DNA from: Prorocentrum cordatum
Lineage: Eukaryota
DNA: 64,000 nt
Reading direction: 5' to 3'
Assembly (NCBI GenBank): GCA_963575745.1
Contig: CAUYUJ010000003.1
Location: forward strand, 248,001 to 312,000
Made by a program: the position numbers and the translations under genes
Shown: piece by piece, positions 1 through 64,000 of the stretch
How the letters are laid out: each line of letters begins with the position of its first letter
How positions within the stretch are numbered: the first letter of the stretch is position 1
The notes under the pieces: generated by a model
Told to the model about the DNA's origin: nothing
The model's database searches: none
Seen by the model: the letters and a program-made list of their open reading frames with translations, nothing else

Positions 1-664
1 CCTCGTTCGCCAACGGACGCGGGGCTGCAAGGGTGCAAGGGAACCTCCTCCGGACAGCCGGAGTCACGTGGATGGCTTGGGCACTGGGACGCCAGAGTGC
101 CTTGACCTCTCGCGGGCCCGTCGTCGCCAGGGTTACGGCTGATGGCTGTCGACTCTGGTTGCCCCAGATGGATGCCAGGGTCAAGGGCGATGGCCGTCTG
201 AACGCACTGCGTCGTTACAACCGTTCCCGTCCCTTCTGGCCTGGCGGGCCCTGCGTCTTCTTGCGAGGTCTGCTGGCCGCCAGGGGTGCCCAGGGGCGTC
301 AGAGAGCAAGGGTACCTCCCTCTGACAGTCAGAGTTGTGAGGAGTTCCGTCCCCTTCTGGCCTGACGGACCCTGCGTCTCCTTGCGAGGTCTGCTGGCCG
401 CCAGGGGTGCCCGGAAGGGCGTCAGAGAGCAAGGGTGCATCCTTCTGACAGTCGACAGAACTGTGAGGATCACGGCTGACGGCCGTCTGGTCGCTTTGCA
501 TCAGGGGGGTGCCAGGATCACGGCAGGCGGCCACCTGCACGCTTGGAGAGGTCTGCTGGCCGCCAGGGGTGCCCGAGAGGGCGTCAGGACCCGAATGCGG
601 GGGTGCAAGGGCACCTTGTCTGCAGACGGGCACCGGGCAGCCAGGGCGCAAGGGTGCCTCTCTC

Positions 665-665
<1 letters not shown>

Positions 666-735
<70 letters not shown>

Positions 736-747
736 AAGCTGCTGCTG

Positions 748-798
<51 letters not shown>

Positions 799-831
799 AG
801 CTGGTGCTGCCTGCTGCTGCTGCTGCTGCTG
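666..831. repeat. (CTG)n/(CAG)n microsatellite followed by very GC-rich low-complexity sequence
   Basis: Directly visible triplet run; explains the poly-Q/A/C/L/S ORFs in all frames. Confidence 0.95.
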
Positions 832-1595
832 CGGGGGGCCGCCGAGTGCGGGCGGCGGCGGCCGCCGCCGCCGCAGCGCCAGCGGCCGCGCCGCTGGCGG
901 CCGCGGGGGCGGCCGCGGCGGCGCTGGCCACCGCGCCCTCCACCGCCGCCGCCGCCGGGGCGGGGGCGGCGGCGGCGGGCGGCGGCGGCGGCGGCGGCAG
1001 GGCCCGAGGTGGCGCTGCCCTCGGGCGCCGGCGCGGCCGCAGCGGCCCAGGCGCCGCCCGACGCGGCTGCCGCCGACGCGGAGCTGCCGCGGCCGCGGCA
1101 GCAGGGGGTGCGGCCGCGCGCGCGGCCAGCAGGGCCGCCCGTGCCGCGGCGGCGACGGCCAGCCAGAGGCCGCGGCCGCCGCGGCCTCCGCAGTGTCCAG
1201 GGCCGCGCCGCCGGCGGCCGCGGCAGCCTCGGCGGCAGCCTCGGCGGCAGCCTCGGCGGCAGCCTCGGCGGCGGCCGCGGCGGGCCGCGCGGCTGCGCTG
1301 CCAGCGGCCGCGGCAGCGGCCGCGGCGGCGGCCTGGCCGAGCGGCCGGTCGCCGCGGCGGCGGCGACGCCGGTGGCGGCAGGCCAGGCGGCGGCGCCGCG
1401 GCGGGGCGGCCGCGCCGGCGGTGCCGGCCCGGCGCGCGGCCGCCGCGGCCCGCCGCTGCTGCCGCCTGCAAGCCGCGCGCGGCGACATGACGCGGGCGGG
1501 GGGGGGGGGCAAGACGACGCGCGTCTTCCTGGCCCCCACCAAGCGAACGAGGTCGGGGCACCTCCGGCCCCAGGCGCGCAGCCGGCTCGGCTCAC

Positions 1596-1631
1596 CTTGA
1601 GCCAGAGGGGGCTTGAGCCAGTGGCTGCGGA
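1596..1631 (-). other. Tandem degenerate dinoflagellate spliced-leader relics (one near-full, one truncated)
   Basis: Minus strand reads tccgcagccactggctcaag-ccccctctggctcaag, compared with DinoSL tccgtagccattttggctcaag and the typical truncated relic ccattttggctcaag. Confidence 0.65.
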
Positions 1632-2315
1632 CTGGTGGGAATATTTTTTTCGGTCGCGTCCGCCAGCGAAGGCGCTAATGGAGTCAGAAGCGCTCCGGGA
1701 CACGGAAGCGGCCTAATTTGCTACTAAGCGCGCCGCAGGCCGGCCGGCCCACTCACCAAGCAGCGGCAGGCTGCGCGGGGGAGATGGCGAGCCGAGGGCG
1801 TCCAGGGAAGCCCAAGCACTTGCAGCCCAGCAGAATGCTGGAAAATTACGGTTGTGCCGTGAGGCAAGACCCGCTCGAAGCACGAGGACGAGTGCGGCGA
1901 TGACTGCGTGTCCAACATGCCCGTTGGGCGTCCAGGGGTAGTAAGCGATGGGCGAGTCGCCAGTGGGGCGCCAAGCCCACGTCGCGCCAACGGCGTCTGC
2001 GAGCCAGGTGAGCTGCGCTGCCGAGGAACGTTGCAAACCAGCCTGGAAGGTGGGAGGGGCCCCGAAGAGCGGCTGCGGCTGCGAAGGCTGAACCACTCGA
2101 AAGCGGCCCGAACTCCAAGGTCCACCATCCCGCGCACCACGGGGAAGGCCCCGAGACTCCAGGGGGCCGACCCTTCCACCAGCTGCGCGAAGGTCGCCGG
2201 TTGATGCACTGCGTGAGAGAGGCCAAGCTGGCGGGAATGGACATCGCCAGCGAGGCATGGGAATCCAGGGTAGAGCTGCACGACAGCCGCCCGCATGATG
2301 TACGGAAGGGCGGCC

Positions 2316-3853
2316 ACCGTCGGGGCGCTGTCTTACCCGTCGAATCTGCCATTCCCCGCGGGGATCCAGGGTCGCAGCTAACCGCCGCTGTGAGTGGGGT
2401 GAAGTTACCGCCATCAGCGCAGGGTCCTGGTCAGCCCTGGGGTGGGGGGACGACGATCCAAGGGTCTGCAAGCCTGGCAGCAGCCCAGCCTGGAAGAGAC
2501 CCGAGGGGAGGGGCGGTGGGGACAGACATCGCCGACCCTCCACGCGGAGGGGCCCCCTAGGGACACCTGGCGAGAGTGGGGGGCACGGAGAACGACCACC
2601 TCGCGATCCAGGGGCATGTGAACCCGGCGGCAGCCGGGCCCAGGAGGGGCCCGAGGAGAGAGGCGGTGGGGACAGACATCACCGACCCTCCACGCGGATC
2701 CCAGGGGCACCTGACCAGGGGGCAATGGCACCGAAGCCAGGGCCAGAACTCCAGGGATGCAGCCAACTGCAGCGCAGGGTCCGCTCGACTCGTCCAGGGT
2801 GGCCTTCGGCCTCTTCCGCTTCGATGTCCAAGGGAAGGCCAGGGTGACGGCCGGATGCCGTCTGAGGTGCTGTCGGCAACTGCCCCCGGGAGTACGACAG
2901 CAGTCCGTGTGAGAGACAGATGGGCATGGCAACCACCTGCATGAAATAGGGAGGGGCGGTCACCGCCGGGGCACTGCCTTACTCGTCGTATCTGTCATTC
3001 CCCGCGGGGATCCAGGGTCGCAGCTAACCGCCGCTATGAGTGAGGTAATATTGCCGAACGGTCGAGCTTCCCGCCCTCTATTAGCGCAGCCTGGTGGGTA
3101 TACGCGAAGCGTCACGAATTCAAATCCAATAACCCCATTGTGAGTCTCCAGGCGCTTGAGTTTGTCCTCAGACGGCTGTTCCACTGCATGCTTCTGCTCG
3201 CCCCTGATCAATGCAACTCACCCGGCGATCACCGTCGGGGCACTGTCTTACCCGTCGTATCTGCCATTCCCCGCGGGGATCCAGGGTCGCAGCTAACCGC
3301 CGCTATGAGTGAAGTAAACCGCCGTCCGCGCGGGGTCCTGGTCAGCCCTGAGAGTGGGGGGACGATCACCCCCGCGTTCCAGGGGTCTGCGAGCCCGGCA
3401 GCCTGCCCAGCCCGGGAGAGGCCCGAGGGGAGGGGCGGTGGGGACAGACATCACCGGCCCACCACGCGGAGGGGCTCCCCAGGGACACCTGGCGAGTGAG
3501 GGGGGCATAGAGAACGACCACCTCGCGATCCCGGGGCATGTGAACCCGGCAGCCTGCCCAGCCCAGGAGGGGCCCGAGGAGAGGGGCGGCGGGGACAGAC
3601 ATCGCCGACCCTCCACACGGAGAGGCTCCCAGGGAGACCTGGCGAGGGGGCAAGGGCGCCGAAGCCAGGGCCCGAACTCCAGGGATGCAGCTAACGGCTG
3701 CTCAGGGTCCGCTTTCACTCGTCCAGGGTGGCCTTCGGCCTCTTCCGCTTCGATGTCCAAGGGAAGGCCAGGGTGGCGGCCGGCTGCCGTCTGAGGTGCT
3801 TTCGGTATCTGTCCCCGGGAGTACGACAGCAGCCCGTGTGAGAGACAGATGGG
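2316..3853. repeat. Two diverged copies of a ~610-625 bp direct repeat (about 2316-2925 and 3229-3853), each with an internal sub-duplication
   Basis: Both run from caccgtcggggc(g/a)ctgtcttacccgtcg to cgtgtgagagacagatgggc; ggggacagacatc occurs twice in each copy. Confidence 0.9.
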
Positions 3854-6800
3854 CGGTCCTCGTCAGGGCTTATGTCTCGTGCCCGTAGTCTCTGCTACTC
3901 CCCGCGTGGATCCAGGGTCGCGGCTAACCGCCGCTCTGAATGAGTGAAGACGGAGCGTCCAAGGAGGGGGCGATCAAGAGGCAGAGCATCCCCAGGGTAG
4001 ACGAAGCCTGCTATGGCTCTGTTGTCCAGGGGGGCCGCACCTGCTGCAGCGAGAGAGGGCAGCCCCCCACCCTGCCACGCCTCTCCGTTTCAGAGTGCAC
4101 GACTGCAACGGCACGGGGCTGATTTCTCTTACTTCCAGGGTGGCCGCGGCCTCTACAGCCCCGAGTCCGATGCGCTGTCCGTCAGGGAGCGGGCGGGGGC
4201 CGCCTCTGAGCACGGGCCTGCCCTCTGCAGCACTCGGGCACGGGGAGGCGAGGGTGCCTAGAACGCCCGCGGACGCAAGGCCGGACGGGGGCGAAGGGGG
4301 CCCCAAACGGACAGCCGGCGCCGAGGAGGGCAGGGGCACCGGGATGCAAGAGTACCTTGAGCCCCCGCGGATCCCTCCCCGCCGAGGGGGGCCGCGGAAC
4401 TGGCACCCAGGGATACGGCCGCTGGCCCAGAGCTCGCGGTCAACGTCGGGGCACTGTCTTACCCGTCGTATCTGCCATTCCCCGCGGGGATCCAGGGTCG
4501 CAGCTAACCGCCGCTATGAGTGAGGTATTATTACCGCCGTCAGCGTGGGGCCCTGGCCAGCACTGTGAGAGGGGGGGGAGGGCAGAGTTGATCCAGGTTC
4601 GCAGCTAACCGCTGCTCAGTGTTGAGAGAAGAGAGCGGGGCGAACCCAGGGGAGGCGAAGCCTGCAATGGGTCAGATGCGACAAGTACCAACGGCCCGCC
4701 CGCGGTGCAAGCCATGTGACGGCTGCCAGCGTGCCGGGGGAACCAGAGATGCAGCTAAAGGCTGCTCAGGGAGCGTTGGTCAGGGGGCCGCGCCTTGGCT
4801 GCGCGGGCGGCCAGCCGCTGACAACTGCGTCGTCGCTCCAATACGGTGTACGACTGCAACGGAACGGGGCTGACTTCCCTTGCCACGCGGCCGTCCTGTC
4901 CCAGGGGCCGGCAAAACCTTCGCTGCCAGTGCGGTGCCACGACGGACGGGGTGTAGCTAACGGCGGCTGCTCTGAGTTTTGTGGCCTCAGTACACAAGGG
5001 GGCATCGGTACACCAAGGTTGCGGCAGACGGCCGCCTGGGATGAGGTACGCGCCGACACCCCGTGCGAGTGCTGTTGGACGTCCTCGAGGCTGGGGTTGC
5101 ACGCCGGAGGGGCCCTCCGGAAGTTTTGGATGCAAGCCCGCGTCGCCCACCCCACATTCCCGTAGCACCCGACGCCACCGACGCGGTGCAGCACTCATCT
5201 GTCACGCCGGCGACTGCTGCAACGGTCGCACCTTGGCCTGCGCCGCTGCACGCGGCTGGGGCGAGCGCCCGGGGGCTTGTCTCCAAGCCCGGGCCAGCCC
5301 TCTGCAGCACTCGGGCACGGGGAGGCAAGGGTGCCTTGATCGCCGTCGGACGCAAGGCAGCAAGGGTGCGAGGGAACCCCGAACGGGCAGCCGGAGCCGG
5401 GACAGGGGCACGGGGATGCAAGAGTACTTTGAACCCTCGCGGATCCCTTCCCGCCAGGGGGCAACGGAGCCTGCATCCAGGGATACGCTGCTGGCCTGGA
5501 GCCCACGCGGATCCCTCGCCGCCAGCGCGGTACCTCGTCGAGGAGCAGCTAGCGGCTGTTCGCACACTTGAACCCACAGCGCAGGCGGCCCCCCTCCTGA
5601 TGCCGAGGGCTGCCACGGCCGCCCCCGCCGCCGCCCAACGCGCTGCCGCCTGAACGCGCTGCGCAGTTGAGGGAGCAACGGAACCAGCGCCCAGGGAAAC
5701 GGCAGCAGGCCGGGGCTCGCGCGGATCCTTCGCCGCCAAGGTGGTGCCTCGACGGGGTGCAGCTAACGGCTACTCCGAGTTTTGTGGACTCAATACACCA
5801 GGGGGTCGCGGTGCACCAAGGTTGCGGCAGACGGCCGCCTGGGATCTGAGGATGCACGCCGTCCGGGCTGCGGCCCATGGCCGTCGACACCGACTGTCCC
5901 CGCGGGAAGCCGTCGTTCCTGAACGGGCTGGTGGGGGAGCGAAGGCCCGCAGGCTTGCGTGGCGGGCCAACCGTTGCGCGGGAAGCCAGGGGTTCGGCCC
6001 TTGGCCGACAGCGCGGCAGACAGGTGTGAAACACGGGCGAGCGCGCCCGCAGAGCGTTAGGAGACGACCACCCCCTGTTTCTTGCCCTTCCTGGGTGCGC
6101 GGCTGTCCGCGTGGCCATTCGCCGCCTGGCCACCCCTGCCCGCGCCGCCGCTTCGACCCGGGCGCCGGTGCCGCAGCTGAGCCCAGTCGACGCCGAGGCC
6201 CAGCGCGTCGCTCACGGCCCGCACGTCGCACTTGTGGCTGCGGAAGGAGTACAGGAAGTGAAAGCAAGTTTGCGGGTCGTGCCGCAGCGGGTCGAGCGCG
6301 CCTTCGCTGCCGGGCGCGGCCTGCTGCGTGGCGAACGCGTGCCAGGTGCCTGTGAACATTGCCCCCAAAGTGGCTTGAAGCCGCCTTGCCGCCTCGCCGG
6401 GTGTCTCCCCGGGAAGGCCCCACTGGATGGTGCCGATCTTTGCTTTGTACAGCTGCTGTCCCGTGTCGGGGTCTAAGGGCTCTGGCCACTGGCGCGGCTC
6501 TGACCATTGGCGCTGCCGCGCGCTCTGGCCGCAAGTCCCAGGCGAACCAGCCCCGCTGTCCTGGACGGAGGGCTCGAAATCTGTTTGCGACAGTTCCGGT
6601 TGCACGGCTGGCGGGGCCCTGCGGGTTGGCGCGGGCCGCGCAGATGGCCGCGGGCAGGGGCCGGATCGCCTCCGGCAGCTCGGGCGGACGCTGCCCTGAG
6701 GCGCGCGGGGAGAGGCCCCTTTCGCTGGCGTTCGCCTTCGGGCCTGCGCCCGCCATCGCTCACGGGCGCGCCCCCTCCAGTCGCCGCGAGGCTCTCGCCG

Positions 6801-7895
6801 GGCGCGGGGGCGCCGCTGGTCGCGCCGGGTGCGCGCGCGCGGCGACGCCGTTTCCATTGCCAGGTCACAGACTTCTTTGTCAGGCGTGTCCTGGGCGTCT
6901 GGAGGGGGCGCCTGAGGTTCGCCGCCCATTCGGGCGGGTTCACTGGCAGGGGAAGGAAGGCGAATAGGCGCGAAGGGGCTTCTCCCGACGAGCCGGCGGA
7001 TGGCTTCGATGTCCTGCGTCTGTAAGGCAGATCCGTGGTCCCCGTGTTTGGTCTGTGGCGTTCCCAGAGGACTTCTGACGGTCTGCCTATTTTGTGGAGA
7101 AGGTGGGGGTGGCACGCTGTGGCAGGCGAGCCCCTGCTGGTCCAGAATCTCGCCCCGCGGACTGTTGCGGCTGCCGTCCGCACTTTCGGAAGCAAACTCC
7201 TGTCTACCCGATTCTGATCCAGGGGCGCGGCTGACGGCTTGCGCCTCATCCGCACCTTCAGTGGCCTCCGCCGCTTCAGGCGCCCATTCTCCCGCGGCCT
7301 CCGCAGCTTCCACCCCTTTCCGCCGCAACCTCCTTCTCCTTCTCCTTGACCTCCAGGGTCGCATCTCCTGTCCCAACCGGGCAGATGGAGTCGAGAAGAT
7401 GGCTCGGGCACTGAGATGCAAGAGTGCCTTGAGGTCTCGGAGACCGGGCATCAGGGAGCAAGGGTACCTCCTCCTGACCCGTTCCGCCCCCTGCGCCCGT
7501 CGCATCTGCCATTCCCCGCGGGGATCCAGGGTCGCGGCTAACGGCCGCTTTGAGTTGATGTATAATTATCGCCGTCAGCGCTGGGTCCTGGTCTACCCCG
7601 TGAGTGGGGAGGGAGGGCTGTTCGGGGGGGATCGGGGTCTGGGCAGGGTCTGGGGGGGGGCATGGCAGGATCCAGAGTCTGGGCCCCCCGTTCCTGCACT
7701 GATTGGTCCCCATCCCCTCCGCCGCGGTCCAATCCGTCGATCTTCCCACCCTCTATCGGCGCAGTCGAGGGTGGGCCGACTGCGGCCCGCTGAGGCTCGT
7801 GTTGCCTGGCGGCGTTGCTGCCGCGGTGGCCGACGCGCCCGTGGTGGCTGTGGGTCCGAGTTGATCCAGGGTCGCAGCTAACGGTCGCTCTGAGT
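2316..7895. repeat. Dispersed ~80-bp module (ctgtcttacccgtcgtatctgccattccccgcggggatccagggtcgcagctaaccgccgctatgagtgag), about 6 near-full plus partial copies
   Basis: Copies near 2325, 2970, 3240, 3885, 4450 and 7495; partial copies near 4590 and 7860. Confidence 0.85.
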
Positions 7896-7971
7896 TGAGG
7901 TATCGTTGTGTCCGTCGGTACTGCATCCTGGTCTACCCCGAGTGGCGGGGCCTGCTGGGTTCCAGGGGTGC

Positions 7972-7991
7972 CCTGCTGCTGCTGCTGCAGC

Positions 7992-8029
<38 letters not shown>

Positions 8030-8055
8030 CGGCTGTTGCTGCTGCTGCTGCTGCT
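7972..8055. repeat. (CTG)n microsatellite with GC-rich flank, paralogous in layout to 666-1631
   Basis: Visible triplet run; both loci show ccaggggtgccc motifs, a CTG run, a GC-rich block and then an SL relic followed by ctggtgg. Confidence 0.9.
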
Positions 8056-8815
8056 GGCTTCCAGGGGTGCCCTGCTGTTGCTGCGGATGAGCAGGGGGGG
8101 CGCCGAGGGCGGCGGCGGCGGCCGCCGCAGCCGCCGCGCCAGCGGCCTCGCCGCAGGCGGCCGCAGGGGCGGCCGCGGCGGGCGGCCCCGGGCCCCGCCG
8201 CCCGCCGCCGCCGGGGGGCCGGCAACGGCGGCAGCAGCGGCCGCCGCGCCAGCGGCCGACGCGCCGGCCACGGCGCCGCCGGCCGCCGCCGCCACCGGAT
8301 GGGATCCGGCGGCGGCGGCAGTCACCGCGGCGGCGGCGGCGGCCGCCGCGCAGGAGCAGGCGGCCGCCGCGGCCCACAGGCCGGCGGCAGCCGCCGCGGC
8401 GGCGGCCTCGGCGGCAGCGCCCGCGGCGTCGGCGGCGCCGCCAGCGCGCGCGGCAGCCGCGGCGCCTGCGGCGCCAGCGGTTCCGCGCCCACGCGCCAGC
8501 GCCCCAGGGCCTCTCGGGCGGCCTCGGCGGCAGCGCACGCGGCGCTGGCGGCGCAGCGGCGCCGCGGCGCCGGCGGCGCCGGCGGCAACCGCGGCGCCAG
8601 CCGCGCGCGCGGCAGCCGCGGCGCCGACGGCACCAGGCGCCCGCAGCGCCAGCAGCGAGCACCGCGCGCCCCCAGGCGAGCCGCCGCTGCCGCCGCCGCC
8701 GCGACGCCGGGGACTCCATCAGGCCCGGCGGCAGCGCGGCGGGACGGCTCCACCCAGGCCACGCAGGCCAACCTCGAGCCCCAACCCCAGGGGAAGGAGC
8801 GCCCCCGGGCAATGG

Positions 8816-8835
8816 CTTGAGCCAGAGGCTACGGA
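8816..8835 (-). other. Degenerate dinoflagellate spliced-leader relic
   Basis: Minus strand tccgtagcctctggctcaag versus tccgtagccattttggctcaag; followed by ccattg, which resembles the start of a second relic. Confidence 0.7.
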
Positions 8836-8844
8836 CTGGTGGCC

Positions 8845-9480
8845 CCTTCCAGAATGCTGTTCCCGCCGTAGCGCCGCGCGCATCCGCCCTTCAAAATTGC
8901 ACCGCTTTCACGGGTGGAGGGCGGGTCGCTTTCAGACTGCGGTTCTCGCCACAGCGCCGCGCGCGTTCTCGGCGAAGTCTGCTGCACTTTCACGGATGGA
9001 GGGCGGGCCGTCTTCAAAATGTGGCTCTCGCCTGAGCGCCGAGCACCTTCGTCGTGAAAGCTCACAACAGATTCTCGGATGAAGGGCGGGCCTTGTCCAA
9101 ACTGCGACGCTCGCCTTAGGGTCGCCCGCGCTCGTCTTGAAATCTTGCAGTCGTTTCAAAGATTGAGGGCGACCCCTTCTGAAAATGTAGCTCTCGCCTT
9201 TGCGCCGAGCGCGCCCGTCTTAGAAGTTCGCAATGCGTTCGAGGGTTCGTGCGGTTGAAGTCTCAGGAACGGCGTCCTGGCGAGGTTTAGGGCTGTCAAG
9301 ACCCAACAGCAACCTTGATTCACGGTGTTGAAAGCCCAGGAGTAATGTTCTGGCATGAGTTCGGACTGTCAGGGGGCAGCAGTCACGTTGATCCGCGGCG
9401 TTGAGGTCCAGAAAATGCATTTCTGGCAGGATTGGGGATTCTCAGACGGGCGTCTTCTCCTGGGCCACTTCGCCGGGTTT
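8845..9480. repeat. ~83-bp degenerate minisatellite (tgtggctctcgccttagcgccgcgcgc core) plus tail; paralogue at about 26570-27172
   Basis: Core recurs near 8942, 9024, 9106 and 9190; both loci continue into ttgattc(a/g)cggtgttgaa and ctgggccac. Confidence 0.8.
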
Positions 9481-10099
9481 ACTGCAGCGTCGTTGACGCG
9501 CCCTGGTTTTTCACTGCTCCACATCTTCCTCCTCGCGGCCCCTCGCCTCTGCGCGCATGCGCCCCAGGGGCGAATGTAACGCTCTGCAAGGGGCTGCTCT
9601 GAATCCACCAACCAGCCCTGCGACGCCTCACGGTTTCGACCCGATGCAGCCATTGCGGCGCGAGGGGGCCGCGCGCATTGGTCAGCCGATTTACATTCAA
9701 GAGTTTGGCATCTCGGACTTGCGGATGCGAGGCGAGCAGCGATGATGACCGCAGTAGCCATCCCTGCGACAATCTAATGTTCCTTGTCTCGGGTGCCCAT
9801 TGTCTCGCTGTTAGGCAACATGCCGGACAGGGGCGATGCTTGGATGGGCCTCCCGGCTTGGGTGAAGCGCCCATTGAAAACCCAGTCATCGGGGCTGCCT
9901 CCCAACCGCGCCAAGGGCAGGGCCAAAGGCCGACTGCGCAGATCTTTCAATATCCGCTCGTTTCGAGCCACTGGCGGTCTTCGACCTTGAAAGCGTGCGC
10001 CGGGATTGCCGCCGCGCCCGCGAGACGCGAAACTGCTGAATTGGCTCGTGGTAGCGAACCTCCTGCACGCGGCCCCCACGGGCGACCGTAAGCCACCAT

Positions 10100-13000
10100 A
10101 AGCGCAATTACAACGTGATCAAAACTCAAATTGACGAGGCCTCATGATGAGCCTGAGATCGTCCAGGGTCGTTCGGCAAACGCGCGCTGGGGGTGTTGAG
10201 CCCCTGGGGCGAGGCCCAAACATGGCATCGGCATGGGCCGGACTTGCTCTTGGAAGATCTTGGGAATCACGACTGGGGATGTTGGCGCGTTTGCCCTGAA
10301 GGTCTTCACGTGGCGGGATAGCTGCCTCGTCCATTAGGCCTGCGGAACGCCTCTGGGGCGGGGTCGGGGCCCTTGCCGCGAAGCCCTCGCGAGGGGGGCC
10401 ATGGCGCCTCCATGACGATCAGCACTTTCAGTGCGCGCGGGAATCCTCCATGGAAGATATAGAGGGCTGAGGCCGGCGCGCGCGACGGTCTCTATCTCAG
10501 CGCGGCATGTCGCCAAGACTTCTCCAGGGACTGCGCGAGCCCCCACGTTGTCTCAGCAGGCCCCGCGAATCCACCAGGACCGTGCGGGGGTCGCGCCCGG
10601 AGAACGTTGAGGCCCTCGCCCTGAGAGCTTCAACGCGGCCTCAACGCGGGCCTGGAAGCCGTCCGGCGACGCCTGGGGCCCTCGGCATGAGAACCTCAAC
10701 GTGGCCCCAACAGGAGCCGAACATCGCCTGGCGTTGCCAGGGTGAATCGCATCTGGCGGACGTCGCGGGCGTTCTCGTGAACGCCTCGGCGCGGCTCCAT
10801 CGCGTCGTGGCCAACGCGGGCCAAACGAGTCCCCAGGTTGCACAGTAATCATCGGATTGGCGCCCTTGCAAATTATCGCCAGTGGACTCGCAAAAATCCG
10901 CGAGGAAGCGGCAGCGTGAGATTTCAGTGCGTTCTTGTACTCTAGATGCGCAATAATGTTTCAGGTGGCCATCCACCCCGCGACTTCTACGGGGTAGGGG
11001 GAGGGGGCAGGGTTCACGCGTGGCCACCGAGTGTTTGTGGTGGCAGCACATGCATGGTGCAACCTGGCGTTTCTATCTAAATTGAGCCATTTACGCGAGG
11101 AGCTGATGCGGCCGGTGCCCTGCCTCTACGTCTCGGCGGCACAGCTGGCGCGCAAGCTTCTCGCCCGTGAGGTTGGTCCACGCGGCGGGGTCCACGATGG
11201 CGCTGGCTCGCCTGAAGCGAGCTGGGTGGGACTGTGACGCGCCCGAATGGCACGCTCGTTTGCTGAGCTGGCGGCAGGCCACCTGGGATGCGCATTGGCT
11301 GTGCCGCCCTGCGGTGAGCCTTGCGGCGACGGCCGCCCCCGAGCGGCGCGATCTCGCGCTCTGCCAACTGTCGCCTACACGTTAGGCATTGTAAGAAAGA
11401 TGCTCGGGACTGGTCGCCGCGGAGTGCTTCTTCTACTGCTCGCGCCTTGGCGCCGTTGTAGCACGGGGCGGCCTGGGCGTCGGCGCAGCCCAGGCGTCGG
11501 GCGCAGGGCGACTGCGAGATCCAAGCGGGCGTAGTGGTCCAGACTGATGTCGCACATGCCACCAGCGTCGACTTCAATTTCAATGAGTTCTGACTCTGCG
11601 CGTAGATCCGACGGCGGTGGCGGCGGCGCGACGGTCGGGGGCCCAGCCGCGCCCTTGCCGATCATCTGTTGGGCTCGCTCACGTCGGCGAGCGCGCCGCT
11701 GTTCCATCTGGGCGTCGCTGTCGGCCCCCAATCTGGCCATGGGAGACGGCCGGAAGGAGATCTCAGGGGCCAGATCGTTGGTCCTGATGGCCGCGGTCGG
11801 CACTTCAGGCATGTGCTCGCATCCGCGGATTTGCTGTCTGTCTGGCAGGGCAGTTCGCGCTAGCTGACTCTGTCGTAGGCGCGCGAACTGGCCGAACCCC
11901 TCCGACGCGAGGGGCGGCGATGCGCCGGTCGTCAGGGACCGCGAGTTGGCCCTCGCAGGAGCGGTGGCGCCTGCGGTGTCCTGCGGGTCGAAGAGGCTCA
12001 CTTCGCGGGAACCCAATAGACCTGCAGTCCTCCGTTGTGCGTTGACGAACGGACGAGCTCCTTCAGTTGCCGCTGCGGGCTCCGCGGCGGCGGCGGCCGT
12101 GCCAGGGGGCGGCGGCGGCGCTGGGAGTTGGGGTGGTCCTGATACTGGCACTGCAATGTTGAACATCGGAAGTGGCGGTAAGGCAACTGGCGCGTCGGCG
12201 CGCGCGCGGCTCTGGGCCGCGGCGAACGAGGCTGCTGACCGCGAGCCGTGGACCGATCCAGGCATCTGCCAGGAGCCGTCGGCCGATGGCTGCGCTGGCG
12301 TGGCACTGCGACTTCGCCGCGGCTCAGGAGGGCCCTGACTTGCCATGGGTGCACCCCCCGAAGTCCCGGCAAATCGGCCAGAGTCCAGGGTGCCGTGTAC
12401 GGGCCCGGAGTCCGCGTGGCATCTGAACTGGTCGCCGCTGCCTCTCCCCCGTGGTAATGATGCGGTGCCTTGCGTGCGCTCAACATGGAAGTGGTGCTCG
12501 CTCCCACAGATGCCGCGCGTCGTGGCGGTCCCGTCGTAGCCTTGCGGATCGTGGCGCCTGCTTTATCCTTTGCCTGACGAGCGCTCGCCCTTGCCCTGTT
12601 CTGTTCCACCGAAGAAGACCTGATCTACTTGGATCTGAGAGCTCCATGAGGAACGAATACTTCTGGGAACCCTTGCCTTTGCTTCTTGCCTTTTCTACAG
12701 AAGTTGCTGTCATTCTTAATGAACCTACATGCCTTATGAGTATGACGTCGCACATGTCTGCGCCGCTGTCATTTAACAGTCTTCATCTGCCAGAACAACT
12801 GGGCATCCATCTTGGCGGGGCTGAGACCTTGGGGCCCTCCGCCGGGTTCCAAGCTTGTGTCTGAACAAATCCCGCTGTCGCGGCCGCCCCCGCGCGCGGG
12901 CGCCCGCGCGGCGGCCTGGTGCTGCCCGCGATGGCGCGGCGCTCTGCGACGGGCCGGTAGCCTGCGAAAGATGGCGGCGCGCGAAGAGCGCTGGCGATGT

Positions 13001-13700
13001 CATTTGGCGCGTGCTCCATGATGTGACCCGCGCGCCCGAGCATGATCGTGAGACTGTTGAACTCGGCCTCCGTGGCCTAGCATCGGGTGCCGCGGGGCTG
13101 GGGCCGCGTCATGATTTGGCCGCCTGTGACGCCGACCGCTCGGAGGAGCAGCAGCCAGCTGTAGACCTCCCAAGACATCGCAACTCCACCGTTGTGCGTA
13201 GGTCGGAATTGCAGCGTGAAGCCGCGAGAGCAGCGCGTTGTTGGCTTCGTTGCGCCGCCTCGAGAACTTGAAGAGTTCGCGGGTTGCCTGGATGCGCGAC
13301 CCCTCGCCGACTGGGCCGAACTGCGTGGCGATGAGCGCGACGAGGTAGGTCACAGCGTCCTCTTGCTGGCCGTTTACCATGCTTGCCCCCGTCATCTCGT
13401 TGCCGCTCATGGAGTGCGTGAGCTCGCGAGCGGCGCCGCCGAGGTTGAGGATGACGGCGCAGCGTTGGTGAGCGTTGCCCATGTCGGTGGTTAGCACGCT
13501 CCAGGCGACCAGGTCCTGTGCCCAGTGGCGGAAAGGATGCAGGACTTGCGCTCGGGTGACCAGGAGGGCGGCTGGTGGGATGTGATGGCGCCGCGGCCGC
13601 CGCCGCCCTGTGGGCCGGCTCCACCAGGCATCATGTCGGTGAACCAGAACAGAACGGCCGCGAAGAACACGAGGATGGTGCCACATAGCGTCAAGATGGA
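10100..13700 (-). mobile_element. Decayed LTR-retrotransposon internal region (Copia-like gag and protease remnants)
   Basis: Frameshifted gag-like N-terminus (PPSWSPER / PFRHWAQDLVAWSVLTTDM...VILNLGGAAREL...RELFKFSRR, about 13000-13580) and protease-like IVDPAAWTNL (about 11170-11200). No LTRs or RT identified; the family call is from pattern recognition only. Confidence 0.5.
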
Positions 13701-14431
13701 TATCCTCCTCGATAAGACCTCGCCGCGATGATGGCTACGTAGGCGCCTTGGGACCTCGGCCTGCGCAGGGGCGAGCGCCATGTCCAACTGCGGTGCAACA
13801 GTGATGCTGCTGTTGTCGAACTTGGTCGATGCCGATGTCGGTGGACCTGGTGTGTTAACACGCGTTGTTCCCACTCGGATGGCGCGATGTGATCGCAAGG
13901 ACAGCCGGCACTATCGCGCACGTGCCGGGGCACGGCGCTAGTCCAAGAAAGAGCCCTGCAGTCGTGCCCGACGCGAAGTTGCGACCTTTCTTTGGGAGTT
14001 TGCGATGGGTCGAAGAACTTCGTGGCGGTCCTGAGGGTGAGTCGTTCCTCATCGCGGTTGCGACTTCTGCTTTTGCCCTCGCAGTCGGACCTGGTTTTTG
14101 ACGCGATTTGCTGGTTGGCGGCTGGCTTGCGGAGCAGCCATAACCACTGGCTTCTCCAGGAACGGGAGGTGGTACCGATACGGAATGGAAGGTACGTGCA
14201 AGTGCGCGTCCACACAGTATTCTTCGCACGTCCCGCGGATCGCGAGCTAGGATCGCTCCCACCTCCGCTGCCGACTAGAAGTGCGGGGGGCTGGAAGCTG
14301 TACGAGAGTACGCATGGCGGCAATCTGATGTTGAATGCGCTGTTAAACTCTCTGCGCAATATACAAATATGCGTCGACGCTCTGGCCAAACAGCGACGAC
14401 CCCTCCTATTCGACAGAGGGGGAAGACGAAT

Positions 14432-14560
14432 GGAGGGAGGAGGAGGAGGAAGAGGAGGATGAAGAGGAGGAGGGGGAGGAGGAGGAGGAGGAGTAGGAGG
14501 AGGAGGAGGAGGAGGAGGAGGAGGAGGAGGAGGAGGAGGACGCGAAGGAGGAGGGGGGAG
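14432..14560. repeat. (GGA)n microsatellite
   Basis: Directly visible. Confidence 0.95.
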
Positions 14561-14811
14561 GACATGGAGGACAACGGGGGGGGGGGGACCGGCAGGACCG
14601 ACGAGGGGAGCGGGCCCGGAAGGAGGGCGGCAGAGAGTGGTGCGGACGGCGCCGCCTTGGCGGACAGGTCTTGCTGCAGCGCGCGCTGCATCTCCAGCGC
14701 CTGTCCCAAAGGGGGGCCTCGGAGATTCGCTTCGGTCCGACGACCAGATCGCGTTTTTTTAGCGACGGCGGCCATTACCAGGGATGCTCTCCCCCCCACC
14801 TAGTAGAACGA

Positions 14812-14884
14812 CACGATTCGCGCTGGCGCCGTCTGGGAAGTGCTAGGAATAGTTCACTCCCAGACGGCGCTGGCACGAATCGTG
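14812..14884. repeat. ~30-bp-arm inverted repeat (hairpin)
   Basis: cacgattcgcgctggcgccgtctgggaagtg ... cactcccagacggcgctggcacgaatcgtg with a 12-nt spacer. Confidence 0.85.
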
Positions 14885-15664
14885 ACGGCCGTCATCGCCA
14901 GGGGAATAAAAAAACTGGCCCCTGGGGACGAGAAGCAGTACCAATGACAAGCCGTCGTGGGGAACCCGTCGGCGTGCTACTATTCAAGAAGTGCCAGGCC
15001 TCTGGGCAACAACGAAGGAGTAACACGCGGAGAGGCTCCCAACGCCGGCATGTCATTGATACCTTTTCTGGGGGGGGACCAACAGTACCGGCACCGCTAT
15101 TCCCCAGGCCTCTCCCAGGGTGCGTTCTCAGCAGAACTTCGAGGCGAATCCAGCGGTGGCCACGAGGGCCTCCCAGAATGCATAGAAAGGGGAAAACCAG
15201 GGAAGGGGAACGGCATCGGTACCTTTTCCTCCTCTGATTTTTCCTCCCCGAACGACGCCGACACGCAGAAAAAGACAATTTTCGACCATATCCAGGCGAA
15301 AATACGCGACGGCCTGTCTTGGGCCGTTTTCTCGGGGGCGCCCAACACAGGGAACGCGAATCATGGCCGGCGGCACGTGCGCGGCCCAGGGGGGGCCAGG
15401 GAAGGGACATAAGAAGAGGCGCCATGAAATCTGGGGAGATGTCATGGACTCGCCATGATACCCCCTCCTAGTCATCCCCCCTTCCTGGCCGCCCCTGATC
15501 TTCGGCCGCCATGGAGGCTGCTTCCCGGCACCAGGGCCGTCCACACAACGACGGAGGGCGGAACGCCAGCCCCTGGTGACACGGGTCGGAGTCCCCGGGG
15601 GCCTGTGTCACGAAATTCGGAGGCGACGTCGGAGGAAATGGTCGGGCCCAACTTCATCTATCGA

Positions 15665-16020
15665 GTCCTGATCCTGCTCCTGCTCGTGCTCCTGCTCCTC
15701 CTCCTTCTCCTCCTCCTGCTCCCGCTCCTGATCCTGCTCCTGCTCCTGATCGTCGTCCTCGTCTTCCTCTTCCTCTTCCTCCTCCTCACTCCTCCTCCTC
15801 CTCCTCGTCCTCCTCCTCCTCCTCCTCCTCCTCCTCCTCCTCCTCCTTCTCTTCGTCCTCGTCCTCGTCCTCGTCATCGTCGTAGTCGTCGTCGTCCTCC
15901 TCCTCCTCCTCCTCTTCCTCCTGCTCCTGCTCCTGCTCCTGATCCCCCTCCTCCTCCTCCTCCTCGTCATCCTCCTCCTCATCCTCCCCTTTTTCCTCCT
16001 CCATATCCTCCTTCTCTTTC
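15665..16020. repeat. Degenerate (TCC)n microsatellite
   Basis: Directly visible. Confidence 0.95.
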
Positions 16021-16087
16021 TCCCCTGCTGTCGTTGTCGCTGCCCTCCACGTGTGCTCATAGAGAAGCAGGAGGAGGGAAAAAGGGA

Positions 16088-16103
16088 GGAGAAGGAGGAG
16101 GAG
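16088..16103 (+). repeat. Left copy of candidate 16-bp target-site duplication of LINE-A (ggagaaggaggaggag)
   Basis: Identical to 23905-23920, including the gaa interruption of the GGA run; low complexity limits certainty. Confidence 0.7.
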
Positions 16104-16134
16104 ACCAGCGTACCCAGAGGTCAGCTCCCCGCGC

Positions 16135-19100
16135 CTAGCACGGCGCCTGAGGCAGCATGGGCACGCCTCCTGTCGAAGCTGTTGTAGCTGAGGCCGCCGA
16201 CGCTGCAGCCCATGATGTGCAGCGGATAGCCGTCGAATTTATATCATTCTTATTCAGAGGATGCTGAGTGCAGGGGGGAGCGAGAACGCAAGAAGGGACC
16301 GAGACGAGACGCAGAGAGCAGTGAGGACAGTGCCGAGAGCGTGCAGGTGAATCACGAACACGCCTTGAAAAGGAAAGGGACGAGAGAGAGACCCTCATCC
16401 AACAAGGGGCACTCTCCGCGCCGTGCGTGGGGCCGGGGAGCAACGGTGCGAGGGTCACTAACGGCGCGCCGCCGGGCAGTCCCCACTCGCACCGCGCCCC
16501 CCGTTGGGAAGACCACCTACGCCTGTACTTCCGCCCACTATGCAGGTGCCACGGGCTCGGGCGCCTGAGGAAAATGGGCAACAGGAGCCTTTTCCGACGG
16601 CACTCACACACATAGGGCAATCTGAGGGTGCCCCCAACTCCTGTACCAGGACTCGTACCAATAGAAGAAGAAAGAGTAGCACTGCATGACCATGACGACG
16701 AAATTCTCGTCGGAGGCGAAATCGAGGAGGAGGGTCCCGCCATCAGCGACGGACAGGGCGCAAACGAAGGGGCAGCAGCCGTCGAACACGGCCAGGTCGG
16801 GGAAAACGAGCACGGAGTAGTAGCGAAGAGAGAGGCGATCCGTGTCCACAACGGAGAAGCTCGTGACGACGGCGTAACTCTCCGAGACGGCGCAACTCTC
16901 GAGGATGGCGTGCAGCTCTCGAAGACGGCGCAACTCTCGTTGACGGAGACACTCTCGAAGACGGCGCAACCCTCGAAGACGGCGCAACTCACCATGACGG
17001 GGCAACACTCGACGTCGGCGCAATTCACGAAGAAGGCGCAATTCTCGATGTCTGAGCCCTTATTTCCATCAGAGGCGGTCGACCTCCGCACAAGAGACGA
17101 GATCTCGCAACTTACTCCAGAGCCCTTATTTAGAACAGAGGCGGTCGACCTCCGAACTCGAGACACAGGCTCGCAACTTACTCCAGAGCCCTTATTTAAA
17201 ACAGAGGCGGTCGACCTCCGAACTCGAGACGCAAGCTCACAACTTACTCCAGAGCCGTTATTTCCATCAGAGGCGGTCGACCTCCGCGTTCTAACGCCAG
17301 TGGCCGCAGGGCTCGAGGAGCACCCTGCGATCGAGACCTGGAGGAGGAAAGAGGCATGGTCAACGTCACCATCACCATCGGCGGCATCGCCATCATCGGG
17401 ATCCACTGCTGAGACGAGTGAGGCAAAGTAGTGCACCGACCCGTTGGCAGCAACGATGGGCAGGGACTCATCTCCATTGCTGTCCACAAGGAAGTCACGA
17501 ATACGGTGTGGTGCAGCGGGTCCCAAGTATTGCCTCATCTCTCTGCGAATCTCACGAAGGGCTTGGAAATGTCGATCCACCATCTCTTCCCAGAGCCCGT
17601 GCCGCGTCAAGGAGTTACGCGGGTCATTCAGCCACCGAAAGTAATCTACAGTATTGAGGCGCCCCTCGGTAGAGGTGTCCCAGGCAACCATGCAGATATG
17701 ACGAGCGAGTTCGTCGAGAGCACCACTCCAACCAGACGAATCCACCCATTCCATCGCCTCAAATTTGGCACGTACGTATGGGATGCACCACATCAACCAG
17801 TCGGCACGGCCGCTCTCGGAGTCATCCAAGCGCAAGATCCAGCGTGTAGCCCTTGGTGCAATACGTTCGCCGAAGACAACAGGTGTAGCATGCTCCACAG
17901 AGGAAGAATGTGGATGGCCCGCCAGACGCAGGATGTGAGTACTCGGTGACGGCGTCGACTTCGACGAGGTGGCATCGTCCAGACACCGCAACTGTTCAGG
18001 GAGAGAAGGGTCCTCACGAACGGGAAGCCCACCAGCACGAAGGCGTTCGACACGCCTGATGGTCGCACGATATTCACGTTCAAGCCGAGTAACATCCGCC
18101 TCGCATGCAGCTGGGACAGACATCGACGCTGCATGGACCGCGGAGAGCGCCACCGTGGCGGCAAGCGGCCATGGGAACATGGATGCCGCAGGTCGCGGCG
18201 AGGTGGCTGCGGGAGCGGACGCCCGCCCGTTGACGCCCTGCCTTGAGGGCAGGGCCTCGCACTGAGCCAAAGCGCCAGCAGGAATGGGCACAGGAGACAC
18301 TGGATGGGGACCAGGTTGGCCAGCTTCATCAGCGCTATGTATCACATCGTCGTCACACGGGGTGGGAGGGACCAGGTCAGGGATGGGGGCCGCAGCATCT
18401 GAACTCAAACAGGAGGTGGACGATGAGGTGAGCACATCCCACTGAGGCTGCCTTCGGCGGATCGTCTGGACAGCGGGAGGAGGTTCCCACCGTTTCAATT
18501 TGGCTGAAGGCCTGGCCAGACGAGAAGTGCGGACGGCGGCCTCAACATAACCACGCAACTGACGGGGAGTCGACACTAGAGCACCTTGCCGAGCATAGTT
18601 GAAGACCTGGTAATAGACATAGAGAGCTTCGAAGTGGTCAGGGTGGGGGTGGGTAAGGCCAAGACGCTGAGCCAGGGGGCGAGGCAGGGCACGCTGTAGA
18701 CCTTTGCAGACTGCCAGGTACAATTTAGGGCAGCGTAGATAATGTTGCAGCCGATCAGGGCCAGGGCATCCGAAACGACAGCGAAGTTTGCCCCTCGGGT
18801 GGATAATCCTATGTGATGTCAGCCATCCATGCCCCCAAGTCCGTAAGGCTGCCATCGCCCAGCTTTGCGGAACCAATGCCAAAAGCTCCTGAATAGCGGG
18901 CCAGTGGATCAGGTTGAGGAAGGGGAGGTAAGCTGTGAATAACGGGGTTAAGTGGCGAATCAGCATGGCAAGTAGAGGTTTGTGCGTACACATGTTCTGA
19001 CCCAACGAGCGGGCAGCAGCACGTTGCAGCTTGGGCCTTCGTGTCGTAACCTGAGCTTCCTCACGCATGGCAGAGCGGGCAGCGACGAGTAGGGGCTCTT

Positions 19101-22100
19101 GAGACCTCACGTGGACCAGCTCAAGGTGTTCAACGAACGCAGGGGATTTCCAGAACGATGGATAAACACGGGAGCGATCCACAGCAGCCAAGGGGATATC
19201 ATCAAACTTCCCTTCCACCACCTCTCTGTGCCAAAGAGAAGCCATTTGTCGCAGTAGCCGTAAGTATTCCTCAAAGCCCTGGAAGGTGTGAAAAGCAGCA
19301 CGTAGGTGAGCTGCAGTAGCATGGGCAGCCCACGATGGAATCTGAGGACCACCCCAGGCCGGGAGCTCCAGGATCGATTCGTTCGAAAAGAGGCCAAGAG
19401 GAGCACGGAGAACTTGGGCGATGGCACCACGCTCAATGGGAAGGAACCATTCGGGCATAGGGAGGAATTGGGCTACATACGCCAAACAGGGGTAGACCCG
19501 CGTGCGGTACAAGATACAATTCGTACAGACTGACGCAACCCCACGTCCCAACATCCGAGAGCGAGATCGTGCCTTCATAAGCGGGCCCCTCCAGTTCATG
19601 TCGACCGTCGCATCTGGGCCCAAGATCATCCCAAGATAAAGCAACCACCCCTCAACGGCAAAGCCTGACCAGTCACTCGCGATAGAAGCCAGCTGGGTCT
19701 GGGTCATGGTTTTCAGGGTTTCTGTCATGCGGCCGACGAGAGGGACCAGGGTGCACTTGCTGATCTTAATCTTGAGGCCCGCAATCTTTTCCATGACACC
19801 GAGGACCCGCACCAGGATGCGCAGAGAGGCTAGCTCATACAGGACAGCGCCTAGATCATCGGCACAGGCACGGCATATCCCCAACTGACGTTGCTCAATA
19901 CTCCGCTCGAGGTCGGCCAACATGGGGGAGGAGGCGAGAGCGTACAAAGACCCCGAGAGACCACAGCCTTGGATGATGCCCGAGCGGATCCAGAAGATGG
20001 TCGAGTAGCATCCCCCATCCAGGACCACACCTTCAACAGCCAAATACATCCAGCCCACAAAAGCGAGAATCTCGGCGGGGAGCCCAAGAGAGCCCAATAG
20101 CTGTAGCAGGAAGGACTGCGACAAGCTCGGGAAGGCCTGCCCGTAGTCGAACCCGACGAGGACAGGGTAACGACGCACAGCTAGGGGATGTTGCGATGCA
20201 AGCCGTGCATGGACATCCAGCTCAAGCACGTTGTAGCAAAAATTTCGTCCTCTAATGAAGCCTCTCTGGGAAGCAGGTGCAACGGCTTGGACGACAGGCT
20301 CGAGGACCCTGTTCATGACCGAGCTCAGGATCTTAACGTCGGTGTTACGCAGCCCCAGGACCCGTATCTTATCGGGAGACCGAGAACAAACCCCAGACGG
20401 CAGATCTGAGTCATCAGCACCTTTGGGGAGGAACGCCTGGAGGGTGACGCTGGCAGAGGCAAACAACGACTGACCTTGGCATAGCCATCCGAACATTCTG
20501 GCCAGGTGCTGGGCGCCGTAGTCGCACGCCGACCAGGCCGCATAAGGCAGCCCGTCGACACCAGGAGCAGAGTGACGAGCACGCCTGAGAACCTTACGAA
20601 ACATTGGGGTCAGAGGACAGTGCAGGTCGATGTCAGAGGCCTTGGTGAGGAACCTATCGAGGTACATCTGGGTCATGACAGGGTGGGGCTCTTTCTTGGA
20701 GAAGACAGGGGTCCAGTAGGCCGCCAGGGCCGCAGTGCGTTCCCGAACCTCAGAGATGGGGCCCTCAGGAGTATTGACCGCGGACAGTATCAGGCGCTTC
20801 GAAAACGGGGCCCATATGGAGGCCTTCCTTTCCATAGCTCGCAAGAGCGTGGCCGAATGAGGCCGCCAGGCAGATGAGGAGCCTGAAGGAGCACGATCAG
20901 CAGCAGCAGCAGCAAGCTCTTTTTCGAAGACCAGCCGATGTACTCCAGCGGCCCACTGCTCGAAGGACGGGGCGTGGCGCAGCGAGACGACCTGGCCGTC
21001 GACCATCAGGGCGTCGGCGGCGTGCTGGGAGGTCTCGATGAGCTTGAGGGCAAGGGCAGCGTCTTGACGCCATACCGCTCGTGCTATCCCACGAGCAACC
21101 AGCTGAAGCGTCCCAGGCAGGTCAGGGGCCGAGAAGAAGAGGATGTCGCGGGCCTCCCTGGCGGCCTCCTTCATCATGTACTTGTAGTGCTCTGTAGCCA
21201 CCGGTGGGCTCCATCGGAGCAGATCCTCATCACCATCAGCAACCATTCCTCGGAGTCGGCGCTGGAAAGCAACAGAGGTGAAGATGTGCTTGGGGATGGG
21301 TCGCTCAGCAGCGGGACGCACACCCCGAAGACGCAGCCGAATCGAGAGAGCAGCATGATCCGAGATGCCCATGGAGCACAGGTGCTCAGGCGTGTCCACG
21401 GTGTTAACCTCAGTCATGAGCTGACACATCATCCAGCCTGTGGCAGAACAGAAGAAGCGGTCGATGATGTTGATGGAATTGGTGAACTTGCAGAAATGGG
21501 TCGCCGCTTCGGAGTTAATCTCCATCATCTTGCCAAGTGTAGCCGCCCAGATTGGAGCATGTACTTTATGATCATGAGTCAACTGGCGCTGTACTCCAGT
21601 AGGTCGGTGAAAGATGAGAGAAGAATCGTAACTGTAGTTGAGATCCCCCAAGACAACCACAAAGTACGAGAGTGGGTCATCAGCAGCGCGACGAAGAGCA
21701 CAATCGATCTGCTCACAGACAGATTGTACCTCCCCCTTGGTCAAGCCGTGATTGTGAACGTTGAAGATCACCAGCTGTGTCTGCCCAAGTGCTACATCAA
21801 CACGAAGCACCCTGCCTCTGATCAGAGGCACCGCACAGCTACTGACCGAAGTGGATGAGAAAGGAGGAAGAATGACTGCAACTCCCCCAGAGCCGCGGAC
21901 AACCTCGCCGTCGTCATCTTCACAAAAGCTACTGTGGACAATGGCCGTGGAGGAAAGCCTGGCCACAAAGTCGTTCAGCTCAAATCGATCTGCATGCACT
22001 TCTTGGAGAGCCAAGATGGATCGCCCAGGTTGAAGTTTGCTTAGGTAAGATAGCTTAGGCGAGGCTTTCGCCCCACCAAATTGGAGAAGAGCGCGTGCAT

Positions 22101-22167
22101 TCCAAGTCATGAATGTGAGGCTGGCTGTGATCTCTCCGCCGACCTGCCCCACTGGAAGCACAAACAT
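16135..22167 (-). CDS. LINE-A ORF2: APE endonuclease, reverse transcriptase, Cys/His motif and long C-terminal extension (2010 aa from ATG 22167; frame open upstream to 23793)
   Basis: APE motifs MTWNARAL, LQEVH, LGDLN, IDRFF, SDHAAL. RT motifs APGVDG, QRGFIRGR, FDYGQAFPSL, GIIQGCGLS, CADD (19855-19866), YLGMILG. Cys/His motif CRFGCPGPDRLQHYLRC. Start codon uncertain. Confidence 0.93.
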   Translation of the reverse strand: MFVLPVGQVGGEITASLTFMTWNARALLQFGGAKASPKLSYLSKLQPGRSILALQEVHADRFELNDFVARLSSTAIVHSSFCEDDDGEVVRGSGGVAVILPPFSSTSVSSCAVPLIRGRVLRVDVALGQTQLVIFNVHNHGLTKGEVQSVCEQIDCALRRAADDPLSYFVVVLGDLNYSYDSSLIFHRPTGVQRQLTHDHKVHAPIWAATLGKMMEINSEAATHFCKFTNSINIIDRFFCSATGWMMCQLMTEVNTVDTPEHLCSMGISDHAALSIRLRLRGVRPAAERPIPKHIFTSVAFQRRLRGMVADGDEDLLRWSPPVATEHYKYMMKEAAREARDILFFSAPDLPGTLQLVARGIARAVWRQDAALALKLIETSQHAADALMVDGQVVSLRHAPSFEQWAAGVHRLVFEKELAAAAADRAPSGSSSAWRPHSATLLRAMERKASIWAPFSKRLILSAVNTPEGPISEVRERTAALAAYWTPVFSKKEPHPVMTQMYLDRFLTKASDIDLHCPLTPMFRKVLRRARHSAPGVDGLPYAAWSACDYGAQHLARMFGWLCQGQSLFASASVTLQAFLPKGADDSDLPSGVCSRSPDKIRVLGLRNTDVKILSSVMNRVLEPVVQAVAPASQRGFIRGRNFCYNVLELDVHARLASQHPLAVRRYPVLVGFDYGQAFPSLSQSFLLQLLGSLGLPAEILAFVGWMYLAVEGVVLDGGCYSTIFWIRSGIIQGCGLSGSLYALASSPMLADLERSIEQRQLGICRACADDLGAVLYELASLRILVRVLGVMEKIAGLKIKISKCTLVPLVGRMTETLKTMTQTQLASIASDWSGFAVEGWLLYLGMILGPDATVDMNWRGPLMKARSRSRMLGRGVASVCTNCILYRTRVYPCLAYVAQFLPMPEWFLPIERGAIAQVLRAPLGLFSNESILELPAWGGPQIPSWAAHATAAHLRAAFHTFQGFEEYLRLLRQMASLWHREVVEGKFDDIPLAAVDRSRVYPSFWKSPAFVEHLELVHVRSQEPLLVAARSAMREEAQVTTRRPKLQRAAARSLGQNMCTHKPLLAMLIRHLTPLFTAYLPFLNLIHWPAIQELLALVPQSWAMAALRTWGHGWLTSHRIIHPRGKLRCRFGCPGPDRLQHYLRCPKLYLAVCKGLQRALPRPLAQRLGLTHPHPDHFEALYVYYQVFNYARQGALVSTPRQLRGYVEAAVRTSRLARPSAKLKRWEPPPAVQTIRRRQPQWDVLTSSSTSCLSSDAAAPIPDLVPPTPCDDDVIHSADEAGQPGPHPVSPVPIPAGALAQCEALPSRQGVNGRASAPAATSPRPAASMFPWPLAATVALSAVHAASMSVPAACEADVTRLEREYRATIRRVERLRAGGLPVREDPSLPEQLRCLDDATSSKSTPSPSTHILRLAGHPHSSSVEHATPVVFGERIAPRATRWILRLDDSESGRADWLMWCIPYVRAKFEAMEWVDSSGWSGALDELARHICMVAWDTSTEGRLNTVDYFRWLNDPRNSLTRHGLWEEMVDRHFQALREIRREMRQYLGPAAPHRIRDFLVDSNGDESLPIVAANGSVHYFASLVSAVDPDDGDAADGDGDVDHASFLLQVSIAGCSSSPAATGVRTRRSTASDGNNGSGVSCELASRVRRSTASVLNKGSGVSCEPVSRVRRSTASVLNKGSGVSCEISSLVRRSTASDGNKGSDIENCAFFVNCADVECCPVMVSCAVFEGCAVFESVSVNESCAVFESCTPSSRVAPSRRVTPSSRASPLWTRIASLFATTPCSFSPTWPCSTAAAPSFAPCPSLMAGPSSSISPPTRISSSWSCSATLSSSIGTSPGTGVGGTLRLPYVCECRRKRLLLPIFLRRPSPWHLHSGRKYRRRWSSQRGARCEWGLPGGAPLVTLAPLLPGPTHGAESAPCWMRVSLSSLSFSRRVRDSPARSRHCPHCSLRLVSVPSCVLAPPCTQHPLNKNDINSTAIRCTSWAAASAASATTASTGGVPMLPQAPC
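17054..17288. repeat. 66-bp tandem repeat (~3.5 copies) inside LINE-A ORF2, with adjacent 18-bp-period repeats at about 16870-17045
   Basis: Units start at 17054, 17120, 17186 and 17252. Confidence 0.92.
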
Positions 22168-22180
22168 ATCAGTGATGGCG

Positions 22181-23740
22181 TCAAAGACACCACTGGGTGG
22201 CCGACGGCGCGGCGGTGATGTTCCGAATGGCCTCCTGGAGGTCACGACGGTCCAGGCCGAGGGCGCGGATCCCCACGTCGTTCCAAGAGAGCTCAGGGGG
22301 TTCATCTCCTGGCCGGGGGACAAGCCGCAGGATGTCGGTGTAGTCAGACTTGAGAACACTCCGCTCCCGATCAACAAACCACTTTCTCTGACTGTCGAGC
22401 TCCATGAGGGAAGAACGGACCTTACGAAGGAGCATCTCACCACGAACCTGTTTCGGCGACTTGTCAGGACCAAAGTGAAGACGGGCTGGGTCCGCACCTT
22501 GAGCTGGGCACTGGAAGACCCGCCATGCTCCGTCCGACTTGAGGTTAGCGAGGGCCTTTTGCACACGTCGGGAGGCCAGGCCGATCGGCCCAGAGAAGCA
22601 CACGGCAAACTTTTTGGCGGGGAGCGGCGTGAGGGCTTTGATCGTGTACGTGTCGTCCTCAGAGAAGTTGAGCTCGCCCATGAAGGAGTTGACCACCTCA
22701 CGGACGCCAGCCAGACCGACGAGCTTGGACGAGACCACAATGACCTGCGTCGGGTCGATCTCGCGGTCGAAACCAGGTGGGGCAGGGGGACGCGACGGAA
22801 GTTGTCGGTCCAGCTCACTCTGGCGGCGTAGCTCCTCGACCTGCTTCTGCAGCTCAGCCAGCTTGGTAGCCTGGGCCTCGATGTCCCGCTCAGTGTAGTC
22901 GACACGACGGGATAGGGCGTCATGCTGCTCCTGAAACTGGCGCTGCATGGTATCAAACTGCGGACGCACCGATGCCATGACCTGCTGATCAATGGAGGTG
23001 TGCTGCGAGGAAAGCTGCTTCTGAAGAGTGGCGAGCGTGGCAACGATGGGAGCGTTTGACTGCTGTACAGAATTGGTGATGGCCGTAGTAACGATATTGT
23101 CGAACTCATTGCGCAGCTGCATGAACCTCGCGGAGATGTCGGCATGGTAGAAGGCCCGAGTGAAGGCAGCATGCTCCTCCTCTTCGCCACAATCAGCAGC
23201 ACCACCAGCAGCAGCCTGAGCCCGCGGGGTGGCGCCCGCACCCGCCGCCGCGGCCCAGGGGTCGAAAAGCCTAGCAGCAGGGCCCTGCGGGGTGGCGTTC
23301 GGGTCGGGTCGCGCCTCCTGCGACGGGAAGGTAGCGGCCATCTCGAGCTCTGCAGCCACCTGTGCACGCTTGGAATCGTCCCATTCGTCCAAGGGAATAG
23401 CTTGAGCACCGCGAGATGCTCCCAGAGCCGCAGGGTCGGGGCCCCGATGCGAGGCTGCAACACCAGGAGACATAGGGACGTCCCCGCCAGCGCCACGAGC
23501 GCGGCCAGCACGGCGAGCACGGCGAGAGGGCTCAGGAGCAGGGCCAGCATTGCCGTGGGAGGAAGGCCGAGCGCGAGCTGCACGACGAGCACCACGGCTG
23601 CCACCGCTCCGAGAGGCAGAGCGGCGGGGTTCCTCAGAGGAATCACGGCCACCAGAGGAAGCAATCTCCGTATCAATATCTTCACCCCCATCGAGACGAT
23701 GCACGACATGGTGTGGGCGGTCGCAGGCGGCAGGGCCCAT
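22181..23740 (-). CDS. LINE-A ORF1 (519 aa), probable RNA-binding/chaperone protein
   Basis: First ATG after the SL. R/S-rich N-terminus, coiled-coil-like segment (LSRRVDYTERDIEAQATKLAELQKQVEELRRQ) and a globular-looking C-terminal part. Stop lies 13 nt before the ORF2 ATG. Confidence 0.85.
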   Translation of the reverse strand: MGPAACDRPHHVVHRLDGGEDIDTEIASSGGRDSSEEPRRSASRSGGSRGARRAARARPSSHGNAGPAPEPSRRARRAGRARGAGGDVPMSPGVAASHRGPDPAALGASRGAQAIPLDEWDDSKRAQVAAELEMAATFPSQEARPDPNATPQGPAARLFDPWAAAAGAGATPRAQAAAGGAADCGEEEEHAAFTRAFYHADISARFMQLRNEFDNIVTTAITNSVQQSNAPIVATLATLQKQLSSQHTSIDQQVMASVRPQFDTMQRQFQEQHDALSRRVDYTERDIEAQATKLAELQKQVEELRRQSELDRQLPSRPPAPPGFDREIDPTQVIVVSSKLVGLAGVREVVNSFMGELNFSEDDTYTIKALTPLPAKKFAVCFSGPIGLASRRVQKALANLKSDGAWRVFQCPAQGADPARLHFGPDKSPKQVRGEMLLRKVRSSLMELDSQRKWFVDRERSVLKSDYTDILRLVPRPGDEPPELSWNDVGIRALGLDRRDLQEAIRNITAAPSATQWCL

Positions 23741-23882
23741 GGCGGCTCAGCTCGCGTCGTTGTAGCCAAAATTGGGAGCGTGCTGTGGCGCACGACAGGA
23801 AGGAGAGAGGCGTCCTGGCCTCGGAAGGTTCGGGCCTCCCTGTCGCCTGCGACAAGGCTGAAGCCCCAGGGCAGGTTTCAAC

Positions 23883-23903
23883 CTTGAGCCAAAATGGCTA
23901 CGG
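23883..23903 (-). other. Perfect dinoflagellate spliced-leader copy (CCGTAGCCATTTTGGCTCAAG)
   Basis: Plus strand cttgagccaaaatggctacgg is the exact reverse complement of DinoSL positions 2-22. Confidence 0.97.
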
Positions 23904-23904
23904 G

Positions 23905-23946
23905 GGAGAAGGAGGAGGAGGAGGAGGAGGAGGAGGAGGAGGAGGA
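23905..23946. repeat. (GGA)n tract containing the right copy of the candidate TSD (23905-23920)
   Basis: ggagaaggaggaggag matches 16088-16103. Confidence 0.8.
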
Positions 23947-25302
23947 TGGGGAAGAGAGGGACGGGGAGGAGGAGCGTGTTGCCCCCTGAACAGCAATTGC
24001 GCTCAGGGTAGTTTGCTCCCTGTGGTGCGGACAAAAGAGAGACAGGGTATTGCACGGGGGGAATAGAGAGCCAGCTCAAATAGCTGGCTTCTCTGGCGCC
24101 CCACAGCGTAGGAGGGGGCCTGTGTATCGAAAGGCTGGCCGGGCAGCGGGGCAGAAACCAGCTACGTGCAATGCGTGTTGGAGCACTCCTTTACTGAGTC
24201 CCCCCTTCCGTCCGACTTGAGCGGTGGAAAAGGGGGTTAAGGGCGATAAGAGTAGGCGTGGCAACCAGCCCATCATCGCCCCCCCAGCGGTCTCACGCAG
24301 CCGATGCGGATACGTACCCAAAAACGTATGGCCGCAGTAACGTTGGCCATCCTGGTGCCAGATCTGGAACAAACGCCGCGAAAAAAACATCGAACGATGG
24401 TTGTTTAATGACATATTGTGATTAACAAAAGGCCCCACTGGGGTTGATGAACAGACCCCGCGGGGCGCGGTACTTTTTTTTTCAAAAAAAAATAATCACG
24501 CGTGCCAGGGGGAAGGAGGAGAGGGGAGGGCGAGGGGGGATAAGAAGGAGAAGGAGGAAGACGAGGAAAGAGAGGCACGAGGAGGAGCAGGAGGAGGAGG
24601 AGGAGGACGAGGAGGGGAAGGAGGAGGATGAGGAGAAAGAGGACTACCCGCTTTGCTCGGGTCGGACGGAAGGCTGGGAAAGGAAAGGGGGAGTTGCAAA
24701 GCCTGCTGCGCGCAGCTGGTTTCGGTCGCCCCGCCGAAAGGCCATTCCTCGACGCATGCCGCTTTCGGCGCAAGGAGGCGTTTGGATAATCGGCGACGTG
24801 AGGTTCTTGGCAAATGCCCCCTCTGCTGCGCCCCACTTTCGTCCAGCCCGCTTCGCCCGCGGGCCCGCATCGGCTCGACAGACAGAGGCGCCCTGGCTCG
24901 CCCTTGCCCCCAAACAACCCCCCCTTGCCCCTCGTTGGCGGCAGGGCGTCGGCGCCAATCGCCGGCGCCGTTCCGTGGATGTTCAATATGGCGGGCGCCT
25001 GCCCGCGATTCGCCCGAGCGGGGGAACTGTCTTTAAAACGCGCGCCCCTTGCATATTTGTTAATCACAAGCTGACATTCTGGCTCTTCGCTGCGTTGTTC
25101 GGGTTGCGCACCAAAGCCTAGGTTCTTTCCCTCCTACCAGCCCCCCCTCTGGACAATCTGCGGCGAGGCGGCCAAATGCGCCGCGCTCTCCCCCGGGGTG
25201 TTCGGCCTTCACCCCCGCCCGCGGCCGCCAAGACTGGGCCAGATCCATCGGCCGTCGGCGGTATCATGCCCAGAAGTTTACAAGACAGGGAGGATCCTAC
25301 TC

Positions 25303-26515
25303 TTCCTCCTCCTCCTCCTCCTCCTCCTCCTCGTCCTCCTCCTCCTCCTCCCTCCTCCTCCTCTTCTCCCTCCTCCTCCTCCTCCTCCTCCTCCTCCTCC
25401 TCCTCCTCCTCCTCCTCCTCCTCCTCCCTCCTTCCGACCGCTTGACTCGCGCCCATGGCCGGGCGGCGCGCCCAGCCGGGCCGCCCGGCGCGGGCTCTTA
25501 TATGTCCCGCAGGTGGGGCTCCTAGCGCCCAGCCCGCGGCAGCCCTTCCCCACGGCCATGGGGCGTGGCCGGTGGCGCCCGACGCTGCCGCGGGGGGCCC
25601 CTGCACCCCAGCCCCCCGGGGAAGGGGGCCCCCTGGCGGCCCCCGCAACGCCAAGCTGGACCAGTGTTCCGTGGGTCGCTTCCGGCAGCCACGCTTGGGG
25701 CGGGTGGTTGCACGGCAGGCATTTTCGCCAGAGCGGGATGGCCCCTCTTCTTCCTCCTCCTCCTCCTCCTCCTCCTCCTCCTCCTCCTCCTCCTTGTCCT
25801 CCTCCTCCTCCTCGTCCTCCTCCTCCTAGTCCTCGTCATCCTCGTCCTCCTCGTCCCCCTCGTTTTCCTTGTCCTCCTCCTCCTCCTCCTTTTCCTCGTC
25901 CTCGTCCTCCTCCTCCTCCTCCTCCTCCCCTCCTCCTCCTCCTCCTCCTCCTCTTCCCCCTCCTTCCCCTCCTCCCCTTCCTCCTCCCTGCCCCCCTCCT
26001 CCTCCTTGTCCTCCTCCTCCTCTCCTCCTCCTCCTCTTCCTCCTTTCCTCCTCCTCGTCCTCGTCCTCGTCCTTCTCCTCTTCCTCCTCTTCCTCCTCTT
26101 CCTCCTCCTCTTCCTCCTTCTCCTCCTCTTCCTCCTCTTTCTCCCTTCCCTCGTCTTCCGCCTCCTCCTCCTCCTTTTCCTCCTCTTCTTCTTTTTTGAC
26201 GCTGATCGGACTTCACTTGAGCAGCTGTAGCGCTCTGAGAAAAACCTGGCTGGCGCCGCGGAACAACTTGGAAAATGAGCCGGCGACGAGTGGAGAAAAA
26301 ATAGTAGGCGCCCGCCAGGTGGGCAAGCATTTATCCTAGTGTAAGGGCACCCCACACCTCAACACATACAACCTAACCCCCTCCGTAAATCAAGGTACTT
26401 GCTGCCAGGAATAATGCACGAGGTAACTACTGTGAACAGGTGCGGGGGTCTTCCTTCCCCTCCCCCTCCTCCTCCTCCTCCTCCTCCTCCTCCTCCTCCT
26501 CCTCCTCTCCTCCTC
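25303..26515. repeat. Cluster of (TCC)n microsatellites (about 25303-25430, 25746-26195, 26460-26515)
   Basis: Directly visible. Confidence 0.95.
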
Positions 26516-26569
26516 CATTCCTTTTCCTTATCAGTAACCTCCCCCTGTCGCACCCCGAGGCCAATGTTT

Positions 26570-27172
26570 AAGGCGGGCCGGGCGTTTCGCCTGAGACTCC
26601 CTCACCATGCACGACTCCGAAGCTAAAAAATCACAACAGTTTCACCGATGGACGGCGGGGGGGGGGGTCAAAATGTGGCTCTCGCCTTAGCCCCGCGCAC
26701 ATTCGTTTTCAACATTTACAAGGGCTTCACGGATTCAGGGCGGGTGTTTTTCAAAATGTGGCTCTCGCCTTAGCCCCGCGCGCAGTCGGTTTGAACATTT
26801 GCAAGCGTTTCACGGACTGAAGGCGGGTGGTTCTCAAGGTAGATGTGGTTCTCACCTTGGCGCCGCGCGCAGTCGGTTTGAACATTTGCAAGAGCTTCAC
26901 GGATTGAGGGCGGTTCCTTTTCAAACTGTGGCTCTCGCCTTAGCGCCGCGCGCATTCGTTTTCAAAGTTTACAAGAATTTCACGGATCCCCGTGATCAGC
27001 GTACCAAAAAATGTGTTTTTGAAGGATTCCAGATTTTGCGGGTGCAACAGCTATGTTGATTCGCGGTGTTGAAGCGATTCTGGGTCGTCACGACGCGGCG
27101 GGCAGGTTGATTCGTGGCGTTTAATCCCAAAAGTTAGGAGCTCTCTGGTGGCTCGCGGGTTCCCTGGGCCAC
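26570..27172. repeat. ~83-87-bp minisatellite plus tail, paralogous to 8845-9480
   Basis: Core at about 26678, 26761, 26848 and 26931. Confidence 0.85.
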
Positions 27173-27959
27173 GGACGGTGTGCGAACCGCACGCTTCCCG
27201 CGGCAGCTGGCCCATGCCGGAAGCCGAGCGGCGGAGGAGGCCACGAGAAGGCGCGAGGCGGCGGCTATCAGATTAAAGAAATGCTGCGGCGACACCTGTG
27301 GATTACTCTACAGGGTCAACCCGAAACTCAAATGAAGAAAGAGCCAACATCGGGCCGCAGCTAGGAGGCAGGAGAGGCAGCGAAGGGGAAAGAGGAGAAA
27401 AGGCGATAGCGTATGGGCAACCAGCCGAATCAATCAACACCTGGCAGCACCATTGCTGGGTGGACGCCGGCGTGTCGCACAAAGCTCGGAATGGGGGAGA
27501 AGGAGGAAAAGAAAGTGGAAAGGACGCCAGGTCACAGCCATTGGCTCCGCTGGCGGGCTACCAAACTCGAGCAGTACAGACAGTGGCAGTCGAAGACAAG
27601 GGGAACTAAAGACAATGGATGTGAGTAAATCATCCGCGGCGCACCGAGGCCACCAGAGGCGTCAACCCCAGCCGAATGGAGGGGACGAGGCATCTGAGCG
27701 GGCGGGCGCCCCGAAAGAGGCCCGAAGCCCAATTGCAACAGGAACAAGTCTAATTCAAGCATGGACAATGGACCGGCCCAGAAGGAGGAGGAGGAGGAGA
27801 AAGAGGAGGAGGAGGAGGAGGAGGAGGAGCCGAGAGAGGGAGGGAAATTGCCCACACGCGCTCAGGAAGCCTTCAGACCATCGAGTACACGAGAATCACG
27901 ACCAGCCCCTCGGTGAAGGTATAGGTAGGCGCAAACCCCATCGTTCGTGCTGGGGTCAT

Positions 27960-29165
27960 TGCTAGCCGCGGCGTTGCTGAAGGCGCTGGCGGTGGCGCTG
28001 GCGAGTGCGTAGGCGTAGCTGCTGACGTCAGTGCCGGCGGCGTCGGGGTAGTGTAGGCGCCAGCGTTGGTGCTGGCGTAGGTGTCAGCTGTCAGCGCCGA
28101 TGCTGATCTCGGTGGCGTCGTGGGCGTCGATGTTGGCGCAGGCGCCAGCGATGACGGTGCTGGTGACGACGGTGGCGTATGCTCTGGCGTTGGTGCTGGC
28201 TCCAGCTTGATGGCTCAAGCATGTTGGCTCCGTTTGTGCGGACTTGGTTCCGTTTGTGCGTCCTTGCATGGTCTGCGCACCATGGCCGCAGCAAGTACGG
28301 GAGGAGGCAGCAGTAATTTGAAGCCGTCGTTGGTGCTGTCGCCGGCGCTGGCGTCGATAATGGCGCAGGCGCTGCCGTTGGTGCAGGCGCAGGCCTGGGC
28401 GATGGTGCTGGCGTTGACGCATGCGCTTGTGGAGAGGTCCGAGTGAGCCCCGACCATGTTCTCAGAAGCGCTGGGCATGTTGACTGTGTGGCGGCATCCT
28501 TGGGCCTGGAGCGTGTCCTCATAAGCGTTGGGCATTTGAAGTGTGCAGCGGCATCCTTACTTTCGACTGTGTGGCGGCAACCTTGTTTACCAACATGCGT
28601 GGTGCTGCAAATCAGGTGCGTGGGTCGGAGCTAGCCTGCACATCGCGCCCAAAGCTGTAGCCTCGCCGTCATCTGCACAGCAAGTCCCACAGAGGCTCAT
28701 GGAAACAGCCCACCCCAAAACGTGACGTAACTCCACACGGTGGTGCTGTTAGAGGCGCTGGCGTTCATGCCGGCGCAGGCGCCATCGTTGGTGCTGTCGT
28801 CGGTGCTGGCGTCGGCGGTGGCGTAGGCGCTGGGGTTGGTGCAGGCGTGGGCCTGGGCGATGGTGCTGGCGTCGATGCTGATGCTGGTGCTGGTGGGGTT
28901 CTTGCAGTCATGCCAGCGGAAGCGTCTGCTTTGGTACTGACGTCGGTGTTGGTATTGGCGTCAATGCTGGCGCTGGTGATGGTGGAGGCGCTAGCGTTCA
29001 TGCCGGCGTAGGCGCCAGAGTTGGTGCTGTCGCCTGTACTGGTGTCAACGGTTGCACAGGCCCTGTCGTTGGTGTAGGCGTAGGCCTGAGCATTGGCGCT
29101 GGCGTCGATGCTGGCGTTGGTGCTGGCGTAGGCGCAGGCGTTGGCGGTGGCGTCGGTGAGACGGT
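27960..29165 (-). repeat. Degenerate 12-bp-period repeats reading as Pro/Thr/Ala-rich (TPAP) peptide on the minus strand
   Basis: ggtgctggcgtc-like units; broken ORFs contain TPAPSPRPTPAPTPAPT. No intact gene is evident. Confidence 0.6.
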
Positions 29166-29442
29166 CGGCGCGAGGGCCGCTCACCAGGTTGATGCGAGAG
29201 TCAACGAACTGGTCAGCGCAGAAATCGGCAAACTCATGAGCACTGATCGTCCAAAGAAGCTGGGGCGTCCTCGGACTTGAAATCGGCAACGTCGGCGGCG
29301 TGGAGAAACAAACGCAAAAGCACGACGGACAGAAAGACCCGAGTAGGATAACATGATGTGAAGTGGAACGCGTTGCGCTCAGAGAAGGTCAATGTGTAAA
29401 ACAACGTACAGGCACTGACACCTGTCATCCCCGTCCAGAACA

Positions 29443-30435
29443 TCATCTATTAGCGGCCCCCCACAGGATGCGGTAGACGGCGAAGAGGAAGAAAAGGTCA
29501 ATGTACTCGTCGTCGTACTCGTCGGGCTGGGCGCTCAGCAGCCGCCTCTCGTGGTCGCCGTAACCACGTCCAAAACATCCGCAAGCCGTTCGCAGACGGG
29601 CACAACCGCGGCACGCCTCGTGAAGCAATTGGTCCATGTATTGCGAAACATACGTCGTCTGATCCGCGGAAGCCTGCCCGCCTTGGTGGCGCATGTGGTT
29701 CACAATGCGATATAGAACGTAAGTGGATACGGCTTGACGCATCAAGGTATCATCGTCCATCGGCGTGCCCAATACGGCATGCAGCAAACCATGTTGCAAA
29801 ATATCTTGTCCCAGCCGTCGTCGCTGCCAGCCACGTAAAACTGGACATTGGCAGTACTGCTCCACAGCGTCTTGGGCCTTTGGGCTGCATCGGAGTATGC
29901 ATGGGCCATGTTGTCCCCGGAGGCTGCGCATGCGGCGGTCTGTCGTCCATCTGTTCAGCACAGTGCTCAGAGATGCTGCGCATAGCCTCGGCGGCACCAG
30001 GCGTCGCAGTCGTTGTAGTTGCTGTGCTACTCTGCGTGCCAGCTGGCCTGGGTAGACGGGCAGTCTCCAGCGTGATAGCCGCCCACGTAGACGCCACTCC
30101 ACACTGTAGTTGTCTTGCCGGAGCAGCCACTCCATGAACCATCGCTGCGTGCGCTTCTTGAAGCGTTTGTGGGCAGGTCTCGCCAACGGACCTGTGTCCG
30201 CCCCACCGAGGTCCAATCGGGCTGCGCGAATGTGGATTCCAGTAGCCGCGAGAGCTCGAGCTAGATCTCTAGCCACAAGATTTGGCAATGTTTTGGCATG
30301 ATTGAGGATCTTCAAACGGTCGTCTTCCAACGAGGCAGTTCCCTCAATGGAAATGAACCGTCGTAGGGGCCGATGAAGAGGCAGCTTGGAGGAAGTGTTA
30401 ATTCCAACATTGTTGATGAATCTTGGGTTTACACC
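29443..30435 (-). mobile_element. 5'-truncated LINE fragment (ORF2 C-terminus related to LINE-A)
   Basis: LVPPRLCAASLSTVLNRWTTDRRM...CILRCSPKAQDAVEQYCQCP aligns by eye with LINE-A LVPQSWAMAALRTWGHGWLTSHRI...CRFGCPGPDRLQHYLRCP; abuts (TCC)n at 30438. Confidence 0.8.
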
Positions 30436-31504
30436 GGTCCTCCTCCTCCTTCTCCTCCTCCTTCCTTCTAAGACCAAGGTCGGGCTTAACGGCGATGTTG
30501 CTGAGCGGTAATGTTGGGAACCAAGGTGTAGGGAATCACGAACAACACCTTTATACATTTCCATTCTGCGAATGGATCGAGCGAACACGACACAGCAAAT
30601 GGTGGGAACGCGTAAGCCACGCGTTCCCACACTACCGAAACCTACATCGCCGTTACCTACACCGCCGTGAGCCCGTCTAGCCAAGAACTCCGCCCTGCTT
30701 CTGAGAAAGCTGCCCCCATCGCGCCAGCCGCCCTTATTCGGGGATCACCAAATTTGCCCGCACCCGGACGTGCATTTCCAGTGTTTCTTTTTGTTATCGA
30801 TGGCGCGCGTCCATTCTTCGAAAGGACCCGGGATGCTCCTCAGTGGTCCTCGCCGAGGAGAGAAAAAACGCACACGTTCGAGCGATTTCAAGCAAACGGT
30901 GTGGTGACCACGCCGTGTGATGAGTCGGTTGGGATTTGGGGTCACCGTGCGGTCTTGGGACTCGAGCCGCTCTCCCAGGGACGTCTCGGGCGACTGGAGC
31001 CTCCAGGGGCCCCAGCACCGTGCGGTGACGGACCGCGCGGTGAGGTCTCTTGGGGTCCAAAGGTCACCACGCAGTACGTCACCGCGCGGTTTTGGGGGTC
31101 CCCGATACTCGTGCGCGAAGCCAGAACTTCCTGGAAACTGGCCCCCTGCCTCCTAAGAACCCCCCCCCCGTTTCTGATAGGGCCGGCCCCCTCGCCGCTC
31201 CCAGGCGCTCCCAGGCCCTGCCGAGTGCTCGCAGGCGCTCCCAAGCGCTCCCGAACGCACCCAGGCGCTCCAAGGCCAGGCGCTCCCAGACACTCCCAGG
31301 CGCCACCGCCCCGTGCGAGCCGCCCCCTCCCCCCCCCGACAAAGAAAACTGTGCCCCGGTGCACAGCGCCCCGCTCCCGCGCAGGGCCGCACGGAGGTGC
31401 GCGCGGCACCTGGTCGAGCTCTCGCTGCGCCTCCAGGGCCTCGTCCTCGAGCTCCTGCACGCGGGCGCGCCATGGCCGTCTTGGCCGTCTTCGCTGCCTG
31501 GTTG

Positions 31505-31505
31505 A

Positions 31506-31557
<52 letters not shown>

Positions 31558-31625
31558 TTCGTCGTCTTCGTCGTCTTCGTCATCGTCGTCGTCATCGTCG
31601 TCGCCATCGTCGTCGTCAACGTCGT
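31505..31625. repeat. (GTC)n microsatellite
   Basis: Directly visible. Confidence 0.95.
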
Positions 31626-32487
31626 TTTCGCTGCGTCGTTGTTTGGATTCGGCCAAAGGCCGGCCACCGAATTATAATCAAACCCAGGTCAGTGGAGGGC
31701 GGAAGAAGGGGGAATTGGATTGGCCTCACTGGGCTCTTAAACCTGGGCCAGCCAAAGGGGATTGGCTGAACCCAGTCAGCGCTGACCCGCCTTACGTGAG
31801 CCCCGAGTCGTCGTTTGCCCGCTTCCTCCGGAAGCGCGGCCGCGCGCTGTGGTTGAGCGGCCGAGCCCGTCGGCACCAATGCACGCACCCCGACCTGCAC
31901 GGGCCAGCAGCACAGCGGGGCGGCTCCTCCGGGCGCCTCGGAGCGGGAGGCCGCGCAGTCAGCACACCCCAGGAAGCCTGAAGCTCGAGGCCCCAGCTGC
32001 AGGCTTGCAATAACCCTCGCACTTAATAAACTGTTGTTGGGCGGCTGAATAACCCGGGTTGCGCTCTGCGGTTTTCGATCATGGCTGCCCGAATCTGCCC
32101 TCCACATCGCCGATGCGTCGGTGACATCGGCGATGCATCGGCGACATCCCAGGCCCCCGACGTCATGATTTTTTCAGGACGTCGTCCTGGACCCACTCTC
32201 TGGGACCAGCTTCTCATCCAGAGCCGCTTTTTGACGGTCTCGAGGCCTGGCTCTGTCTTCTGTCACGGATCCGAGGGGTCTGGCATTGGCGTGCAGAGAG
32301 TCGGGCTCCAGGTCGAGCCGCATCGCCGCTGCACCAGCGATGCGGCGCAATCCCCCGGGGGGGGGGGGGGCTTGCGGGAACAGCCCGTGCTCGCGCGCGC
32401 CCGTGCCCCGAGCCGTGGCCAGAGGCCCCAAGCCCAGGGGGGCACCACGCCGGCGGAGCCGGCGAGGGCGGGTGGCAAGAGAGGGTC

Positions 32488-32683
32488 GAAGAATACAAAG
32501 CTGCAAAAACATAAACTTTCGGAGGTCCGCGAGGATTTCTGGGGTCGGCGTTGGGCCCCCCTCCCTGGTGCGCGGAGCGCGCCAGCTGCGGCGACGGAGG
32601 CGCCGCGAAGGGGCTCTGACGCCGATCCGAGAAACCCGCGCGGAGTTCCGAAAGTTTATGCTTGTGCAGTCTTGGTCTTCTTC
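32488..32683. repeat. Foldback element with ~70-bp imperfect inverted arms
   Basis: ctgcaaaaacataaactttcggaggtccgcgaggatttct... pairs with ...agaaacccgcgcggagttccgaaagtttatgcttgtgcag. Confidence 0.85.
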
Positions 32684-33798
32684 CGGAGGCGGGGCCGCGC
32701 CTGTATCTTCGGCACGTAGAGGGACGCCGCGTTCCGCGCCACGTCCTGTCGGGCGGGGGCGTTGGAGAGGTGGGCGTCCACGAGGGGGACGGGGGGCGCA
32801 AATCATGGCCGGCGGCATGTGCCCGCCCAGGGGGCGGTGGCTGGGGACGCATTGAAACAAGAAGGGGGGGGGCCGGAAGCAAGAGGAGGCGTGACATCTG
32901 GGATATCATGGCCCCCGCCGTGATTTCCCCACCCCAGTCAGCACCCCCCTCTTGGCCGCCCCCGATCCTCGAGCCGCGCGTTCTCGGCCTCGAGCTCCTC
33001 GATCTTCTGCATGTATAGCATGCCCCCAGGACCCGCCTCCTGCCGCGGAGAGGGGGGTGGGGCAGGGACTCCTCCTCCTCCTGATCCTCCTCCTCCTCCT
33101 CCTCGCCCACGCTCGCCCACGGCCTAACGCCGCGGGGTCGTCTCCCAAGATCAGTCAGCCTCGAATCGGGCAGTCGGATCGAAGCGGAACATGCGTCGGA
33201 TCGGACTGCATCGGCACGGAGTCGAATTGGATCTGCCGCGTGAAGACGCACAACAGAGCCGTGCAAGCATCGGGCCGCATCCGGATCGTCGAAATACAGT
33301 AACCAAACCGGGTCGGGCTGGCCGAAATCGACGCCAGATCGGATCGATCGGATCAAGATGTGCCCCGATGTGGCGTGCAAGGCGAGGGTGGCGAGGGCCC
33401 GGGAGGAGGCTTGGCGGGCAGGCGCAATGCAGCTGCCCGTGGCACGCCGTTTAGCTTGCCTGCAGCCGTGCCTTAGCACTCTTGGCACTGACAGGCAAGC
33501 GCCACGGCCCGAGTCAACACTAAAAGAGACACCCAACCGAAGCGGCATCATACAGCAGTAGAAGAACAACACGCCTTTTACGTCGCAGCGCGGCAGAGGC
33601 AGTCCGTATGCGCGCTCGGGCAAACCCCACATAGAGGAACAACACACAGCATGTCAGCTAGCGTCGGCCCCTGAACAGTGTTTCTGACAGTCTAGGCTGT
33701 GCAATCTGTGTGGGGCAAATCACTATGGTGCAGTCGATGTTCCCCAAACGTGCTTGCACTCAGTCAGGGGTTGTTACTTATGTTCACTGAGCCGTGAG

Positions 33799-33976
33799 TT
33801 CGGTCTGGCGGCTATGTGGCCGACGTCGCCGCCCCGTCTCCGATTCGTCGCCGTGTCTTCGGTCTGGCGGCTATGTGGCCACCGTCGCCAACCAGTCGCC
33901 GGCTCGTCGCCGCCCGTCGCCTGGGCCCGTCTGTCGGTTTGGCGGTTCTGTGTTCGGCGTCGCCGCCCCGTCGCCG
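33799..33976. repeat. Three degenerate copies of a ~59-75-bp unit (ttcggtctggcggctatgtggcc)
   Basis: Units start near 33799, 33858 and 33933. Confidence 0.8.
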
Positions 33977-34189
33977 TTAAAAATTCTCTTCCCTGGAAAA
34001 GAGAATAGACTCGACCCCCCCCCGGCGTTATCGGTACCCCTTTCCGGTATGTAAATCGTATATGATTATGACGACATGTCCATCCTAAATATGAAATCAC
34101 AATGTCCCAAGCCAACCGGGTTCCCCCCCTGAGGTTCCTCTGTAAGAAAAAATAATACGCGGTGACATTTTTTGTTCTAGCATAACACT

Positions 34190-37100
34190 AGTTCACGAAT
34201 CCTTTGCAAAAAATGGGACGAAAGGCGCACGCGCGCGTCGTCCCGCGCGCCTGCCGAAATCCTTCGAAAACCTTCGGTGCCGGAAAGATTTCGCAATCGA
34301 GCTTCCACAAACAAACATACAAAAACGCAGGGTTTCGCAACACTGATCTGCTAAAAAAGCTTACGCGCGAGCTCTCGCGAAATCTGGAGAAAACCATGGG
34401 TTTTTCAAGATTTACACAAAATTCTAGCAAACGGGCCTCGTGCTCGTATATGTCGAAATCAGTCGAACGTCCTTGCGCGTGTGCCGTCGCGAGAATCCTC
34501 TGCAAAAAAACGGGACGAAGTGCAGACGCGCGCGTCGTCGCGCGCGTATGCCGAAATCCTTCAAAACCCATCGGTTTCGGAAGGATTTCAAAATCGTGTG
34601 TCCCAAAAAACCTACAAACACACAAGGTTTCGCAACACGGATTTTCAACAACAGCGTGCGCGCGCGCTCTTGCGTCGTCGTCGTCGTCGTCGTCGCCGTC
34701 CTCCCTCCTCCCGCGTCCTCGTCGTCGTCGTCGCCTACACCGTCGTCGTTGTCGCCGTGGTCGTCCTTCCTCCTCCTCCCTCGTCGTCGTTGTCGTCCGT
34801 CGTCGGCGTCTCGTCGTCGTCCCTCCTATTCCGTCGCCGTCATCGTCGTCGTCGTCGTCGTCGTTGTCGGCGTCTTCTCTCCTCCCTCGACGTTGTCGTC
34901 GTCGGCTTCGCCGTCCTTCCTTCTTCTTTGCGTTCGCGTCGTCGCCGTCCTCCCTCCTCCCTCGTCGTTGTCGTCGTTGTCGTCGTTGTCGTCGTTGTCG
35001 CCGTCGTCGTCCTCCCCCCTCCCTCGTCGTCGTCTTCGTTGGCGACGTCGTCGTCGTCTTCGTCGTCGTCGTCGGCGTCGGCGTCGTCGTCGTCTTTGTC
35101 GTCGTCGACGTCGGCGTCGTCGTCGCCGCCGTCGTCGTCGTCGCCGTGGTCGCTGTCGTCGACGGCGTCGGTTTCGTGGCCAAGTGCCATGTGGTGCCTA
35201 CCGTCACGGTCTTGAGTTGAGAGGTCTTGCGACCAAGTTGCGGGTGCGAGGGTGGGATGTTTGCACGAGCAGCGGAGAGGACAGCTTCAAGACGGTCAAA
35301 GGTGATTTCACAACGTAGATTCTCCCTTCTAAAAGAATATTTTGATCGACCTCCCCCCCACTCGGACTTAACGATTTCCTTTTCCAATCCTGCAATTCAT
35401 GTATGAGTCTGCCCCACTTTCCATCCTGAATCAGAATTCGTTCCATCCCAGACAGTCGGGCCTCGCCCCCTTCATCCTCCGGAAAAAATGGTATGCGCGC
35501 ATTCGTTTATCACAAATCAGCAGTTTCCGACAAGCCCTTGCAACACATGGCACGAAATGCGCACGCGCGCGTCGTCGGGCGCGCATGCCGAAATCTCTCA
35601 AGCACCGTCGGTATCGTAAGGGTTTCAAATCCGAATATCCGGGAAACATGAAAAATGGTTTCGCAACTCGGCTGTTCAAACAAGCCTGCGCCGGCGCTTT
35701 TGCCAACTCTTTACAAGAAACCATATTCCTCTTCCTATATCTTTATAAGCCCGGGCGGGGGGAAACCCCATCATCCCCCCCCAACAAACCGGACTCATGG
35801 GATCTGGGGCTTTGGGACCCCCGCGACGGGTCTCGAAGCGGCCATCGGGCCTCACATGGCGTTTTGCCAAGCCTTCCCAGCATACCTAGGGCGATCAGGG
35901 GAGTCATCGGAGACGTCCCAGAGACCCCCAAGACAGCACAAGATCGCTCCAAGAGTGACCGACGTGACCTCAAGATGGCCCAAGAGGCCTCCATGACGGC
36001 CCCAAAGGGGCCTCCAAGAGCACTCCCAAGAAGGCCCCCCGACGCAAAAACAATTGATTTTCTTTTGGTTTTGGTAACTTGCAGTGTTCTCCTCTTTTCG
36101 GCTTCCCGGCGCTCCAAGACGGCGGTCTTCTGGGCGTCCGAAGCCGCCTGGGAGGCTCCAAAATCGCCCCACAACCATCCGAAAGGGCTTCCAGGCAGTC
36201 CAAGAGACCCCCAAAACGACATAACACGGGCCCAAAATGGCCCTCAGAGAGCCCCATGGCGGCCCAAAATGGCCCAAAGACACCCTCCGAAGAACTCCAA
36301 ATCGTGACCCGGTCGTTCAGGGAAACCGCGGTTGGAGGCAGGGTGGCCCGAGGAAGCCCCCGGAGGCCCCCAGAATACGCCCAGGAGGTCTCCAGAAGGC
36401 CTTAAGAAAGCCTGAAACAACTGTTGTGAGGCCCCTAGAGGCTCTCCAAGGAGGAACCTCCGCGAAAAACAGCTGAGAAGGATGGGGGGAATGCGCAGGG
36501 CATGGCGAAAATAAGGAAAAAGAAGCATGGACGAAGGATAACGAATAAACATAATATAGAGGCGATGCCAGAAAAGGCAACCAGGAGTTATCGCTGAATT
36601 GTTGGCTTGACCTTCCTGCTATTCCGCCTGCGTACCAAACTTCAAGGACCAAGGTGCGAGGCGCGAAGTGCCACTGCGGTCTTGTATATATATATATGTT
36701 CGTATATATACATATATATACATATGTATATACACATATACATATATATATACACACATATCTACATATATACATATATATACACATATATGTGAAACTT
36801 TTTGATACAATGAAACCAAAATGGCCTCTCGCGCGCGCGTGTCGAAATCGCTCGAACGCCCTTGCGCGCATGACGTCGCAAAAAACCCTTTTCGCAAAAA
36901 ATGGGACGACGCGCGGGCGTTATCGCGCACGCGTGCCGAAATCCCTCAAAAACCGTCGGTGCCGTAAGGGTTTCACAAACGAATGTTCCGAATAGTCATG
37001 CACACACATGGTTTTGCAACATATTGTTTTCAAACAAATGCTTGCGCGCGCGCTCTAGCGAATTCTTAAGGAAACTATAGCTTGTTCAACATTGCCATCC

Positions 37101-37510
37101 AAGTCTGCCAAAAGGGCCTCTCGCGCCGCACGTCGCACTCATATGAACGCCCTTTGGACGCGTGTTGGGGGGCACGATCCGTGCCAAATCATGGCATGGG
37201 GGCCACTCGCGCGCGTCAGCCGCGCGCGCATGTCGAACTCCCCCCAAAATCTTCATCACCGACGCGGGGACATCGTCCTCGTTATCGGCGGGCGTGATCA
37301 ACATCGGCGCCGTCATTGGCCTTGCCGTCGTCATCGCCACCATCGTCACCATCACCGCCACTCTCATCATCGTGTCTGCCGTTGTTGGCGTCGCCATGAT
37401 ACCGCGCCCGCGAACGTCACCGATTCGCACTGAAGTTCCGCTGGAAGTGCCCAGCGGTCGGTGCCACCGCGGCCGCGCTGGTCGCGCCGCACAGCTGGTC
37501 AGCACTCATC
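34190..37510. repeat. Older, rearranged copy of the composite repeat unit (~295-bp subrepeats, a GTC-rich block and ttgcgggtgggagggtgggatgt-like motif); includes a TA/CA microsatellite at 36684-36792
   Basis: 34190-35350 resembles 37890-39300; 37040-37510 resembles 39960-40390. Confidence 0.8.
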
Positions 37511-38390
37511 CCGATCGCCGTCGCATGGGTTTTGCAAACCAAATTGCGGGTGGGTGGGTGGGATGTCTGCGCGGGCAGTGGGGTTGACAACTTCAAGTTC
37601 GGCACCGTGAACTGCACCTCATATGTTGCACCACGTAGATGCAGCACATCGAACGCACCACATAGATTGCACAACATAAATTCTCTTCTGTAGAAGAAAT
37701 AAACTCTACCCCCCAGAAATAACGATACCCTTTTTACCGTACTGCAATTTCACACGATTCTGCCCCATCGCCCATCCAAAAAATGAATTCATACGATCCC
37801 AGCCAAACCGGCATCACTCCCCCCCGCCATGCTCTGCAAAAAGCTATGCGCGCACTCTCGCATATCAGAAATCATAAGTTGCCAAGAATCCCTTGCAAAA
37901 AAAGGAACGAAGTGCACACGCGCGCGTCGTCGCGCGCGCATTCCGAAATCCTTCAAGAACCTTCGGTTCCGGAAGGATTTCAACATCGAGTTCCCAAACA
38001 ATATTCAAAACACATGGTTTCGCAACACTGATTCCCTAAAAAAGTCTACGCGCGCGTTCTTGCGAAAGCTTAGAAAAAAAAACATGAGTTTTAAACAATT
38101 TTCAAAAACGTACTACCAAACGGGCTTCGCGCGCGCACGGGGAAATCAATCGAACGCCCTTGCGCGTGCCGTCGCGAAAATCCTCTGCAGAAAACGAGAC
38201 GAAGTGCAAACGCGCGCGTCGTCGCGCGCGCATGCCGAAGTCCTTCAAAAACCTTCGGTTCGGAAGGATTTCGAAATCGCGCGTCCAAAGAAATACAACA
38301 ACACAAGGCTTCACAACAACGATTTTCAACAAAAGCGTGCGCGCGCGCCCTTGCGTCGTCGTCGTCGTCGTCGCCGTCCTCCCTCCTCCC

Positions 38391-38422
<32 letters not shown>

Positions 38423-41400
38423 TTCTGTCTTTCTTTGTCGTCGTCGTCGTCCTCTTTGGCGTTGTTGTCGTTCCAGTTGTCGTTGTCGCCGTGGTCATCA
38501 TTCCGTCTCCCTCGTCGTCGTCGTCGTCCGTCGTCGGCGTCTCGTCGTCGTCCCTTCTATTTCGTCGCCGTGGTCGTCGTCGTCGTCGTCGTCGTCGTCC
38601 TCCCTCCTCCCTCGTCGTTGTCGTCGTCGGCGTCGCCGTCCTCCCTCCTTCGTCGTCGTTCGTCGTCGCCGTCCTCCCTCCTCCCTCGTCGTTGTCGTCG
38701 TTGTCGCCGTCGTCGTCTTCCCTCTTCCCTCGTGGTCGTCGTCTTCGTTGGCGACGTCGTCGTCGTCGTCGTCTTCGTCGTCGTCGTCGGCGCCGTCGTC
38801 GTCGTCGTCGTCGTCGTCGGCGTCGTCGTCGTTGTCGTCGGCGCCGTCATCGCCGTCGTCGTCATCGTCGTCGTCGTCGGCGCCGTCGTCGTCGCCGCCT
38901 TCGTCGTTGTCGGCGTCGTCGTCGTCGGCGTAGTCGTCGTCGTCGTCGGCGTCGTCATCGTCGTTGTCGCTTTTGGCGTCGTCATCGTCGTCGTCGTCGG
39001 CGTCGTCGTTGTCGTCGTCGTCAAAGTGGTCGTCGTCGTCGCCGTCGTCTGTGTCGTATTAGTCGCCGTCGGCGTCGTCGTCGTCGTTGTCGGTGTCGTC
39101 GTCAGTGTCGTTGCCAAGCGCCATTCGCTACCAACCGTCACGGAGGTCTTGCGACCAAGTTGCGGGTGGGAGGGTGGGATGTTTGCACAGGTCGTGGAGA
39201 GGACAGCTTCAAGACAGCCAAAGTGAATTGCAACGCGAAGATTGCGCAACATCGACCGCGCAGCAAATATTATACCAATGTATTCTCCTTTCTGACAAGA
39301 AATTCGACTCGACCCCTCCTGGGTGATCCGCCCCCCCTTTTCGTATCGCGCTTTAACCGCGACTGTGCCCAACCAGTCACTCGAAATCTCAATGCGTACC
39401 ATGGCTGGCAGGCTGGTATCGCCCCACCTTGAACTATCTGGAGAAAAAAGCTATGCGCGCGCAATCGTCCATCACAGATCGAAAGTTCCCTCGCGCGTCG
39501 TGCAAAAATTGGACGAATTGAACGCGCGCGCGCCATCGCCGCGCATTGAAAAACCCTTCGGGCACCAGTAGACGTCGCGAGGATTTCCAACCCGAGTGCC
39601 CAACCAACCTTTGAAAAGACACGTGGTTTCGCAACAATGATGTTTAAACAAGCTTGCGCTCGCGCCCTTGCGATTTTTATGAAAACCATTGGTTTTCAAT
39701 CTATTCACGCAGTGCTACCAAACGGGCTTCGCGCGCGCATGCCGAAATCGTTCGGATTCCCTCGCGCGCGTGCTGTCGCAAAGGCCCGTTTCCAAAAGTG
39801 GGGCGAAGTGCGCGCGCGCGGTGTCGCGCGCGCGCGCCGCAATCCTGCAAAAAAGACGTCGGTGTCGGACGGGTGTCAAAACCGAATGCCCCGAAACCAT
39901 GCCACAACCATATACAACATATGGCTATATAGCTTCGCAAAATCAATTGTCGACCAAACCTGCGCCCGAGCTCCTGCGAACCCTTCAAACAACTATGGAT
40001 TCTACATGCTGTTCACGGACTTCTGCCGAACGGGCCTCACGCGCCGCATGCCGGGATCATTCGAAAAACCTTGCGCGCGCGCTGGGGGGGCGGGGCGCGA
40101 TCCGTGTCAGGAAATACCACGCGGCCACTCGCGCACGTCGTCGCCGACGCGAGGACACCGCCATCGTCGTCGGCGTCATCAGCGTCGGCGCCATAACTGG
40201 CCGCGCCGACGTCGCTGTCAACATCACCACCAGCATCGCTACTATCAGCATCGTGTCTACCGCTGTCGATGTTGCCATGATGCCGCGCCCGCCAATGTCG
40301 CCGACTCGCACTGAAGTGCCCGCTGGGATGTGCCCAGCGGTCAGCGCCGCCACGGCCGCGTCGGTCGCGCAAAGCTAGCTGGCCGCTGCGCAAAAGTGCA
40401 TGCGCGGGCTGGCGCGGCCGCAGAAACGCACCAGCAAACACCAAGCACTCATGGCAACTGCCGCCGCTCGCGTTTTGCAGGACCAGTTGCGGGTGGGCGG
40501 GTGGGATGATTGCGCGAGTAGTGGAGCTGACAACTGCGAGCTCCACAAAAAATACACCGCATATATTGCACCAAATATGTTGTTGTTGAGGAGGAGGAGG
40601 AGGAGGAGGAGGAGGAGGGGGAAGAGGAGGGGGGGGGGGGGAGGAGGAAGCTGCCGCCATGGGCCTCCGGTCGCAGCAGCAGTCGCGGCAGCCACAGGTC
40701 TGGCAGGTGGCCGAGAGCGCCGAGTGCGGAGGGGGCCTAACGCGCCATGTTGAGGTCAGCAGCGGCCCGCGGTCTGCGGCAAACGTGGGTCGCAGTCTCT
40801 CCTTTTCTGCTACTGCGGAACATATACTTAGCAGCGAAAGGCCCGCTTGCGGAACCCCTTGGGAGCGGGCCAAACTTGGGCGGCCCATCGCATTAAGGGC
40901 ACGGGGGCCTCTTCAGCAGATGCGCCAGACCAGACCGCCAGCATCGAGTATTCCTTATGCAGACAGTGGGGACCTGAGTTAGGCTGCGCCCCCACTGTGC
41001 AATTAGGGTCGAAGGCCCTTTTGCCCTCGATGCAAAAAAAGGCGGCGAGCAGGGGGGGGGGAATGATGAGCCCCTCTCAAAAGGCGGCGGGGCGGGACTT
41101 CGGGGCCTTCTCTGAGGAGGCCTCCTCCTTTTCACTTCCGCGCTTGATTGCCCCAGCAAGGGCCGCGAACCCTTTGGGGCGGACCTAAGCTAGGAGGGCC
41201 CAAAACATTGCGGATAAGGGAGCTTTTGCGTAGATGCATCGAACCAGGCCGCCCCGATGTCTCATCTCTAATGCAAAGACGGGGGCCTCAGTGAGGCCGC
41301 GACTTCACGGTGTCATTAGGGTTGCAATAGGAGATCGACCACGAGGAACTTCCCTCAAGAAACCCAACCCTGAGACCCTAGGGCGCCCATTGACTTCTGG

Positions 41401-41905
41401 CGTGGGAACGTCGCGCCTCCCATGGCAGAGCCATCGAGAACCGAGAAGCCCGGGGCGCCCTGGAGGTAAGCACGGCGCTTCTTTGCGCGGGTTTCCACTG
41501 TAGGGGCCTTTTTGTTTTCAATCCCTCGCCCGCCGCGAAAAATATTAAAGAACGCGTGCCCGGCGGCGCGGCGGCGGCCGCGGCCGAGCGCCAGGGCGGC
41601 AGCGACCCGCGCGGCGGCTGCCTCCGCGGCTGGGGCGGTCGGAGGCCCTGGCGGGCGCCGAGGCCGCGCGGCGGGGGGGGGCCCGGGAGCGGCGCGGACC
41701 TGCGCGGCCCGCGAGGTCACAGAGGAGGCCGCGCCCAGGACGGGTGGGGAAGAGGAGAGAGGAGGAGGGGGAGGTGGTGGAGGAGGAGGAAAAGAAGGAA
41801 GAAGAGGGGGAGGAAGAGGAGGAGGAGGAGCAGGTCGCTGCGCGCGAAAGCATGCGCGGCCCAGCGCGACCGCTGATCTGCACCAGCCAACGCCAAGCAC
41901 TCGTC
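37511..41905. repeat. Copy 1 of a tandem segmental duplication (~4.4 kb)
   Basis: Starts at atcgccgtcgcatgggttttgcaaacc and is colinear with 41906-46770. Confidence 0.9.
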
Positions 41906-43684
41906 CCAATCGCCGTCGCATGGGTTTTGCAAACCAAGTTGCGGGTGGGTAGGTGGGATGTCTGCGCGGGCAGTGGGGTTGACAACTTCAAGTTCGGCAC
42001 CGTGAACTGCGCCGCATATTTTGCACCGCGTAGATGCAGCACATCGAACGCACCACGTAGATTGCACAACATATATTCTCCTCTGTAAGAGAAAAATGAA
42101 CTCTACCCCTTCCCCGGAAATAACGATACCCTTTATCGCACTGCAAGTTCACATGATTCAGCCCCATCGTCCATCCAAAATATGAATTCATACGATCCCA
42201 GCCAAACCGGTATCACTCCCCCCCGCCATCCTCAGCAAAAAACTATGCGCGCACTCTCGCTTATCAAAAATTATCCCGGCAAAGCAACCTAACAGCCATG
42301 TGTAGGAGCATCCCTGGGTTGAACAGCATCTCGACGAAAAGGCAGCTCTCCCCCCCCCTCCTCCTCCTCCTCCTCGTCCTCCTCCTCCTCCTCCTCCTCC
42401 TCCTCCTCCTCCTCCTCCTCCTCCTCCTCTCCTCCTCCTCCTCCTCCTCCTCCTCCTGGTAGTCCTCCCCCTCCCCTCCTCCTCCTCCTCCTCCTCTTCC
42501 TGGTCGTCCTCCTCCTCCTGGTCGTCCTCCTCCTCCTGCTCGTCCTCCTCCTCCTCCTGCTCGTCCTTCTTCTCCTGCTCCTCCTGCTCCTCGTCCTGCT
42601 CCTGCTCGTCCTCGTCCTCCTGGTCTTGCTCGTCCTCCTCCTCGTCGTGCTCTTGCCCCTGCTGAAAATGTGGCCCAGGAATGGGAGTTCTGGGAAGTCG
42701 AAGAGCACGAAGTTGCCTACAGTTGGCTACGGGCATTCAAAATGTGGCCCGGGAATGGAGTTCTGGGAACTCGAAGAGCACGAAGTGGCCTACAGTTGGC
42801 TCCGGGCATTCAAAATGTGGCCCGGGAATGGAGTTCTGGGAACTCGAAGAGCACGAAGTGGCCTACAGTTGGCTCCGGGCATTCAAAATGTGGCCCGGGA
42901 ATGGAGTTCTGGGGACTCGAAGACCACGAAGTGGCCTACAGTTGGCTCCGGGCATTCAAAATGTGGCCCGGGAATGGAGTTCTGGGAAGTCGAAGAGCAC
43001 GAAGTGGCCTGCAGTTGGCTCCGGGCATTCAGAATGTGGCCCGGGAATGGAGTTCTGGGAGGTCGAAGAGCACGAAGTGTGTGACTGTTGGCTTAAAACG
43101 ACTTCTGCGGCACCCTGTCCGGCACCCGCCCAGACCCCCCTGTGGAGTCATCTGCTGCTCTCTTTTGACCCCACTGGAAACCTATCAGAACAAGCTGTTA
43201 GGTAATCATAAGTTGTCAAGAGTCCCTTGCAAAAAAGGAACGAAGTGCACACGCGCGCGTCGTCGCGCGCGCATTCCGAAATCATTCAAGAACCCTCGGT
43301 TCCAGAAGGATTCCAACATCGAGCTCTCAAACAACATTCAAAACGCATGGTTTCGCAACGCTGATTTCCTAAAAAGTCCACGCGCGCGGTCATGCGAAAT
43401 CTACAAAAGACATAAGTTTTAAACCATTTTCAAAACGTATTACCAAACGGGCCTCGCGCGCGCGCATGTCGAAATCATTCGAACGCCCTTGCGCGTGCCG
43501 TCGCGAGAATCCGCTGCAGAAAAAAAAACGAAGTGCAAACGCGCGCGTCGTCGCGCGCGCATGCCGAAATCCTTCAAAAACCTTCGGTTCGGAAGGATGT
43601 CGAAATCGCGCGTCCAAGAAAATGCAAAAAAAAACAAGGTTTCACAACGCGGATGTTCAACAAAAGCGTGCGCGCGCGCCCTTG

Positions 43685-43718
<34 letters not shown>

Positions 43719-43730
43719 CTCCCTCCTCCC

Positions 43731-43762
<32 letters not shown>

Positions 43763-44129
43763 CTCTGTCGTTCTTTGTCGTCGTCGTCCTCTTTGGCGTT
43801 GTCGTCGTTCCAATCGTCGTTGTCGCCGTGGTCATCCTTCCTCCTTCCTCGTCGTCGTCGTCGTCCGTCGTCGGCGCCTCGTCGTCGTCCCTCCTATTTC
43901 GTCGCCGTGGTCGTCGTCGTCGTCGTTGTCTTCCCTCCTCCCTCGTCGTTGTCGTCGTCGGCGTCGCCGTCCTCCCTCCTTCGTCGCCGTTCGTGTCGTC
44001 GCCGTCCTCCCTCCTCCCTCGTCGTTGTCGTCGTTGTCGCCGTCGTCGTCCTCCCTCCTCCCTCGTGGTCGTCGTCTTCGTTGGCGACGTCGTCGTAGTC
44101 GTCGTCTTCGTCGTCGGCGCCGTCGTCGG

Positions 44130-44161
<32 letters not shown>

Positions 44162-46770
44162 GCGCCGTCGTCGTCGTCGTCTTCGTCGTTGTCGGCGTCG
44201 TCGTCGTCGGCGTAGTCGTCGTCGTCGTCGGCGTCGTCATCGTCGCTGTCGTTTTCGGCGTCGTCATCGTCGTCGTCGTCGTCGGCGTCGTCGTTGTCGT
44301 CGTCGTCAAAGTGGTCGTCGTCGTCGCCGTCGTCTGTGTCGTATTAGTCGTCGTCGGCGTCGTCGTCGTCGTTGTCGGTGTCGCCGTCGTCGTCGGTGTC
44401 GCTGCCAAGTGCAATTTGGTACCTGCCGTCGCGGTCATAGGAGGTATTGCGACCAAGTTGCGGGTGGGAGGGTGGGATGTTTGCACGAGTCGTGGGGAGG
44501 ACAGAATCAAGACAGCCAAAGTGAATTGCAACGCGTAGGTTGCGCAACATCGACCGCACAGCAAATATTGTACCAATGCATTCTCTTTTCTGGCAAGAAA
44601 TTCGATTCGACCCCTCCTGGGTGATCCGCCCCCCTTTTCGTACCGCACTTTAACCGCGACTGTGCCCAACCAGCCACTCGAAATCTCAATGCGTACCATG
44701 ACTGGCAGGCTGGTATCGCCCCCTTGAACCATCTGGAGAAAAAAACTTTTGCGCGCGCAGATGCCCATCACAAATCGAAACAACCTTTAAACAAACACGT
44801 GGTTTCGCAACAAGTTTTTTTTTATATAAAAAAGCTTGCTTGCTCGCGCCCTTGCGGTTGTTGCGGGAGCCATTGGTTTTCAATCTCTTCGCGCAGTGCT
44901 ACCGAACGGGCTTCGCGCGCGCATGCCGAAATCGTTCGACTTCCCTCGCGCGCGTGCTATCGCAAGGGCCCGCTTCCAAAAGTGGGGCGAAACGCGCGCG
45001 CGCTGTCGCGCGCGCGCGCGCCGCAATCCTACAAAAAAATCTTGGGCGTCGCGCGGGCGTCAAAACCGAGTGCCCCGAAACCATGTCACAACCGCAAGCA
45101 ACGTATGGTCATATGGCTTCGCAAAATAAAGTGTCGACCAAACCTGCGCTCGAGCTCCTGCGAACCCTTCAAACAACTATGGGCCATGCATGCTGTTCAC
45201 GGACTTCTGCCGAACGGGCCTCGCGCGCCGCATGCCGAGATCATTCGACAAAACCTTGCGCGCGCGCTGGGGGGTGGGGCGCGATCCGCGTCAGGAAATA
45301 CTACGCGGCCACTCGTGCACGTCATCGCCGACGCGAGGACACCGCCATCGTCGTCGGCGTCATCAGCGTCGGCGCCATAACTGGCCGCGCCGACGTCGCT
45401 GTCAACATCGCCACCAGCATCGCTACTATCAGCATCGTGTCTACCGCTGTCGATGTTGCCATGATGCCGCGCCCGCCAACGTCGCCGACTCGCGCTGAAG
45501 TGCCCGCTGGGATGTGCCCAGCGGTCAGCGCCGCCACGGCCGCGTTGGTCGCGCAAAGCTAGCTGGCCGCTGCGCAAAAGTGCATGCGCGGGCTGGCGCG
45601 GCCGCAGAAACGCACCAGCAAACACCAAGCACTCATGGCAATTGCCGCCGCTCGCGTTTTGCAGGACAAGTTGCGGGCGGGCGGGCGGGGTGATTGCGCG
45701 AGCAGTGGAGCTGACAACTGCGAGCTCCACAAAAAATGCACCGCCTATATATTGCACCAAATATGTCGTTGTTGAGGAGGAGGGGGAGGGGGAAGAGGAG
45801 GGGGGGGGGGGGGGGCGCCGCCATGGGCCTCCGGTCGCAGCAGCAGTCGCGGCAGCCACAGGTCTGGCAGGTGGCCGAGAGCGCCGAGTGCGGAAAGGGG
45901 GCCTAACGCGCCATGTTGAGGTCAGCAGCGGCGAGCAGGGGTGGGGGGGGGGAGAATGATGAGCCCCTCTCAAGGTGGCGGGGCGGGACTTCGGGGCCTT
46001 CTGAGGAGGCCTCCTCCTTTTCATCTCCGCGCTTGATTGCCCCAGAAAGGGCCGCGAACCCTTTGGGGCGGACCTAAGTTGGGGGGGCCCAAAACATTGC
46101 GGATAAGGGGGCCTTTGCTTAGATGCATCGAACCGGGCCGCCCCGATGTCTCATCTCTAACGCAAAGACGGGGGCCTCAGTGAGGCCGCGACTCCATGGT
46201 GTCATTAGGGTTGTAATAGGAGCTCTACCAAGAAGAACTTCCAACAAGAAACCCAACCCTGAGACCCGAGGGCGCCCATTGACTTCTGGCGTGGGAACGT
46301 CGCGCCCCCCGCGGCCAAGCCGTCGAGAACCGGGAAACCCAGGGCGCCCTGGAAGGTGAGTGCGGCGTTTCTTTGCGCGGGTTTCCACCGCAGGGGCCAT
46401 TTGTTTTCAATCCCTCGCCCGCCGCGACAAATATTAAGGAACGCGAGCCCGGCGGCGTCGCGGCGGCCGCGGCCGAGCGCCGGGGAGGCAGCGACCCGCG
46501 CGGCGGCTGCCTCCGCGGCCGGGGCGGTCGGCGGCCCTGGCGGGCGCCAAGGCTGCGCGCGAGCCGGCGGCCAGGAGGCGGGGGGGGCCCCGGGGGCGGC
46601 GCGGGCCCGCGCGGCCGGCGAGGTCACAGAGGAGGCCGCGCCCAGGAGGGGGAGGGAAGAGGAAGGAGGAGGAGGGGGAGGTGCTTGGCGAGGGGGGGGA
46701 GGAAGAAGAGGAGGAGGAGGAGTAGGAGGAGCAGGAGGAGGGGGAGGAGGAGGAGGAGGAGGCAGAGGAG
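41906..46770. repeat. Copy 2 of the tandem segmental duplication, with a ~0.93-kb insertion and truncated by LINE-B
   Basis: Colinear with copy 1 except for the 42272-43203 insertion and deletions relative to about 39480-39600 and 40770-41045; ends in a GGA tract. Confidence 0.9.
42665..43078. repeat. 73-bp minisatellite, ~5.7 highly similar copies
   Basis: Units start at 42665, 42739, 42812, 42885, 42958 and 43031. Confidence 0.95.
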
Positions 46771-49700
46771 AAAAAAAGGATGACGATTTTGGGAGCTCGA
46801 CGCCCTCACTGCCTGGAGTGCACGAGCTGCGTGGCAGGCGGCGCAGCGCGCTCCAGCAGGGCGACCTGATGGGCCTCTCACAGCCCATCCTCGGCAGAGA
46901 ATGCAAAAGAGCGAGCGCGAGGCTCGCGCGCGGCAGACGCCAGGGCCATCCTGAAGAAGGAAGAGGCGGCCTGGAGAGCCGACTGGCCTTGGCAAGGGCA
47001 GAAAGAAGAGTCCGTCCTCGAGGCAGCGGCCGAACCATCGCTCCGAAGGTCGGCGGGCTCAGAGAACTGGACATTCGCACGGGCGGCCGCGAGCAGGCGT
47101 CGGGCAGCTGCCGCCCGACGCCTGTCGCGAGCTCCCTCCTCCACCGCGCCGGCGAGGGGGGGGGGGTCAACCGAGGGGGCGGGGGCCCCCTCCTCCTCCT
47201 TGGTAGCAAAAGCCCTCGCAGCTAGGCTCTTCGACGCCGAGCCGAAAAGGCCAGTTGCAGCAGACGCGTCGCCCGCCGCGGATTTCCGTCGGGGATTCGG
47301 GTGCTCTCCTTTGTTGTACAAGTCTCTCCGAGCACATTCGGCGCGGCGTGTCTGGGTGGGCAGCCGTTGCGCGACTGACCAATGCCATCAACCCTGGCCC
47401 CAGTAGTGCGAACCCTGCACTTCATGCAAACAAACAGGCGGGACCCATTTGAGCACGGGAAAGCCAAATCTTCGTGGCCAAGACCTAGGAGCACTCCCTC
47501 GTCCAGCTTACTACAACCTGGGCGCGCTCCTGGGGCAGGCAAGTCAACGCCCCTGCTACCAAGCAAACACACTCGGCACCTCCAAAGTCCAGACCATTCA
47601 GCCCAGTCACGGCCAGGCTTGTCATGGGACAGACGGGGAGGGGCGTTGAGCACTCTGGTAGCACTAGTGAGATCTAACCGCGGCCACATCAGCCATATTT
47701 TGACGGCTAGCTTAAAGACAGCCTTAGCAATGGCTACCGTCCTGTCAACAGCTTCCATCTCCTTCCCGTCCGCGGGGTGGAAACTGATGGCATGCTTGGC
47801 GGCAGCGTCCGCGTCATTGCTACATTTGTGATCCAGAAGTTCTCGCTCGCCCAGACCGGATTATTCCATGTCTTGTGCACGCGTTTTCCGACAAGCGATC
47901 GGGGAGAGGGAGATTCGAGTGGTTGACCACATTTAAGCAGTCGCTATAAAGGACGGAATCAGATTTGGCGAGCGTGCCAGCCACGCCTCTAGCTGTGGCT
48001 AGAAATTCACCTGCTTGGGTAGTCTGAGGATACTGAGCCCGGACAGACACACGGCCTTCACCCAACAAAGCACCGGTGTCATCATGCATGGTGATGGCCC
48101 AAACTGCTCTGCTAAGTTCGCTAATAATGTGCCTGTTGCAGGAACCGTCGCGGAACAAGTGGCCCCAGATGCCCCCTTCCCTGGGCTCCTCCGGCCCATG
48201 AGGGCCGGCCAAAACATCCCCGCGCCGAGCAAACTGGGAAGCCCCTTCACGACAGGGCCTGGGGAGGTGATCGGCGGGATGGGCGAAAGCCCCATGACAG
48301 AGAAGGTTGGCCGAGTAGCTTTCCGCCTCAGTGTCCAAAGCTGGGGCGATGACCGAAGCCTCCGCAACCTCGGCTCTCTCATCAGCGCAGCGAGGGCAGA
48401 CCCAGAGCCCATGGTGAAGCGAGCCCTGGCCACCGCAGTGCACACACTCGTCACTAATGACATAACCGCAAGCGATCTCACGGTCGGGCGCCCAGATCGC
48501 ATTGCAGGCGAGGGCTCCAATCATCCCATGTTCACTGGGCGAGAAACCTTTGGAGGCAAGGGCGGCTTCGGGGGCATCGAGGCGCAGCCGAGCTCCAGCA
48601 TCCCATTCCTCCCACCCCAAGTCCCTTTCCATCGAGCGAAGCAGGGCCTCGCGGCAGTGGATGGACAACAACGCAGGGGAGGTGACCCCGGGCTCGATCG
48701 AATCGCCTCTGTCATCAATAATGGTCAGAAAGTCTGGCATATGCCAGCCCAGTCTCAGGAGCGCGAGCCTCGCGGCGCTGATCGGGCCCGGAACCGTGGC
48801 CCACGTGGTATTCTGTCTGGCCCAAACAGCCGCCCACGCATCTCTGAGCTCGGCCAAGGAAAGCGAGCTCGCGAAAAAAAACCTTGCCTGCGCCAACCCT
48901 CCTTGCCCCAGCGCAGCACGGGGGCCGTGGCCGCGCGCCGCGTCGGGTCCGAAGATAAAATGCAGCAGGCAGTTCAACTCCAGGACTGGGCGCAGGGGCG
49001 GACTTGGGCGAAAGCGGTCCTCCGCGTCAACAGTAAGCCGTGATCGCTGACTCCAATGATTTCCGAAACGTAGCCGGCGCCGGCGAGAGGGCCGGCCGAA
49101 CAAAACTCGAAGCGCTTTCCTGCCAAGAGCCCCAGGCAATTTTTTGAGACGCTCGGCACGTCTGCACATCGTGGCCATGCGCCCCTTGATTTTGCCCCCT
49201 CGCCCCTTGCCCCGGAACGATTTGCCAGCAGTGAAATCGACGCCGAGATTGACGGTGGAGCCCGCCACTCGGCCCGCCAGACGCCTTGCCTCTTGGCCAC
49301 AGCGGCAGCAATATCGTGATCAGAGGCAACGGTGCAAACTGCGTCGAGCGCACCGCTGCAGCCCATCACGCTGGCGATGGCGGAGCGCAGAGCCGCGGAA
49401 CCATAGACAATGGCAGACATCAGTTTAGCTTTTGGCCCAGTGGTCGGCAACCCACCGTCGTCAATGTAGGTGTCCAGCAGATCGGTCCGAGGGCCCAAGG
49501 GGATGGAGTCGAAATCATATAACCCAAACGCCCTGATGAAGGTGGTGGCGAAGCTGCGCCCCGCCACCGCCCCATCGAATCACATGATACGGCCCCGCGA
49601 GCAACCCTCCCAGGAATAAGAACCGACCACACCTGAAGGCGAGAATGCGCACTCTCGCGATGGCCATGGGGAAGTTGCGCCGCCTACATTTCGCCTCCAA

Positions 49701-52700
49701 CACACGCGAGTCGATGGTCTCATCATACTTGAGAATGCAATTTTTTGTTCAAGCAACTACATGAAGACTGCCGTGCGCAGCTCTGACTCCTTGCCTCCGC
49801 GCAACATCCGCCGCTCCCCTATGCTCGCCAGCGGCCCAGTACCGACGGGGGCGTTGCTGCTCCCAGTGCAAGGCGCGGGGGCGGCGGCACCGCCCCCATG
49901 CCCTGCGCCAAGAGCAGAGCGCCCCTATCGGACTGCAACCGCCAGTGGGCTTAGGGGGCAGCGCGAGCAATGCAGAAGAGATCTGCTCAGGCAACTGACC
50001 TAAACCCTCCAGTATTTTGAAAACTGACGGCTAAAGTGTCCAGACCGTCGTCGCACAAATACTGGGAGTGTCTGCGATTGAAACAACCAAATGACAAACC
50101 AGTTCCCCTTCTGTATTTCTTGGACACCTTGCGAATATCTTCGGCGCTGAGTCTGGGGGGGGGGGAGTTGCGCCAGGGTAGAGGGGCCCCGGTCCGCGCC
50201 CGGGCCATGCCCCCAGAGGCCGAGAATTGGATGCCTTCCGTAGCTAAAGGCGCCAAGAGATCTGACGCGATCTCTCCATCGGCGGACAGCGTGGCGGAAG
50301 CTGTCCACGGCGACGGCCCCCGAGTGCAGGCGTGGGCGCGTTTGGCGCCAACATCGATGCCTTCGCGAACTCAAGCCTGCCAACTCCTGTGAGACTCGTT
50401 AGCCGAACCTTCCCGAGCACCCCCCGAGGCCTCGTCAAGCCTCCCACGCAGATGTGACCCCATCGAATGTTGGAGTCTCGCTGGCGAAGCGGCAAGAGCA
50501 GCAACTTCGACAAAAAGCGGGCGAAGATGCTCAGGCAAAGTGGCAGTGGCTGGGGGGGGGGCACAGAGCAGAGCAGCAATGAAGAATTGGTGGCCTGCTC
50601 TCCTTCACCTTGCTTCGAATCCAAAAGCGCAACTAGAGCGCGAACTTGGGCGCTGGGCCACCGCGCAGCGCGGTGGGCGGGGCCCCTGATCTGGTGGCCC
50701 CTGCCCAAGAGGTTCTTCCAGACGAGCTGCGGGCCGTTGGGCCCCGAACCAAGGGCTTGGAGCTCGGCGCCCAACGCAGGAACAAGCTCGATTTCGGCCT
50801 TGCCAGCCCACGCAGCATAACAGGGTGCGAGCAGTGACGGTGCCCCCTCGGCGTTCCCACTAGGGGCGCAACGGGGGGGCCTGGTCAGCAAGCGCTCGCG
50901 CGCGAGACCAATCTGGCGGCTGCGGCCGAGGACCGAAGACAGCAGGCGGTGGCATCGGGGGGGGGGGGGGGGGGGGCGTGCGACAACTCAAACACGTAAG
51001 CCTCGTGGGCGAAGGATGCAAGACCACTCGGACCGGGCGATGCGGACTCAGGGTGGTGTTGTGTAGCGTCTCGCAGCTTTCGGCGGCCTTGCCGGGGCCC
51101 CCCGAAAACGCAAACTGGCCCAGAGCCTCGGGGGGCCCTTCCCCGAAGTGCGTGTGCCCAGGAGGGGCGACGTGCATGCCCATCAGCCGCTGAATACATT
51201 TCGAATCACTAACCTCCAGAGGGGGCACGTTGAAATCGGCACCAACGCAGAAGGGAAGGCAACAGGAATACATGCGCCCACCTATGGTAGCAAGGATTTC
51301 GATGTTTCTCGCACTCAACTTTTCAGCATGGTGGAGGTAGGGGGAGCAGGCAACAAACTGAAGACCTCTAGGCAGATGGGCGATGCCTGCCACGGCTCTG
51401 CAGCGAACAATCTCCGCCCCCCCACGGGGCCCATGTAGGCTCAGAGAACCCTGGCGAGGATGCGCGCGCCGGCATAGGTTGATCCAGCTACGGTGTTCGC
51501 CGCAGGAGAAAGAGACTCTTCCAGCCATGCCGAGCACGCCGCGCCGAAGCTTGAACAATCTCCCCGCCCTCACGCAGACGATGCTCCTGACGCAATATCT
51601 CATGAGCTGGCGTCTTGGCCAACGACTGTTGCATGGTGGTCCACGTGTTGCAATTGACCGGATGAATACAGAGCTCAAACGAGTCCAAGTGAACCTGGCC
51701 AGGACTATCGGGGCCCTGAGGGGTGTCAGAGGAGACTCCGCAGACCAAGGGATGCCTAGGGCCACTGATGTACTCGACGGGGCTGCACGACTCAAGACTG
51801 GTAGCTGCAGGGCAGCAGCTGCAGGGCTGAGGAAACCCCACAGACATATCGGGAACCATGGGCAAGCTGCGAGCAAAGGACGCAATGCCAGAAGCCCCTG
51901 ACGCAATGATGCGTCTGGCTCTCTACAGAGTGCGTTTGACAGCTCCTCGAAGCGTGGCTTTGCCGCGCTCGAAGAAGGCCGGGCGATGACTATGCGTGGG
52001 GGGTGGGGGGGGTGGGGGGCAGCGGGGGACCCGACAGGCTGTCGGATCACCAACGTCTCTCTTGAAACCGCTGCCGACTTGATCGCAATCGCTATCGGCG
52101 AGGCGGAGCGCAACCCACGGCGGGGCCACTCCCGGGACATCAGGACAGAAACAGACATCTAAAACCCACTGACGAGATGCGATGGCCCACGGCTGCTCGG
52201 CGCTACCTTCACAGCGCGACGTCTAAACTGCCGGCAGAAGTGCGCCACCCAAACGAGCCAGGCCAGTCCACGCAGCAGCCCCCGCTGGCAACCGCCCTGT
52301 CGCCGTAGAAGAAGGCCTGGCCGAATTCCTCCTCGACGCACCCCTTGAAGATGTCGTTTTCTCGCACTCCCCCCTGCAACAGCGCGGGCGGCTGAAGCAG
52401 GGGGATGCGCTTGTTCAAAGATGATCTTGGCTGCTCGCGCACGCAGATCGGCTGAAGCTGCAGGGTCAGCAGGATCGCCGCCGCCAGCGCCAGCAGGGGC
52501 GGGAGGCTGGGGCGCCGCTGCCCCGCCCCCCGAGGAACAGCCGGCCGCGCCGACCGTGGGATCTGCGCCGCCCTCAGCGGCAGGAGCGGCGCCGTTCTCT
52601 CCGCCGGCCTGCGGGGGCCGCTGAGCCTGAGGGTCGGCGACCTTCCGCTTCTTGCCGAGGCGCTGCGCGTGAGCCTTGTGCGCCTCCTCGATCTCGTTGG

Positions 52701-53799
52701 CTTCCTCGACGGCCTTCGAGAAAAAATGTGCGCCGACTCCTGAATCCCATCGCGAAGCTGCTGGGCCCTCTTGTCCAGCTGCTCTTGATCCCCCGTCGAA
52801 AATTCACACTCATCTGTCGAACCAAAAATCACAACAGGATCAATAACCAACTGCTCGGCGAAGGAGCGGTCCAAAATCGAAGAGAGAATGCGCCGAGTAA
52901 GCTGCTCCTCGGACTCCTTGTTGGTGGACTGGTGGAGCTGGGCCGCCAGCTTGCTGTGCGACTTCGCACGCTGGCCCAACTCCTCCGTGACCTGCGTGAC
53001 CAGAGCCCGCTGCTGCACCATGTGAAGGTTCCACTCCTCGCGCCTCTGGGCGGCGCCGTTGAGCCTCTTCTCAACTGCACGCGCCTTGGAGTGAACCGCG
53101 GAGACCTGGTGCTGCAGAGTCGGCTCCTTGGTGGCAGGCGGCGGAGCAGCCGGGGCGCGGTGCCTGGCCGCTCCCTGAGCGTCTCCGGCTTTGCTCAGCA
53201 GGTCGGTCAGCCTCTCATGCCCCCCCCGAGACAGCTCGCTGGCGGCGCCCGAGGGAGGGGGCGCGCCAGTCTGCAAACCTCCTGAGGCGCCGAACTGCCC
53301 GGGCGGAGGCTGCAGGTTCGCCGCGGCGAAAGGGGGGAAACACCGCGTCCGCTATGCGACCCCCGTGCGCCGCTGGGGGGCCTGCTGCCGCCGCCTGTTT
53401 GAAATTTGTGTCCAACTGGTGCCGCAGCGTCTGCACTGATTCCAGCGCGCGTCGTTCTTCTTGCAGCCACAGGCCGAACAGGTCCAGGAAGCCCACTGCG
53501 CGCCGAGCCGATGCCCACCTTGGCCTCCTGGATGAGAGTACTGTGGGCCAGGGAAGAGCGGGCGCCACGGGCGGCGCGACTGCCCGCCCTTTCCGCCAGG
53601 ACCGGCAGGCGTAGCAGGAGGGCCCGTGCCACCCTTGGCTCCTCTGCCCCTGCCATGGCCCTTTTTCCCCGTGGGAAGCGCCATGACTTGCTCGTAGTGA
53701 ATGGAAGGGGAAAGCCCTCAACCGTAGAAAATTTACTCGATGGCGCGATGTGCCGCTTTGAGGAAGCGCCTGCGACGCTGCTCGAGCGCAAAACTGCTA
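46771..53799 (-). mobile_element. LINE-B: decayed full-length non-LTR retrotransposon (ORF1 with RanBP2-type zinc finger; ORF2 with APE, RT, Cys/His knuckle and RNase H)
   Basis: Frameshifted motifs: WTCSACGCKKNDARWNQCRRC, VGADFNVPP, LSPHRPV, PKPTGGCSPIG, TYIDD, NLGVDF, CVHCGGQGSLHHGLWVC, FRDGSC...QAGEFLA...LYSDCLNVV. Candidate 9-bp TSD gcagaggag at 46762-46770 and 53800-53808. Confidence 0.88.
53781..53799 (-). other. Possible highly degenerate spliced-leader relic at the 5' junction of LINE-B
   Basis: Minus strand tagcagttttgcgctcgag versus DinoSL tagccattttggctcaag; sits directly against the candidate TSD. Confidence 0.45.
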
Positions 53800-53855
53800 G
53801 CAGAGGAGGCGGGGGCGGATGAAGGGGGGGGGGGGAAGGGGGAAGGGGGGGGGAG

Positions 53856-53930
53856 GTGTGTGTATGTGTGTGTGTGTGTGTGTGCGTGTGTGCGTGTGTG
53901 CGTGTGTGCGTGTGTGCGTGTGTGCGCGCG
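53856..53930. repeat. (GT)n/(GTGTGC)n microsatellite
   Basis: Directly visible. Confidence 0.95.
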
Positions 53931-54030
53931 NNNNNNNNNNNNNNNNNNNNNNNNNNNNNNNNNNNNNNNNNNNNNNNNNNNNNNNNNNNNNNNNNNNNNN
54001 NNNNNNNNNNNNNNNNNNNNNNNNNNNNNN
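53931..54030. other. Assembly gap (100 N)
   Basis: Run of N; true length unknown. Confidence 1.
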
Positions 54031-57000
54031 AAGAGCGCGCGTACCTCGTGGAAGAGTTCACGCGCTTATAACGACAGGGCTGCCCACGCGGCCGCCCGCG
54101 CCTGCTTGACCTGTGCGCGGGTGGCAGGGGCGAGGCGCTGGGGGATGGGCTTCAGTTTGTGGTTGATGGCGAAAGCGAGCGCGAAGGTTTGTCGGGGTCG
54201 CAGCCGCCCGGCTTCCAACGCGCCATAGTCAGACCCACCCCTGGGCCCGAGCGGGCCCAGGGGCGCGCGGGGGGAAATGACGATTGGGGCGCAGCCGCGG
54301 CCCAAAAACATGGCACAATCTGAAGTGTGGAATGTCGTCAAAGGAATTGCGGCCTAGCCTACACTTCGCTTGGACGAGAACCTTCGCTCTGCCTCTCGTT
54401 GCCCATGCGGGAGTGCCGCCAGGAACGCGCTGGATCTGCAGGCGTGACGAATGCTGAATCCGAAGCCTCGGTGGCTCGTGTCTAGCTGCAGCCATCGCCG
54501 CCGCTCTCGGCGTCGGCGTGAACCTTGGGAGGGACAAGACGGGGGAAGGGGAGAGAAAGGAAAGCGGGCCAGGATCAGAGGAGGGCGGGGGGGGGGGGGG
54601 GAGGGAGGCACGCCTCTGAGCGATGCTGGGCGAGACTTTCCAGCGCGGCGAGCGCCGCCGCCCTGCCGGCGCACGCCGCAGAGGTCCATCGCTTACAGCG
54701 CGATCCTAGATGCGGCCGAGGACAGTGCTCCAGCGTCGATGCGCATGGCCTGCAGCGCGCAGCAAGCACGAAGGACCCATCATCTTCACGGGCCCGGGTG
54801 CGCGGAGCCAGCGAAGACAGCGAAGCTCGGCGAGAGCAAATGATGATGGCGGCGGCCTCAAGAGCTCGTGCAACGCATGCGCTTCTTCACTGAGGATGCG
54901 AGAGGAGAGGAGAAAGAACTGGGCAACGCACGACAGGCATGGGAGGATGAGCATACGATAGAGACGGACACTAGCGTCGGTGGGGGCGCGCGCGCCTGCC
55001 GCCAACCGGCACCGAGACCGCTATTCCTGGCCTCCAGATTCGAGTTGATGTTTTAGGTCAGCCTTTGGGCTGATTTGGATGCTTCGATATTGGTGGTGGG
55101 GGGGCCAGGAGCCGCGGCGGCCCGAAGCTGGTCAATCTCCGCGCCAGCGAGAACCTTCCAGGTCGGGGCCAGACGATACTTCTCAGGCTGCAGATCAAGG
55201 CAGGCAAGGTGGGAGGCCGATTCGACAGGAGGATGGAAGAGGGGCAGGAGGGGGAGAAGTCGGGGAGGGAAGCCCCCGCATCGTCGGCACACGCGCCAGC
55301 GGTGAGGAGACGGGGAGGGGAGGAGACCACTCGCTCCAGCCGCTCCTCTCGGGAGCCCTGAGGCGGCGGGGAAAGCGCTAGCTGGCAAGATCCCCGGGCG
55401 CAGGTAGCAGCAAGGCGGCGACGTATCGGGCCCGCCCCCAGGGCCCCGAAAGTTCCACTCAGCGGGCAGCTCTGGGGGACCCCGCTGGAAATATCAAAGA
55501 GCAGATGCCTCTCAGAGTCATCTTTGTGGAATCCCGCAGCATCTGATCCCAGGTCCGAAATCTCGTGTAGATTGCCTCGGGGCATGTTTCATCTTCGCAA
55601 GACAGCCTGGAGCCACTGCTGAGACATACTAGGAAAGACAGCGCGTATATCATATGATATGATGCACAGGCGACGAGCAGCAGCATCATTCCCTATGCTG
55701 CTACGGCGGGCCTCGGCATCTACATTTATGATGTGCGACCCGAAGTTTCGGCCGTTGATGAATCCTTGCTGAAGTTCGTGAACATGCTGCTTTGCTGCTC
55801 TAGCTAGGTGTGAGTTGGCGGTCTGGGCAAAGGCTCACCTGCCGGCATGCCTTAAACTGAGAGGACGGAGGCAGCTGGCATCCCCCGCGCATTCAGTGAG
55901 ATAGTGAGGGTCTTCACTTTTGGGGACGAAGGCAAAGTTGGAATGGTTTAAACCTTGGACAGGGCCCACCCCCGAGAAAATCCGCAACAACACCTCATGT
56001 AGCTCATCTGTGGCAGCTGGAACGGCCCCCCACGCTGCGCGGGGGAGACGGCCGGGGCAAGGGGAGGAGGCCCTCCGGCGTTTTAATGCTCTGGCGAGAT
56101 CTGCCGGGGAGGGGAGGTGTGGTCGTTCGGAGGAATTAACGGCAGGTGGGTGACGAAATATTCAGACATCGCAACCTCAGAACTAGTGGCCTCGGCGAAG
56201 ATCGGCCGCTAGTGCCGTTTGAGGATGTGGGCCATGGGCGACGGGTCGCGCTCGACAGCGATGGGGCCGCCCTGCGCGTGCTTCAGGCCACTGAGCAAAA
56301 GACGCCGCCAACCGGGATTCCACGCCAATGCTTGCCACGTTGAAGTCTGCTGGATTTCCATGTGCTCCGGCACCTTAGTTGGTGAATCGTTGCCTCGGGC
56401 AGCCCGCGGACGGCGACCTGCGGCTGCAGCAGCCAGCTGCGCCACCTCATCGAACCGCTGCTGGTTGGCGAGCATCACCAGGTCGCGGCACTCGGCGGAG
56501 TCAGCGAAGTAGACCAGGCTGTCGTCGCCGACCCGCAGATATTGTTCGGCGAAGACAGGGCTGCCTCGAAGCCGATGAGCAAGCCGCGCGTCTTGGAGCC
56601 AGACCGCCCGAGCGATGGCCCGAAGCGTCACGCATGCGAGCTCCGCCGCCCCATTGCCGGCAGGCGGCATTCCTGCATCTCATCGCGGGCGATAGCAGCA
56701 GCTATGTGCATCAACTCGCCCAAGCGCGCCCACTTGCCACCGGCGTCGCATTCGCGGCGCCCGTCGGCGTCGATGCAGCGCTGGAGCACCTCGCGGAACC
56801 TCGGCAGCTTGAAGATGACGGCAAGGATCGGGCACGCGTCATGGCTTTGCGGCTTCGTCGGCGCCAGCTTCATCCTGATGATCGCATGGTCCGAGAGGGC
56901 CCGGTCAGAGAGCCGCGGGGCCTTCTGCGCCGCGTCGAGAGTTGTGTCGCAGTCAGTGATGAAGTGCGACCTCAGGGAGATGAAGACACGGTCGATGGTG

Positions 57001-59224
57001 CTGAGCGTCTCGGTGTTGCGGTTGTAGTGCGTCGGTAGTGGGCCTCCCAATTCAAACATCCCGCGCGCGAGCAGGTCGCGCCAAAAATGGTTCAGCCTGA
57101 GACGCCCTGCCATCCTGTCATCGCCGAGCCTGCCGCCGTTGAGGAAACATAAGGGATGGGTTGACAGCGTCGCTCGCATTGCGGTCGCAAGCAGCAAAAA
57201 AAGGGGCAAGTTCGTCTTGCCTCGCCCAGGGGACATTTTGAACCCATCGCTGACGCGTGGACTGCCGTTGAGAGCGAGAGACGCCGTAGTTGTGGACATT
57301 CAAGTATCGCACCTCCTTGTGAGTCGTGGGGTTTCGAACAGACACGCGTTGAATGCGACCAGGAACAGGAGCATGGTGCGCGAAGACAGGTTCATGTCCA
57401 GGCTGAAGTTGCTGGGCGATGTCTTCTGCGTGCCAGGCGAAAATGATAGCGGGGCCGCCCTCGCTGGAGCGGCTGTCATTCTCGACAGATTCCTCGGGGC
57501 AGCCAGAGTAGAACAATTTAACTGGTTCAGAAGCGTTGAGAAAGTGCGCTCATTGCCGCGCGTCCCCTACAGCAATATGACATGCCGAGAGTAGAGTAAG
57601 CGCTTGATCTGGAGAAACTAATGCAGGCGAATTTGGCGATTTAAACATCAAAGACCACGTGCGCTCCAACAAGCAACTCCAAGCTCGTGAGAATCTCCTC
57701 AATTTCCTTGGCAGCCGCCGTTTGCTAGGACAACGCCCATGCTGAAGTGCCCGCGCCCTGGAACTGTTGCTTGCCATTCCCCGCGGACGACTGGGCGTCG
57801 ATGCCGCGCTGCGCCGGCCCTTTAAGAGACCATGCGAGCTTGGTGGCTTCATTGGCGCCCTGGGGCTGAACTTCGGCGATGGGAACTGCGTCGGCGCGGA
57901 TAAGACCTCGAGCCCGCAGGGGTCGCCAATCGCGTAATCTGCGCGTGCCCGCTGAAGAATGCCCAACGGCCTCTTGCCCTGCAATTCGCGTCGAACTTGC
58001 TTTGGGGATTAGTCGGGGCTGGCATGGAGAGCGCCAGCGGCGCCGCTGACAGCTAGCGCCGCGAGGCGCATCCAGGCGCCGCCAGGGTGCTATAGGTGTT
58101 GCGCCAGCCGAACAGCCCGAGCAACACCAGGAGCGCCCCCGCGAAGATGCAGGTAGAACACCTTGCCAGGCGACTGGCCGCGGAAACAAAATTGGTCCGC
58201 TTACAAGCCCGCGCCCTGGATCCACTGCGCAAAAGCCGCTCATGATCTCCGTGTCGGCCGTCGGGCGGGCGCAGCCGATCCTGGAGATGCAGGGGTCGGG
58301 GGGTCTGTCGCGCGCGGCGAGCCGCGCGAGGTCCACGGCCCCGGCCTCGGCATCGCGAGTTTGGGCCAGCGAGCGCTGCGCCGCATGCATGCCGGGGCGA
58401 AGAGCGCCCTGCCGAGCCTCCATAGCAGCGGCGCGCTCCTGCAGCTGGCGAACCTCAGAGCCGCGAGTGTCCAGCCGGGCAGCCTGAGGCCGCAGGGGGC
58501 CCACCGCCGCGTCCCGCGCGTCGTTGCGCGCCTGGCCCATGATCGAGTTGACCCCAATGCGGACTCAAGCCGTCTGCTGCGTGAAGGCGGCAGCGACAGC
58601 GGCCACGATGAAGACAGCTGGCGACGCCGCGCCAGCGCCAGGGGCGGCAGCTGCAGGGCCCGCAGCGGCGCTCCAAGCGGCGGGCCAAGGATCAGTCAGC
58701 ACGGCCTTGGAGTGGGTCAGCAACGCGAGGTTCGCCCAGTTCGCCGTCGGGGAAGGTCGCCGCGAGCTCGGTGTGACGAGTCATGGCTGGCGCGAGAAAT
58801 GGATGCGCCTCCGCAGCGCCAGGGCCACGGTGGCCGCCGCGAGCATCAGAAGGAACGCTTGCACCGCGGCGCTGAGCTGGGAGTGGGGCGCGGCCACCAC
58901 GCCGAGAGCTCCCGCTGCAGGAACGCGACGATGAAACATCCGGATCTTGGCGACGACGGCGGCGCTGATCCTTTTTGCGGCGGCGGCGCGCAAGGCGGCC
59001 CCGAGCGGGGGGGGCCCTGCTGCTCCTGGAGGGGCCAGAGGCCCCATCGCTCGGCGCGTGCCGCGGGCGCCACAAACAAATGTGTAGGTAGTGGCGGCGT
59101 CGGAAGAGCGGCGCCTGCAGCCTCTGCGCGGGTCGCCGCATGCGCTCGCCGCGATCGCGAGAAACAAAAAGCCGCCGCGGGGCAGCTCGCCTCGAGCCAG
59201 CCCCTTGAGCCAAAATGGCCATGG
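54031..59224 (-). mobile_element. LINE-C: decayed relative of LINE-A with a 5' SL relic; 3' end lost in the gap
   Basis: Fragments matching LINE-A by eye: RDRPPDPCISRI (ORF1), GRIQRVSV..LNVHNYG, TIDRVF..LSDHAII, AIARAVWLQDA, SGVPQSCPLSG, ACADDAG, LPCLSCVAQF, CRLGRNSFDDIPHFRLC. Many frameshifts. Confidence 0.88.
59204..59224 (-). other. Spliced-leader relic (19/21 match) at the 5' end of LINE-C
   Basis: Minus strand ccatggccattttggctcaag; followed by gggctggctcgag, a possible second relic. Confidence 0.9.
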
Positions 59225-59230
59225 AAGAAT

Positions 59231-59261
<31 letters not shown>

Positions 59262-59514
59262 GAGGAGGGGGGGGATGAGGACAAGCTAGGTGCGCTCGCG
59301 TCATATCTGACATCCTACCCCCCCCCCCCCCATCCCTTACCATGGCGAAGACCCCCTCTCTCTCTCTAATCGCTCAGTCGGATGTCGAGCAGGGCAATGA
59401 TCCCGAAAGGGTACGCGACGCATTGTAGAGCGCGGCATGGCATGGCGTTGAAGAGCACCGAAAAGCGCAGTAGCAACCTAGCATTGCATTGAGTGCCGTG
59501 GCGTGGCGCGGAAA

Positions 59515-59705
59515 ATGACGCCAACGCTGCAGCGGGAGCGCGAGTCGAAACGGGCGGAAGCGCGGAAATTATGCCAGCGCTGCCGCGGGAGCACGATTCG
59601 GAACGAGCGGAAACGCGGAAATGAAGCCAGCGCTGCAGCGGGAGCACGATTCGGAACGACGGGGCCCGAAAATGAGGCCGGCGCGTCAACGGGAGCAGCG
59701 CGTTG
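59515..59705. repeat. ~53-bp degenerate tandem repeat (gccagcgctgcagcgggagcacgattcggaacga)
   Basis: Copies near 59520, 59572 and 59626. Confidence 0.75.
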
Positions 59706-60025
59706 AAAATAATGCATGCGAAAACCCAACTCCGGGGAAACCTGCGTGTAAAAAAACAATGCGCGGGGGGGGGGTCGGCCATTTTCAAGCTGTCATCAGG
59801 GGAAAAGGGGAAGTAGTATTCATATTGGTATTGGGTAATTATAAAAGAGGAAGAGGCGGAGGGGGGGTGAGGAGCGGGGGGGGGGGGGGAGGAGGGAGGG
59901 AAAGGGCGGGGTGGGTGGGGGTGGGGGGGGGGGTGGGGGGGGGGCGCAGGGGGAGGAGAAGGAGGAGGAGGAGGAGGGGGAGGAGGAGGAGGGGAGGAGG
60001 AGGAGGAGGAGGAGGAGGAGGGGGA

Positions 60026-60590
60026 GGTTGGAGTGTCTACGGGGGCGACGTCTCCACCCGCATCTGCGCCCGACGACGGCGGGGCCTCCTGCGGCCGCCG
60101 CCGGGGGGCAGCTCGACCGCCTGAAGGGCAGCCCTCGCGAGCGGGTCACCTCCGCAGAAAACAAGGCCGGCTGGGATTTGCTCTCACGGCGGGCAATGCG
60201 GCGCAGCTGAAACTGAACAGAAAAACAGTGTCCTTGAAGGCGTCGGGAACGGGGTGGGTCAGTCCCAGAGCAAAGGGGGGGCCCAGAAAGGGGGGGCACG
60301 GGAAGGTCGGCATTCAACTGCCTGCGGGCGATCATGCACATGGGGCAGCTGTGGCGGAAATAATGCCCCAGCGAGTCCCGAGCCACAGGGCGCCCCCAGA
60401 GGCAACCACGATATGGGTCATGCATCCTCGACTCCGCGACCTCCCCCCCCAAGTCCCATGCAAACGTTGCGCCGCGAGGGCGGTCGATCGTCGCGACGTC
60501 CGAGGCGCGGGCCCCAAGCCAGCGTTGCAATCTACAGGTCGGGCTGCACCTGTTGATGTCGAAGCCGTGCCGTCGAGGTGACAAGGCTCC
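60026..60590 (-). mobile_element. Old LINE 3' fragment (LINE-A-like C-terminal Cys/His motif)
   Basis: SRMHDPYRGCLWGRPVARDSLGHYFR resembles the LINE-A C-terminal motif; 3' end abuts (GGA)n at 59950-60025. Confidence 0.6.
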
Positions 60591-63500
60591 GGTGCGGCCA
60601 AAGATGGCCGCCCTTCGTGCTCAGCCACGAGGCCGGGCTGCCCGGGGCGGGCGCCCGTCGTCGTCGTACCTGTGGTCCCTGATGACGCGGTCGACGAAAA
60701 CAGCCCACTCCACGAGCTGCCGGTCGACCTCTTTCCTGTCGCCCAACGCCGTCGGCCACAGAAGCCGGCGTTGCAAACCATCATGGGGTCGCTGGCGCGG
60801 ACGGTGCCGGAAGCGGCTGCTCCCGCACTCCCACGCCACGTGTTCCCAGGTGCCCATCTCGACAGTGCACCACGGACACCGGCCGAGAACCAGGTCGCCC
60901 CTGTGGTAGTGTGCTGGGCTCACCACCGCGCCGGCGAAGACTCTCGCAGCTGCTGGTATCTCTTCCACAAGCTTGAGCATGCGCTTGTACCTGAGCGGAT
61001 CGTACTCGGCGTCGTCGCACGCCACCGTAGCCCGCCGGCTCCCTTTCATGAACTCCTGGAAATTGGAGAAACGCCAGGCTTCCCGAAGCAGGTGCGCCAC
61101 CTGTCCCGGCTCTCGCCACTCAGGGTGGTCTCGCCGGAGCGTGATGGTCTTCTCTGTTCCGTGGTGGCTCCACACCCACTCGTCCACGCACCGCCAGCCT
61201 GTCCACGCCAAGTGCTTTGTCAGTACGCCTGACCAGCCCGTGGTCTCCTTCCACGGCAGCTCCCCTGTGGGGTCGTTCCCTGCCAGGCCCTTAGCAATGG
61301 CGCGAACTACTCCAAGAATGGCCTCTTGCTGGCACCTGTACCGCACGTCAGAGCGATGTCCCAAAATCAACAACTTCAAGGGCCGCGGCGCGTGAATCGG
61401 AAAATCGATAGCTCTGTGCACACGGCTTTGAATCTGATTGGTGGCCGGGATGTTCGGCGTGTCGCAAACCCAGCCGTACTGAGCAGAAGCGAGAGGCCCG
61501 GCTTCCACCACCTGCTTCCTTTCTCTCGGCGGGAGTGGCAGAAGTGCTGCCTTGGCCGTCTGCTGGGAGGCCTTTTCGAGCCTCTTTATCTCCTTGCGGC
61601 ACTTCTTCCTCCTTTTCCCTCCCGTGATCTTCATGCCCAACACCTCCAGCTTGTCCGCCACGGCGTCTGGCGAGACATGTTTCTGAAGATTCCGGCGGCC
61701 AGCAGGGTCTCGGTGGCTCCACTGCTCCTTCAGGGCGTTTTCCTTGAGCCCCAGAGCAGCGCTCCAGGCTCGCCAAAGCTGCGCCGCGGCCAGGAGGTCC
61801 TCCAGGCGGCGCGCTGTCCACGTCCTGTCGTCGACGAAGACGGCAGTGGTGACGTTGGGCTCCCTCTCCTCCAGCTCCCGCAGCGGCCCGGCGAGCAGAC
61901 ATGTGAGCGCCAGCGGGCTCCACGGATCCCCCTGGGGGAGGGAAGTGCGCACTTCCTGCGCCTGCGGGTGCGTGATCCCGGCGAGTTGCATGTAGCGCTC
62001 CTGGTTTTCCCATTGCTGGGTCAGCATCGCCACGATGGCCTTCGGCATGCCCGCCTGCTGCAGCGCGACCGCGGCGCACGCGGGCTGCACTGTGTCGAAG
62101 CAGAGAGAAAAATCCCAAGATGTGGCGTATTCGCCCTGTTCCATTGCAACGATAATACTTTGGACAGCGTCGTTCACAGAAGCGCCCCTTTTGGCGCCGA
62201 AGGCACGCTCTGGCCACCACCGCCGCTGCCATTGCCTGCTGGCCGCGCTGTGGAGCCGGCTCCCTGCCCACAGCCGATGCCGGCAGCTGCTCACCGAGAT
62301 GGGTCGGACAGCTTCGGCCGGCAGTGCCTTGCCCTCGGCCACATCTTCTTTGGGCAATTGCGCTTGGCGCACTCTCTGCCACCCAGATGGGAGGGCGGCC
62401 ACTGTCTCGCAGAGATTGAAGAACTCAGCGACAGCCTCTGTGGCAAAGATCGCGTCCGCCACCTCCTCGCCGGTCCACCCGTCAGGGCCTGCGCTGCTTC
62501 CACGGATCTTGTCCTGTGCAGTCCGCACGTCTTCCTTCTCGAGCGGCGCCCACGCCTCTTCCTGGTGCCGCGGGCCCCACTCCGCCACCTTGGCTCGCCA
62601 TGCCGCTTCGGGAGGCAGCTCCCGGTCCCACACCTTGCGCCAGCGGTTGATCAGAAATCCCAGCGACTCCGGCATGGACTGCGCCGGTGCCTCCTCCCTG
62701 TCCTGCTCGTAGATCATGGTGTCTGGCGGGATGTGCCCCTGGAGCCAGCTGTGGGCCTTCCGGCGGGATGTCCTGAGGCTTTCCCGCCACCTCGCGAGCC
62801 TCTGCTCCTTGGCCCGGTCCCTCTCGGAGCGCAGCAGGCCCTCGAGCTCCACGATCTTGTCCTGCACAGCGTGGATCTGAGCCAAGGCGGTGTCCCCGGT
62901 CTGCACGAGGTACCGCTTCGCCTTCTCTCGGAGTCGCCTTGCCTCTGCCTCCCTGCCGGCGCCGCGCTGTTGCAGGTAGTCGAGGCGCCGTAGCCGAGCG
63001 AGGGCGTTGGCGAGCTGGCGCTCCCGGAAGGTGGCTTCCAGGCAGCTTGCGGCGCGTCCGTGCCGCACCCGCTCGAGCTGGACCTCGTTTTTCTGTAGCT
63101 TTTTGCGACCGTCCGAACCGGCTCTCTCCGGGTCCTCAGCGGCGCAATCCCACTCTGTGTCTGTGAGCATGGCACGAGCTTGGGCCATGCAGGTCTCCAT
63201 GGCGTGGCTGAGTTCCGCCCACTTCTGGTCAACCAGGCGGCGGGCCTCGCAGGACCCTGGTTCGACGCCATCTGCGGCCGCATTCATGCCGCTCTGCACG
63301 CGGTAATAACCCTGCGTGTTGTCCCACAGCTTGCTCGTGATGTCCACCCACTCTTCCTTGCTCGAGGCCGGCGGCATGGCGACCCCGCGGTGCTTCGCCA
63401 AGCGCCACTCCTCTACCTCCTCGCCCTCCATGCGGAAGTCGACAAGCATCTGCACGACGATGTGGTCGCTGATCGCGTCCTCGATCAGCTCGTGGCCCGT

Positions 63501-64000
63501 GATCGTCATGGCCCAGCTCACCCCGTAGTCGATGCACCGGTGGCCCCTCCAGCGCGTAGGGAGGTAGTCGCCGTTCTTATCCTTGACCGCTTCAATGCAG
63601 CACCAGGCGCGCGGGGCCAGCACCTGCGTTGGCAACTGGTTCCAATCCCCGATGGCCATCCAGGACGTCAGCCTGTCGACCTGCACAACGTCGCTGATTT
63701 CCCTCATGATGGCCCCCTCGTCGACGCCGGGGACCACGTACGTGTTGAACAGCACCACGCCCTCCACGACCGTCGCCAGGATCTGCCCTTCGGGCCCTCC
63801 CCGGCTCCACAGTTGTTTGGAGCGAAGCTTCCTGCTGACAATGGTCACTACGCCGTGGATCTGCCGCGTGGTGCCCTCCGCCACATTGCCACCCTGGTGG
63901 TGCGCCCTGTAGCCGCGCTTGAACATGGATTTCCTGAAGCTCTTGAAGTCTTTCTCAGACAGTGAGGCTTCCTGGAAGCATGCCACCTCCACATTCCGCT
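60590..64000 (-). mobile_element. LINE-D: apparently young non-LTR retrotransposon extending beyond the window
   Basis: Uninterrupted ORF2 and a short 3' region with a hairpin; the 3' junction is approximate. Confidence 0.88.
60621..63998 (-). CDS. LINE-D ORF2 (partial at 5', more than 1123 aa): APE endonuclease, reverse transcriptase and CCHC knuckle
   Basis: CFQEA, IGDWN, CIDYG, ISDHIVV; AGPDGW, RPISV, WDFSLCFDTV, LPQGDPWSPL, FVDD, VLGMKI; CPWC...HVAWEC. The frame stays open to the window edge. Confidence 0.93.
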   Translation of the reverse strand, partial: RNVEVACFQEASLSEKDFKSFRKSMFKRGYRAHHQGGNVAEGTTRQIHGVVTIVSRKLRSKQLWSRGGPEGQILATVVEGVVLFNTYVVPGVDEGAIMREISDVVQVDRLTSWMAIGDWNQLPTQVLAPRAWCCIEAVKDKNGDYLPTRWRGHRCIDYGVSWAMTITGHELIEDAISDHIVVQMLVDFRMEGEEVEEWRLAKHRGVAMPPASSKEEWVDITSKLWDNTQGYYRVQSGMNAAADGVEPGSCEARRLVDQKWAELSHAMETCMAQARAMLTDTEWDCAAEDPERAGSDGRKKLQKNEVQLERVRHGRAASCLEATFRERQLANALARLRRLDYLQQRGAGREAEARRLREKAKRYLVQTGDTALAQIHAVQDKIVELEGLLRSERDRAKEQRLARWRESLRTSRRKAHSWLQGHIPPDTMIYEQDREEAPAQSMPESLGFLINRWRKVWDRELPPEAAWRAKVAEWGPRHQEEAWAPLEKEDVRTAQDKIRGSSAGPDGWTGEEVADAIFATEAVAEFFNLCETVAALPSGWQRVRQAQLPKEDVAEGKALPAEAVRPISVSSCRHRLWAGSRLHSAASRQWQRRWWPERAFGAKRGASVNDAVQSIIVAMEQGEYATSWDFSLCFDTVQPACAAVALQQAGMPKAIVAMLTQQWENQERYMQLAGITHPQAQEVRTSLPQGDPWSPLALTCLLAGPLRELEEREPNVTTAVFVDDRTWTARRLEDLLAAAQLWRAWSAALGLKENALKEQWSHRDPAGRRNLQKHVSPDAVADKLEVLGMKITGGKRRKKCRKEIKRLEKASQQTAKAALLPLPPRERKQVVEAGPLASAQYGWVCDTPNIPATNQIQSRVHRAIDFPIHAPRPLKLLILGHRSDVRYRCQQEAILGVVRAIAKGLAGNDPTGELPWKETTGWSGVLTKHLAWTGWRCVDEWVWSHHGTEKTITLRRDHPEWREPGQVAHLLREAWRFSNFQEFMKGSRRATVACDDAEYDPLRYKRMLKLVEEIPAAARVFAGAVVSPAHYHRGDLVLGRCPWCTVEMGTWEHVAWECGSSRFRHRPRQRPHDGLQRRLLWPTALGDRKEVDRQLVEWAVFVDRVIRDHRYDDDGRPPRAARPRG

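Follow-up and report, generated by a model that had tools for sequence, protein, structure and literature searches.

We analysed a 64,000-nucleotide stretch of the GC-rich genome of Prorocentrum cordatum (hereafter the window), inspecting the sequence both directly and by script. Its minus strand carries an element of ≈7.8 kb (16104-23904), here designated LINE-A, with two open reading frames. ORF1 (22181..23740, minus strand; 519 aa, ATG at 23740) matches no Pfam family. Its Arg/Ser-rich N terminus leads into a coiled-coil-like middle part and then a C-terminal domain. ORF1 shows 90% identity with an NCBI entry named "unnamed protein product, partial [Prorocentrum cordatum]," and a protein search returned two relatives. 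ORF2 (16135..22167, minus strand; 2010 aa) begins with an ATG at 22167, 13 nt past the last base of the ORF1 stop codon (22181), and remains open throughout to its stop at 16135. Within ORF2, an APE-type endonuclease domain (Pfam Exo_endo_phos, 21421..22110, minus strand; E 7.4e-6; 26.3 bits against a curated cut-off of 24.5) lies N-terminal to a reverse transcriptase (RT) domain (Pfam RVT_1, 19744..20376, minus strand; E 1.3e-12), and the APE-type domain is the only endonuclease that Pfam detects. Past the RT, a Cys/His motif read by eye (CRFGC...H...C; 18721..18780, minus strand) represents a putative zinc knuckle, and the 3′ third of ORF2 includes two in-frame tandem-repeat arrays (18 nt × 9.9 and 66 nt × 3.5; 16868..17286, minus strand). 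The 3′ UTR is 31 nt long and has no poly(A) tail (16104..16134, minus strand); folding of the terminal 127 nt revealed no special structure (z 0.01).

In a protein search, the sole relative of ORF2 was the external LINE protein P0003, at 30% identity. The best solved structure for the RT is human LINE-1 ORF2p (E 3.5e-10), with R2 behind at 1e-4, a resemblance that reflects a ranking of PDB matches rather than a reference phylogeny of LINE clades. Because both reading frames are open, ORF2 contains the Exo_endo_phos and RVT_1 domains, and the RT matches the LINE-1 structure, LINE-A qualifies as intact, in agreement with a preliminary description of this DNA that had called it an intact LINE. 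We take it to be an APE-type non-LTR retrotransposon that was active recently.

The 5′ side of LINE-A carries a copy of the spliced leader found in dinoflagellates (DinoSL), CCGTAGCCATTTTGGCTCAAG, at 23883..23903 on the minus strand. It matches at 21/21 bases with 0 mismatches, and a 5′ UTR of 142 nt (23741..23882, minus strand) separates it from the ORF1 ATG, exactly as had been described. The match scores 42, compared with a maximum of 28 among 40 shuffles. Only two DinoSL matches with ≤3 mismatches occur in the window, where 0.02 are expected, and 0 of 100 shuffles yielded two; each lies in the sense orientation on the 5′ side of a LINE. A single C (23904, minus strand) stands between the spliced leader (SL) and the 5′ copy of a 16-nt direct repeat, corroborating the earlier observation that the SL begins one base inside this repeat. 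The C fills position 1 of the 22-nt form of DinoSL and is non-canonical there, as U, A, or G would be expected.

The direct repeat, CTCCTCCTCCTTCTCC, is a candidate target-site duplication (TSD), with its 5′ copy at 23905..23920 and its 3′ copy at 16088..16103, both on the minus strand. The preliminary description had the element enclosed by a TSD, and this stands only in part: an exact 16-nt repeat, the longest direct repeat common to both flanks, is indeed present at both boundaries, but it is a low-complexity (CTC)n-type microsatellite word that occurs five times in the window (three on the minus strand and two on the plus strand). The 5′ copy forms the final 16 nt of a (CTC)n tract at 23905-23974, and the 3′ copy begins a pyrimidine-rich tract of ≈45 nt (16060-16103). 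Comparison of the two LINE-A flanks uncovered no rival TSD outside the (CTC)n tract. An exact copy lies 4-12 kb downstream for 22 of 403 non-periodic CT-only 16-mers, and under a rough null, in which the word accounts for 3 of the 539 CT-only 16-mers on the minus strand, a match at both boundaries has a chance of ≈0.6%. The 16-mer could be a chance match, or it could belong to a (CTC)n tail that elements have in common; the 3′ end of another element, LINE-C, is followed by the same 20-mer. We infer the exact 5′ end of LINE-A in dependence on this low-complexity repeat. No paralogous empty site was found in the window.

A second SL copy, TCCATGGCCATTTTGGCTCAAG (59204..59225, minus strand), belongs to LINE-B, with a match of 19/21 to the 21-nt DinoSL, a canonical T at position 1 of the 22-nt form, and a score of 34 that was reached by 0 of 40 shuffles. 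The frameshifted body of LINE-B, traced by tblastn, spans 54835..58170 on the minus strand, with ORF1-like pieces at 58170-57797 and ORF2-like pieces at 57366-54835. Its protein is 27-35% identical to that of LINE-A and also matches P0003 (E 3e-17), and Pfam gave no match for 9 of 9 of its ORF pieces. Recognisable LINE homology starts ≈1 kb from the SL, which is assigned to LINE-B by position and strand; between the SL and the conserved ORF1 C-domain lie 1054 nt, compared with 1263 nt in LINE-A. Past the SL, the sequences of the two elements cannot be aligned. A TSD was sought for LINE-B and not found. LINE-A and LINE-B are the only LINEs whose 5′ ends fall within the window, and in both of these divergent elements the retroposed unit has a genomic DinoSL copy at its 5′ boundary (21/21 bases in LINE-A and 20/22 in LINE-B).

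Right upstream of the LINE-B SL lies a (CTC)n/C-rich pyrimidine tract (59231..59290, minus strand). Pyrimidines make up 97% of the 60 nt upstream of the SL in LINE-A and 95% in LINE-B, whereas the corresponding 60 nt of two probable host-gene relics are 39% and 54% pyrimidine, and a pyrimidine share of ≥95% occurs in only 0.45% of 60-nt windows. The 3′ flanks of LINE-A, LINE-B, and LINE-C are likewise pyrimidine-rich, and pyrimidine on both flanks is expected when an insertion splits a pyrimidine tract. These flanks suggest that (CTC)n pyrimidine microsatellites serve as insertion sites for the elements and would be their preferred target.

The two probable host SL relics in the window end at 8816 and 1612. 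The one at 1596-1632 is doubled as well as truncated, in line with excerpts from published studies of such relics (PMC5585692, PMC12014239), whereas the SLs of both LINEs are single and full-length. A possible fourth element, "LINE-D" (≈53803 to 50863), was set aside; the SL-like string that follows a pyrimidine tract there, ending at 53781, scores 20, no better than noise. Pfam and BLAST searches with this candidate returned no match, Exo_endo_phos clusters suggested by ESM Atlas at 0.89 are a lead only, and an AlphaFold model (pLDDT 38.6) was too poor for a structure search. A 100-N scaffold gap is present at 53931-54030.

Among public sequencing runs, 16 rows in 10 studies contain part of the stretch, none of them listed as RNA. 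We aligned four runs, all of them contigs, with positions 23898-23935 masked as a repeat and the 3′ end of LINE-A and its flank left out of the query to avoid tandem repeats. In run X1, summed contig depth, which is not a copy number, is ≈100-185 across ORF2, against 20-24 in the last 400 nt at the 5′ end. LINE-A belongs to a repeated family that, by this depth, seems to thin toward the 5′ end. One X1 contig (594 nt, depth 24) aligns over 23315-23897, into the SL, with one difference; 11 letters are left past 23897, and judging from its length, the contig ends ≈5 nt upstream of the SL. In X3, an independent marine-metagenome run, a contig likewise reaches 23897. Three loose contig ends near 23898-23935 were dropped as probably false. 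Searches of metagenome contigs with the ORF1 protein and with a 26-nt 5′-UTR pattern, and of viral contigs with ORF2 as the query, yielded no locus.

Several non-LTR elements are bound to SL genes: CRE1/2, SLACS, and CZAR of trypanosomatids and NeSL-1 of nematodes use a restriction-like endonuclease and target the SL exon in SL RNA genes, which leaves SL-gene sequence on both flanks. LINE-A shares with them its non-LTR nature and its association with SL sequence but differs in having an APE-type endonuclease, an SL inside its own boundary, and (CTC)n on both flanks. Of the two marks of this SL-gene-specific class, we found neither a restriction-like endonuclease nor an insertion within an SL RNA gene; the 3′ flank carries no remainder of an SL gene. 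A search of the whole window against Rfam, which may hold no DinoSL RNA model, returned no family above threshold, 5S rRNA included. The earlier statement that the locus has no SL-gene context is upheld by the Rfam result, the endonuclease type, and the 3′ flank.

We consider it probable that the LINE mRNA was SL trans-spliced, reverse-transcribed to its 5′ end, and inserted into (CTC)n tracts. The RNA template of LINE-A would have borne DinoSL at its extreme 5′ end, with an SL-LINE junction of ...CTCAAG joined to GTTGAAACC. Target-primed reverse transcription would then have copied this RNA to its end, only the first, cap-adjacent base being copied unfaithfully, and the new copy would start with the SL, inside a duplication of a pre-insertion site reading ...(CTC)n CTCCTCCTCCTTCTCC TCCCTTTTT... 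To our knowledge, SL trans-splicing is the only route by which an RNA gains DinoSL, so an SL at the 5′ end of the template suggests that the cell processed the LINE transcript as it does its own mRNAs. A trans-spliced LINE RNA, as read from genomic sequence, is also consistent with the perfect or near-perfect state of both leaders despite the unalignable sequence downstream, which fits a leader supplied afresh by the host rather than an inherited, drifting UTR. The proposal of the preliminary description that the SL was part of the LINE RNA that underwent reverse transcription gains support from the LINE-B SL and from the absence of SL-gene context. That the 5′ end is set by trans-splicing rather than by an internal promoter is an inference beyond this, as a trans-spliced 5′ end does not reveal the transcription start site.

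The arrangement might also have arisen if an ancestor captured the SL once and passed it on as an internal sequence, with unspliced read-through templates starting in the (CTC)n of the parent copy (5′ transduction) and the 16-mer being no TSD. With (CTC)n directly upstream of the SL in both elements, the template RNA could have begun upstream of the SL; the 16-mer is a common microsatellite word; and the 4-5 nt that the X1 contig shares upstream of the SL, as estimated from its length, would fit CTC-type sequence in other copies. Set against this history are the perfect SL of LINE-A in a family old enough for the downstream sequences of LINE-A and LINE-B to be unalignable, the difference between the two junctions (TTCTCC-C-SL in LINE-A and CCCCCCCCATTCT-T-SL in LINE-B), the pyrimidine tracts that recur at the 3′ ends and point to split targets, and the lack of an alternative TSD outside the tract. 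Taken together, we regard an inherited leader as unlikely. Template switching, by which U6-L1 chimeras arise, offers another path: the RT would have jumped from an SL-less LINE RNA to either an SL RNA or the 5′ end of an mRNA capped with the SL, creating a chimeric 5′ end. The bases directly after the LINE-A SL are GT, which in SL RNA genes comes after the exon as the donor dinucleotide, according to excerpts from one source (PMC6616646), but the LINE-B SL is followed by GG. Moreover, a jump copies the 3′ part of the second template, so a chimera with SL RNA should include the intron, whereas both elements have exactly the exon, which would need two identical precise jumps. This makes template switching highly improbable.

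Coincidence, whereby the LINEs landed next to SL relics that host retrogenes had already left, or entered SL-related loci as CRE, SLACS, CZAR, and NeSL do, draws on the presence of probable host relics elsewhere in the window. It is already disfavoured, and we assign it very little probability: just two strong SL matches occur in 128 kb (both strands), both in sense orientation at the 5′ sides of LINEs, the endonuclease is APE-type and not restriction-like, and neither a 5S or other Rfam match nor an SL-gene remainder on the 3′ flank was detected. That cDNA-derived or chimeric sequence entered the assembly is scarcely credible. Nothing specific speaks for such an artefact beyond the existence of the scaffold gap, while both flanks of LINE-A are genomic microsatellite, contigs of separate studies (X1 and X3) carry the same 5′ UTR into the SL, and LINE-B is a decayed genomic copy.

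A classic problem for LINEs is how to make a full-length, translatable RNA without losing the promoter at each jump, and known answers include internal promoters, ribozymes, and co-transcription with a target gene. If the 5′ end of LINE-A is indeed set by SL trans-splicing of the host, this would be a further answer, suited to polycistronic transcription. A full-text literature search found no explicit report of LINEs that start with an SL. Kibi, Koshi, and Waldo are LINEs that insert into simple repeats, (TC)n for Kibi and (TTC)n for Koshi, and have no poly(A) tail; their likeness to LINE-A lies in the simple-repeat target, which here would be (CTC)n, and the missing poly(A). Dinoflagellate retrogenes with relict DinoSL were reportedly described by Slamovits and Keeling in 2008. 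SL relics are an accepted mark of retroposed mRNAs, and like LINE-A, the dinoflagellate retrogenes that bear them have a DNA-encoded SL at the 5′ end that marks an mRNA intermediate (Song et al. 2017, PMC5585692; PMC12014239, both in excerpt). The retroposed RNA here differs in being that of an autonomous LINE, with its own endonuclease and RT and a flanking repeat. In the excerpted text of the same two papers, RT-encoding "retrogenes" are taken as a sign of activity and not described as SL-capped LINEs.

Passages of work on Symbiodiniaceae (de Mendoza et al. 2018, PMC5890265) describe dinoflagellate LINEs that have TSDs and conserved UTRs and lack poly(A); there, SymbioLINE and SymbioLINE-Dnmt resemble LINE-A in having ORF1, an ORF2 with Exo_endo_phos and RVT_1, and no poly(A). 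Unlike SymbioLINE-Dnmt, LINE-A has no DNMT in its ORF1; a spliced leader goes unmentioned in PMC5890265 and three of its supplement files. L1Tc/ingi of trypanosomes is likewise a LINE whose host trans-splices the SL universally and transcribes polycistronically, and excerpts from two reports (PMC1874656, PMC3185411) attribute the 5′ end of L1Tc to an internal promoter (Pr77) and an HDV-like ribozyme, with unspliced transcripts. LINE-A appears to rely on host trans-splicing instead.

Beyond the two elements, a broader scenario can be drawn, which as a whole we offer tentatively and consider rather doubtful. Dinoflagellate LINEs of this kind would have no promoter and would ride on host transcription. 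Sense insertion into (CTC)n would put each copy behind a ready polypyrimidine tract, and the copied SL would supply the AG for the next trans-splice acceptor; read-through and SL trans-splicing would then renew a capped, translatable LINE mRNA in every cycle, a single SL being swapped each time and not stacked. The same machinery might copy SL-capped host mRNAs to their 5′ ends and so drive massive formation of SL-tagged retrogenes. If trans-splicing does set the LINE-A 5′ end, the element would provide direct evidence that a dinoflagellate LINE RT copies SL-capped RNA to its end, the activity needed for the thousands of SL-tagged retrogenes in dinoflagellate genomes, whose formation is tentatively credited to LTR elements in reviews (PMC6050394, in excerpt). 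Some of the "retrogenes" counted through SL relics may then be LINEs themselves; in the excerpted text of PMC5585692, genes with SL relics are enriched for the GO term "RNA-dependent DNA replication."

As far as can be told, two divergent LINEs in the window begin with the dinoflagellate spliced leader (SL, or DinoSL). The first, LINE-A (16104-23904, minus strand), carries CCGTAGCCATTTTGGCTCAAG at 23903..23883 (-), identical to positions 2-22 of the leader, which published work quotes as DCCGUAGCCAUUUUGGCUCAAG (PMC5585692). Searching the window (G+C 63%) with up to three mismatches returned 2 SL matches against 0.02 expected. A 5' UTR of 142 nt leads to ORF1 (519 aa, 23740..22181 (-)), followed by a 13-nt spacer, ORF2 (2010 aa, ATG at 22167 and stop at 16135 (-)), and a 31-nt 3' UTR without poly(A). 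ORF2 contains Exo_endo_phos and RVT_1 domains, both above the Pfam cut-offs, and a Cys/His motif after the reverse transcriptase (RT), whose best match among solved structures is human LINE-1 ORF2p. LINE-A is thus an intact LINE, as the preliminary description had proposed, and of the APE type, with both reading frames open; the perfect 21-nt leader that it placed 142 nt upstream of ORF1 can be read directly in the sequence.

The last third of LINE-A ORF2 holds two in-frame tandem arrays (16868-17286 (-)) with periods of 18 and 66 nt. Because both periods are multiples of three and the frame stays open until 31 nt from the element end, this region points to a truly long ORF2 tail containing repeats, not to a long 3' UTR. 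ORF1 shares 90% identity with an NCBI protein that carries the label Prorocentrum cordatum, and a Pfam search assigned it to no family. The ORF2 frame is also open upstream across all of ORF1, giving 2580 codons from stop to stop (16138-23877 (-)). P0004, a P. cordatum protein, matches the alternative frame at its N terminus and, from near EEWDD, continues in that of ORF1, implying either a frameshift difference between copies at that point or a mixed gene model.

The second element, LINE-B, was found on the minus strand by tblastn with the LINE-A proteins. It is decayed and split over several frames, with ORF1-like pieces at 58170-57797 (-) and ORF2-like pieces, 27-35% identical to LINE-A, at 57366-54835 (-); matches to P0003, an external LINE protein (E 3e-17 and 3e-16), confirm it as a LINE. 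On its 5' side lies the only other strong SL match in the window, TCCATGGCCATTTTGGCTCAAG (59225..59204 (-)), at about 1 kb from the first homology (1054 nt, compared with 1263 nt in LINE-A). A semi-global scan gave the LINE-A and LINE-B leaders scores of 42 and 34, against maxima of 18-28 in 40 dinucleotide shuffles. The 5' regions of the two elements can be aligned nowhere but in the (CTC)n before the SL, in the SL, and at one G after it; past that point they are unrelated. A leader supplied anew by the host would be expected to stay canonical amid such divergence, whereas a passively inherited UTR segment would not, so a canonical SL with diverged sequence behind it fits fresh host supply and argues against passive inheritance. 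The suggestion that the SL had been part of the reverse-transcribed LINE RNA gains support from this second, divergent element.

C+T makes up 97% of the 60 nt before the SL in LINE-A and 95% in LINE-B; on the minus strand, only 0.45% of 60-nt windows reach 95%. The 3' flanks of both elements, and of a third, LINE-C, are likewise pyrimidine-rich, and with tracts on both sides the most economical interpretation is that the elements insert into (CTC)n tracts and split them. Three of the 22 pyrimidine tracts called on the minus strand, some of them overlapping, have an SL-like string within 80 nt after them (scores 42, 34, and 20), as do 0 of 21 on the plus strand, where the maximum score is 9. 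LINE-C is represented by an RT-bearing ORF (RVT_1, E 1.5e-14) at 60624-63998 (-), open for 1125 aa to the window edge, with its 5' end outside the window; BLASTP detects no similarity between it and LINE-A. Each of the four SL-like relics and each of the three LINEs is on the minus strand, in keeping with the unidirectional gene arrays reported from dinoflagellates (PMC11453091).

Bracketing LINE-A is the 16-nt direct repeat CTCCTCCTCCTTCTCC, at 23920..23905 and 16103..16088, with a single C (23904) between the 5' copy and the SL. The repeat is present at both places where a target-site duplication (TSD) had been described, but as evidence it is weaker than was thought, being a microsatellite word with five occurrences in the window. 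(CTC)n/(GAG)n is abundant throughout, and 22 of the 403 CT-only 16-mers that are not periodic recur without mismatch 4-12 kb downstream. CTCCTCCTCCTTCTCC is nevertheless the longest direct repeat between the LINE-A flanks and sits exactly where unique LINE-A sequence stops on both sides, a coincidence with a chance of about 0.6% under a rough null (3 of 539 CT-only 16-mers on the minus strand) rather than a formal test. Comparing direct repeats between the two flanks gave no TSD candidate outside the microsatellite. The 3' UTR of LINE-C enters a (CTC)n tract (about 60036-59841) holding a 20-mer of the LINE-A 3' flank, CTCCTCCTCCTTCTCCTCCC, so the word may be typical of the tracts where these elements live.

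DinoSL is described as being added to mRNAs solely through trans-splicing from SL RNA, and a copy of it in DNA as the mark of reverse-transcribed mRNA (PMC12014239, PMC5585692, PMC7245778). We propose that LINE pre-mRNA would be trans-spliced with the SL and that target-primed reverse transcription would then proceed to the RNA 5' end. The C at SL position 1 in LINE-A is non-canonical and may stem from the base next to the cap or have arisen later; in LINE-B this position is the canonical T. More speculatively, a read-through (CUC)n 3' end could anneal to a nicked (GAG)n strand for priming, as suggested by the lack of poly(A) together with (CTC)n on both sides. Equally speculative, the pyrimidine tract and AG of the copied SL could serve well as the trans-splice acceptor in the next round; for Amphidinium, AG acceptors are reported, as is a sequence resembling the SL precisely at the trans-splice site (PMC2488372). 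Such re-use, if it happens, would need the terminal AG of the relic as acceptor, and the relics of LINE-A and LINE-B are both single and unstacked.

The (CTC)n tract common to LINE-A and LINE-B could instead mean that the SL is internal and inherited, with templates beginning upstream in (CTC)n. We consider this unlikely, given that the SL of LINE-A is perfect, the junctions differ between the elements, pyrimidine tracts occur at the 3' flanks too, and no TSD was found farther out. A template switch to SL RNA would agree with the GT directly after the LINE-A SL, but GG follows that of LINE-B and exactly the exon is present two times over, making this improbable. The SL match counts in the window, the APE-type endonuclease, and zero Rfam matches in the window, the last also upholding the described lack of SL-gene context, leave very little room for chance neighbours or SL-gene targeting, and an assembly artefact seems the most remote explanation.

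Part of the LINE-A 5' kilobase is present in 16 public-run rows from 10 studies, and the scanned metagenome and viral contigs gave no match to LINE-A. Contigs from four runs, each of a separate study (X1, X2, X3, and X6), were aligned to 17300-23935, with 23898-23935, including the SL/flank junction, masked as repeat; three loose ends of X6 there, probably false, were dropped, which makes these runs indirect evidence. In X1 (547 million letters), contig depths add up to about 100-185 across ORF2 and to 20-24 in the last 400 nt, which fits a repeated, mostly 5'-truncated family and agrees with a report of low divergence among P. cordatum LINEs (supplement, PMC10666404). One X1 contig (594 nt, depth 24.2) aligned to 23315-23897 with one difference and has 11 more letters; if colinear, it stops about 5 nt upstream of the SL, from which we infer that the repeated sequence stops at the SL, copies diverging just beyond. 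A contig from X3, a marine metagenome from another study, likewise extends to 23897.

LINE-A works like dinoflagellate retrogenes, except that here a LINE is itself the retroposed unit. SymbioLINEs, with their TSDs, conserved UTRs, and lack of poly(A), are similar to it, its own TSD being a candidate (PMC5890265); that paper and the supplements examined make no mention of a spliced leader. L1Tc, in contrast, is described as having an internal promoter and ribozyme and unspliced transcripts. Endonuclease type and flanks rule out membership in the SL-gene-specific CRE/SLACS/CZAR/NeSL group. In the freely readable full texts searched, autonomous LINEs are nowhere said to start with an SL. Song et al. 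remarked only on an enrichment of RT-related GO terms among SL-relic genes (PMC5585692), and a review favours LTR elements as mediators of retroposition (PMC6050394). As trans-splicing is universal, LINEs starting with the SL might not wholly surprise a specialist.

A possible fourth LINE lies at 50863-53803 (-). A C/T tract comes first, then a degenerate SL-like string whose last base is 53781 and an ATG at 53683; after these come a RanBP2-like zinc-finger motif, recognized by eye, a coiled-coil-like ORF, and lastly an ORF of 432 aa containing ADFN and SPHRP motifs. The nearest ESM Atlas clusters of this last ORF carry Exo_endo_phos (score 0.89), which is a lead at most; neither Pfam nor BLAST supported it, and the predicted fold was of too low quality for use. 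Between this candidate and the 3' side of LINE-B is a 100-N scaffold gap (53931-54030), then, in minus-strand reading, a (CA)n tract at about 53930-53866, leaving the 3' boundary of LINE-B uncertain. Two weaker SL-like relics, TCCGTAGCCTCTGGCTCAAG (8796-8816 (-)) and TCCGCAGCCACTGGCTCAAG (1596-1632 (-)), are each preceded by CACCAG, the latter being followed by a further partial SL copy, TCTGGCTCAAG. Their scores of 28 and 24 are at the upper edge of the shuffles, and C+T in the 60 nt upstream of the relics ending at 8816 and 1612 is 39% and 54%. They lie about 7.2 kb apart in a seemingly tandemly duplicated GC-rich unit and are probably relics of host retrogenes. In the middle of the window, a 73-nt tandem array of six copies (42602-43166) and several families of GTC/CTC-rich units repeated at 3.4-5.3 kb spacing across 34000-44600 point to larger tandem duplications.

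Follow-up and report, generated by a model that had tools for sequence, protein, structure and literature searches.

The window analysed here, a 64-kb stretch of nuclear DNA from the high-G+C dinoflagellate Prorocentrum cordatum, carries on its minus strand a non-LTR retrotransposon, LINE-A, which begins with a DNA copy of the dinoflagellate spliced leader (SL) and is bordered on both sides by TCC-type pyrimidine tracts (Table 1). To judge from its translation, LINE-A is apparently a full-length, intact, L1-like element. Its open frame, headed by the SL, runs from 23877 to 16135 and comprises 2580 codons; it encodes both an AP-endonuclease (APE) and a reverse-transcriptase (RT) domain, and the nearest solved RT is that of human L1 ORF2p (E 3.6e-10). 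The translation also contains the motifs WNARALL, LQEVH, GDLN and SDH, which we take to be catalytic endonuclease motifs, together with ADD in the RT and the Cys/His motif CRFGCPGPDRLQHYLRC, both presumably meaningful LINE motifs. With its RT domain, its AP-endonuclease domain and a flanking duplication, LINE-A is an APE-type non-LTR retrotransposon, the affinity of which, as for element D described below, was judged from the nearest solved structures. For its protein a single database relative reached E <= 1e-10, a predicted protein of 1379 aa labelled Prorocentrum cordatum, with 42% identity across 52% of the query.

LINE-A is a young copy. Four public runs, two of them labelled as organisms and two as metagenomes, contain contigs that span its body at 90-100% identity, in a comparison of the sequence outside the repeat at 23898-23958, which includes the SL junction. 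The summed word depth of run X1, not to be taken for a copy number, falls from about 50-170 in the body to 24-48 within the first 600 nt and to 6 in the 5' flank; this profile hints at several LINE-A copies, some of them 5'-truncated.

Table 1. Position, strand and supporting remarks for the features discussed in the text.
Feature	Position	Strand	Remark
(TCC)n pyrimidine tract adjoining the 5' end of LINE-A (sense)	23904..23974	(-)	TRF: GGA period 3 at 23905-23974; 40/40 pyrimidines adjoining the SL
5' copy of the candidate target-site duplication CTCCTCCTCCTTCTCC	23920..23905	(-)	exact 16-mer, 1 nt (c) ahead of the SL relic
Complete 21-nt DinoSL relic CCGTAGCCATTTTGGCTCAAG, first bases of LINE-A	23883..23903	(-)	exact 21/21 match
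LINE-A, apparently full-length L1-like non-LTR retrotransposon	16104..23903	(-)	about 7.8 kb, without poly(A) tail; open frame, domains and RT likeness
AP-endonuclease domain of LINE-A	21421..22110	(-)	aa 590-819; PF03372, E 7.5e-06, above its cut-off
Reverse-transcriptase domain of LINE-A	19744..20376	(-)	aa 1168-1378; PF00078, E 1.3e-12
High-copy module near the LINE-A 3' end	about 16319-16513		depth 1228
3' copy of the candidate target-site duplication CTCCTCCTCCTTCTCC	16103..16088	(-)	directly after ...gggtacgctggt
Fragment F, from the C-terminal region of a LINE-A relative	29443..30435	(-)	against LINE-A aa 1662-1769, E 5e-04 (single comparison)
LINE-C	46791..53803	(-)	by eye: coiled-coil ORF1-like frame, GADFN endonuclease-like motif, CCHC and RNase-H-like C-terminus
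Pyrimidine tract at the LINE-C 5' end	53856..53804		
Pyrimidine tract at the LINE-C 3' end	46790..46645		
Decayed SL relic CCATGGCCATTTTGGCTCAAG at the LINE-B 5' end	59204..59224	(-)	2 mismatches, edit distance 2
(TCC)10 and poly-C tract upstream of LINE-B	59231..59279	(-)	'attctt' between tract and relic
LINE-B, frame-shifted APE/RT remnants	54835..57360	(-)	four tblastn pieces against LINE-A, E 1e-08 to 2.6e-04
Poly-C/TCC tract, presumed 3' flank of LINE-B	54610..54530		
Element D ('60026 fragment'), RT-bearing LINE cut by the window end	60028..64000	(-)	ORF 63998..60621, PF00078 E 1.5e-14
(TCC)n/poly-C tract adjoining the assumed 3' end of element D (sense strand)	60027..59843		

On the minus strand the 5' junction of LINE-A (23946..23883) reads (tcc)n-ttc-tcc-c, then CCGTAGCCATTTTGGCTCAAG, then g, and the relic contains both AG dinucleotides of the SL, as the initial annotation had described. 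The window holds one further, imperfect match to the 21-nt SL, also on the minus strand, at the start of LINE-B (Table 1), so that at least two window LINEs, A and B, begin with a DNA copy of the SL; 0.02 matches are expected by chance, and two or more occurred in 0/100 shuffles. The base preceding the SL of LINE-A is C, as opposed to the D (U/A/G) of the 22-nt SL. With a DNA-encoded DinoSL at the 5' end of what would be a copied RNA, LINE-A is also a DinoSL-relic retrocopy. The possibility that LINE-A had inserted into an SL RNA gene was rejected: the flanks are TCC repeats, Rfam recognised no RNA gene within the 64-kb window, and the sequence continues from the SL as GTTGAAACC instead of an intron. 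Among the matches listed, 37/37 environmental SL-gene contexts, a class defined by an SL followed by GTA or GTTCAAG, continue as introns of the GTA(C/A)A... type.

Exact copies of the 16-mer CTCCTCCTCCTTCTCC stand at the two ends of LINE-A. When the element is excised in silico, its flanks fuse to one pyrimidine tract, (TCC)n-TTC-TCC-TCC-C-TTTTT-CCC-TCC-TCC. The tract beyond the 3' copy extends to about 16061 with 39/40 pyrimidines and is, at about 44 nt, short and imperfect, the 5' tract being the longer one; the 3' end of LINE-A has no A-run and merges into this TCC-type tract, which is indistinguishable from target DNA. The pair of 16-mers supports a target-site duplication, and does so moderately because among TCC tracts this 16-mer is a frequent variant, with five exact copies in the window including these two. 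As CTCCTCCTCCTTCTCC brackets the SL together with the element, the SL would be part of the inserted cDNA and the TCC tract would be target DNA, the stretch at 23904..23974 being read as what is left of the microsatellite target upstream of the insertion; an SL inside the insert in turn implies that the template RNA of LINE-A had been trans-spliced. The main uncertainty on the flanking duplication concerns the 3' boundary: contigs of other copies part from the LINE-A sequence at 16319, 16392 and 16421, and because of this divergence near 16319 and the high-copy module there, the canonical 3' end of the family may lie upstream of 16104. The 5' and 3' junction patterns of LINE-A had no match in viral contigs, nor did the 5' pattern have one in genome contigs.

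Among the other LINEs of the window, LINE-B is a set of frame-shifted remnants behind a decayed SL relic. For LINE-C, the pieces of which gave no Pfam match, the start at 53803..53781 was considered as an SL relic and rejected, since at 6 edits from the SL it is at chance level (8.7 such matches per strand in shuffles). The edge of a segmental duplication (41042-41834 versus 45928-46738) falls at the 3' tract of LINE-C, in agreement with insertion at the tract though without proving it. The RT of element D is nearest to the R2 RT (E 2e-12), and no relatedness between LINE-A and element D was found beyond the RT. Fragment F has a GGA-type tract upstream on its sense strand (6/40 pyrimidines) and is the one case of opposite orientation; it is a weak exception, because homology to LINE-A is confined to the part of the fragment beyond its first 417 nt or so. 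Twin-priming inversion was rejected as an explanation for fragment F, as the tract would then have to adjoin the sense-strand 3' segment. Two SL-like relics that do not belong to LINEs, ending at 8816 and 1612, have no upstream repeat (16/40 and 20/40 pyrimidines). Together the four LINEs, fragment F and these two relics make seven oriented features, all on the minus strand, an arrangement that fits read-through transcription in a one-way gene array. Pfam searches of 27 + 133 + 95 window ORFs recognised an RT only in LINE-A and element D and an APE only in LINE-A, and blastp with LINE-A, D and F within the window revealed no further LINE beyond the LINE-B remnants.

To compare the flanks with their background, pyrimidines were counted on the element sense strand in the 40 nt outside each element end and set against all minus-strand 40-mers of the window. 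At the 5' ends, LINE-A has 40/40 pyrimidines (reached by 0.17% of the background 40-mers), LINE-B 39/40, or 40/40 when the 6 nt 'attctt' are skipped (0.37%), and LINE-C 37/40 (0.97%). At the 3' ends the counts are 39/40 for LINE-A, 40/40 for element D, 36/40 for the presumed flank of LINE-B and 33/40 for LINE-C (1.8%); only for LINE-A does independent evidence, the flanking repeat, back the 3' boundary, those of B, C and D being assumed. All seven ends of the four LINEs thus have 33-40/40 pyrimidines, values that are reached by 0.17-1.8% of the background. The tracts that the initial annotation had reported before LINE-B and LINE-C, and in the same orientation at the 3' ends of LINE-A, LINE-B and the 60026 fragment, were all recovered in this way, for B and D with boundaries that are assumed. 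Both of its caveats hold as well: the tract at the fragment at 30435 is indeed opposite, and TCC/GGA runs are indeed common, with 20 TCC(+) and 14 GGA(+) loci of at least 3 units, 34 in total, in the 64 kb.

Since the window shows no overall excess of the orientation found at the elements (14 GGA(+) versus 20 TCC(+)), the tracts at element ends are really oriented, and their association with these ends is real. The 5' end of LINE-B, both ends of LINE-C and the 3' end of element D match the orientation of LINE-A, and fragment F is opposite, among the four or five elements examined. The strand bias that the initial annotation proposed to compare with background is, within the window, upheld by oriented flanks beyond the background level and contradicted by fragment F. 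Microsatellite specificity is seen in one copy, LINE-A, and suggested for three more. That TCC/GGA runs are simply so common that element ends adjoin them by chance would be in line with the 34 loci; we find this scarcely credible, as 39-40 pyrimidines occur in only 0.17-0.37% of the minus-strand 40-mers and yet at four junctions (the 5' ends of A and B and the 3' ends of A and D).

Outside the window, the exact 21-nt SL was searched in metagenome contigs (at least 126 loci) and MAG contigs (20 loci), which gave at least 152 unique contexts: 83 of the relic type, 37 SL RNA genes, 24 AT-rich virus-like contexts and 8 with too little upstream sequence. A clean microsatellite, defined as at least 90% periodic across 20 nt and ending at most 8 nt before the SL, was present upstream of 11/83 relics compared to 10/3408 control positions in the same contigs, among the matches listed (13% versus 0.3%, odds ratio 52, Fisher p 2e-13), and upstream of 0/37 SL genes and 0/24 AT-rich virus-like contexts, likewise among the matches listed. 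The association of SL relics with microsatellites is therefore general. Among the matches listed, the repeat units before the 11 relics are ACACC, GGGT, CAT (twice), GT, CA, TA (twice), CT, AG and GACA, in composition 9 mixed, 1 purine and 1 pyrimidine; a C precedes the SL in 8/83 relics, and a tandem relic follows the full SL in 11/83.

For their overall layout, five microsatellite-preceded loci with at least 2.9 kb of downstream sequence were compared, two of which (L066 and L127) had been picked by eye beyond the 11. The layout of LINE-A recurs in two of the five: L070 and L066 both read (CA)n-C followed by T+SL, a body of 3.2-3.4 kb, AAAAA and again (CA)n, with the identical repeat strand on both sides, and are copies, made into a (CA)n repeat, of RNAs that were SL-capped and polyadenylated. 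Three further environmental loci were read as SL-headed LINEs. In L143, the only one confirmed by Pfam, the SL is followed after about 0.9 kb by an AP endonuclease (PF03372, E 7.1e-08), with neither a repeat nor a pyrimidine tract upstream. L059, a decayed and truncated relic reading (GT)n-A+SL, has a 434-aa frame ending ...WWNARALL..., which resembles the start of the LINE-A endonuclease (weakly, E 0.016), so its reading as a LINE depends on a 7-residue motif; L008 is related to L059 (E 1.6e-09), on which likeness its own reading as a LINE depends. Among these three a microsatellite lies upstream of L059 only, with none at L008 and L143, and a pyrimidine tract at 0/3. When the LINE proteins of the window were compared by tblastn with the DNA that follows the SL in 132 + 20 environmental contexts, no relatives came to light.

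We consider it probable that LINE-A arose when a trans-spliced LINE RNA was reverse-transcribed, by target priming, into a (TCC)n.(GGA)n microsatellite, and that the pyrimidine tract is a by-product. In this scenario, the template RNA of an L1-like element encoding AP endonuclease and RT would have received the dinoflagellate SL by trans-splicing, and full-length reverse transcription would have written the SL into DNA as the first 21 bases of LINE-A. Target-primed reverse transcription within the (TCC)n.(GGA)n microsatellite would have started from a nick that we infer to lie in the GGA strand, primed on the RNA 3' end, which would place LINE-A sense on the TCC strand; target specificity could reside in the endonuclease or in annealing of the RNA 3' end. 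The target repeat would be left on both sides with a duplication of roughly 16 bp, and the long pyrimidine tract before the relic would be a mechanical consequence of target choice. Expression of new copies may then rely on read-through transcripts that undergo a further trans-splicing at a relic AG, an AG borne by the relic itself, with no sign that the TCC tract is needed.

Several side observations touch on this reading. In its favour, LINE-A (L1-like) and element D (R2-like) belong to unrelated RT lineages and share the same type of flank. Against it count the small number of elements examined, four or five, with the opposite tract of fragment F, the lack of an upstream microsatellite at L008 and L143, and the lack of an upstream repeat at the relics ending at 8816 and 1612, though the same targets would be expected for retrogenes that this machinery produced.

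The initial annotation had gone further and proposed that target choice supplies a ready-made trans-splice acceptor, the TCC tract being the functional polypyrimidine part that together with a relic AG would allow any read-through RNA to be processed into capped element RNA, without need of a promoter. Of this idea the pyrimidine tract does come from the target; the two AGs belong to the element, as parts of the SL relic, and would accompany it to any insertion site, regardless of the target. The proposed function of a purpose-built splice site does not follow from the anatomy of LINE-A and its oriented insertion. The idea is only partly supported, and as an explanation of the tracts we regard it as unlikely. 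The tract does adjoin the relic in LINE-A and nearly so in LINE-B, the seven minus-strand features fit a one-way array with read-through transcription, and a G comes directly after each of the two solid relics, so that AG stands before G. Moreover, according to the accessible part of Song et al. 2017 (PMC5585692), an AG inside a DinoSL relic could potentially act as acceptor when the RNA is trans-spliced once more, and the tandem relics at 11/83 environmental cases, among the matches listed, are what such re-splicing would leave.

Since the TCC tract itself contains no AG, the first AG after it is that in CCGTAG, and splicing there predicts daughters with the SL followed by CCATTTTGGCTCAAG. 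LINE-A and LINE-B carry a single relic each (0/2 tandem), not the tandem expected from use of the first AG; the RNA of LINE-A would therefore have been spliced at the terminal AG or at an ordinary acceptor of a relic-free master copy. Splicing at the terminal AG (CTCAAG, then G) would reproduce the 5' end of the parent exactly, and re-splicing of read-through transcripts is plausible for any relic-bearing copy. A functional role of the tract is also at odds with its presence at the 3' ends of the elements, where no acceptor is needed, with its absence from all three environmental loci read as SL-headed LINEs (L143 alone being Pfam-confirmed) and with the mostly non-pyrimidine composition of the microsatellites before environmental relics, of which, among the matches listed, just one in 11 is pyrimidine. 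A literature search on polypyrimidine tracts at dinoflagellate trans-splice acceptors returned no acceptor-site study, as far as titles and the opening lines of abstracts tell.

Alternatively, the TCC tracts could be element-borne 3' tails that seed microsatellites, with LINEs piling up tail-to-head and the 5' tract of LINE-A being the tail of an older element. TCC or poly-C tracts do follow each of the four assumed 3' ends, a poly(A) is missing from LINE-A, the 3' tract of element D lies only about 560 nt upstream of the 5' tract of LINE-B, TCC/GGA runs are unusually frequent in the window, and new microsatellites are known to arise from LINEs and SINEs according to the part of the source available (PMC3812793). 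This origin is nevertheless improbable: upstream of LINE-A there is no LINE coding remnant, the ORFs in 24079-25133 being without RT or APE; the tract at its 3' end is the short, imperfect one and that at its 5' end the long one; and the bodies of L070 and L066 are set apart from the (CA)n by an A-run, which is expected of a target and not of a templated tail.

Yet another explanation starts from the relic rather than the tract. In the accessible text of Song et al. 2017 (PMC5585692) it is proposed that TTT(T/G) of DinoSL relics is kept as a promoter motif, which would explain retrogene survival. LINE copies might accordingly be transcribed from their own promoter-like relic, the flanking tract being irrelevant, and ATTTTGG is intact in both LINE-A and LINE-B. 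As an account of the locus this is quite improbable, since it leaves the tracts on both sides and at the 3' ends unexplained, though such promoter activity could coexist with target-primed insertion of a trans-spliced RNA, the reading that we favour.

LINE-A joins two known kinds of element, the microsatellite-targeting LINE and the DinoSL-relic retrocopy. The latter, reportedly described by Slamovits and Keeling in 2008 as 'recycled processed cDNAs' of dinoflagellates, share with LINE-A a 5' DNA-encoded SL that marks a reverse-transcribed trans-spliced mRNA and a relic AG that can accept a new SL; LINE-A differs in being the autonomous LINE itself, intact, without poly(A), with a single complete relic and with repeat flanks. 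Microsatellite-specific non-LTR retrotransposons, among them Kibi, Koshi, Waldo and Mino, and in connection with which Kojima and Fujiwara are said to have published in 2004, resemble LINE-A in having one simple repeat on both sides and a fixed orientation. The elements studied here differ from them in comprising L1-like and R2-like RT lineages, both with APE-type motifs, and in a 5' end made by SL trans-splicing. That such LINEs are established, with Togen targeting (TG)n and some HERO families targeting microsatellites, is stated in the accessible part of a published survey (PMC4640811). Compared to human L1 (ORF2p), LINE-A has the same combination of APE, RT and Cys-rich C-terminus with a flanking duplication, and 5'-truncated copies are hinted at; it differs in the lack of a poly(A) tail and of a separate ORF1, its coding capacity lying in one 2580-codon frame, and in an SL-defined 5' end. 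We know of no internal promoter in LINE-A.

A further comparison concerns LINEs that target SL genes, such as SLACS, CZAR, CRE and NeSL-1, whose insertion sites are SL RNA genes and whose endonuclease is of the restriction-like type. These resemble LINE-A in the presence of SL sequence beside a LINE in a trans-splicing organism; LINE-A differs in its AP endonuclease, in an SL that lies inside the flanking repeat and in the lack of an SL-gene intron after the SL. A SLACS/CZAR/NeSL-type assignment was rejected on the endonuclease, which is of the AP type and not restriction-like. The survey cited above, in its accessible part, names 'spliced leader exons' as LINE targets, and NeSL (PMC4640811). 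The enrichment of the GO term 'RNA-dependent DNA replication' among relic-bearing genes, reported in the accessible text of Song et al. 2017 (PMC5585692), means that SL relics before RT genes had already been seen implicitly. De Mendoza et al. 2018 described LINEs of Symbiodinium in a main text in which 'spliced leader' does not occur (PMC5890265). Our literature search, which took in few subscription journals and did not extend to supplementary tables, where RT genes may already be named, found no paper on SL-capped LINEs as such, on their target sites or on microsatellites beside DinoSL relics; within the same scope, the literature found handles relic-bearing genes and RT genes separately.

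How dinoflagellate genomes came to be so large and which machinery made their thousands of SL-tagged retrogenes are still open questions in the field. LINE-A is an intact candidate for this machinery that unites both signatures, as it is SL-capped, so that its RNA goes through host trans-splicing, and lies in a simple repeat in fixed orientation. The environmental contexts suggest in addition that SL-tagged retrocopies often land in microsatellites (13% versus 0.3% of controls, among the matches listed). Tentatively, one might go further and suppose that retrotransposition in dinoflagellates is generally microsatellite-directed, each LINE lineage and the mRNAs it copies having a repeat of their own (TCC in the window, and elsewhere CA, GT, CAT, AG, GGGT or GACA). 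The LINEs would be promoter-less, riding on read-through transcription of one-way arrays and capped by SL trans-splicing at the relic, TCC lineages would rebuild a cassette of pyrimidine tract and AG with each insertion, and their activity would shape the simple-repeat landscape; such a general picture is possible, though doubtful at present. If the landing of SL-tagged retrocopies in microsatellites holds for whole genomes, the insertion sites of retrocopies would be predictable, the abundance of simple repeats would be tied to retroelement activity, and the need of these LINEs for a promoter would become directly testable.

Within LINE-A, the intact SL-headed element with APE and reverse transcriptase (RT) domains, a module in the 3' part reached a contig word depth, a measure distinct from copy number, of 1228 in sequencing run X1 and 574 in run X4, and over the rest of the element this depth was approximately 50-170 (X1) and 5-20 (X4). 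Many contigs diverge at the edges of the module. It could represent a short repeat of high abundance, or else a 3' end common to many truncated copies. The LINE-A frame contains tandem repeats and stays open for approximately 800 codons past the Cys/His motif, so long a C-terminal extension being unusual among LINEs; it may be coding or just G+C-rich DNA that is poor in stops.

Coordinates of features in the window
Feature	Position	Strand	Details
LINE-A 3' module	16319-16513		
Tandem repeats in LINE-A open frame	16868-17286		18 nt x 9.9 copies; 66 nt x 3.5 copies
SL-like relic TCCGTAGCCTCTGGCTCAAG	8816-8836	-	3 edits
SL-like relic TCCGCAGCCACTGGCTCAAG	1597-1632	-	4 edits
Segmental duplication	37870-39484 vs 43204-44780		87%
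Segmental duplication	39602-40766 vs 44778-45932		90%
Segmental duplication	41042-41834 vs 45928-46738		87%
Assembly gap	53931-54029		99 N

The gap lies just upstream of the pyrimidine tract and (CA)n-type repeat of LINE-C, a second element, and renders the context upstream of this element unreadable. Large segmental duplications with long (CGT)n arrays were also observed at 34190-46740, one edge of which falls in the TCC tract beside the 3' end of LINE-C.

Both further SL-like relics in the window are preceded by ccaccag, with no repeat, and are probably paralogous host retrogenes; after TCCGCAGCCACTGGCTCAAG come a truncated relic, CCCCCTCTGGCTCAAG, and GTGAGC, in that order. Among the environmental loci, L070 (the whole contig, of 3353 nt) and L066 are SL-headed, A-tailed retrocopies of 3.2-3.4 kb with same-strand (CA)n at both ends and an identical 5' junction, (CA)n-C|TCCGTAG, and Pfam found neither RT nor APE in their ORFs.

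Among the matches listed for loci L001-L146, the base before the 21-nt SL was A in all 37 SL RNA genes, whereas the 83 relics had mostly T (T 52, A 17, C 8, G 6), so that the relics do not mirror the sampled SL genes. The preceding base was likewise A in each of the 24 unique AT-rich, virus-like contexts in which the complete 21-nt DinoSL was found among these matches (L002, L003, L017, L018, L030, L043, L045-L047, L053, L061-L063, L065, L069, L077, L082, L083, L098, L107, L124, L125). Approximately 40-50 nt upstream of the DinoSL, these contexts carry a AAAAATTGA-like motif, which resembles the giant-virus early promoter. Some lie on contigs of 64-118 kb, and the ORFs 3' of the SL include DUF4116 repeats, DNA polymerase X, AP endonuclease, RING finger and SNase. 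These AT-rich contexts look like giant-virus(-like) genes with the host spliced leader encoded in the genome.
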